From: Bugula neritina
Taxonomy: Eukaryota; Animalia; Bryozoa
Length of the DNA: 64,000 nucleotides
Direction: 5' to 3'
Assembly: GCA_964035545.1 (NCBI GenBank)
Contig: CAXIUT010000183.1
Coordinates: 1,054,001 to 1,118,000 of the forward strand
Made by a program: the position numbers and the translations under genes. Below, in pieces: positions 1 to 64,000 of the stretch (within the stretch, counting starts at the first letter, position 1; every line of letters begins with the position of its first letter). The notes under the pieces were generated by a model. The model ran no database searches, was not told where the DNA came from, and worked only from the letters and a program-made list of their open reading frames with translations.

Positions 1-3000
1 TACACTGTAACATACTGAAATAAACTGCAACATACTACAACATATTGAAATACACTGCAACACATTGAAATATACTGCTACATACCTAAATATACGGTAA
101 TATACTGAAATATACTGTAACACATTGAAAAAACTGCAACATACTGAAATACACTGCAACGCACTGAAATACACCGCAAAATACTACAACATGCTGAAAT
201 ACACTGTAACATATTGAAATCCACTGCAACACATTGAAATATACTGCAACATACCGAAATATATGGTAAACTACTGAAATAGACTTTAACACATTGAAAA
301 ATACTGCAACATACAGAAATATACTGTAACACACTGAAATATACTGCAACATACTGAAATATACTGCGACACATTGCAATATACTGTAACATATTGAAAT
401 ATGCTGTAGCACACTGAAATACACTGCAACATCCTACAACATACTGAAATACACTGTAACATATTGAAATACACTGCAAGAAATTGAAATAGACTGCAAC
501 ATAACAAAATATATGGTAAACTACTGAAATAGACTTTAACACATTGAAAAATACTGCAACATACAGAAATATACTGTAACACACTGAAATATACTGCAAC
601 ATACTGAAATACACTGTAACATTCTGAAATATACTGCAACATACTGAAATACACTGCTACATACTGAAATATACTGCAACATACTGCAAAATACTGCAAC
701 ATACTGAAATACACTGTAACATATTGAAGTACACTGCAACACATTGAAATATACTGCAACATGCCAAAATATATGGTAAACAACTGAAATATACTTTAAC
801 ACATTGAAAAATACTGCAACATACTGAAATATACTGCGACACTTTGCAATATACTGTAACATACCGAAATATGCTCTAGCACACTGAAATACACTGCAAC
901 TCACTGAAATATACTGCAACATACTGAAATACACTGTGACATCCTGAAATATACTGCAACATTCTGAAATACACTGCTACATACTGAAATATACTGCATC
1001 ATACTGCAACATACTGAAATACACTGCAACATACTACAACATACTGAAATACACTGCAACACATTGAAATATACTGCAACATACCTAAATATATGGTAAT
1101 ATACCGAAATATACTGTAACGCATTGCAAAATACTGCAACATACTGAAATACACTGCGACACACTGAAATACGCTGCAAAATACTACAACATACTGAAAT
1201 AAACTGTAACACATTGAAATACACTGCAATACATTGAAAAATAATGCAATATACTGATATATACTGTAACACACTGAAATATACTGCAACATACTGAAAT
1301 ACACTGTAACATACTGAAATATACTGTAACATACTGCAACATACTGAATTACACTGTAACATACTGAGATACACTGCCGCATACTGCAACATATTGAACT
1401 ACACTGCAACACATTGAAATATATTGCAACTTATCGAATATATGGAAAACTACTGAAATATACTGTAACGCATTGAAAAAGACTGCAACATACTGAAATA
1501 TATTGCGACACCTAGCAATATACTGTAACATACTGAAATATGCTCTAGCACACTGAAATACAATGCAACTTACTGAAATATACTGCAACATACTGAAATA
1601 CACTGCAACATCCTACAATATGCTGAAATACACAGTAACATATTGAAATACACTGCAACACTTTGAAATATACTGCAACATACCGAAATATATGGTAAAC
1701 TACTGCAACATACTACAACATACTGAAATACACTGCAACACATTGAAATATACTGCGACATACCTAAATATACGGTAATATACTGAAATAAACTGTAACA
1801 CATTGAAAAATACTGCAACATACTGAAATATACTGTAACACACCGAAATATACTGCAACATACTGAAATACACTGTAACATACTGAAATACACTGCTACA
1901 TACTGAAATATACTGCAACATACTGCAACATACTGAAATACACAGTAACATACTGAAATAAACTGCAACATACTACAACATATTGAAATACACTGCAACA
2001 CATTGAAATATACTGCAACATACCTAAATATACGGTAATATACTGAAATTCACTGTAACGCATTGCAAAATACTGCAACATACTGAAATTCACTGCGACA
2101 CACTGAAATACGCTGCAAAATACTACAACATACTGAAATAAACTGTAACATGTTGAAATACACTGCAACACATTGAAAAATACTGCAACATACTGAAATA
2201 TATTTTAACACATTGAAAAATACTGCAACATACTGAAATACACTGCAACACATTGAAATATACTGCAACATACCGAAATATATGGTAAACTACTGAAATA
2301 TACTGTAACACATTGAAAAATACTGCAACATACTGAAATACACTGTAACATACTGAAATAAACTGCAACATACTACAACATATTGAGATACACTGCAACA
2401 AATTGAAATATACTGCAACATACCTAAATATACGGTAATATACTGAAATTCACTGTAACGCATTGCAAAATACTACAACATACTGAAATTCACTGCGACA
2501 CACTGAAATACGCTGCAAAATACTACAACATACTGAAATAAACTGTAACATATTGAAATACACTGCAACACTTTGAAATATACTGCAACATAACAAAATA
2601 TATGGTAAACTACTGAAATAGACTTTAACACATTGAAAAACACTGCAACATACTGAAATACACTGTAACATACTGAAATATACTGCAACATACTGAAATA
2701 CACTGCTACATACTGAAATATACTGCAACGTACTGCAACATACTCCAGCATACTGAAATACACTGTAACATACTGAAATACACTGCAACATACTACCACA
2801 TATTGAAATACACTGCAACACATTGAAATGTACTGCAACATACCGAAATATATGGTAAACTACTAAAATATACTGTAACATATTGAAAAATACTGCAACA
2901 TACTGAAATATACTGCGACACCTAGCAATATACTGTAACATACTGAAATATGCTCTAGCACACTGAAATACAATGCAACACATTGAAATATACTGCAACA

Positions 3001-6000
3001 TACCTAAATATACGGTAATATACTGAAATTCACTGTAACGCATTGCAAAATACTGCAACATACTGAAATACACTGCAACATACTACCACATATTGAAATA
3101 CACTGCAACATATTGAAATACACTGCAACACATTGAAAAATACTGCAACATACTGAAATATACTGTAACACACTGAAATATACTGCAACATACTGAAATA
3201 CACTGTAACATACTGAAATATACTGCAACATACTGAAATACACTGCTACATACTGAAATATACTGCAACATACTGCAACATACTGCAATACACTGTAACA
3301 TACTAAAATACACTGCAATATACTACAACATATTGAAATACACTGCAACACATTGAAATACACTGCAACTTACCGAATATATGGTAAACTACTGAAATAT
3401 ACTGTAACGCATTGAAAAATACTGCAACATACTGAAATATATTGCGACACATTGCAATATACTGTAACATACTGAAAAATGCTGTAGCACACTGAAATAT
3501 ACTGCAATTCACTGAAATATACTGCAACATACTGACATACACCGCAACATCCTACAACATACTGAAATACTTTGTAACATATTGAAATACACTGCAACAC
3601 ATTGAAATATACTGCAACATAACGAACTATATGGTAACCTACTGAAATATATTTTAACACATTGAAAAATACTGCAACATACTGAAATATATTTTAACAC
3701 ATTGAAAAATACTGCAACATACTGAAATATACTGTAACACACCGAAATATACTGCAACATACTGAAATACACTGTAACATACTGAAATATACTGCAACAT
3801 ACTGAAATACACTGCTACATACTGCAACATACTGCAACATACTGCAACATACTGAAATACACTGTAACATACTGAAATAAACTGCAACATACTACAACAT
3901 ATTGAAATACACTGCAACACATTGAAATATACTGCTACATACCTAAATATACGGTAATATACTGAAATATACTGTAACACATTGAAAAAACTGCAACATA
4001 CTGAAATACACTGCAACGCACTGAAATACACCGCAAAATACTACAACATGCTGAAATACACTGTAACATATTGAAATCCACTGCAACACATTGAAATATA
4101 CTGCAACATACCGAAATATATGGTAAACTACTGAAATAGACTTTAACACATTGAAAAATACTGCAACATACAGAAATATACTGTAACACACTGAAATATA
4201 CTGCAACATACTGAAATATACTGCGACACATTGCAATATACTGTAACATATTGAAATATGCTGTAGCACACTGAAATACACTGCAACATCCTACAACATA
4301 CTGAAATACACTGTAACATATTGAAATACACTGCAAGAAATTGAAATAGACTGCAACATAACAAAATATATGGTAAACTACTGAAATAGACTTTAACACA
4401 TTGAAAAATACTGCAACATACAGAAATATACTGTAACACATTGAAATATACTGCAACATACTGAAATACACTGTAACATTCTGAAATATACTGCAACATA
4501 CTGAAATACACTGCTACATACTGAAATATACTGCAACATACTGCAAAATACTGCAACATACTGAAATACACTGTAACATATTGAAGTACACTGCAACACA
4601 TTGAAACATACTGCAACATGCCAAAATATATGGTAAACAACTGAAATATACTTTAACACATTGAAAAATACTGCAACATACTGAAATATACTGCGACACC
4701 TAGCAATATACTGTAACATACTGAAATATGCTCTAGCACACTGAAATACAATGCAACTTACTGAAATATACTGCAACATACTGAAATACACTGCAACATC
4801 CTACAATATGCTGAAATACACAGTAACATATTGAAATACACTGCAACACTTTGAAATATACTGCAACATACCGAAATATATGGTAAACTACTGCAACATA
4901 CTACAACATACTGAAATACACTGCAACACATTGAAATATACTGCGACATACCTAAATATACGGTAATATACTGAAATAAACTGTAACACATTGAAAAATA
5001 CTGCAACATACTGAAATATACTGTAACACACCGAAATATACTGCAACATACTGAAATACACTGTAACATACTGAAATACACTGCTACATACTGAAATATA
5101 CTGCAACATACTGCAACATACTGAAATACACAGTAACATACTGAAATAAACTGCAACATACTACAACATATTGAAATACACTGCAACACATTGAAATATA
5201 CTGCAACATACCTAAATATACGGTAATATACTGAAATTCACTGTAACGCATTGCAAAATACTGCAACATACTGAAATTCACTGCGACACACTGAAATACG
5301 CTGCAAAATACTACAACATACTGAAATAAACTGTAACATGTTGAAATACACTGCAACACATTGAAAAATACTGCAACATACTGAAATATATTTTAACACA
5401 TTGAAAAATACTGCAACATACTGAAATACACTGCAACACATTGAAATATACTGCAACATACCGAAATATATGGTAAACTACTGAAATATACTGTAACACA
5501 TTGAAAAATACTGCAACATACTGAAATACACTGTAACATACTGAAATAAACTGCAACATACTACAACATATTGAGATACACTGCAACAAATTGAAATATA
5601 CTGCAACATACCTAAATATACGGTAATATACTGAAATTCACTGTAACGCATTGCAAAATACTACAACATACTGAAATTCACTGCGACACACTGAAATACG
5701 CTGCAAAATACTACAACATACTGAAATAAACTGTAACATATTGAAATACACTGCAACACTTTGAAATATACTGCAACATAACAAAATATATGGTAAACTA
5801 CTGAAATAGACTTTAACACATTGAAAAACACTGCAACATACTGAAATACACTGTAACATACTGAAATATACTGCAACATACTGAAATACACTGCTACATA
5901 CTGAAATATACTGCAACGTACTGCAACATACTCCAGCATACTGAAATACACTGTAACATACTGAAATACACTGCAACATACTACCACATATTGAAATACA

Positions 6001-9000
6001 CTGCAACACATTGAAATGTACTGCAACATACCGAAATATATGGTAAACTACTAAAATATACTGTAACATATTGAAAAATACTGCAACATACTGAAATATA
6101 CTGCGACACCTAGCAATATACTGTAACATACTGAAATATGCTCTAGCACACTGAAATACAATGCAACACATTGAAATATACTGCAACATACCTAAATATA
6201 CGGTAATATACTGAAATTCACTGTAACGCATTGCAAAATACTGCAACATACTGAAATACACTGCAACATACTACCACATATTGAAATACACTGCAACATA
6301 TTGAAATACACTGCAACACATTGAAAAATACTGCAACATACTGAAATATACTGTAACACACTGAAATATACTGCAACATACTGAAATACACTGTAACATA
6401 CTGAAATATACTGCAACATACTGAAATACACTGCTACATACTGAAATATACTGCAACATACTGCAACATACTGCAATACACTGTAACATACTAAAATACA
6501 CTGCAATATACTACAACATATTGAAATACACTGCAACACATTGAAATACACTGCAACTTACCGAATATATGGTAAACTACTGAAATATACTGTAACGCAT
6601 TGAAAAATACTGCAACATACTGAAATATATTGCGACACATTGCAATATACTGTAACATACTGAAAAATGCTGTAGCACACTGAAATATACTGCAATTCAC
6701 TGAAATATACTGCAACATACTGACATACACCGCAACATCCTACAACATACTGAAATACTTTGTAACATATTGAAATACACTGCAACACATTGAAATATAC
6801 TGCAACATAACGAACTATATGGTAACCTACTGAAATATATTTTAACACATTGAAAAATACTGCAACATACTGAAATATATTTTAACACATTGAAAAATAC
6901 TGCAACATACTGAAATATACTGTAACACACCGAAATATACTGCAACATACTGAAATACACTGTAACATACTGAAATATACTGCAACATACTGAAATACAC
7001 TGCTACATACTGCAACATACTGCAACATACTGCAACATACTGAAATACACTGTAACATACTGAAATAAACTGCAACATACTACAACATATTGAAATACAC
7101 TGCAACACATTGAAATATACTGCTACATACCTAAATATACGGTAATATACTGAAATATACTGTAACACATTGAAAAAACTGCAACATACTGAAATACACT
7201 GCAACGCACTGAAATACACCGCAAAATACTACAACATGCTGAAATACACTGTAACATATTGAAATCCACTGCAACACATTGAAATATACTGCAACATACC
7301 GAAATATATGGTAAACTACTGAAATAGACTTTAACACATTGAAAAATACTGCAACATACAGAAATATACTGTAACACACTGAAATATACTGCAACATACT
7401 GAAATATACTGCGACACATTGCAATATACTGTAACATATTGAAATATGCTGTAGCACACTGAAATACACTGCAACATCCTACAACATACTGAAATACACT
7501 GTAACATATTGAAATACACTGCAAGAAATTGAAATAGACTGCAACATAACAAAATATATGGTAAACTACTGAAATAGACTTTAACACATTGAAAAATACT
7601 GCAACATACAGAAATATACTGTAACACACTGAAATATACTGCAACATACTGAAATACACTGTAACATTCTGAAATATACTGCAACATACTGAAATACACT
7701 GCTACATACTGAAATATACTGCAACATACTGCAAAATACTGCAACATACTGAAATACACTGTAACATATTGAAGTACACTGCAACACATTGAAATATACT
7801 GCAACATGCCAAAATATATGGTAAACAACTGAAATATACTTTAACACATTGAAAAATACTGCAACATACTGAAATATACTGCGACACTTTGCAATATACT
7901 GTAACATACCGAAATATGCTCTAGCACACTGAAATACACTGCAACTCACTGAAATATACTGCAACATACTGAAATACACTGTGACATCCTGAAATATACT
8001 GCAACATTCTGAAATACACTGCTACATACTGAAATATACTGCATCATACTGCAACATACTGAAATACACTGCAACATACTACAACATACTGAAATACACT
8101 GCAACACATTGAAATATACTGCAACATACCTAAATATATGGTAATATACCGAAATATACTGTAACGCATTGCAAAATACTGCAACATACTGAAATACACT
8201 GCGACACACTGAAATACGCTGCAAAATACTACAACATACTGAAATAAACTGTAACACATTGAAATACACTGCAATACATTGAAAAATAATGCAATATACT
8301 GATATATACTGTAACACACTGAAATATACTGCAACATACTGAAATACACTGTAACATACTGAAATATACTGTAACATACTGCAACATACTGAATTACACT
8401 GTAACATACTGAGATACACTGCCGCATACTGCAACATATTGAACTACACTGCAACACATTGAAATATATTGCAACTTATCGAATATATGGAAAACTACTG
8501 AAATATACTGTAACGCATTGAAAAAGACTGCAACATACTGAAATATATTGCGACACCTAGCAATATACTGTAACATACTGAAATATGCTCTAGCACACTG
8601 AAATACAATGCAACTTACTGAAATATACTGCAACATACTGAAATACACTGCAACATCCTACAATATGCTGAAATACACAGTAACATATTGAAATACACTG
8701 CAACACTTTGAAATATACTGCAACATACCGAAATATATGGTAAACTACTGCAACATACTACAACATACTGAAATACACTGCAACACATTGAAATATACTG
8801 CGACATACCTAAATATACGGTAATATACTGAAATAAACTGTAACACATTGAAAAATACTGCAACATACTGAAATATACTGTAACACACCGAAATATACTG
8901 CAACATACTGAAATACACTGTAACATACTGAAATACACTGCTACATACTGAAATATACTGCAACATACTGCAACATACTGAAATACACAGTAACATACTG

Positions 9001-12000
9001 AAATAAACTGCAACATACTACAACATATTGAAATACACTGCAACACATTGAAATATACTGCAACATACCTAAATATACGGTAATATACTGAAATTCACTG
9101 TAACGCATTGCAAAATACTGCAACATACTGAAATTCACTGTGACACACTGAAATACGCTGCAAAATACTACAACATACTGAAATAAACTGTAACATGTTG
9201 AAATACACTGCAACACATTGAAAAATACTGCAACATACTGAAATATATTTTAACACATTGAAAAATACTGCAACATACTGAAATACACTGCAACACATTG
9301 AAATATACTGCAACATACCGAAATATATGGTAAACTACTGAAATATACTGTAACACATTGAAAATTACTGCAACATACTGAAATACACTGTAACATACTG
9401 AAATAAACTGCAACATACTACAACATATTGAGATACACTGCAACAAATTGAAATATACTGCAACATACCTAAATATACGGTAATATACTGAAATTCACTG
9501 TAACGCATTGCAAAATACTACAACATACTGAAATTCACTGCGACACACTGAAATACGCTGCAAAATACTACAACATACTGAAATAAACTGTAACATATTG
9601 AAATACACTGCAACACTTTGAAATATACTGCAACATAACAAAATATATGGTAAACTACTGAAATAGACTTTAACACATTGAAAAACACTGCAACATACTG
9701 AAATACACTGTAACATACTGAAATATACTGCAACATACTGAAATACACTGCTACATACTGAAATATACTGCAACGTACTGCAACATACTCCAGCATACTG
9801 AAATACACTGTAACATACTGAAATACACTGCAACATACTACCACATATTGAAATACACTGCAACACATTGAAATGTACTGCAACATACCGAAATATATGG
9901 TAAACTACTAAAATATACTGTAACATATTGAAAAATACTGCAACATACTGAAATATACTGCGACACCTAGCAATATACTGTAACATACTGAAATATGCTC
10001 TAGCACACTGAAATACAATGCAACACATTGAAATATACTGCAACATACCTAAATATACGGTAATATACTGAAATTCACTGTAACGCATTGCAAAATACTG
10101 CAACATACTGAAATACACTGCAACATACTACCACATATTGAAATACACTGCAACATATTGAAATACACTGCAACACATTGAAAAATACTGCAACATACTG
10201 AAATATACTGTAACACACTGAAATATACTGCAACATACTGAAATACACTGTAACATACTGAAATATACTGCAACATACTGAAATACACTGCTACATACTG
10301 AAATATACTGCAACATACTGCAACATACTGCAATACACTGTAACATACTAAAATACACTGCAATATACTACAACATATTGAAATACACTGCAACACATTG
10401 AAATACACTGCAACTTACCGAATATATGGTAAACTACTGAAATATACTGTAACGCATTGAAAAATACTGCAACATACTGAAATATATTGCGACACATTGC
10501 AATATACTGTAACATACTGAAAAATGCTGTAGCACACTGAAATATACTGCAATTCACTGAAATATACTGCAACATACTGACATACACCGCAACATCCTAC
10601 AACATACTGAAATACTTTGTAACATATTGAAATACACTGCAACACATTGAAATATACTGCAACATAACGAACTATATGGTAACCTACTGAAATATATTTT
10701 AACACATTGAAAAATACTGCAACATACTGAAATATATTTTAACACATTGAAAAATACTGCAACATACTGAAATATACTGTAACACACCGAAATATACTGC
10801 AACATACTGAAATACACTGTAACATACTGAAATATACTGCAACATACTGAAATACACTGCTACATACTGCAACATACTGCAACATACTGCAACATACTGA
10901 AATACACTGTAACATACTGAAATAAACTGCAACATACTACAACATATTGAAATACACTGCAACACATTGAAATATACTGCTACATACCTAAATATACGGT
11001 AATATACTGAAATATACTGTAACACATTGAAAAAACTGCAACATACTGAAATACACTGCAACGCACTGAAATACACCGCAAAATACTACAACATGCTGAA
11101 ATACACTGTAACATATTGAAATCCACTGCAACACATTGAAATATACTGCAACATACCGAAATATATGGTAAACTACTGAAATAGACTTTAACACATTGAA
11201 AAATACTGCAACATACAGAAATATACTGTAACACACTGAAATATACTGCAACATACTGAAATATACTGCGACACATTGCAATATACTGTAACATATTGAA
11301 ATATGCTGTAGCACACTGAAATACACTGCAACATCCTACAACATACTGAAATACACTGTAACATATTGAAATACACTGCAAGAAATTGAAATAGACTGCA
11401 ACATAACAAAATATATGGTAAACTACTGAAATAGACTTTAACACATTGAAAAATACTGCAACATACAGAAATATACTGTAACACATTGAAATATACTGCA
11501 ACATACTGAAATACACTGTAACATTCTGAAATATACTGCAACATACTGAAATACACTGCTACATACTGAAATATACTGCAACATACTGCAAAATACTGCA
11601 ACATACTGAAATACACTGTAACATATTGAAGTACACTGCAACACATTGAAATATACTGCAACATGCCAAAATATATGGTAAACAACTGAAATATACTTTA
11701 ACACATTGAAAAATACTGCAACATACTGAAATATACTGCGACACCTAGCAATATACTGTAACATACTGAAATATGCTCTAGCACACTGAAATACAATGCA
11801 ACTTACTGAAATATACTGCAACATACTGAAATACACTGCAACATCCTACAATATGCTGAAATACACAGTAACATATTGAAATACACTGCAACACTTTGAA
11901 ATATACTGCAACATACCGAAATATATGGTAAACTACTGCAACATACTACAACATACTGAAATACACTGCAACACATTGAAATATACTGCGACATACCTAA

Positions 12001-15000
12001 ATATACGGTAATATACTGAAATAAACTGTAACACATTGAAAAATACTGCAACATACTGAAATATACTGTAACACACCGAAATATACTGCAACATACTGAA
12101 ATACACTGTAACATACTGAAATACACTGCTACATACTGAAATATACTGCAACATACTGCAACATACTGAAATACACAGTAACATACTGAAATAAACTGCA
12201 ACATACTACAACATATTGAAGTACACTGCAACACATTGAAATATACTGCAACATGCCAAAATATATGGTAAACAACTGAAATATACTTTAACACATTGAA
12301 AAATACTGCAACATACTGAAATATACTGCGACACTTTGCAATATACTGTAACATACCGAAATATGCTCTAGCACACTGAAATACACTGCAACTCACTGAA
12401 ATATACTGCAACATACTGAAATACACTGTGACATCCTGAAATATACTGCAACATTCTGAAATACACTGCTACATACTGAAATATACTGCATCATACTGCA
12501 ACATACTGAAATACACTGCAACATACTACAACATACTGAAATACACTGCAACACATTGAAATATACTGCAACATACCTAAATATATGGTAATATACCGAA
12601 ATATACTGTAACGCATTGCAAAATACTGCAACATACTGAAATACACTGCGACACACTGAAATACGCTGCAAAATACTACAACATACTGAAATAAACTGTA
12701 ACACATTAAAATACACTGCAATACATTGAAAAATAATGCAATATACTGATATATACTGTAACACACTGAAATATACTGCAACATACTGAAATACACTGTA
12801 ACATACTGAAATATACTGTAACATACTGCAACATACTGAATTACACTGTAACATACTGAGATACACTGCCGCATACTGCAACATATTGAACTACACTGCA
12901 ACACATTGAAATATATTGCAACTTATCGAATATATGGAAAACTACTGAAATATACTGTAACGCATTGAAAAAGACTGCAACATACTGAAATATATTGCGA
13001 CACCTAGCAATATACTGTAACATACTGAAATATGCTCTAGCACACTGAAATACAATGCAACTTACTGAAATATACTGCAACATACTGAAATACACTGCAA
13101 CATCCTACAATATGCTGAAATACACAGTAACATATTGAAATACACTGCAACACTTTGAAATATACTGCAACATACCGAAATATATGGTAAACTACTGCAA
13201 CATACTACAACATACTGAAATACACTGCAACACATTGAAATATACTGCGACATACCTAAATATACGGTAATATACTGAAATAAACTGTAACACATTGACA
13301 AATACTGCAACATACTGAAATATACTGTAACACACCGAAATATACTGCAACATACTGAAATACACTGTAACATACTGAAATACACTGCTACATACTGAAA
13401 TATACTGCAACATACTGCAACATACTGAAATACACAGTAACATACTGAAATAAACTGCAACATACTACAACATATTGAAATACACTGCAACACATTGAAA
13501 TATACTGCAACATACCTAAATATACGGTAATATACTGAAATTCACTGTAACGCATTGCAAAATACTGCAACATACTGAAATTCACTGCGACACACTGAAA
13601 TACGCTGCAAAATACTACAACATACTGAAATAAACTGTAACATGTTGAAATACACTGCAACACATTGAAAAATACTGCAACATACTGAAATATATTTTAA
13701 CACATTGAAAAATACTGCAACATACTGAAATACACTGCAACACATTGAAATATACTGCAACATACCGAAATATATGGTAAACTACTGAAATATACTGTAA
13801 CACATTGAAAAATACTGCAACATACTGAAATACACTGTAACATACTGAAATAAACTGCAACATACTACAACATATTGAGATACACTGCAACAAATTGAAA
13901 TATACTGCAACATACCTAAATATACGGTAATATACTGAAATTCACTGTAACGCATTGCAAAATACTACAACATACTGAAATTCACTGCGACACACTGAAA
14001 TACGCTGCAAAATACTACAACATACTGAAATAAACTGTAACATATTGAAATACACTGCAACACATTGAAATATACTGCAACATAACAAAATATATGGTAA
14101 ACTACTGAAATAGACTTTAACACATTGAAAAATACTGCAACATACTGAAATACACTGTAACATACTGAAATATACTGCAACATACTGAAATACACTGCTA
14201 CATACTGAAATATACTGCAACGTACTGCAACATACTCCAGCATACTGAAATACACTGTAACATACTGAAATACACTGCAACATACTACCACATATTGAAA
14301 TACACTGCAACACATTGAAATGTACTGCAACATACCGAAATATATGGTAAACTACTAAAATATACTGTAACATATTGAAAAATACTGCAACATACTGAAA
14401 TATACTGCGACACCTAGCAATATACTGTAACATACTGAAATATGCTCTAGCACACTGAAATACAATGCAACACATTGAAATATACTGCAACATACCTAAA
14501 TATACGGTAATATACTGAAATTCACTGTAACGCATTGCAAAATACTGCAACATACTGAAATACACTGCAACATACTACCACATATTGAAATACACTGCAA
14601 CATATTGAAATACACTGCAACACATTGAAAAATACTGCAACATACTGAAATATACTGTAACACACTGAAATATACTGCAACATACTGAAATACACTGTAA
14701 CATACTGAAATATACTGCAACATACTGAAATACACTGCTACATACTGAAATATACTGCAACATACTGCAACATACTGCAATACACTGTAACATACTGAAA
14801 TACACTGCAATATACTACAACATATTGAAATACACTGCAACACATTGAAATACACTGCAACTTACCGAATATATGGTAAACTACTGAAATATACTGTAAC
14901 GCATTGAAAAATACTGCAACATACTGAAATATATTGCGACACATTGCAATATACTGTAACATACTGAAAAATGCTGTAGCACACTGAAATATACTGCAAT

Positions 15001-18000
15001 TCACTGAAATATACTGCAACATACTGACATACACCGCAACATCCTACAACATACTGAAATACTTTGTAACATATTGAAATACACTGCAACACATTGAAAT
15101 ATACTGCAACATAACGAACTATATGGTAACCTACTGAAATATATTTTAACACATTGAAAAATACTGCAACATACTGAAATATATTTTAACACATTGAAAA
15201 ATACTGCAACATACTGAAATATACTGTAACACACCGAAATATACTGCAACATACTGAAATACACTGTAACATACTGAAATATACTGCAACATACTGAAAT
15301 ACACTGCTACATACTGCAACATACTGCAACATACTGCAACATACTGAAATACACTGTAACATACTGAAATAAACTGCAACATACTACAACATATTGAAAT
15401 ACACTGCAACACATTGAAATATACTGCTACATACCTAAATATACGGTAATATACTGAAATATACTGTAACACATTGAAAAAACTGCAACATACTGAAATA
15501 CACTGCAACGCACTGAAATACACCGCAAAATACTACAACATGCTGAAATACACTGTAACATATTGAAATCCACTGCAACACATTGAAATATACTGCAACA
15601 TACCGAAATATATGGTAAACTACTGAAATAGACTTTAACACATTGAAAAATACTGCAACATACAGAAATATACTGTAACACACTGAAATATACTGCAACA
15701 TACTGAAATATACTGCGACACATTGCAATATACTGTAACATATTGAAATATGCTGTAGCACACTGAAATACACTGCAACATCCTACAACATACTGAAATA
15801 CACTGTAACATATTGAAATACACTGCAAGAAATTGAAATAGACTGCAACATAACAAAATATATGGTAAACTACTGAAATAGACTTTAACACATTGAAAAA
15901 TACTGCAACATACAGAAATATACTGTAACACACTGAAATATACTGCAACATACTGAAATACACTGTAACATTCTGAAATATACTGCAACATACTGAAATA
16001 CACTGCTACATACTGAAATATACTGCAACATACTGCAAAATACTGCAACATACTGAAATACACTGTAACATATTGAAGTACACTGCAACACATTGAAATA
16101 TACTGCAACATGCCAAAATATATGGTAAACAACTGAAATATACTTTAACACATTGAAAAATACTGCAACATACTGAAATATACTGCGACACTTTGCAATA
16201 TACTGTAACATACCGAAATATGCTCCAGCACACTGAAATACACTGCAACTCACTGAAATATACTGCAACATACTGAAATACACTGTGACATCCTGAAATA
16301 TACTGCAACATTCTGAAATACACTGCTACATACTGAAATATACTGCATCATACTGCAACATACTGAAATACACTGCAACATACTACAACATACTGAAATA
16401 CGCTGCAACACATTGAAATATACTGCAACATACCTAAATATATGGTAATATACCGAAATATACTGTAACGCATTGCAAAATACTGCAACATACTGAAATA
16501 CACTGCGACACACTGAAATACGCTGCAAAATACTACAACATACTGAAATAAACTGTAACACATTGAAATACACTGCAATACATTGAAAAATAATGCAATA
16601 TACTGATATATACTGTAACACACTGAAATATACTGCAACATACTGAAATACACTGTAACATACTGAAATATACTGTAACATACTGCAACATACTGAAATA
16701 CACTGTAACATACTGAGATACACTGCCGCATACTGCAACATATTGAACTACACTGCAACACATTGAAATATATTGCAACTTATCGAATATATGGAAAACT
16801 ACTGAAATATACTGTAACGCATTGAAAAAGACTGCAACATACTGAAATATATTGCGACACATTGCAATATACTGTAATATACTGAAAAATGCTGTATCAC
16901 ACTGAAATATACTGCAATTCGCTGAAATATACTGCAACATACTGAAATACACCGCAACATCCTACAACATACTAAAATACACTGTAACATTTCGAAATAC
17001 ACTGCAACACATTGAATTATACTGCAACATAACGAAATATATGGTAAACTACTGAAATATATTTTAACAAATTGAAAAATACTGCAACATACTGAAATAT
17101 ACTGTAACACACTGAAGTATACTGCAACATACTGAAATACACTGTAACATACTGAAATATACTGCAACATACTGAAATACACTGCTACATACTGAAATAT
17201 ACTGCAACGTACTGCAACATACTGCAGCATACTGAAATACACTGTAACATACTGAAATACACTGCAACATACTACCACATATTGAAATACACTGCAACAC
17301 ATTGAAATGTACTGCAACATACCGAAATATATGGTAAACTACTAAAATATACTGTAACACATTGAAAAATACTGCAACATACTGAAATATACTGCGACAC
17401 CTAGCAGTATACTGTAACATACTGAAATATGCTCTAGCACACTGAAATACAATGCAACTTACTGAAATATACTGCAACATACTGAAATACACTGCAACAT
17501 CCTACAATATGCTGAAATACACAGTAACATATTGAAATACACTGCAACACTTTGAAATATACTGCAACATACCGAAATATATGGTAAACTACTGCAACAT
17601 ACTACAACATACTGAAATACACTGCAACACATTGAAATATACTGCGACATACCTAAATATACAGTAATATACTGAAATATACCGTAACACATTGAAAAAT
17701 ACTGCAACATAACGAACTATATGGTAACCTACTGAAATATATTTTAACACATTGAAAAATACTGCAACATACTGAAATATACTGTAACACACCGAAATAT
17801 ACTGCAACATACTGAAATACACTGTAACATACTGAAATATACTGCAACATACTGAAATACACTGCTACATACTGCAACATACTGCAACATACTGCAACAT
17901 ACTGAAATACACTGTAACATACTGAAATAAACTGCAACATACTACAACATATTGAAATACACTGCAACACATTGAAATATACTGCTACATACCTAAATAT

Positions 18001-21000
18001 ACGGTAATATACTGAAATATACTGTAACACATTGAAAAAACTGGAACATACTAAAATACACTGCAACGCACTGAAATACACCGCAAAATACTACAACATG
18101 CTGAAATACACTGTAACATATTGAAATCCACTGCAACACATTGAAATATACTGCAACATACCGAAATATATGGTAAACTACTGAAATAGACTTTAACACA
18201 TTGAAAAATACTGCAACATACAGAAATATACTGTAACACACTGAAATATACTGCAACATACTGAAATATACTGCGACACATTGCAATATACTGTAACATA
18301 TTGAAATATGCTGTAGCACACTGAAATACACTGCAACATCCTACAACATACTGAAATACACTGTAACATATTGAAATACACTGCAAGAAATTGAAATAGA
18401 CTGCAACATAACAAAATATATGGTAAACTACTGAAATAGACTTTAACACATTGAAAAATACTGCAACATACAGAAATATACTGTAACACACTGAAATATA
18501 CTGCAACATACTGAAATACACTGTAACATTCTGAAATATACTGCAACATACTGAAATACACTGCTACATACTGAAATATACTGCAACATACTGCAAAATA
18601 CTGCAACATACTGAAATACACTGTAACATATTGAAGTACACTGCAACACATTGAAATATACTGCAACATGCCAAAATATATGGTAAACAACTGAAATATA
18701 CTTTAACACATTGAAAAATACTGCAACATACTGAAATATACTGCGACACTTTGCAATATACTGTAACATACCGAAATATGCTCTAGCACACTGAAATACA
18801 CTGCAACTCACTGAAATATACTGCAACATACTGAAATACACTGTGACATCCTGAAATATACTGCAACATTCTGAAATACACTGCTACATACTGAAATATA
18901 CTGCATCATACTGCAACATACTGAAATACACTGCAACATACTACAACATACTGAAATACGCTGCAACACATTGAAATATACTGCAACATACCTAAATATA
19001 TGGTAATATACCGAAATAAACTGTAACGCATTGCAAAATACTGCAACATACTGAAATACACTGCGACACACTGAAATACGCTGCAAAATACTACAACATA
19101 CTGAAATAAACTGTAACACATTGAAATACACTGCAATACATTGAAAAATAATGCAATATACTGATATATACTGTAACACACTGAAATATACTGCAACATA
19201 CTGAAATACACTGTAACATACTGAAATATACTGTAACATACTGCAACATACTGAAATACACTGTAACATACTGAGATACACTGCCGCATACTGCAACATA
19301 TTGAACTACACTGCAACACATTGAAATATATTGCAACTTATCGAATATATGGAAAACTACTGAAATATACTGTAACGCATTGAAAAAGACTGCAACATAC
19401 TGAAATATATTGCGACACATTGCAATATACTGTAATATACTGAAAAATGCTGTATCACACTGAAATATACTGCAATTTGCTGAAATATACTGCAACATAC
19501 TGAAATACACCGCAACATCCTACAACATACTAAAATACACTGTAACATTTCGAAATACACTGCAACACATTGAATTATACTGCAACATAACGAAATATAT
19601 GGTAAACTACTGAAATATATTTTAACAAATTGAAAAATACTGCAACATACTGAAATATACTGTAACACACTGAAGTATACTGCAACATACTGAAATACAC
19701 TGTAACATACTGAAATATACTGCAACATACTGAAATACACTGCTACATACTGAAATATACTGCAACGTACTGCAACATACTGCAGCATACTGAAATACAC
19801 TGTAACATACTGAAATACACTGCAACATACTACCACATATTGAAATACACTGCAACACATTGAAATGTACTGCAACATACCGAAATATATGGTAAACTAC
19901 TAAAATATACTGTAACACATTGAAAAATACTGCAACATACTGAAATATACTGCGACACCTAGCAATATACTGTAACATACTGAAATATGCTCTAGCACAC
20001 TGAAATACAATGCAACTTACTGAAATATACTGCAACATACTGAAATACACTGCAACATCCTACAATATGCTGAAATACACAGTAACATATTGAAATACAC
20101 TGCAACACTTTGAAATATACTGCAACATACCGAAATATATGGTAAACTACTGCAACATACTACAACATACTGAAATACACTGCAACACATTGAAATATAC
20201 TGCGACATACCTAAATATACGGTAATATACTGAAATAAACTGTAACACATTGAAAAATACTGCAACATACTGAAATATACTGTAACACACCGAAATATAC
20301 TGCAACATACTGAAATACACTGTAACATACTGAAATACACTGCTACATACTGAAATATACTGCAACATACTGCAACATACTGAAATACACAGTAACATAC
20401 TGAAATAAACTGCAACATACTACAACATATTGAAATACACTGCAACACATTGAAATATACTGCAACATACCTAAATATACGGTAATATACTGAAATTCAC
20501 TGTAACGCATTGCAAAATACTGCAACATACTGAAATTCACTGCGACACACTGAAATACGCTGCAAAATACTACAACATACTGAAATAAACTGTAACATGT
20601 TGAAATACACTGCAACACATTGAAAAATACTGCAACATACTGAAATATACTGTAACACACTGAAATATACTGCAACATACTGAAATACACTGTAACATAC
20701 TGAAATATACTGCAACATACTGAAATACACTGCTACATACTGAAATATACTGCAACATACTGCAACATACTGCAATACACTGTAAAATACTGAAATACAC
20801 TGCAACATACTACAACATATTGAAATACACTGCAACACATTGAAATACACTGCAACTTATCGAATATATGGAAAACTACTGAAATATACTGTAACGCATT
20901 GAAAAAGACTGCAACATACTGAAATATATTGCGACACATTGCAATATACTGTAATATACTGAAAAATGCTGTATCACACTGAAATATACTGCAATTCGCT

Positions 21001-24000
21001 GAAATATACTGCAACATACTGAAATACACTGCAACATCCTACAACATACTAAAATACACTGTAACATTTCGAAATACACTGCAACACATTGAATTATACT
21101 GCAACATAACGAAATATATGGTAAACTACTGAAATATATTTTAACAAATTGAAAAATACTGCAACATACTGAAATATACTGTAACACACTGAAGTATACT
21201 GCAACATACTGAAATACACTGTAACATACTGAAATATACTGCAACATACTGAAATACACTGCTACATACTGAAATATACTGCAACGTACTGCAACATACT
21301 GCAGCATACTGAAATACACTGTAACATACTGAAATACACTGCAACATACTACCACATATTGAAATACACTGCAACACATTGAAATGTACTGCAACATACC
21401 GAAATATATGGTAAACTACTAAAATATACTGTAACACATTGAAAAATACTGCAACATACAGAAATATACTGTAACACACTGAAATATACTGCAACATACT
21501 GAAATACACTGTAACATTCTGAAATATACTGCAACATACTGAAATACACTGCTACATACTGAAATATACTGCAACATACTGCAAAATACTGCAACATACT
21601 GAAATACACTGTAACATATTGAAGTACACTGCAACACATTGAAATATACTGCAACATGCCAAAATATATGGTAAACAACTGAAATATACTTTAACACATT
21701 GAAAAATACTGCAACATACTGAAATATACTGCGACACTTTGCAATATACTGTAACATACCGAAATATGCTCTAGCACACTGAAATACACTGCAACTCACT
21801 GAAATATACTGCAACATACTGAAATACACTGTGACATCCTGAAATATACTGCAACATTCTGAAATACACTGCTACATACTGAAATATACTGCAACATACT
21901 GCAACATACTGAAATACACTGCAACATACTACAACATACTGAAATACGCTGCAACACATTGAAATATACTGCAACATACCTAAATATACGGTAACATACC
22001 GAAATATACTGTAACGCATCGCAAAATACTGCAACATACTGAAATACACTGCGACACACTGAAATACGCTGCAAAATACTACAACATACTGAAATAAACT
22101 GTAACACATTGAAATACACTGCAACACATTGAAAAATAATGCAATATACTAATATATACTGTAACACACTGAAATATACTGCAACATACTGAAATACACT
22201 GTAACATACTGAAATATACTGTAACATACTGCAACATACTGAAATACACTGTAACATACTGAGATACACTGCCGCATACTGCAACATATTGAACTACACT
22301 GCAACACATTGAAATATATTGCAACTTATCGAATATATGGAAAACTACTGAAATATACTGTAACACACTGAAGTATACTGCAACATACTGAAATACACTG
22401 TAACATACTGAAATATACTGTAACATACTGAAATACACTGCAACATCCTACAAAATGCTGAAATACACTGTAACATATTGAAATACACTGTAACATACTG
22501 AAATATACTGTAACACATTGAAAAAAACTGACATACTGAAATATACTGCGACACCTAGCAATATACTGTAACATACTGAAATATGCTCTAGCACACTGAA
22601 ATACAATGCAACTCACTGAAATATACTGCAACATACTGAAATACACCGCAACATCCTACAACATACTAAAATACACTGTAACATTTCGAAATACACTGCA
22701 ACACATTGAATTATACTGCAACATAACGAAATATATGGTAAACTAGTGAAATATATTTTAACAAATTGAAAAATACTGCAACATACTGAAATATACTGTA
22801 ACACACTGAAGTATACTGCAACATACTGAAATACACTGTAACATACTGAAATATACTGCAACATACTGAAATACACTGCTACATACTGAAATATACTGCA
22901 ACGTACTGCAACATACTGCAGCATACTGAAATACACTGTAACATACTGAAATACACTGCAACATACTACCACATATTGAAATACACTGCAACACATTGAA
23001 ATGTACTGCAACATACCGAAATATATGGTAAACTACTAAAATATACTGTAACACATTGAAAAATACTGCAACATACTGAAATATACTGCGACACCTAGCA
23101 ATATACTGTAACATACTGAAATATGCTCTAGCACACTGAAATACAATGCAACTTACTGAAATATACTGCAACATACTGAAATACACTGCAACATCCTACA
23201 ATATGCTGAAATACACAGTAACATATTGAAATACACTGCAACACTTTGAAATATACTGCAACATACCGAAATATATGGTAAACTACTGCAACATACTACA
23301 ACATACTGAAATACACTGCAACACATTGAAATATACTGCGACATACCTAAATATACGGTAATATACTGAAATATACTGTAACACATTGAAAAATACTGCA
23401 ACATACTGAAACGTACTGTAACACACCGAAATATACTGCAACATACTGAAATACACTGTAACATACTGAAATACACTGCTACATACTGAAATATACTGCA
23501 ACATACTGCAACATACTGAAATACACAGTAACATACTGAAATAAACTGCAACATACTACAACATATTGAAATACACTGCAACACATTGAAATATACTGCA
23601 ACATACCTAAATATACGGTAATATACTGAAATTCACTGTAACGCATTGCAAAATACTGCAACATACTGAAATTCACTGCGACACACTGAAATACGCTGCA
23701 AAATACTACAACATACTGAAATAAACTGTAACCTGTTGAAATACACTGCAACACATTGAAAAATACTGCAACATACTGAAATATACTGTAACACACTGAA
23801 ATATACTGCAACATACTGAAATACACTGTAACATACTGAAATATACTGCAACATACTGAAATACACTGCTACATACTGAAATATACTGCAACATACTGCA
23901 ATACACTGTAAAATACTGAAATACACTGCAACATACTACTACAACATATTGAAATACACTGCAACACATTGAAATACACTGCAACATACTGCAACATACT

Positions 24001-27000
24001 GCAATACACTGTAACATACTGAAATACACTGCAACATACTACAACATATTGAAATACACTGCAACACATTGAAATACACTGCAACTTATCGAATATATGG
24101 AAAACTACTGAAATATACTGTAACGCATTGAAAAAGACTGCAACATACTGAAATATATTGCGACACATTGCAATATACTGTAATATACTGAAAAATGCTG
24201 TATCACACTGAAATATACTGCCATTCACTGAAATATACTGCAACATACTGAAATACACCGCAACATCCTACAACATACTGAAGTACACTGTAACATATTG
24301 AAATACACTGCAACACATTGAAATATACTGCAACATACCGAAATATATCGTAAACTACTGAAATATACTGTAACACATTGAAAAAAACTGCAACATACTG
24401 AAATATACTGTAACAAACCGAAATATACTGCAACATACTGAAATACACTGTAACATACTGAAATATACTGTAACATACTGAAATACACTGCAACATCCTA
24501 CAAAATGCTGAAATACACTGTAACATATTGAAATACACTGTAACATACTGAAATATACTGCAATATAATGAAATACACTGCAACATCCTACAAAAGGCTG
24601 AAATACACTGTAACATATTGAAATACACTGCAACACATTGAAATATACTGCAACATACCGAAATATATGGTAAACTACTGAAATATACTGTAACACATTG
24701 AAAAAAACTGACATACTGAAATATACTGCGACACCTAGCAATATACTGTAACATACTGAAATATGCTCTAGCACACTGAAATACAATGCAACTCACTGAA
24801 ATATACTGCAACATACTGAAATACACCGCAACATCCTACAACATACTAAAATACACTGTAACATTTCGAAATACACTGCAACACATTGAATTATACTGCA
24901 ACATAACGAAATATATGGTAAACTAGTGAAATATATTTTAACAAATTGAAAAATACTGCAACATACTGAAATATACTGTAACACACTGAAGTATACTGCA
25001 ACATACTGAAATACACTGTAACATACTGAAATATACTGCAACATACTGAAATACACTGCTACATACTGAAATATACTGCAACGTACTGCAACATACTGCA
25101 GCATACTGAAATACACTGTAACATACTGAAATACACTGCAACATACTACCACATATTGAAATACACTGCAACACATTGAAATGTACTGCAACATACCGAA
25201 ATATATGGTAAACTACTAAAATATACTGTAACACATTGAAAAATACTGCAACATACTGAAATATACTGCGACACCTAGCAATATACTGTAACATACTGAA
25301 ATATGCTCTAGCACACTGAAATACAATGCAACTTACTGAAATATACTGCAACATACTGAAATACACTGCAACATCCTACAATATGCTGAAATACACAGTA
25401 ACATATTGAAATACACTGCAACACTTTGAAATATACTGCAACATACCGAAATATATGGTAAACTACTGCAACATACTACAACATACTGAAATACACTGCA
25501 ACACATTGAAATATACTGCGACATACCTAAATATACGGTAATATACTGAAATATACTGTAACACATTGAAAAATACTGCAACATACTGAAATATACTGTA
25601 ACACACCGAAATATACTGCAACATACTGAAATACACTGTAACATACTGAAATACACTGCTACATACTGAAATATACTGCAACATACTGCAACATACTGAA
25701 ATACACAGTAACATACTGAAATAAACTGCAACATACTACAACATATTGAAATACACTGCAACACATTGAAATATACTGCAACATACCTAAATATACGGTA
25801 ATATACTGAAATTCACTGTAACGCATTGCAAAATACTGCAACATACTGAAATTCACTGCGACACACTGAAATACGCTGCAAAATACTACAACATACTGAA
25901 ATAAACTGTAACATGTTGAAATACACTGCAACACATTGAAAAATACTGCAACATACTGAAATATACTGTAACACACTGAAATATACTGCAACATACTGAA
26001 ATACACTGTAACATACTGAAATATACTGCAACATACTGAAATACACTGCTACATACTGAAATATACTGCAACATACTGCAACATACTGCAATACACTGTA
26101 AAATACTGAAATACACTGCAACATACTACTACAACATATTGAAATACACTGCAACACATTGAAATATACTGCAACGTACTGCAACATACTGCAGCATACT
26201 GAAATACACTGTAACATACTGAAATACACTGCAACATACTACCACATATTGAAATACACTGCAACACATTGAAATGTACTGCAACATACCGAAATATATG
26301 GTAAACTACTAAAATATACTGTAACACATTGAAAAATACTGCAACATACTGAAATATACTGCGACACCTAGCAATATACTGTAACATACTGAAATATGCT
26401 CTAGCACACTGAAATACAATGCAACTTACTGAAATATACTGCAACATACTGAAATACACTGCAACATCCTACAATATGCTGAAATACACAGTAACATATT
26501 GAAATACACTGCAACACTTTGAAATATACTGCAACATACCGAAATATATGGTAAACTACTGCAACATACTACAACATACTGAAATACACTGCAACACATT
26601 GAAATATACTGCGACATACCTAAATATACGGTAATATACTGAAATATACTGTAACACATTGAAAAATACTGCAACATACTGAAATATACTGTAACACACC
26701 GAAATATACTGCAACATACTGAAATACACTGTAACATACTGAAATACACTGCTACATACTGAAATATACTGCAACATACTGCAACATACTGAAATACACA
26801 GTAACATACTGAAATAAACTGCAACATACTACAACATATTGAAATACACTGCAACACATTGAAATATACTGCAACATACCTAAATATACGGTAATATACT
26901 GAAATTCACTGTAACGCATTGCAAAATACTGCAACATACTGAAATTCACTGCGACACACTGAAATACGCTGCAAAATACTACAACATACTGAAATAAACT

Positions 27001-30000
27001 GTAACATGTTGAAATACACTGCAACACATTGAAAAATACTGCAACATACTGAAATATACTGTAACACACTGAAATATACTGCAACATACTGAAATACACT
27101 GTAACATACTGAAATATACTGCAACATACTGAAATACACTGCTACATACTGAAATATACTGCAACATACTGCAACATACTGCAATACACTGTAAAATACT
27201 GAAATACACTGCAACATACTACTACAACATATTGAAATACACTGCAACACATTGAAATACACTGCAACATACTGCAACATACTGCAATACACTGTAACAT
27301 ACTGAAATACACTGCAACATACTACAACATATTGAAATACACTGCAACACATTGAAATACACTGCAACTTACCGAATATATGGTAAACTACTGAAATATA
27401 CTGTAACGCATTGAAAAATACTGCAACATACTGAAATATATTGCGACACATTGCAATATACTGTAACATACTGAAAAATGCTGTAGCACACTGAAATATA
27501 CTGCAATTCACTGAAATATACTGCAACATACTGAAATACACCGCAACATCCTACAACATACTGAAATACTTTGTAACATATTGAAATACACTGCAACACA
27601 TTGAAATAGACTGCAACATAACGAAATATATGGTAAACTAATGAAATATATTTTAACACATTGAAAAATACTGCAACATACTGAAATATACTGTAACACA
27701 CTGAAATATACTGCAACATACCGAAATACACTGTAACATACTGAAATATACTGCAACATACTGAAATACACTGCTACATACTGAAATATACTGCAACGTA
27801 CTGCAACATACTGCAGCATACTGAAATACACTGTAACATACTGAAATACACTGCAACATACTACCACATATTGAAATACACTGCAACACATTGAAATGTA
27901 CTGCAACATACCGAAATATATGGTAAACTACTAAAATATACTGTAACACATTGAAAAATACTGCAACATACTGAAATATACTGCGACACCTAGCAATATA
28001 CTGTAACATACTGAAATATGCTCTAGCACACTGAAATACAATGCAACTTACTGAAATATACTGCAACATACTGAAATACACTGCAACATCCTACAATATG
28101 CTGAAATACACAGTAACATATTGAAATACACTGCAACACTTTGAAATATACTGCAACATACCGAAATATATGGTAAACTACTGCAACATACTACAACATA
28201 CTGAAATACACTGCAACACATTGAAATATACTGCGACATACCTAAATATACGGTAATATACTGAAATATACTGTAACACATTGAAAAATACTGCAACATA
28301 CTGAAATATACTGTAACACACCGAAATATACTGCAACATACTGAAATACACTGTAACATACTGAAATACACTGCTACATACTGAAATATACTGCAACATA
28401 CTGCAACATACTGAAATACACAGTAACATACTGAAATAAACTGCAACATACTACAACATATTGAAATACACTGCAACACATTGAAATATACTGCAACATA
28501 CCTAAATATACGGTAATATACTGAAATTCACTGTAACGCATTGCAAAATACTGCAACATACTGAAATTCACTGCGACACACTGAAATACGCTGCAAAATA
28601 CTACAACATACTGAAATAAACTGTAACATGTTGAAATACACTGCAACACATTGAAAAATACTGCAACATACTGAAATATACTGTAACACACTGAAATATA
28701 CTGCAACATACTGAAATACACTGTAACATACTGAAATATACTGCAACATACTGAAATACACTGCTACATACTGAAATATACTGCAACATACTGCAACATA
28801 CTGCAATACACTGTAAAATACTGAAATACACTGCAACATACTACTACAACATATTGAAATACACTGCAACACATTGAAATATACTGCAACGTACTGCAAC
28901 ATACTGCAGCATACTGAAATACACTGTAACATACTGAAATACACTGCAACATACTACCACATATTGAAATACACTGCAACACATTGAAATGTACTGCAAC
29001 ATACCGAAATATATGGTAAACTACTAAAATATACTGTAACACATTGAAAAATACTGCAACATACTGAAATATACTGCGACACCTAGCAATATACTGTAAC
29101 ATACTGAAATATGCTCTAGCACACTGAAATACAATGCAACTTACTGAAATATACTGCAACATACTGAAATACACTGCAACATCCTACAATATGCTGAAAT
29201 ACACAGTAACATATTGAAATACACTGCAACACTTTGAAATATACTGCAACATACCGAAATATATGGTAAACTACTGCAACATACTACAACATACTGAAAT
29301 ACACTGCAACACATTGAAATATACTGCGACATACCTAAATATACGGTAATATACTGAAATATACTGTAACACATTGAAAAATACTGCAACATACTGAAAT
29401 ATACTGTAACACACCGAAATATACTGCAACATACTGAAATACACTGTAACATACTGAAATACACTGCTACATACTGAAATATACTGCAACATACTGCAAC
29501 ATACTGAAATACACAGTAACATACTGAAATAAACTGCAACATACTACAACATATTGAAATACACTGCAACACATTGAAATATACTGCAACATACCTAAAT
29601 ATACGGTAATATACTGAAATTCACTGTAACGCATTGCAAAATACTGCAACATACTGAAATTCACTGCGACACACTGAAATACGCTGCAAAATACTACAAC
29701 ATACTGAAATAAACTGTAACATGTTGAAATACACTGCAACACATTGAAAAATACTGCAACATACTGAAATATACTGTAACACACTGAAATATACTGCAAC
29801 ATACTGAAATACACTGTAACATACTGAAATATACTGCAACATACTGAAATACACTGCTACATACTGAAATATACTGCAACATACTGCAACATACTGCAAT
29901 ACACTGTAAAATACTGAAATACACTGCAACATACTACTACAACATATTGAAATACACTGCAACACATTGAAATACACTGCAACATACTGCAACATACTGC

Positions 30001-33000
30001 AATACACTGTAACATACTGAAATACACTGCAACATACTACAACATATTGAAATACACTGCAACACATTGAAATACACTGCAACTTACCGAATATATGGTA
30101 AACTACTGAAATATACTGTAACGCATTGAAAAATACTGCAACATACTGAAATATATTGCGACACATTGCAATATACTGTAACATACTGAAAAATGCTGTA
30201 GCACACTGAAATATACTGCAATTCACTGAAATATACTGCAACATACTGAAATACACCGCAACATCCTACAACATACTGAAATACTTTGTAACATATTGAA
30301 ATACACTGCAACACATTGAAATAGACTGCAACATAACGAAATATATGGTAAACTAATGAAATATATTTTAACACATTGAAAAATACTGCAACATACTGAA
30401 ATATATTTTAACACATTGAAAAATACTGCAACATACTGAAATACACTGCAACACATTGAAATATACTGCAACATACCGAAATATATGGTAAACTACTGAA
30501 ATATACTGTAACACATTGAAAAATACTGCAACATACTGAAATACACTGTAACATACTGAAATAAACTGCAACATACTACAACATATTGAGATACACTGCA
30601 ACAAATTGAAATATACTGCAACATACCTAAATATACGGTAATATACTGAAATTCACTGTAACGCATTGCAAAATACTACAACATACTGAAATTCACTGCG
30701 ACACACTGAAATACGCTGCAAAATACTACAACATACTGAAATAAACTGTAACATATTGAAATACACTGCAACACATTGAAATATACTGCAACATAACAAA
30801 ATATATGGTAAACTACTGAAATAGACTTTAACACATTGAAAAATACTGCAACATACTGAAATACACTGTAACATACGGAAATATACTGCAACATACTGAA
30901 ATACACTGCTACATACTGAAATATACTGCAACGTACTGCAACATACTCCAGCATACTGAAATACACTGTAACATACTGAAATACACTGCAACATACTACC
31001 ACATATTGAAATACACTGCAACACATTGAAATGTACTGCAACATACCGAAATATATGGTAAACTACTAAAATATACTGTAACATATTGAAAAATACTGCA
31101 ACATACTGAAATATACTGCGACACCTAGCAATATACTGTAACATACTGAAATATGCCCTAGCACACTGAAATACAATGCAACACATTGAAATATACTGCA
31201 ACATACCTAAATATACGGTAATATACTGAAATTCACTGTAACGCATTGCAAAATACTGCAACATACTGAAATACACTGCAACATACTACCACATATTGAA
31301 ATACACTGCAACATATTGAAATACACTGCAACACATTGAAAAATACTGCAACATACTGAAATATACTGTAACACACTGAAATATACTGCAACATACCGAA
31401 ATACACTGTAACATACTGAAATATACTGCAACATACTGAAATACACTGCTACATACTGAAATATACTGCAACATACTGCAACATACTGCAATACACTGTA
31501 ACATACTGAAATACACTGCAATATACTACAACATATTGAAATACACTGCAACACATTGAAATACACTGCAACTTACCGAATATATGGTTAACTACTGAAA
31601 TATACTGTAACGCATTGAAAAATACTGCAACATACTGAAATATATTGCGACACATTGCAATATACTGTAACATACTGAAAAATGCTGTAGCACACTGAAA
31701 TATACTGCAATTCACTGAAATATACTGCAACATACTGACATACACCGCAACATCCTACAACATACTGAAATACTTTGTAACATATTGAAATACACTGCAA
31801 CACATTGAAATATACTGCAACATAACGAACTATATGGTAACCTACTGCAATATATTTTAACACATTGAAAAATACTGCAACATACTGAAATATATTTTAA
31901 CACATTGAAAAATACTGCAACATACTGAAATATACTGTAACACACCGAAATATACTGCAACATACTGAAATACACTGTAACATACTGAAATATACTGCAA
32001 CATACTGCAATACACTGCTACATACTGCAACATACTGCAACATACTGCAACATACTGAAATACACTGTAACATACTGAAATAAACTGCAACATACTACAA
32101 CATATTGAAATACACTGCAACACATTGAAATATACTGCTACATACCTAAATATACGGTAATATACTGAAATATACTGTAACACATTGAAAAAACTGCAAC
32201 ATACTGAAATACACTGCAACGCACTGAAATACACCGCAAAATACTACAACATGCTGAAATACACTGTAACATATTGAAATCCACTGCAACACATTGAAAT
32301 ATACTGCAACATACCGAAATATATGGTAAACTACTGAAATAGACTTTAACACATTGAAAAATACTGCAACATACAGAAATATACTGTAACACACTGAAAT
32401 ATACTGCAACATACTGAAATATACTGCGACACATTGCAATATACTGTAACATATTGAAATATGCTGTAGCACACTGAAATACACTGCAACATCCTACAAC
32501 ATACTGAAATACACTGTAACATATTGAAATACACTGCAAGAAATTGAAATAGACTGCAACATAACAAAATATATGGTAAACTACTGAAATAGACTTTAAC
32601 ACATTGAAAAATACTGCAACATACAGAAATATACTGTAACACACTGAAATATACTGCAACATACTGAAATACACTGTAACATTCTGAAATATACTGCAAC
32701 ATACTGAAATACACTGCTACATACTGAAATATACTGCAACATACTGCAAAATACTGCAACATACTGAAATACACTGTAACATATTGAAGTACACTGCAAC
32801 ACATTGAAATATACTGCAACATGCCAAAATATATGGTAAACAACTGAAATATACTTTAACACATTGAAAAATACTGCAACATACTGAAATATACTGCGAC
32901 ACTTTGCAATATACTGTAACATACCGAAATATGCTCTAGCACACTGAAATACACTGCAACTCACTGAAATATACATCAACATACTGAAATACACTGTGAC

Positions 33001-36000
33001 ATCCTGAAATATACTGCAACATTCTGAAATACACTGCTACATACTGAAATATACTGCATCATACTGCAACATACTGAAATACACTGCAACATACTACAAC
33101 ATACTGAAATACGCTGCAACACATTGAAATATACTGCAACATACCTAAATATATGGTAATATACCGAAATATACTGTAACGCAATGCAAAATACTGCAAC
33201 ATACTGAAATACACTGCGACACACTGAAATACGCTGCAAAATACTACAACATACTGAAATAAACTGTAACACATTGAAATACACTGCAATACATTGAAAA
33301 ATAATGCAATATACTGATATATACTGTAACACACTGAAATATACTGCAACATACTGAAAAACACTGTAACATACTGAAATATACTGTAACATACTGCAAC
33401 ATACTGAAATACACTGTAACATACTGAGATACACTGCCGCATACTGCAACATATTGAACTACACTGCAACACATTGAAATATATTGCAACTTATCGAATA
33501 TATGGAAAACTACTGAAATATACTGTAACGCATTGAAAAAGACTGCAACATACTGAAATATATTGCGACACATTGCAATATACTGTAATATACTGAAAAA
33601 TGCTGTATCACACTGAAATATACTGCAATTCGCTGAAATATACTGCAACATACTGAAATACACCGCAACATCCTACAACATACTAAAATACACTGTAACA
33701 TTTCGAAATACACTGCAACACATTGAATTATACTGCAACATAACGAAATATATGGTAAACTACTGAAATATATTTTAACAAATTGAAAAATACTGCAACA
33801 TACTGAAATACACTGCAACATCCTACAATATGCTGAAATACACAGTAACATATTGAAATACACTGCAACACTTTGAAATATACTGCAACATACCGAAATA
33901 TATGGTAAACTACTGCAACATACTACAACATACTGAAATACACTGCAACACATTGAAATATACTGCGACATACCTAAATATACGGTAATATACTGAAATA
34001 AACTGTAACACATTGAAAAATACTGCAACATACTGAAATATACTGTAACACACCGAAATATACTGCAACATACTGAAATACACTGTAACATACTGAAATA
34101 CACTGCTACATACTGAAATATACTGCAACATACTGCAACATACTGAAATACACAGTAACATACTGAAATAAACTGCAACATACTACAACATATTGAAATA
34201 CACTGCAACACATTGAAATATACTGCAACATACCTAAATATACGGTAATATACTGAAATTCACTGTAACGCATTGCAAAATACTGCAACATACTGAAATT
34301 CACTGCGACACACTGAAATACGCTGCAAAATACTACAACATACTGAAATAAACTGTAACATGTTGAAATACACTGCAACACATTGAAAAATACTGCAACA
34401 TACTGAAATATACTGTAACACACTGAAATATACTGCAACATACTGAAATACACTGTAACATACTGAAATATACTGCAACATACTGAAATACACTGCTACA
34501 TACTGAAATATACTGCAACATACTGCAACATACTGCAATACACTGTAAAATACTGAAATACACTGCAACATACTACTACAACATATTGAAATACACTGCA
34601 ACACATTGAAATACACTGCAACATACTGCAACATACTGCAATACACTGTAACATACTGAAATACACTGCAACATACTACCACATATTGAAATACACTGCA
34701 ACACATTGAAATGTACTGCAACATACCGAAATATATGGTAAACTACTAAAATATACTGTAACACATTGAAAAATACTGCAACATACTGAAATATACTGCG
34801 ACACCTAGCAATATACTGTAACATACTGAAATATGCTCTAGCACACTGAAATACAATGCAACTTACTGAAATATACTGCAACATACTGAAATACACTGCA
34901 ACATCCTACAATATGCTGAAATACACAGTAACATATTGAAATACACTGCAACACTTTGAAATATACTGCAACATACCGAAATATATGGTAAACTACTGCA
35001 ACATACTACAACATACTGAAATACACTGCAACACATTGAAATATACTGCGACATACCTAAATATACGGTAATATACTGAAATATACTGTAACACATTGAA
35101 AAATACTGCAACATACTGAAATATACTGTAACACACCGAAATATACTGCAACATACTGAAATACACTGTAACATACTGAAATACACTGCTACATACTGAA
35201 ATATACTGCAACATACTGCAACATACTGAAATACACAGTAACATACTGAAATAAACTGCAACATACTACAACATATTGAAATACACTGCAACACATTGAA
35301 ATATACTGCAACATACCTAAATATACGGTAATATACTGAAATTCACTGTAACGCATTGCAAAATACTGCAACATACTGAAATTCACTGCGACACACTGAA
35401 ATACGCTGCAAAATACTACAACATACTGAAATAAACTGTAACATGTTGAAATACACTGCAACACATTGAAAAATACTGCAACATACTGAAATATACTGTA
35501 ACACACTGAAATATACTGCAACATACTGAAATACACTGTAACATACTGAAATATACTGCAACATACTGAAATACACTGCTACATACTGAAATATACTGCA
35601 ACATACTGCAACATACTGCAATACACTGTAAAATACTGAAATACACTGCAACATACTACTACAACATATTGAAATACACTGCAACACATTGAAATACACT
35701 GCAACATACTGCAACATACTGCAATACACTGTAACATACTGAAATACACTGCAACATACTACAACATATTGAAATACACTGCAACACATTGAAATACACT
35801 GCAACTTACCGAATATATGGTAAACTACTGAAATATACTGTAACGCATTGAAAAATACTGCAACATACTGAAATATATTGCGACACATTGCAATATACTG
35901 TAACATACTGAAAAATGCTGTAGCACACTGAAATATACTGCAATTCACTGAAATATACTGCAACATACTGAAATACACCGCAACATCCTACAACATACTG

Positions 36001-39000
36001 AAATACTTTGTAACATATTGAAATACACTGCAACACATTGAAATAGACTGCAACATAACGAAATATATGGTAAACTAATGAAATATATTTTAACACATTG
36101 AAAAATACTGCAACATACTGAAATATATTTTAACACATTGAAAAATACTGCAACATACTGAAATACACTGCAACACATTGAAATATACTGCAACATACCG
36201 AAATATATGGTAAACTACTGAAATATACTGTAACACATTGAAAAATACTGCAACATACTGAAATACACTGTAACATACTGAAATAAACTGCAACATACTA
36301 CAACATATTGAGATACACTGCAACAAATTGAAATATACTGCAACATACCTAAATATACGGTAATATACTGAAATTCACTGTAACGCATTGCAAAATACTA
36401 CAACATACTGAAATTCACTGCGACACACTGAAATACGCTGCAAAATACTACAACATACTGAAATAAACTGTAACATATTGAAATACACTGCAACACATTG
36501 AAATATACTGCAACATAACAAAATATATGGTAAACTACTGAAATAGACTTTAACACATTGAAAAATACTGCAACATACTGAAATACACTGTAACATACGG
36601 AAATATACTGCAACATACTGAAATACACTGCTACATACTGAAATATACTGCAACGTACTGCAACATACTCCAGCATACTGAAATACACTGTAACATACTG
36701 AAATACACTGCAACATACTACCACATATTGAAATACACTGCAACACATTGAAATGTACTGCAACATACCGAAATATATGGTAAACTACTAAAATATACTG
36801 TAACATATTGAAAAATACTGCAACATACTGAAATATACTGCGACACCTAGCAATATACTGTAACATACTGAAATATGCCCTAGCACACTGAAATACAATG
36901 CAACACATTGAAATATACTGCAACATACCTAAATATACGGTAATATACTGAAATTCACTGTAACGCATTGCAAAATACTGCAACATACTGAAATACACTG
37001 CAACATACTACCACATATTGAAATACACTGCAACATATTGAAATACACTGCAACACATTGAAAAATACTGCAACATACTGAAATATACTGTAACACACTG
37101 AAATATACTGCAACATACCGAAATACACTGTAACATACTGAAATATACTGCAACATACTGAAATACACTGCTACATACTGAAATATACTGCAACATACTG
37201 CAACATACTGCAATACACTGTAACATACTGAAATACACTGCAATATACTACAACATATTGAAATACACTGCAACACATTGAAATACACTGCAACTTACCG
37301 AATATATGGTTAACTACTGAAATATACTGTAACGCATTGAAAAATACTGCAACATACTGAAATATATTGCGACACATTGCAATATACTGTAACATACTGA
37401 AAAATGCTGTAGCACACTGAAATATACTGCAATTCACTGAAATATACTGCAACATACTGACATACACCGCAACATCCTACAACATACTGAAATACTTTGT
37501 AACATATTGAAATACACTGCAACACATTGAAATATACTGCAACATAACGAACTATATGGTAACCTACTGCAATATATTTTAACACATTGAAAAATACTGC
37601 AACATACTGAAATATATTTTAACACATTGAAAAATACTGCAACATACTGAAATATACTGTAACACACCGAAATATACTGCAACATACTGAAATACACTGT
37701 AACATACTGAAATATACTGCAACATACTGCAATACACTGCTACATACTGCAACATACTGCAACATACTGCAACATACTGAAATACACTGTAACATACTGA
37801 AATAAACTGCAACATACTACAACATATTGAAATACACTGCAACACATTGAAATATACTGCTACATACCTAAATATACGGTAATATACTGAAATATACTGT
37901 AACACATTGAAAAAACTGCAACATACTGAAATACACTGCAACGCACTGAAATACACCGCAAAATACTACAACATGCTGAAATACACTGTAACATATTGAA
38001 ATCCACTGCAACACATTGAAATATACTGCAACATACCGAAATATATGGTAAACTACTGAAATAGACTTTAACACATTGAAAAATACTGCAACATACAGAA
38101 ATATACTGTAACACACTGAAATATACTGCAACATACTGAAATATACTGCGACACATTGCAATATACTGTAACATATTGAAATATGCTGTAGCACACTGAA
38201 ATACACTGCAACATCCTACAACATACTGAAATACACTGTAACATATTGAAATACACTGCAAGAAATTGAAATAGACTGCAACATAACAAAATATATGGTA
38301 AACTACTGAAATAGACTTTAACACATTGAAAAATACTGCAACATACAGAAATATACTGTAACACACTGAAATATACTGCAACATACTGAAATACACTGTA
38401 ACATTCTGAAATATACTGCAACATACTGAAATACACTGCTACATACTGAAATATACTGCAACATACTGCAAAATACTGCAACATACTGAAATACACTGTA
38501 ACATATTGAAGTACACTGCAACACATTGAAATATACTGCAACATGCCAAAATATATGGTAAACAACTGAAATATACTTTAACACATTGAAAAATACTGCA
38601 ACATACTGAAATATACTGCGACACTTTGCAATATACTGTAACATACCGAAATATGCTCTAGCACACTGAAATACACTGCAACTCACTGAAATATACATCA
38701 ACATACTGAAATACACTGTGACATCCTGAAATATACTGCAACATTCTGAAATACACTGCTACATACTGAAATATACTGCATCATACTGCAACATACTGAA
38801 ATACACTGCAACATACTACAACATACTGAAATACGCTGCAACACATTGAAATATACTGCAACATACCTAAATATATGGTAATATACCGAAATATACTGTA
38901 ACGCAATGCAAAATACTGCAACATACTGAAATACACTGCGACACACTGAAATACGCTGCAAAATACTACAACATACTGAAATAAACTGTAACACATTGAA

Positions 39001-42000
39001 ATACACTGCAATACATTGAAAAATAATGCAATATACTGATATATACTGTAACACACTGAAATATACTGCAACATACTGAAAAACACTGTAACATACTGAA
39101 ATATACTGTAACATACTGCAACATACTGAAATACACTGTAACATACTGAGATACACTGCCGCATACTGCAACATATTGAACTACACTGCAACACATTGAA
39201 ATATATTGCAACTTATCGAATATATGGAAAACTACTGAAATATACTGTAACGCATTGAAAAAGACTGCAACATACTGAAATATATTGCGACACATTGCAA
39301 TATACTGTAATATACTGAAAAATGCTGTATCACACTGAAATATACTGCAATTCGCTGAAATATACTGCAACATACTGAAATACACCGCAACATCCTACAA
39401 CATACTAAAATACACTGTAACATTTCGAAATACACTGCAACACATTGAATTATACTGCAACATAACGAAATATATGGTAAACTACTGAAATATATTTTAA
39501 CAAATTGAAAAATACTGCAACATACTGAAATACACTGCAACATCCTACAATATGCTGAAATACACAGTAACATATTGAAATACACTGCAACACTTTGAAA
39601 TATACTGCAACATACCGAAATATATGGTAAACTACTGCAACATACTACAACATACTGAAATACACTGCAACACATTGAAATATACTGCGACATACCTAAA
39701 TATACGGTAATATACTGAAATAAACTGTAACACATTGAAAAATACTGCAACATACTGAAATATACTGTAACACACCGAAATATACTGCAACATACTGAAA
39801 TACACTGTAACATACTGAAATACACTGCTACATACTGAAATATACTGCAACATACTGCAACATACTGAAATACACAGTAACATACTGAAATAAACTGCAA
39901 CATACTACAACATATTGAAATACACTGCAACACATTGAAATATACTGCAACATACCTAAATATACGGTAATATACTGAAATTCACTGTAACGCATTGCAA
40001 AATACTGCAACATACTGAAATTCACTGCGACACACTGAAATACGCTGCAAAATACTACAACATACTGAAATAAACTGTAACATGTTGAAATACACTGCAA
40101 CACATTGAAAAATACTGCAACATACTGAAATATACTGTAACACACTGAAATATACTGCAACATACTGAAATACACTGTAACATACTGAAATATACTGCAA
40201 CATACTGAAATACACTGCTACATACTGAAATATACTGCAACATACTGCAACATACTGCAATACACTGTAAAATACTGAAATACACTGCAACATACTACTA
40301 CAACATATTGAAATACACTGCAACACATTGAAATACACTGCAACATACTGCAACATACTGCAATACACTGTAACATACTGAAATACAATGCAACATACTA
40401 CAACATATTGAAATACACTGCAACACATTGAAATACACTGCAACTTACCGAATATATGGTAAACTACTGAAATATACTGTAACGCATTGAAAAATACTGC
40501 AACATACTGAAATATATTGCGACACATTGCAATATACTGTAACATACTGAAAAATGCTGTAGCACACTGAAATATACTGCAATTCACTGAAATATACTGC
40601 AACATACTGAAATACACCGCAACATCCTACAACATACTGAAATACTTTGTAACATATTGAAATACACTGCAACACATTGAAATAGACTGCAACATAACGA
40701 AATATATGGTAAACTAATGAAATATATTTTAACACATTGAAAAATACTGCAACATACTGAAATATATTTTAACACATTGAAAAATACTGCAACATACTGA
40801 AATACACTGCAACACATTGAAATATACTGCAACATACCGAAATATATGGTAAACTACTGAAATATACTGTAACACATTGAAAAATACTGCAACATACTGA
40901 AATACACTGTAACATACTGAAATAAACTGCAACATACTACAACATATTGAGATACACTGCAACAAATTGAAATATACTGCAACATACCTAAATATACGGT
41001 AATATACTGAAATTCACTGTAACGCATTGCAAAATACTACAACATACTGAAATTCACTGCGACACACTGAAATACGTTGCAAAATACTACAACATACTGA
41101 AATAAACTGTAACATATTGAAATACACTGCAACACATTGAAATATACTGCAACATAACAAAATATATGGTAAACTACTGAAATAGACTTTAACACATTGA
41201 AAAATACTGCAACATACTGAAATACACTGTAACATACGGAAATATACTGCAACATACTGAAATACACTGCTACATACTGAAATATACTGCAACGTACTGC
41301 AACATACTCCAGCATACTGAAATACACTGTAACATACTGAAATACACTGCAACATACTACCACATATTGAAATACACTGCAACACATTGAAATGTACTGC
41401 AACATACCGAAATATATGGTAAACTACTAAAATATACTGTAACATATTGAAAAATACTGCAACATACTGAAATATACTGCGACACCTAGCAATATACTGT
41501 AACATACTGAAATATGCCCTAGCACACTGAAATACAATGCAACACATTGAAATATACTGCAACATACCTAAATATACGGTAATATACTGAAATTCACTGT
41601 AACGCATTGCAAAATACTGCAACATACTGAAATACACTGCAACATACTACCACATATTGAAATACACTGCAACATATTGAAATACACTGCAACACATTGA
41701 AAAATACTGCAACATACTGAAATATACTGTAACACACTGAAATATACTGCAACATACCGAAATACACTGTAACATACTGAAATATACTGCAACATACTGA
41801 AATACACTGCTACATACTGAAATATACTGCAACATACTGCAACATACTGTAATACACTGTAACATACTGAAATACACTGCAATATACTACAACATATTGA
41901 AATACACTGCAACACATTGAAATACACTGCAACTTACCGAATATATGGTTAACTACTGAAATATACTGTAACGCATTGAAAAATACTGCAACATACTGAA

Positions 42001-45000
42001 ATATATTGCGACACATTGCAATATACTGTAACATACTGAAAAATGCTGTAGCACACTGAAATATACTGCAATTCACTGAAATATACTGCAACATACTGAC
42101 ATACACCGCAACATCCTACAACATACTGAAATACTTTGTAACATATTGAAATACACTGCAACACATTGAAATATACTGCAACATAACGAACTATATGGTA
42201 ACCTACTGCAATATATTTTAACACATTGAAAAATACTGCAACATACTGAAATATATTTTAACACATTGAAAAATACTGCAACATACTGAAATATACTGTA
42301 ACACACCGAAATATACTGCAACATACTGAAATACACTGTAACATACTGAAATATACTGCAACATACTGCAATACACTGCTACATACTGCAACATACTGCA
42401 ACATACTGCAACATACTGAAATACACTGTAACATACTGAAATAAACTGCAACATACTACAACATATTGAAATACACTGCAACACATTGAAATATACTGCT
42501 ACATACCTAAATATACGGTAATATACTGAAATATACTGTAACACATTGAAAAAACTGCAACATACTGAAATACACTGCAACGCACTGAAATACACCGCAA
42601 AATACTACAACATGCTGAAATACACTGTAACATATTGAAATCCACTGCAACACATTGAAATATACTGCAACATACCGAAATATATGGTAAACTACTGAAA
42701 TAGACTTTAACACATTGAAAAATACTGCAACATACAGAAATATACTGTAACACACTGAAATATACTGCAACATACTGAAATATACTGCGACACATTGCAA
42801 TATACTGTAACATATTGAAATATGCTGTAGCACACTGAAATACACTGCAACATCCTACAACATACTGAAATACACTGTAACATATTGAAATACACTGCAA
42901 GAAATTGAAATAGACTGCAACATAACAAAATATATGGTAAACTACTGAAATAGACTTTAACACATTGAAAAATACTGCAACATACAGAAATATACTGTAA
43001 CACACTGAAATATACTGCAACATACTGAAATACACTGTAACATTCTGAAATATACTGCAACATACTGAAATACACTGCTACATACTGAAATATACTGCAA
43101 CATACTGCAAAATACTGCAACATACTGAAATACACTGTAACATATTGAAGTACACTGCAACACATTGAAATATACTGCAACATGCCAAAATATATGGTAA
43201 ACAACTGAAATATACTTTAACACATTGAAAAATACTGCAACATACTGAAATATACTGCGACACTTTGCAATATACTGTAACATACCGAAATATGCTCTAG
43301 CACACTGAAATACACTGCAACTCACTGAAATATACATCAACATACTGAAATACACTGTGACATCCTGAAATATACTGCAACATTCTGAAATACACTGCTA
43401 CATACTGAAATATACTGCATCATACTGCAACATACTGAAATACACTGCAACATACTACAACATACTGAAATACGCTGCAACACATTGAAATATACTGCAA
43501 CATACCTAAATATATGGTAATATACCGAAATATACTGTAACGCAATGCAAAATACTGCAACATACTGAAATACACTGCGACACACTGAAATACGCTGCAA
43601 AATACTACAACATACTGAAATAAACTGTAACACATTGAAATACACTGCAATACATTGAAAAATAATGCAATATACTGATATATACTGTAACACACTGAAA
43701 TATACTGCAACATACTGAAAAACACTGTAACATACTGAAATATACTGTAACATACTGCAACATACTGAAATACACTGTAACATACTGAGATACACTGCCG
43801 CATACTGCAACATATTGAACTACACTGCAACACATTGAAATATATTGCAACTTATCGAATATATGGAAAACTACTGAAATATACTGTAACGCATTGAAAA
43901 AGACTGCAACATACTGAAATATATTGCGACACATTGCAATATACTGTAATATACTGAAAAATGCTGTATCACACTGAAATATACTGCAATTCGCTGAAAT
44001 ATACTGCAACATACTGAAATACACCGCAACATCCTACAACATACTAAAATACACTGTAACATTTCGAAATACACTGCAACACATTGAATTATACTGCAAC
44101 ATAACGAAATATATGGTAAACTACTGAAATATATTTTAACAAATTGAAAAATACTGCAACATACTGAAATATACTGTAACACACTGAAGTATACTGCAAC
44201 ATACTGAAATACACTGTAACATACTGAAATATACTGCAACATACTGAAATACACTGCTACATACTGAAATATACTGCAACGTACTGCAACATACTGCAGC
44301 ATACTGAAATACACTGTAACATACTGAAACACACTGCAACATACTACCACATATTGAAATACACTGCAACACATTGAAATGTACTGCAACATACCGAAAT
44401 ATATGGTAAACTACTAAAATATACTGTAACACATTGAAAAATACTGCAACATACTGAAATATACTGCGACACCTAGCAATATACTGTAACATACTGAAAT
44501 ATGCTCTAGCACACTGAAATACAATGCAACTTACTGAAATATACTGCAACATACTGAAATACACTGCAACATCCTACAATATGCTGAAATACACAGTAAC
44601 ATATTGAAATACACTGCAACACTTTGAAATATACTGCAACATACCGAAATATATGGTAAACTACTGCAACATACTACAACATACTGAAATACACTGCAAC
44701 ACATTGAAATATACTGCGACATACCTAAATATACGGTAATATACTGAAATATACTGTAACACATTGAAAAATACTGCAACATACTGAAATATACTGTAAC
44801 ACACCGAAATATACTGCAACATACTGAAATACACTGTAACATACTGAAATACACTGCTACATACTGAAATATACTGCAACATACTGCAACATACTGAAAT
44901 ACACAGTAACATACTGAAATAAACTGCAACATACTACAACATATTGAAATACACTGCAACACATTGAAATATACTGCAACATACCTAAATATACGGTAAT

Positions 45001-48000
45001 ATACTGAAATTCACTGTAACGCATTGCAAAATACTGCAACATACTGAAATTCACTGCGACACACTGAAATACGCTGCAAAATACTACAACATACTGAAAT
45101 AAACTGTAACATGTTGAAATACACTGCAACACATTGAAAAATACTGCAACATACTGAAATATACTGTAACACACTGAAATATACTGCAACATACTGAAAT
45201 ACACTGTAACATACTGAAATATACTGCAACATACTGAAATACACTGCTACATACTGAAATATACTGCAACATACTGCAACATACTGCAATACACTGTAAA
45301 ATACTGAAATACACTGCAACATACTACAACATATTGAAATACACTGCAACACATTGAAATACACTGCAACTTATCAAATATATGGAAAACTACTGAAATA
45401 TACTGTAACGCATTGAAAAAGACTGCAACATACTGAAATATATTGCGACACATTGCAATATACTGTAATATACTGAAAAATGCTGTATCACACTGAAATA
45501 TACTGCAATTCGCTGAAATATACTGCAACATACTGAAATACACCGCAACATCCTACAACATACTAAAATACACTGTAACATTTCGAAATACACTGCAACA
45601 CATTGAATTATACTGCAACATAACGAAATATATGGTAAACTACTGAAATATATTTTAACAAATTGAAAAATACTGCAACATACTGAAATATACTGTAACA
45701 CACTGAAGTATACTGCAACATACTGAAATACACTGTAACATACTGAAATATACTGCAACATACTGAAATACACTGCTACATACTGAAATATACTGCAACG
45801 TACTGCAACATACTGCAGCATACTGAAATACACTGTAACATACTGAAATACACTGCAACATACTACCACATATTGAAATACACTGCAACACATTGAAATG
45901 TACTGCAACATACCGAAATATATGGTAAACTACTAAAATATACTGTAACACATTGAAAAATACTGCAACATACAGAAATATACTGTAACACACTGAAATA
46001 TACTGCAACATACTGAAATACACTGTAACATTCTGAAATATACTGCAACATACTGAAATACACTGCTACATACTGAAATATACTGCAACATACTGCAAAA
46101 TACTGCAACATACTGAAATACACTGTAACATATTGAAGTACACTGCAACACATTGAAATATACTGCAACATGCCAAAATATATGGTAAACAACTGAAATA
46201 TACTTTAACACATTGAAAAATACTGCAACATACTGAAATATACTGCGACACTTTGCAATATACTGTAACATACCGAAATATGCTCTAGCACACTGAAATA
46301 CACTGCAACTCACTGAAATATACTGCAACCTACTGAAATACACTGTGACATCCTGAAATATACTGCAACATTCTGAAATACACTGCTACATACTGAAATA
46401 TACTGCAACATACTGCAACATACTGAAATACACTGCAACATACTACAACATACTGAAATACGCTGCAACACATTGAAATATACTGCAACATACCTAAATA
46501 TACGGTAACATACCGAAATATACTGTAACGCATTGCAAAATACTGCAACATACTGAAATACACTGCGACACACTGAAATACGCTGCAAAATACTACAACA
46601 TACTGAAATAAACTGTAACACATTGAAATACACTGCAATACATTGAAAAATAATGCAATATACTGATATATACTGTAACACACTGAAATGTACTGCAACA
46701 TACTGAAATACACTGTAACATACTGAAATATACTGTAACATACTGCAACATACTGAAATACACTGTAACACATTGAAATATACTGCAACATACCGAAATA
46801 TATGGTAAACTACTGAAATATACTGTAACACATTGAAAAATACTGCAACATACTGAAATACACTGTAACATACTGAAATAAACTGCAACATACTACAACA
46901 TATTGAGATACACTGCAACAAATTGAAATATACTGCAACATACCTAAATATACGGTAATATACTGAAATTCACTGTAACGCATTGCAAAATACTACAACA
47001 TACTGAAATTCACTGCGACACACTGAAATACGCTGCAAAATACTACAACATACTGAAATAAACTGTAACATATTGAAATACACTGCAACACATTGAAATA
47101 TACTGCAACATAACAAAATATATGGTAAACTACTGAAATAGACTTTAACACATTGAAAAATACTGCAACATACTGAAATACACTGTAACATACTGAAATA
47201 TACTGCAACATACTGAAATACACTGCTACATACTGAAATATACTGCAACGTACTGCAACATACTCCAGCATACTGAAAGACACTGTAACATACTGAAATA
47301 CACTGCAACATACTACCACATATTGAAATACACTGCAACACATTGAAATGTACTGCAACATACCGAAATATATGGTAAACTACTAAAATATACTGTAACA
47401 TATTGAAAAATACTGCAACATACTGAAATATACTGCGACACCTAGCAATATACTGTAACATACTGAAATATGCTCTAGCACACTGAAATACAATGCAACA
47501 CATTGAAATATACTGCAACATACCTAAATATACGGTAATATACTGAAATTCACTGTAACGCATTGCAAAATACTGCAACATGCTGAAATACACTGCAACA
47601 TACTACCACATATTGAAATACACTGCAACATATTGAAATACACTGCAACACATTGAAAAATACTGCAACATACTGAAATATACTGTAACATACTGAAATG
47701 TACTGCAACATACCGAAATACACTGTAACATACTGAAATATACTGCAACATACTGAAATACACTGCTACATACTGAAATATACTGCAACATACTGCAACA
47801 TACTGCAATACACTGTAACATACTGAAATACACTGCAATATACTACAACATATTGAAATACACTGCAACACATTGAAATACACTGCAACTTACCGAATAT
47901 ATGGTAAACTACTGAAATATACTGTAACGCATTGAAAAATAATGCAACATACTGAAATATATTGCGACACATTGCAATATACTGTAACATACTGAAAAAT

Positions 48001-51000
48001 GCTGTAGCACACTGAAATATACTGCAATTCACTGAAATATACTGCAACATACTGACATACACCGCAACATCCTACAACATACTGAAATACTTTGTAACAT
48101 ATTGAAATACACTGCAACACATTGAAATATACTGCAACATAACGAACTATATGGTAACCTACTGAAATATATTTTAACACATTGAAAAATACTGCAACAT
48201 ACTGAAATATATTTTAACACATTGAAAAATACCACAACATACTGAAATATACTGTAACACACCGAAATATACTGCAACATACCGAAATACACTGTAACAT
48301 ACTGAAATATACTGCAACATACTGAAATACACTGCTACATACTGCAACATACTGCAACATACTGCAACATACTGAAATACACTGTAACATACTGAAATAA
48401 ACTGCAACATACTACAACATATTGAAATACACTGCAACACATTGAAATATACTGCTACATACCTAAATATACGGTAATATACTGAAATATACTGTAACAC
48501 ATTGAAAAAACTGCAACATACTGAAATACACTGCAACGCACTGAAATACACCGCAAAATACTACAACATGCTGAAATACACTGTAACATATTGAAATCCA
48601 CTGCAACACATTGAAATATACTGCAACATACCGAAATATATGGTAAACTACTGAAATAGACTTTAACACATTGAAAAATACTGCAACATACAGAAATATA
48701 CTGTAACACACTGAAATATACTGCAACATACTGAAATATACTGCGACACATTGCAATATACTGTAACATATTGAAATATGCTGTAGCACACTGAAATACA
48801 CTGCAACATCCTACAACATGCTGAAATACACTGTAACATATTGAAATACACTGCAAGAAATTGAAATAGACTGCAACATAACAAAATATATGGTAAACTA
48901 CTGAAATAGACTTTAACACATTGAAAAATACTGCAACATACAGAAATATACTGTAACACACTGAAATATACTGCAACATACTGAAATACACTGTAACATT
49001 CTGAAATATACTGCAACATACTGAAATACACTGCTACATACTGAAATATACTGCAACATACTGCAAAATACTGCAACATACTGAAATACACTGTAACATA
49101 TTGAAGTACACTGCAACACATTGAAATATACTGCAACATGCCAAAATATATGGTAAACAACTGAAATATACTTTAACACATTGAAAAATACTGCAACATA
49201 CTGAAATATACTGCGACACTTTGCAATATACTGTAACATACCGAAATATGCTCTAGCACACTGAAATACACTGCAACTCACTGAAATATACTGCAACATA
49301 CTGAAATATACTGTGACATCCTGAAATATACTGCAACATTCTGAAATACACTGCTACATACTGAAATATACTGCATCATACTGCAACATACTGAAATACA
49401 CTGCAACATACTACAACATACTTAAATACGCTGCAACACATTGAAATATACTGCAACATACCTAAATATATGGTAATATACCGAAATATACTGTAACGCA
49501 ATGCAAAATACTGCAACATACTGAAATACACTGCGACACACTGAAATACGCTGCAAAATACTACAACATACTGAAATAAACTGTAACACATTGAAATACA
49601 CTGCAATACATTGAAAAATAATGCAATATACTGATATATACTGTAACACACTGAAATATACTGCAACATACTGAAATACACTGTAACATACTGAAATATA
49701 CTGTAACATACTGCAACATACTGAAATACACTGTAACATACTGAGATACACTGCCGCATACTGCAACATATTGAACTACACTGCAACACATTGAAATATA
49801 TTGCAACTTATCGAATATATGGAAAACTACTGAAATATACTGTAACGCATTGAAAAAGACTGCAACATACTGAAATATATTGCGACACATTGCAATATAC
49901 TGTAATATACTGAAAAATGCTGTATCACACTGAAATATACTGCAATTCGCTGAAATATACTGCAACATACTGAAATACACCGCAACATCCTACAACATAC
50001 TAAAATACACTGTAACATTTCGAAATACACTGCAACACATTGAATTATACTGCAACATAACGAAATATATGGTAAACTACTGAAATATATTTTAACAAAT
50101 TGAAAAATACTGCAACATACTGAAATATACTGTAACACACTGAAGTATACTGCAACATACTGAAATACACTGTAACATACTGAAATATACTGCAACATAC
50201 TGAAATACACTGCTACATACTGAAATATACTGCAACGTACTGCAACATACTGCAGCATACTGAAATACACTGTAACATACTGAAATACACTGCAACATAC
50301 TACCACATATTGAAATACACTGCAACACATTGAAATGTACTGCAACATACCGAAATATATGGTAAACTACTAAAATATACTGTAACACATTGAAAAATAC
50401 TGCAACATACTGAAATATACTGCGACACCTAGCAATATACTGTAACATACTGAAATATGCTCTAGCACACTGAAATACAATGCAACTTACTGAAATATAC
50501 TGCAACATACTGAAATACACTGCAACATCCTACAATATGCTGAAATACACAGTAACATATTGAAATACACTGCAACACTTTGAAATATACTGCAACATAC
50601 CGAAATATATGGTAAACTACTGCAACATACTACAACATACTGAAATACACTGCAACACATTGAAATATACTGCGACATACCTAGATATACGGTAATATAC
50701 TGAAATATACTGTAACACATTGAAAAATACTGCAACATACTGAAATATACTGTAACACACCGAAATATACTGCAACATACTGAAATACACTGTAACATAC
50801 TGAAATACACTGCTACATACTGAAATATACTGCAACATACTGCAACATACTGAAATACACAGTAACATACTGAAATAAACTGCAACATACTACAACATAT
50901 TGAAATACACTGCAACACATTGAAATATACTGCAACATACCTAAATATACGGTAATATACTGAAATTCACTGTAACGCATTGCAAAATACTGCAACATAC

Positions 51001-51633
51001 TGAAATTCACTGCGACACACTGAAATACGCTGCAAAATACTACAACATACTGAAATAAACTGTAACATGTTGAAATACACTGCAACACATTGAAAAATAC
51101 TGCAACATACTGAAATATACTGTAACACACTGAAATATACTGCAACATACTGAAATACACTGTAACATACTGAAATATACTGCAACATACTGAAATACAC
51201 TGCTACATACTGAAATATACTGCAACATACTGCAACATACTGCAATACACTGTAAAATACTGAAATACACTGCAACATACTACAACATATTGAAATACAC
51301 TGCAACACATTGAAATACACTGCAACTTATCGAATATATGGAAAACTACTGAAATATACTGTAACGCATTGAAAAAGACTGCAACATACTGAAATATATT
51401 GCGACACATTGCAATATACTGTAATATACTGAAAAATGCTGTATCACACTGAAATATACTGCAATTCGCTGAAATATACTGCAACATACTGAAATACACC
51501 GCAACATCCTACAACATACTAAAATACACTGTAACATTTCGAAATACACTGCAACACATTGAAATGTACTGCAACATACCGAAATATATGGTAAACTACT
51601 AAAATATACTGTAACACATTGAAAAATACTGCA
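1..51633 (+). repeat. Satellite DNA array (left arm): 10-bp unit / 20-bp dimer ACTGCAACAT-ACTGAAATAY with higher-order structure
   Basis: Continuous tandem 10-mers of consensus ACTG(C/A/T)AA(C/T)A(C/T), all in one orientation. Variant 10-mers (ATGGTAAACT, GCTCTAGCAC, CCTACAACAT) recur, and identical ORF translations repeat at fixed offsets. Confidence 0.98.
51629..51633 (+). other. Target-site duplication, left copy (CTGCA)
   Basis: CTGCA directly precedes the 5' LTR TG and recurs at 60251-60255. Removing the element plus one copy restores the satellite sequence seen around 45963 and 21449. Confidence 0.93.
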
Positions 51634-51823
51634 TGTAATTAATTGGAATGCCAGTGAAATTTCTTGCTCTCATCAAAACAAACAAAGTTAACCAACGTGC
51701 CCATAATTAGAAAACCATTACATTAGTCATGTATATGTAGCTGTTTTGCTTTTATAGCTATGACAAATTTGCACACGAAAGTCAACGAGATTTCCTCATG
51801 TGTATGATTCACTATGACTAAGT

Positions 51824-51831
51824 TATATAAA
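51824..51831 (+). promoter_or_regulatory. Candidate TATA box of LTR promoter (TATATAAA)
   Basis: Consensus TATA in the U3-like part of the LTR, with an Inr-like TCAGCT ~25 nt downstream (51847-51852). The LTR is AT-rich, so a chance match is possible. Confidence 0.45.
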
Positions 51832-52072
51832 TAGTTTTTTACACCATCAGCTTCCTGAAATGATTCATCCATTGAAGTATATTTTACTCTCAGCTCTCAT
51901 TCTATGCTACACTTTCAGTCAGCTAACATGTAGCATAGACTGCTGAGTAACTTTTCACTTATGTTATATTAAATATTTTGTTGCATTTAAATCAATATTG
52001 TCAAAGTAGAGAATAAATACCTACTACATTAACATCAAAGTTATAAGCTCCATTCCTGGATGGTCTAACAAG

Positions 52073-52291
52073 GTAATTATTGCTATTGTAGTATTTTTGA
52101 CAATCATTTATGGCATTTGTATTATCCTTTTTTTAATATCAATTTTAATAATTTAGATGGTGTATACTGATTTTTATAGCAAGACTTGTTCTTTATTTGA
52201 AGCTTATTAGTTAGTGTCAAATTATCACTGATAAAAGTTTTATCACATATTATCATTCATTATAGCATATTCACAATTTCATTAATTGTAG
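52073..52291 (+). other. Predicted 219-nt GT-AG intron within the LTR (3' LTR copy 59946-60164)
   Basis: Donor CAAG|GTAATT, very AT/T-rich body, acceptor TTTCATTAATTGTAG|. The splice junction recreates the complement of the PBS position. No transcript evidence is available. Confidence 0.5.
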
Positions 52292-52377
52292 TTTTCACGA
52301 CAGTTTTACCAATAAAACATCAGTAGAGACTGAAGACCACATTGTGCCTGTTTACAAACCAGGGATGATAGTTTACA

Positions 52378-52393
52378 GTGAAAACTTGTGACT
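52378..52393 (+). other. Non-canonical primer-binding-site position (GTGAAAACTTGTGACT)
   Basis: Sits directly after the 5' LTR and lacks the TGG that pairs with tRNA CCA. It is complementary to LTR sequence 52290-52298 (9 nt) and to the predicted spliced junction (12 nt). Confidence 0.6.
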
Positions 52394-53090
52394 GGAGTAA
52401 ACAGCTTGCTAATCCTACAACCAGTGGCTTGCGCTAACTTGAGACCAGCGAGACAAACAGCAGCTAGAAAAGACAACTACTGATCCAGCCCCAGCATTGT
52501 TAGATCAGTATAGCATCCATCAACTCTACTGCCAAGTCTCCAGCATTGTCAACAACAGCTACACTGCCAACCACTATAGCAACCAGCACTCACACTCCTG
52601 TCATACATACAAGTTACAGCTAAGTAACCATTACTTCTAAGAATTCATTCACCGCTAATCACACAAGTTAGCAGTATCAGACTCATTGGAATTCAGTAGA
52701 ACGTTGCTAGCTTTGATCAAACATTACACAGAAACTATTTTTTATCACACAAGACTTGATTAAAAAATAATTTCTTTTCTGAGTATTGTAATATTGAAAA
52801 TATTTGTCTTTTTGTAGTCATAGGGAATCATTTCCTTATACTCATTCTGTAAATCTGTTCTTTATATTATTTATCACTGACACTAGGTATCAAATTTACT
52901 TGTGTAATAGTGAAATCATACATATAGAGGCAGTCTTATACTGCAAGTAGGTGCAGTATTCAATTTTCAAATTCAGCTACATATATTAGACAAATACTAC
53001 TTAGTTTTGCATGCACTATTGCACAATCATACATTAGAAACTTTTTGAGAGCAATTAATTTCATTGGCTGGCACTCAAATTCAGTAGCCT

Positions 53091-56000
53091 ATGAGTCATT
53101 ATCATAGCGCACGGCTGCGTGTTCAGCAACACTTAGAGCATATAAAAATATCATTAGAAATTATTAGTGAATTCCATTTGCTAGTAACTCGAGAATTGGC
53201 GGACAACATTACATTAATTCGCGCAAAAGAGCTGCGAAAACAGCTTCTAAACAATCAAACTGTACAAGAAGCCGAACAACATTTAACAGAAGCTCGCGGT
53301 TTAGGTATAAGTGAGGAGAAGCTGCGAAATATACTGCGTGAATTTGATCGTATTGCAGGCGATAGAAAAACTATTTTAACAAAACTTGAGCATTGGCTTC
53401 ATGCAATGGACGCCAATAGTTCTGACGGCGAAAATAGCACTTTCAAAATAGCAAAAGTTGATGTAAGATCTCGCGTGTTACCATCCATCCCTCCCTCAAA
53501 TATTTCAAAAATTGTCAAATCGCATGCTAGTCATTCCTCGAGTAAGTCAAAAAATTCAGTTGAGTCGGAACGCGCTGGGCCTGCCAAATCCGTCAGCGTA
53601 CATAGTTCTGATTATCAATCTAATCACTCCAAGTCAAAGAAATCTCATCATTCTAGTCACCATATTGGCAATTCCAGACATTCTGGATCTAGTGACATAT
53701 CCTCATCTCATGCACCTGATTCCGCTAGTGGTTCTTGGAAAACAAGAACTACTGGTACATCTAGATCCTCCAAATCTAATGCATCATACTATAAAGCTCA
53801 ATTAGCTAAATCTGCGGCTAAAGTTGCTGCTGCTGAAGCAAAGTTTCAAGCAGAGTGTGAAGCTCGGCAGGTTGAAGAGGAAATACAGCGTCTTGAGCTC
53901 AAGCACAAAGAGCAAATCCTCACTCGCAAAGGCCACATTGCCGAGCTGAAACTCAAAGCTGAAATCGATGCAGAGAAAGCTCAGCTCAATGCATTTCAGC
54001 AAGCCCTAGACGATGAGCTTGAAACTGAGCTTAGAGATACTCTCATGAGACCCCCTTCTAGAGCATCTCATAACTCATCGAAGCCTTCACCATTTCTGCA
54101 TTCTCCACATCATATTGACCTCTCAAATCAATTCCCATCAACTGGAGGTCAACCAGCTCACGATATAAAGCAGTCTTTAATGACTAAGGAGGAGTTGCCT
54201 CACCAAAGCCCAGGTATCCACAAAGATCCTTATGAACAATATCCACAAGTCAACTCAGCTGCTCATCTTCCCACACACCAAAATACTCATCCCACACATA
54301 CACACTTGCAATCACCTAACCCACTTACCAATCTGACCACTACAGATTTCTCCGCTGCTATAGGGAAGAGTATAGGTGACTCAATGGCCGCCGCTATGAC
54401 AATGCAAGCCAATCATCTTCCCACTCCTGACAAGTTTACTGGTGATCCGCTTGAGTACGCAGATTGGAAGCTGGCCTTTGATGGTTTGATTGGTTCTTGT
54501 CCATATACCGATTTACAGAAGCTCCATTTGTTGAGAGAGTATGTGGATGGCGATGCCAAGCAGGCTATAAGGGGCTATTTTTCATTGCAAAGTTCAAATG
54601 CGTATCAAGATGCATTACATGCTCTCGAAACTAAGTTTGGTTCGGAAGAGCTGATTGAAGAGCAGTTTCTAGACCGACTAGAAGCATGGCCTAGAGTAAC
54701 TGATGCCAAATCTCTCAAGAGTTACAGTTACTTCTTGAACCAATGTCTATCTGCCTCAAGGCAGATATCTGGTTTGAAAGTCCTGGACAGAAAACGGGAG
54801 AACAAAAAGCTAGCGAGTGTTCTGCCCAACAACCTTCAAGAACGATGGTTAAGACATGCCATTGCAGAGGAGGAAAAGAGAAAAGTGTTCCCTTCCTTTC
54901 ATAAATTTGCAGACTTTGTAGCACATGAGGCTAAAATTTCTTGTAGCAATTTGAGAGAAAAATATAAAAGTGGGTCCAGTAAAACTGCATTCAAGCCAAT
55001 CACCAAACAAAACAACAGCAAACACTCAATTACATTAAAATCTGAAACAACATTACCAACACCAATAGTTTCAAAAACTTCAGAATTAGTCAAAAATCAA
55101 CAAAAACATGCTAATAAGTCACAACACACTGACAGCCAGTCAGCAAAACAACAAAACAGCCTGTCATTTGACCAAAAGCAGAGAAAAGAACCAGAATGTG
55201 CATACTGCCTCTCAAACAAAAAACCCAGATGGAAACACCACACTGCTCACTGCTGGAATTTAGCAAAACTTTCTGCTCAACAAGTAAATGACTTCCTTGC
55301 TAGCAACAGCTTATGTTTCAAATGTGCCGTAAGCGGTCACAGTTACAAAAACTGCAACATGAAACCAGTATGTGAGACATGTAAGCAAGCTCATCCCACA
55401 ACATTTCACCAGAAATACACATCTCAACCCACAAAGCAAGCAGATGAAAGTAAAATGCAATGTTCAAACCAAAATAAAGATAGCACAGTATGCAATAATC
55501 TTTCCATAAATACATCACAAACACTCATGTCTATGACTCTTCCTGTTTGGGTTTCTTCTGTCAAAGATCCACATACAAAAGTATTAACATATGCCAACCT
55601 TGACTCAGGCAGCGACTCATGTTATATAACCAATTCTATTGTTGAACAACTCACATGCACCAAAAAACCAACTAAACTGCCAATGGCAACAATGACACAC
55701 CAAAACTTTGAGCTAGATACAATGGTAACCGATGACCTAATCATCAAAGGATATAGCTGCAATAAGGAGGTGAAACTTCCTAATGTGTATTCTGCAGAAG
55801 AAATACCTGCTAAGTATGAGTCTATTCCACAGGCGGGTGCTCTTACCGCCTGGCCACATTTACAAGACTTGGCAAAAAACATGGTCAAGGGACAAAACAT
55901 TTCAGTAGGTCTACTCATTGGAGGCAACTGCCCATTAGCCTTCAAACCTAGAGAGGTAGTAGTGGGAAACGACGCAGACGATGAACCATTTAGCGTACGT

Positions 56001-59000
56001 ACTGACCTAGGGTGGGTTATCATGGGTAGTCTAGCTACAAATAACACACATGATGACAATTCAGGCAGCAAAACAACAATAGTCAATAAAACCGTAACTC
56101 ATTCACCCAAGAAAGCTAAAACCACGGTATCTTTCAAATGCCAAACTGAAACATCAAAACAAATTAACAAAATAATAAATATATTGGCTCAAGATTTCAA
56201 GGAATGTGTAACAGACAAAGAAGCGGCTTCTGTAGAAGACCGAGCATTTTTGTCTCTCATGAAACAAGAAACAAAGATCATTGATGGTCATGTCACCATG
56301 CCTCTACCTTTCAAACACAAACCACCACGAAATAACAGTTTTAAAACAGCAAAAAACCGATTCAATTCACTACTGAAAAAGTTCTCTAAGAATCAAAACT
56401 TGGAAAACCAGTACAAAAAGTTCATGGAAGACCTCATTAGCAAGGGTGAGGCTGAAATAGTTCCACAAGGCTTAGCTAGCCATGAGGACAGCACATGGTA
56501 CATACCACATTTCGAGGTATGGCATCCAAAGAAGCCAGGCAAGATTAGAGTAGTCTTCGATGGTGCTGCAAAGACAGATGGAAAGTGCATAAACGACTAT
56601 CTCATGACAGGTCCAGATCATCTAAACAGTCTAACTGGTATCCTCCTTCGCTTCCGCCAGGAACAGATTGCTGTTACATGTGATATTGAGCGAATGTTTC
56701 ACCAATTTCGTGTTGCAACGGAAGATACAGATTATCTCCGATTTTTCTGGCTAGATGAACGTGGTGAAATAGCAGTGTTCCGCATAAAAGTGCATGTGTT
56801 TGGAGCGACCTCGTCTCCTGCATGTGCAACATATGGCCTACGTTATCTGGCTGACCAATACAGCACAGATGATCCATCAAGTCAACAAGCCCGAAACTTC
56901 ATTAGAAATCAGTTCTATGTGGATGACGGCTTGCTTAGTATGCCTGACGCAACATCTGCAACAAAAGTACTTACTGAGGCAATGAGAATTTGCCAACAAG
57001 GTAAAGTACACTTGCACAAGATTCTTTCTAACGAGAAAGAAGTATTAAATTCATTCCCCAAATCTGAACAATCTGCAACTCTGCATGATCTTGACCTAAA
57101 CTCTGACTGTCTTCCAACTGAAAGAACTTTGGGATTGATGTGGAATTCTGAGCAAGATTCCTTTCAGTTTCAAGTTAATCTCGCTAATAAGCCCAACACT
57201 AGACGAGGTGTGCTCTCAAATGTAGCCTCGGTCTTTGATCCACTTGGCCTCATATCACCGGTTATACTGCAAGGTAAAATGGTTCTCCAAGATCTTTGCA
57301 GAAAACATTTAGACTGGGATGATCCTTTAGATGAAAGCATGCTGGCAAAATGGTTGCCATGGAAACAAAGCCTCAACGATCTTGAACACCTATCAATTCC
57401 TAGAAACTACGTACCATCATCATTTGGAACACCTGCTAAGGTTGAGCTCCATACCTTTAGCGACGCGAGTACAACGGGCTACGGCCAATGCTCCTACTTG
57501 CGATTTGTAAGCCCAGCCAAACGTGTGCATGTTGCTTTAATCTGTAGCAAAGGTCGTGTCACTCCGCTCAAAGCTATTACTGTTCCCAGATTGGAACTTC
57601 AAGCAGCACGTGGGGCTGTAGATTTAAGCCTCAAGGCAGCAGAAGAGCTAGGTATGGACAATGTAGCTCAGTACTTTTATTCTGACTCAGAAGTAGTTCT
57701 TGGTTATATAAAGAACACACAGGCTAGATATCACACATTTGTTGCAAATCGAGTTCAGCAAATCCGTGACGGCTCCAATGCCGACAACTGGTTTCATGTC
57801 CCAACTAAACTCAACCCTGCAGATCATGCATCACGTGGGTTATCACCAAAGCAAATTTTCTCTCCTGAGTGCATTTGGTTCACAGGACCAGACTTCTTGT
57901 GGAATGAACCTCTCATACTCCCTCATCAGAAAAAATTCATCAACTCACATGACGATCAAGAAGTGAAAGTTTCATTAGCCACTCAACACATCCTTGCTCC
58001 TCTTAGTCAGCGTATAACCATTTTCTCTAACCTAGATTACACTCTTAAGGTTATTGCTAGAATCCAAACAGCACTATGCAAAACCCCTCTCACTCAGCAA
58101 GAGAAACGCCAAAAAGCGTTACACTCTTTGGTCAAGTCAGTTCAATCAGAATTCTTCACTCCAGAAATCAAGCAACTCCAACAAACTCAGACTACATCTA
58201 AGCATAGCTCCATTGCAAAACTATGCCCATTTCTAGATAAGGCGGGTCTACTCAGGGTGGGAGGAAGGCTACAAAACAGTAAATTGCTATCATTCGAAGA
58301 AAAACATCCTTTACTCTTACCTAAGCATAGTCATCTCACTATGCTTATCATAAATGACACACATGCAAAACTAGGACACCTTGGCTTAGAGTATACTCTG
58401 TCTAAAATAAGATCACAGGGATTTTGGATCATCGGTGGTAAATCCACAATTTCATCAAAGCTACGTCTCTGTGTAACATGTAAAAGAATCAAAGCTAAAC
58501 CCTTGACACCACAAATGGCAACATTACCATCAGTGAGAGTTAACGAAGCCCCTCCTTTCACCCACTGTGGATTAGATTGTTTCGGCCCTTTTATTGTCAA
58601 GAATGGTAGAAAGGAATCGAAACGATATGGCTTGATAGTCACATGTATGGCCTCACGAGCTGTTCACATTGAACTTTTAGAGGACATGACTACTGACAGC
58701 TTTATAAACGCTATCAGGACTGTGGTAGCCATTAGGGGTCCAATTCAGACAATTCAATCAGACCAAGGTACCAACTTCATTGGTGCCGCGAGTCTTCTAC
58801 AAAGTGATGGGACCGACAGCAAACTTAAATCTATGAACATCACAATGAATTTCAACCCTCCTCACTCTAGCAATTTTGGAGGAGTGTGGGAAAGGCAGAT
58901 AAGGACTATCCGCTCTGTGCTACAAGGCCTTGGAACGAGACATGGTGGGAGGCTCTCTACCTCTTTGCTACGAACTTTGTTTTATGAAGTGATGGCCATC

Positions 59001-59459
59001 ATAAACTGTCGCCCATTAACCTCAACAACTGATGACATGCTTCCAATCACCCCAAACATGTTGTTGACTATGAAGTCTGACGTTGTTCTACCACCTCCAA
59101 GCACATTTGAGGAGGCAGACATATATGCGAGGAAGCGTTGGAGAGTGGTCCAGCAGTTGGCAAATGAATTTTGGACACGCTGGCGCAAGCAATACTTGCT
59201 CTATTTACAGTCGCGGCAAAAATGGGTAAATAAAGTACCAGAGATCAAGGTGGGGGATATCGTTCTACTGTGTGATGACAATACAGTAAGAAATCAGTGG
59301 CCTTTAGCACGTGTCGTAGAATGCAACCTGTCTCATGACAGCGTTGTTAGATCAGTTAAGGTGCTTGTTGGTAGTAAAACATACCCCAAAGACTCCAATA
59401 AAAGAGTCTATTTAATTCGACCAATATCAAAATTAGTTGTACTAGTCCGATCGAGCTAA
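53091..59459 (+). CDS. gag-pol: BEL/Pao Gag-Pol polyprotein, 2122 aa (Gag with three Cys/His knuckles, aspartic protease, reverse transcriptase, RNase H, integrase)
   Basis: Gag core FTGDPLEYADWKLAF. Knuckles CAYC..HHTAHC, CFKCAVSGHSYKNC and CETCKQAHPTTFH (55197-55409). Protease LDSGS (D at 55602). RT KPGKIRVVFD, DIERMFHQ, FGATSSP, YVDD (56916-56927). RNase H HTFSDAS, PRLELQAA, YSDSEVVL, NPADHASRG. Integrase H-H-CVTC, GLDCFGP (58575), SDQGTNF (58761), GVWER (58890) and C-terminal FWTRWRKQYL...WPLARV. No stops or frameshifts; the start codon is the ORF-track ATG and is unverified. Confidence 0.96.
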   Translation: MSHYHSARLRVQQHLEHIKISLEIISEFHLLVTRELADNITLIRAKELRKQLLNNQTVQEAEQHLTEARGLGISEEKLRNILREFDRIAGDRKTILTKLEHWLHAMDANSSDGENSTFKIAKVDVRSRVLPSIPPSNISKIVKSHASHSSSKSKNSVESERAGPAKSVSVHSSDYQSNHSKSKKSHHSSHHIGNSRHSGSSDISSSHAPDSASGSWKTRTTGTSRSSKSNASYYKAQLAKSAAKVAAAEAKFQAECEARQVEEEIQRLELKHKEQILTRKGHIAELKLKAEIDAEKAQLNAFQQALDDELETELRDTLMRPPSRASHNSSKPSPFLHSPHHIDLSNQFPSTGGQPAHDIKQSLMTKEELPHQSPGIHKDPYEQYPQVNSAAHLPTHQNTHPTHTHLQSPNPLTNLTTTDFSAAIGKSIGDSMAAAMTMQANHLPTPDKFTGDPLEYADWKLAFDGLIGSCPYTDLQKLHLLREYVDGDAKQAIRGYFSLQSSNAYQDALHALETKFGSEELIEEQFLDRLEAWPRVTDAKSLKSYSYFLNQCLSASRQISGLKVLDRKRENKKLASVLPNNLQERWLRHAIAEEEKRKVFPSFHKFADFVAHEAKISCSNLREKYKSGSSKTAFKPITKQNNSKHSITLKSETTLPTPIVSKTSELVKNQQKHANKSQHTDSQSAKQQNSLSFDQKQRKEPECAYCLSNKKPRWKHHTAHCWNLAKLSAQQVNDFLASNSLCFKCAVSGHSYKNCNMKPVCETCKQAHPTTFHQKYTSQPTKQADESKMQCSNQNKDSTVCNNLSINTSQTLMSMTLPVWVSSVKDPHTKVLTYANLDSGSDSCYITNSIVEQLTCTKKPTKLPMATMTHQNFELDTMVTDDLIIKGYSCNKEVKLPNVYSAEEIPAKYESIPQAGALTAWPHLQDLAKNMVKGQNISVGLLIGGNCPLAFKPREVVVGNDADDEPFSVRTDLGWVIMGSLATNNTHDDNSGSKTTIVNKTVTHSPKKAKTTVSFKCQTETSKQINKIINILAQDFKECVTDKEAASVEDRAFLSLMKQETKIIDGHVTMPLPFKHKPPRNNSFKTAKNRFNSLLKKFSKNQNLENQYKKFMEDLISKGEAEIVPQGLASHEDSTWYIPHFEVWHPKKPGKIRVVFDGAAKTDGKCINDYLMTGPDHLNSLTGILLRFRQEQIAVTCDIERMFHQFRVATEDTDYLRFFWLDERGEIAVFRIKVHVFGATSSPACATYGLRYLADQYSTDDPSSQQARNFIRNQFYVDDGLLSMPDATSATKVLTEAMRICQQGKVHLHKILSNEKEVLNSFPKSEQSATLHDLDLNSDCLPTERTLGLMWNSEQDSFQFQVNLANKPNTRRGVLSNVASVFDPLGLISPVILQGKMVLQDLCRKHLDWDDPLDESMLAKWLPWKQSLNDLEHLSIPRNYVPSSFGTPAKVELHTFSDASTTGYGQCSYLRFVSPAKRVHVALICSKGRVTPLKAITVPRLELQAARGAVDLSLKAAEELGMDNVAQYFYSDSEVVLGYIKNTQARYHTFVANRVQQIRDGSNADNWFHVPTKLNPADHASRGLSPKQIFSPECIWFTGPDFLWNEPLILPHQKKFINSHDDQEVKVSLATQHILAPLSQRITIFSNLDYTLKVIARIQTALCKTPLTQQEKRQKALHSLVKSVQSEFFTPEIKQLQQTQTTSKHSSIAKLCPFLDKAGLLRVGGRLQNSKLLSFEEKHPLLLPKHSHLTMLIINDTHAKLGHLGLEYTLSKIRSQGFWIIGGKSTISSKLRLCVTCKRIKAKPLTPQMATLPSVRVNEAPPFTHCGLDCFGPFIVKNGRKESKRYGLIVTCMASRAVHIELLEDMTTDSFINAIRTVVAIRGPIQTIQSDQGTNFIGAASLLQSDGTDSKLKSMNITMNFNPPHSSNFGGVWERQIRTIRSVLQGLGTRHGGRLSTSLLRTLFYEVMAIINCRPLTSTTDDMLPITPNMLLTMKSDVVLPPPSTFEEADIYARKRWRVVQQLANEFWTRWRKQYLLYLQSRQKWVNKVPEIKVGDIVLLCDDNTVRNQWPLARVVECNLSHDSVVRSVKVLVGSKTYPKDSNKRVYLIRPISKLVVLVRSS

Positions 59460-59497
59460 ACATACATTCAAAATTACAAGTCACTTTTAGAAATTTC

Positions 59498-59506
59498 AGG
59501 TGGGAG
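59498..59506 (+). other. Polypurine tract (plus-strand primer), AGGTGGGAG
   Basis: Purine-rich run immediately abutting the 3' LTR TG, the canonical PPT position. Confidence 0.85.
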
Positions 59507-60250
59507 TGTAATTAATTGGAATGCCAGTGAAATTTCTTGCTCTCATCAAAACAAACAAAGTTAACCAACGTGCCCATAATTAGAAAACCATTACATTAGT
59601 CATGTATATGTAGCTGTTTTGCTTTTATAGCTATGACAAATTTGCACACGAAAGTCAACGAGATTTCCTCATGTGTATGATTCACTATGACTAAGTTATA
59701 TAAATAGTTTTTTACACCATCAGCTTCCTGAAATGATTCATCCATTGAAGTATATTTTACTCTCAGCTCTCATTCTATGCTACACTTTCAGTCAGCTAAC
59801 ATGTAGCATAGACTGCTGAGTAACTTTTCACTTATGTTATATTAAATATTTTGTTGCATTTAAATCAATATTGTCAAAGTAGAGAATAAATACCTACTAC
59901 ATTAACATCAAAGTTATAAGCTTCATTCCTGGATGGTCTAACAAGGTAATTATTGCTATTGTAGTATTTTTGACAATCATTTATGGCATTTGTATTATCC
60001 TTTTTTTAATATCAATTTTAATAATTTAGATGGTGTATACTGATTTTTATAGCAAGACTTGTTCTTTATTTGAAGCTTATTAGTTAGTGTCAAATTATCA
60101 CTGATAAAAGTTTTATCACATATTATCATTCATTATAGCATATTCACAATTTCATTAATTGTAGTTTTCACGACAGTTTTACCAATAAAACATCAGTAGA
60201 GACTGAAGACCACATTGTGCCTGTTTACAAACCAGGGATGATAGTTTACA
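59507..60250 (+). repeat. 3' LTR (744 bp)
   Basis: Copy of the 5' LTR at offset 7873. The only difference seen by eye is C52050 vs T59923. Confidence 0.97.
60184..60189 (+). terminator. Candidate polyadenylation signal AATAAA in the 3' LTR (5' copy 52311-52316)
   Basis: AATAAA 61 nt before the LTR end, followed by a TTGTGCCTGTTT GU-rich stretch, as expected near an R/U5 boundary. Confidence 0.6.
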
Positions 60251-60255
60251 CTGCA
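60251..60255 (+). other. Target-site duplication, right copy (CTGCA)
   Basis: Directly follows the 3' LTR ...TTTACA. Confidence 0.93.
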
Positions 60256-63200
60256 ACATACAGAAATATACTGTAACACACTGAAATATACTGCAACATA
60301 CTGAAATACACTGTAACATTCTGAAATATACTGCAACATACTGAAATACACTGCTACATACTGAAATATACTGCAACATACTGCAAAATACTGCAACATA
60401 CTGAAATACACTGTAACATATTGAAGTACACTGCAACACATTGAAATATACTGCAACATGCCAAAATATATGGTAAACAACTGAAATATACTTTAACACA
60501 TTGAAAAATACTGCAACATACTGAAATATACTGCGACACTTTGCAATATACTGTAACATACCGAAATATGCTCTAGCACACTGAAATACACTGCAACTCA
60601 CTGAAATATACTGCAACCTACTGAAATACACTGTGACATCCTGAAATATACTGCAACATTCTGAAATACACTGCTACATACTGAAATATACTGCAACATA
60701 CTGCAACATACTGAAATACACTGCAACATACTACAACATACTGAAATACGCTGCAACACATTGAAATATACTGCAACATACCTAAATATACGGTAACATA
60801 CCGGAATATACTGTAACGCATTGCAAAATACTGCAACATACTGAAATACACTGCGACACACTGAAATACGCTGCAAAATACTACAACATACTGAAATAAA
60901 CTGTAACACATTGAAATACACTGCAATACATTGAAAAATAATGCAATATACTGATATATACTGTAACACACTGAAATATACTGCAACATACTGAAATACA
61001 CTGTAACATACTGAAATATACTGTAACATACTGCAACATACTGAAATACACTGTAACATACTGAGATACACTGCCGCATACTGCAACATATTGAACTACA
61101 CTGCAACACATTGAAATATAATGCAACTTATCGAATATATGGAAAACTACTGAAATATACTGTAACGCATTGAAAAAGACTGCAACATACTGAAATATAT
61201 TGCGACACATTGCAATATACTGTAATATACTGAAAAATGCTGTATCACACTGAAATATACTGCAATTCGCTGAAATATACTGCAACATACTGAAATACAC
61301 CGCAACATCCTACAACATACTAAAATACACTGTAACATTTCGAAATACACTGCAACACATTGAATTATACTGCAACATAACGAAATATATGGTAAACTAC
61401 TGAAATATATTTTAACAAATTGAAAAATACTGCAACATACTGAAATATACTGTAACACACTGAAGTATACTGCAACATACTGAAATACACTGTAACATAC
61501 TGAAATATACTGCAACATACTGAAATACACTGGTACATACTGAAATATACTGCAACGTACTGCAACATACTGCAGCATACTGAAATACACTGTAACATAC
61601 TGAAATACACTGCAACATACTACCACATATTGAAATACACTGCAACACATTGAAATGTACTGCAACATACCGAAATATATGGTAAACTACTAAAATATAC
61701 TGTAACACATTGAAAAATACTGCAACATACTGAAATATACTGCGACACCTAGCAATATACTGTAACATACTGAAATATGCCCTAGCACACTGAAATACAA
61801 TGCAACTTACTGAAATATACTGCAACATACTGAAATACACTGCAACATCCTACAATATGCTGAAATACACAGTAACATATTGAAATACACTGCAACACTT
61901 TGAAATATACTGCAACATACCGAAATATATGGTAAACTACTGCAACATACTACAACATACTGAAATACACTGCAACACATTGAAATATACTGCGACATAC
62001 CTAAATATACGGTAATATACTGAAATATACTGTAACACATTGAAAAATACTGCAACATACTGAAATATACTGTAACACACCGAAATATACTGCAACATAC
62101 TGAAATACACTGTAACATACTGAAATACACTGCTACATACTGAAATATACTGCAACATACTGCAACATACTGAAATACACAGTAACATACTGAAATAAAC
62201 TGCAACATACTACAACATATTGAAATACACTGCAACACATTGAAATATACTGCAACATACCTAAATATACGGTAATATACTGAAATTCACTGTAACGCAT
62301 TGCAAAATACTGCAACATACTGAAATTCACTGCGACACACTGAAATACGCTGCAAAATACTACAACATACTGAAATAAACTGTAACATGTTGAAATACAC
62401 TGCAACACATTGAAAAATACTGCAACATACTGAAATATACTGTAACACACTGAAATATACTGCAACATACTGAAATACACTGTAACATACTGAAATATAC
62501 TGCAACATACTGAAATACACTGCTTCATACTGAAATATACTGCAACATACTGCAACATACTGCAATACACTGTAAAATACTGAAATACACTGCAACATAC
62601 TACAACATATTGAAATACACTGCAACACATTGAAATACACTGCAACTTATCGAATATATGGAAAACTACTGAAATATACTGTAACGCATTGAAAAAGACT
62701 GCAACATACTGAAATATATTGCGACACATTGCAATATACTGTAATATACTGAAAAATGCTGTATCACACTGAAATATACTGCAATTCGCTGAAATATACT
62801 GCAACATACTGAAATACACCGCAACATCCTACAACATACTAAAATACACTGTAACATTTCGAAATACACTGCAACACATTGAATTATACTGCAACATAAC
62901 GAAATATATGGTAAACTACTGAAATATATTTTAACAAATTGAAAAATACTGCAACATACTGAAATATACTGTAACACACTGAAGTATACTGCAACATACT
63001 GAAATACACTGTAACATACTGAAATATACTGCAACATACTGAAATACACTGCTACATACTGAAATATACTGCAACGTACTGCAACATACTGCAGCATACT
63101 GAAATACACTGTAACATACTGAAATACACTGCAACATACTACCACATATTGAAATACACTGCAACACATTGAAATGTACTGCAACATACCGAAATATATG

Positions 63201-64000
63201 GTAAACTACTAAAATATACTGTAACACATTGAAAAATACTGCAACATACTGAAATATACTGCGACACCTAGCAATATACTGTAACATACTGAAATATGCT
63301 CTAGCACACTGAAATACAATGCAACTTACTGAAATATACTGCAACATACTGAAATACACTGCAACATCCTACAATACGCTGAAATACACAGTAACATATT
63401 GAAATACACTGCAACACTTTGAAATATACTGCAACATACCGAAGTATATGGTAAACTACTGCAACATACTACAACATACTGAAATACACTGCAACACATT
63501 GAAATATACTGCGACATACCTAAATATACGGTAATATACTGAAATATACTGTAACACATTGAAAAATACTGCAACATACTGAAATATACTGTAACACACC
63601 GAAATATACTGCAACATACTGAAATACACTGTAACATACTGAAATACACTGCTACATACTGAAATATACTGCAACATACTGCAACATACTGAAATACACA
63701 GTAACATACTGAAATAAACTGCAACATACTACAACATATTGAAATACACTGCAACACATTGAAATATACTGCAACATACTTAAATATACGGTAATATACT
63801 GAAATTCACTGTAACGCATTGCAAAATACTGCAACATACTGAAATTCACTGCGACACACTGAAATACGCTGCAAAATACTACAACATACTGAAATAAACT
63901 GTAACATGTTGAAATACACTGCAACACATTGAAAAATACTGCAACATACTGAAATATACTGTAACACACTGAAATATACTGCAACATACTGAAATACACT
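60251..64000 (+). repeat. Satellite DNA array (right arm), same family, continuing beyond the window
   Basis: Same 10/20-bp unit resumes immediately after the 3' LTR. Joining the two flanks regenerates normal satellite (GAAAAATA-CTGCA-ACATACAGAAAT). Confidence 0.98.

Follow-up and report, generated by a model that had tools for sequence, protein, structure and literature searches.

Splicing of an LTR intron as a possible source of the reverse transcription primer in a BEL/Pao retrotransposon of Bugula neritina and in related families

The window analysed here, a stretch of 64,000 nucleotides of the Bugula neritina genome (assembly GCA_964035545.1, contig CAXIUT010000183.1, positions 1,054,001 to 1,118,000 of the forward strand), contains an intact BEL/Pao LTR retrotransposon at positions 51634-60250, with LTRs of 744 bp each (Table 1). 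The element was assigned to BEL/Pao because its single ORF carries Pao-type domains. Pfam matches were obtained for Peptidase_A17 (2.4e-48), DUF5641 (6.3e-25), DUF1759 (6.7e-08) and Integrase_H2C2 (7e-07), and the match to RVT_1 was weak and under Pfam's cut-off. The closest named proteins are those of the bryozoan Watersipora subatra, with the same set of domains. The structural marks of BEL/Pao are present as TG..CA LTR ends, a 5-bp target duplication (CTGCA) and a polypurine tract; the 18-nt primer-binding site of the tRNA-Arg/Gly type that is given in the ICTV profile is absent from the element. The element is embedded in a 10/20-bp satellite, and the 10-bp satellite dominates the repeats of positions 40000-64000 of the window. 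In the 216-Mb genome, about eight full-length copies were found together with solo or decayed LTRs, and one copy (L029) is truncated by another repeat.

Table 1. Features of the BEL/Pao element, in positions of the 64,000-nucleotide window.
Feature	Position	Strand	Basis or remark
Target-site duplication CTGCA	51629-51633; right copy 60251-60255	+	Sequence
5' LTR, 744 bp, TG..CA	51634-52377	+	Self-BLAST, 99.87% identity to 3' LTR
TATA-like words AATAAATA (52012-19) and TATAAG (52042-47)	52012-52047	+	Promoter role inferred only
LTR exon 1, 3' part, with initiator-like CCATTCC (52050-56), GGTC (52062-65) and ACAAG (52068-72)	52050-52072	+	
LTR intron, 219 nt, GT..AG	52073-52291; 3' LTR copy 59946-60164	+	Joint in contigs of 4 runs
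LTR exon 2 start TTTTCAC, complement of the first 7 bases past the LTR	52292-52298	+	Proposed primer 3' end C52298
Remaining R and U5, loop of the proposed hairpin; AATAAA poly(A) signal at 52311-52316	52299-52377	+	
Putative primer-binding site GTGAAAACTTGTGACT	52378-52393	+	Bases 1-12 perfect to spliced junction; 13-16 to GGTC past 2-nt bulge
Untranslated leader	52394-53090	+	
Single ORF, 2122 aa, BEL/Pao-type gag-pol	53091-59459	+	DUF1759, RT, Peptidase_A17, integrase zinc domain, DUF5641
Polypurine tract AGGTGGGAG, directly 5' of 3' LTR	59498-59506	+	Near-identical across all related families
3' LTR	59507-60250	+	One base different from 5' LTR

The putative primer-binding site (PBS) begins with GTGAAAACTTGT (52378-52389), which adjoins the LTR end ..TTTACA (52377) with no TGG at that place. 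The unspliced LTR offers a 9-nt complement of this site (AGTTTTCAC, 52290-52298), situated 79 nt before the LTR end. Removal of the segment 52073-52291 joins ACAAG to TTTTCAC and gives ACAAGTTTTCAC, the exact reverse complement of the 12 bases past the LTR; four more pairs are able to form past a 2-nt bulge between GGTC (52062-65) and GACT (52390-93). An initial annotation, made from the sequence alone, had proposed that splicing of the LTR builds the complement of the PBS, and its positions and bases proved correct throughout, namely the PBS lacking TGG, ACAAG at 52068-72, GT at 52073-74, AG at 52290-91 and TTTTCAC at 52292-98. The same was true of its 9-nt unspliced complement, of the perfect 12-nt complement of the joined sequence and of the possible GGTC/GACT extension past the bulge. 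When LTRs were shuffled, an anchored 9-nt complement was obtained in 0.6% of trials and an anchored 12-nt complement, either uninterrupted or created by taking out any GT..AG segment, in 0.1%. The probability that the complementarity arose by chance is low.

The joint 52072^52292, with 219 bases skipped between GT and AG, was found in contigs of four public runs (X1-X4) from three studies, the RNA nature of which is a software guess ('probable RNA origin'); the contig comparison reported it as 52070->52290 'cut +2', which equals 52072^52292. A 24-mer across the joint had no match in the 216-Mb genome with up to 3 mismatches allowed, and by this search no intron-less LTR of the element was present. 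The junction predicted in the initial annotation was, thus, recovered from run contigs and is absent from genomic DNA. In X3, the joint contig had a depth of 45.8, the intron contig of 8.2 and the upstream LTR contig, which stops exactly at 52072, of 56.1. Such a ratio of joint to intron depth is not obtainable from a DNA library of this genome and argues for RNA. The intron is 78% A+T, and its donor (CAAG/GTAATT) and acceptor (ttaattgtAG/T) are both consensus-like. Based on the joint contigs, the lack of the joint in DNA, the depths in X3 and the consensus-like sites, 52073-52291 is read as an efficiently removed spliceosomal intron.

The depths also bear on where in the RNA splicing takes place. 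In X3, the joint was no deeper than the upstream LTR (56 = joint 46 + intron 8), as would be the case if splicing were confined to the 3' LTR part; the X1 depths are the opposite (joint 930, upstream LTR 390) and fit additional spliced 5' RNAs. DNA or read-through is present among the run contigs, as some of them continue from the LTR end into flanking DNA. An RNA 5' end was sought in Logan/ENA contigs and none was obtained, those of L097, L102 and L091 being closed on the unspliced LTR and those of L098, L099 and L103 breaking near the PBS or inside the LTR. Contig ends at 52728 and 56457 were considered as splice donors and rejected; they probably stem from diverged copies.

Host tRNAs were compared with the putative PBS using an incomplete host set of 57 scored tRNA genes, corresponding to 35 distinct tRNAs, and these had at most 7 nt in common with it (tRNA-Arg 5, tRNA-Gly 4). 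The 12-mer occurs at 86 genomic sites, of which 30 were fetched and 28 scanned with ARAGORN. No tRNA was detected in 26 of these 28 loci and none overlapped the 12-mer; tRNA genes were present at a single locus, L048, at a distance of hundreds of bases from the 12-mer. An Rfam search of the LTR and leader gave no match. As TTTTCAC resembles an anticodon loop, host tRNA-Glu(UUC) was searched, revealing at least five host genes with a TTTTCAC loop (..GGATTCCTGGTTTTCAC). The 5' half of this tRNA, cut after the anticodon loop, matches the site over 8 nt, compared with 9 nt for the unspliced LTR and 12 nt for the junction; in the related families, the match is 2-7 nt and always below that of the element's own RNA. 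Exon 1 of the element also has ATTCCTGG and TGGTCTA in common with tRNA-Glu(UUC) (P about 0.0008). The comparison with host tRNAs that the initial annotation had called for, thus, revealed no tRNA equal to the junction among those compared, the best being tRNA-Glu(UUC) with 8 nt against 12. A conserved tRNA primer is unlikely because the start of the PBS follows each family's own LTR.

Related families were taken from other assemblies by protein searches and one metagenome scan and were compared only at the LTR, the PBS and the leader; other BEL/Pao families of the element's own genome were located and left out. The same layout was found in 21 further families from bryozoans (Watersipora; L093, L094), the sea star Patiria miniata (L095), the acorn worm Glandiceps talaboti (L096), zebrafish (L101) and metagenome or Logan contigs. 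It was common to all relatives for which both LTR and leader could be compared, and two bryozoan genomes are among the hosts. In the shared plan, the LTR ends with ..ACA (..TCA or ..CCA in a few families), followed by GT[G/A/C].., and a pyrimidine-rich tract with AG lies some 60-165 nt upstream of the LTR end. The AG is followed by 5-8 bases, the last two of which are AC (AT in one family), mostly then by GGTG, and soon after by AATAAA, which lies 13-25 nt downstream in most families and 48 nt downstream in zebrafish.

The 5-8-base segment is the perfect complement of the first bases past the LTR in 22/22 families, and its sequence varies between them (TTTTCAC, TTTTTCAC, TTTCAC, TTTTTAC, ATCTCAC, ATCTTAC, TTGAC, TTTCGAC, TTCTCAC, TAATTAC, ATTTTAC, ATTGTTAT). 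Pairing of this exon-2 part is 100% Watson-Crick across the 22 families, with up to four pair types in single columns and no mismatch. A PBS that follows each family's own LTR is what self-priming would lead one to expect, and not what a conserved tRNA primer would. Among the intact copies of the element in its own genome, the donor, the acceptor and the PBS are invariant, so that covariation within the family is uninformative. Between families, the complementarity of junction and PBS was kept with compensated changes in the 21 other families, from four phyla, and the duplex ends at the same LTR boundary in every family compared; the initial annotation had suggested the former as a check and had noted the latter in the element itself.

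The spliced and the unspliced reading differ only further out, because the AG of the intron equals the AG with which the exon usually ends. For this comparison, L103 was left out since its donor was not fixed, and L122, L133 and L135 were without a usable donor. The spliced run is 10-12 nt long in 22/22 families and the unspliced run 6-10 nt. Exon position -3 pairs in 22/22 families (A-T, G-C and T-A types), compared with 0/21 for intron position -3, and exon position -4 pairs in 14/22 with four pair types, these pairing counts being inflated for the ten metagenome families because their donors were picked as the best-pairing GT. In the element, where the donor is set by RNA contigs, ACA-TGT adds three pairs (1 in 64), plus GGTC-GACT. 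In bryozoan-type families, a conserved exon-1 block (CTCTCCTGGA.GG..) marks homologous donors independently of the PBS.

Several single families are informative as to which of the two partners pairs. In L102 and L119, the donors are strong (GTCG/GTAAGA and AACG/GTAAGG); the exons, thus, end in CG, and the PBS has CG at the matching place. Here, the unspliced run is reduced to 6 and 9 nt, with the A of the intron mismatched, compared with 10 and 12 nt for the spliced run. In zebrafish, the pairing across the junction takes in 16/16 bases past the LTR and is interrupted by a 2-nt bulge, which is the same geometry as in the element, and the acceptor is a textbook vertebrate site. L116 is intron-less, and both of its LTR copies carry the joined sequence AAG·CTCTTAC, which is complementary to its PBS over 10 nt; at the place of this joined sequence, ..CGAG, the intron and ATCT[C/T]AC are found in the related L095, L096 and L121. 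L122 and L133 showed no exon-1 extension.

In each of the first 11 families, no GT site allows a longer extension than the donor given by consensus or homology, and shuffling of the PBS tail, with the maximum extension taken over all GT sites, resulted in a combined p of 8e-4 for these families. Shuffling of exon 1 with the AG kept gave 1e-4, and the spliced partner was better than the unspliced one by 5-10 kcal/mol in 10/10. Swapping exon 1 between families was marginal (p about 0.06; 289/5040 permutations). Unanchored duplex energies of exon 1 against the PBS were not significant (2216/5040 permutations), and neither was a PBS-blind donor picker based on the intron-side consensus only, which produced too much noise in AT-rich LTRs. 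Taken by themselves, the ten metagenome families gave a hand-combined p of about 0.08. The shorter the exon-2 part, the longer the exon-1 part tended to be (r = -0.57), as if a minimum duplex length of 10 bp were being preserved.

Folding of the RNAs placed the junction-PBS helix in the minimum-energy fold of 6/11 families. In the other 5/11, a competing helix wins, in which the 5' part of exon 1 pairs with the 3' end of U5 through a second conserved complementarity; it is formed by TTCCTGG (52053-59) with CCAGGGA (52359-65) in the element and by CCCTTTGG with CCAAAGGG in zebrafish. The two helices are alternatives, since the exon-1/U5 helix crosses the junction-PBS helix. A TATA-like word was found 30-35 nt before the donor in the element (TATAAG, 31 nt), in L092, L095 and L096 and in zebrafish. 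This spacing would put the RNA start a few bases before the exon end, so that the complementary bases would stand almost at the 5' end of the spliced RNA, as in Tf1, and it would also explain why ungapped pairing never reaches beyond exon position -5. We know of no such tiny capped first exons, and the six further bases that pair past the bulge in zebrafish are at odds with a start just before the exon end. With the initiator-like CCATTCC (52050-56) as start, the exon would be 21 nt long. The AG that precedes the complement is likewise compatible with an initiator, and in the element, TATAG lies 29 nt upstream of this AG.

These observations are probably best explained by self-priming of the Tf1 type, in which a primer segment assembled by splicing would take the place of a tRNA. 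According to this proposal, the spliceosome would remove the 219-nt LTR intron (52073-52291) and join the short exon 1 (..GGTCTAACAAG) to TTTTCAC. The resulting ..GGTC-(UA)-ACAAG/UUUUCAC would pair with GUGAAAACUUGUGACU, that is, with the 12-16 bases directly past the 5' LTR, with 79 nt of R/U5 forming the loop and the last pair coinciding with the LTR boundary. Cleavage after ..CAC (C52298), presumably by the RNase H of the element in analogy to Tf1, would leave a primer RNA ending in ..ACAAGUUUUCAC, the 3'-OH of which would prime the minus strand at the last U5 base. Strong-stop DNA would then span 52377 down to 52299 and would move to the corresponding sequence of the 3' LTR that precedes the poly(A) site. 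The last 10-12 bases of the primer would be copied back into the PBS, as a result of which both sides would stay matched over time. For pairing in vivo, cutting, priming and transfer, we infer the course of events from the Tf1 model.

The spliced RNA seems more likely to act on an unspliced partner than on itself, because new copies keep the intron. Most of the RNA that bears the joint is spliced, and there is no intron-less LTR in this genome; RNA spliced in the 3' LTR would, hence, not be the template for new copies, which favours a division of labour with spliced RNA as the primer donor and unspliced RNA as the template. L116 may show the outcome of copying a spliced RNA. Whether this applies to an old and widespread BEL/Pao lineage from bryozoans to fish, with the primer made by host splicing from a spliced donor RNA and used on an unspliced template, is in our judgement evenly poised.

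Self-priming as in Tf1 could also proceed with no role for splicing, if the unspliced AGTTTTCAC, either at the start of the element RNA or within it, folded back on the PBS and RNase H cut after ..CAC. In that case, 8-10 bases would pair, the primer RNA would carry intron bases (..UUGUAGUUUUCAC), and the intron would be a separate matter, removed chiefly from the 3' LTR portion of the RNA. Such a course is compatible with the contiguous complement of AG plus 5-8 bases, which is perfect and covaries in all families, with the AG context, which in the families examined agrees with an initiator (pyrimidine, A, N, A/T, pyrimidines) and is preceded by TATAG at 29 nt in the element, and with AATAAA at 13-25 nt downstream in most families (48 in zebrafish), as expected of a short R. 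The X3 depths (56 = 46 + 8; R about 98 = 3' + 5' ends) likewise fit 5' LTR RNAs that start at the acceptor. It would, however, require transcription to begin at a 3' splice site that is in use, and this in about 20 families. The zebrafish context is a textbook acceptor without TATA. Moreover, the pairing extends into exon 1 and never into the intron (position -3, 22/22 against 0/21), only 6 and 9 nt would be left in L102 and L119, where the A of the intron does not match, and the intron-less L116 has exon-1-like rather than intron bases before the complement. Self-priming without splicing is weakened by these findings, and we consider it rather unlikely.

The complementarity might, alternatively, be real and serve a purpose other than priming, by hiding the PBS or the 3' splice site, by switching the leader fold or by marking RNA for packaging or translation, with the true primer being something else. 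This would agree with the competing exon-1/U5 helix that wins in 5/11 minimum-energy folds and with the genome being free of intron-less LTRs, from which it is evident that spliced and unspliced RNAs are treated differently. Against it stand the end of the helix at the LTR boundary in every family, which is the defining trait of a primer-binding site, the run length held at 10-12 nt, like the 11 nt of Tf1, and the failure of the tRNA scans, the sampled tRNAs, Rfam and the tRNA-Glu comparison to reveal another primer candidate; a non-priming role is, in our view, quite improbable. Were a host tRNA fragment the primer, as in copia, the candidate would be tRNA-Glu(UUC), the 5' half of which would be released by a cut following the anticodon loop (..GGTTTTCAC). 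The at least five host genes with the TTTTCAC loop and the ATTCCTGG and TGGTCTA common to exon 1 and this tRNA (P about 0.0008) speak for such a fragment, but the match comprises only 8 nt in the element and 2-7 nt in other families, and the PBS start varies by family, following its own LTR. Furthermore, there is no TGG past the LTR, the 35 sampled tRNAs reach no more than 7 nt, and ARAGORN found no tRNA in 26/28 loci. Priming by this fragment is regarded as extremely improbable.

Tf1/Tf2 and sushi-type Ty3/gypsy elements reportedly self-prime, according to Levin and co-workers. The proposed mechanism resembles theirs in that the site past the 5' LTR has its complement further upstream in the element's own RNA (11 nt in Tf1, 10-12 here), the helix abuts the LTR end with R/U5 as the loop, and no tRNA is needed. 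It differs in that the pol is of the BEL/Pao and not of the Ty3/gypsy (chromovirus) type and that the complement is split in the DNA of most families by an intron of 165-326 nt, becoming whole only after splicing. In Tf1, the complement consists of the first bases of the transcript; here, the TATA-like words 30-35 nt before the donor hint at a very short exon 1, and the contig depths disagree between runs. The element would work like Tf1/sushi elements without being a member of that group, since its pol is Pao-type. Self-priming has been mentioned in the literature (PMC7175516), and hairpin priming has been described for some chromoviruses (PMC3601003). The ICTV profile of the Belpaoviridae gives an 18-nt site complementary to the 3' part of tRNA-Arg or tRNA-Gly, considers the family host-tRNA-primed and calls its replication poorly understood (PMC8742986). 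The present lineage agrees with the Belpaoviridae in gene content, LTR ends, polypurine tract and target duplication and differs in being without a tRNA-type site.

Further parallels exist outside these groups. Copia is primed by an internally cut initiator tRNA. In common with it are a site without a TGG start, a primer 3' end that would be made by an internal cut and the identity of TTTTCAC with the anticodon loop of tRNA-Glu(UUC); in contrast to copia, the tRNA match here is 8 nt and is not kept in relatives, and the own RNA is better everywhere. Retroviral leaders, for instance those of deltaretroviruses, have a splice donor in or near R. As in these, the donor lies inside LTR-derived RNA and spliced and unspliced RNAs have different fates, but here both donor and acceptor are in the LTR, and the junction itself matches the PBS. 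Full-text literature searches retrieved neither a self-primed BEL/Pao element nor an LTR intron with a primer-forming junction, an absence that is not proof, and in a BEL/Pao survey, priming, introns and splicing are unmentioned. The comparison points to self-priming as the known part and to the proposed splicing-assembled primer as the new part, undescribed for BEL/Pao.

The layout provides a searchable signature, consisting of AG, 5-8 bases ending in AC and, 60-170 nt later, ..CA followed by the complement; annotation tools that seek tRNA-type sites would miss or mis-score such elements. As zebrafish carries elements of this kind, the idea is testable with existing data. If true, it would extend self-priming beyond Tf1/sushi Ty3/gypsy elements to a second superfamily, in at least four animal phyla, and would explain why LTRs retain an intron although each copying of a spliced RNA should remove it. 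With a primer absent until splicing has taken place, the host spliceosome and reverse transcription would be linked in a new way, and retrotransposition would depend on the host spliceosome and could be tuned by it.

Complementarity was found between the 5′ part of exon 1, the LTR segment upstream of the proposed LTR intron, and the 3′ end of U5, with TTCCTGG facing CCAGGGA in the window and CCCTTTGG facing CCAAAGGG in the zebrafish family (L101). The same complementarity was seen in the Watersipora (L093) and Glandiceps (L096) families and in the related families L091, L097 and L100. As this helix crosses that between the spliced exon junction and the PBS, the proposed self-primer, the two are mutually exclusive and could act as a conformational switch.

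In the related family L116, both LTR copies are devoid of the intron, and the DNA itself holds the joined AAG·CTCTTAC, which is complementary to the PBS of this family, GTAAGAGCTT. In several families, a PBS-like word (GTGAAACT.. or GTTGAAACT..) occurs in two or three copies in the leader, shortly 3′ of the PBS.

Coordinates of LTR, leader and genomic features
Feature	Source	Position
Exon 1 segment complementary to U5	window	52053-52059
U5 segment complementary to exon 1	window	52359-52365
Exon 1 part with tRNA-Glu(UUC) words	window	52052-52067
Exon 2 start	window	52292-52298
5′/3′ LTR difference	window	52050 (C)/59923 (T)
Extra-A variant	window	52313
Satellite	window	40000-51633; 60251-64000
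Intron-less joined site in the two LTR copies	L116	255-275; 6955-6975
PBS-like repeats	L092	80-170
PBS-like repeats	L107	15-100
PBS-like repeats	L100	745-800
PBS-like repeats	L122	797-860
Paired LTR copies (L016, L018)	contig C6	2106481-2107191
tRNA genes (L062, L073)	contig C214	~44.0-45.4 kb

The sole difference between the two LTRs falls in an initiator-like motif (CCATTCC/TCATTCC) immediately upstream of the exon 1 stretch that pairs, and genomic copies include both variants. In all four public runs containing the LTR splice joint, the contigs include a form in which the AATAAA region is longer by one A, with roughly half the depth; this site seems to distinguish two expressed subfamilies.

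The element is inserted, with a clean CTGCA duplication, into a long 10/20-bp satellite (unit AAATATACTGCAACATACTG) found on both sides of it. Elsewhere in the genome, two copies of its LTR lie inverted, head to head. Contig C214 carries about eleven tRNA genes within ~1.3 kb (Met, Asn, His, Ser, Phe, Lys, Pro, Ser, Glu, Met, Tyr), a cluster that looks organelle-like or bacterium-like; the contig is possibly of symbiont or contaminant origin.

In the window, exon 1 contains ATTCCTGG and TGGTCTA, and the first bases of exon 2 are TTTTCAC; these three words also occur in the host tRNA-Glu(UUC) (..TGGTCTAGGGGTTAGGATTCCTGGTTTTCAC), where their order is different. For exon 1, the word sharing gave P ~0.0008 upon shuffling of exon 1; TCCTGG is the only part common to other families and this tRNA. 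The tRNA-Glu(UUC) words in the LTR exons may be the trace of an ancestor with tRNA-half priming.
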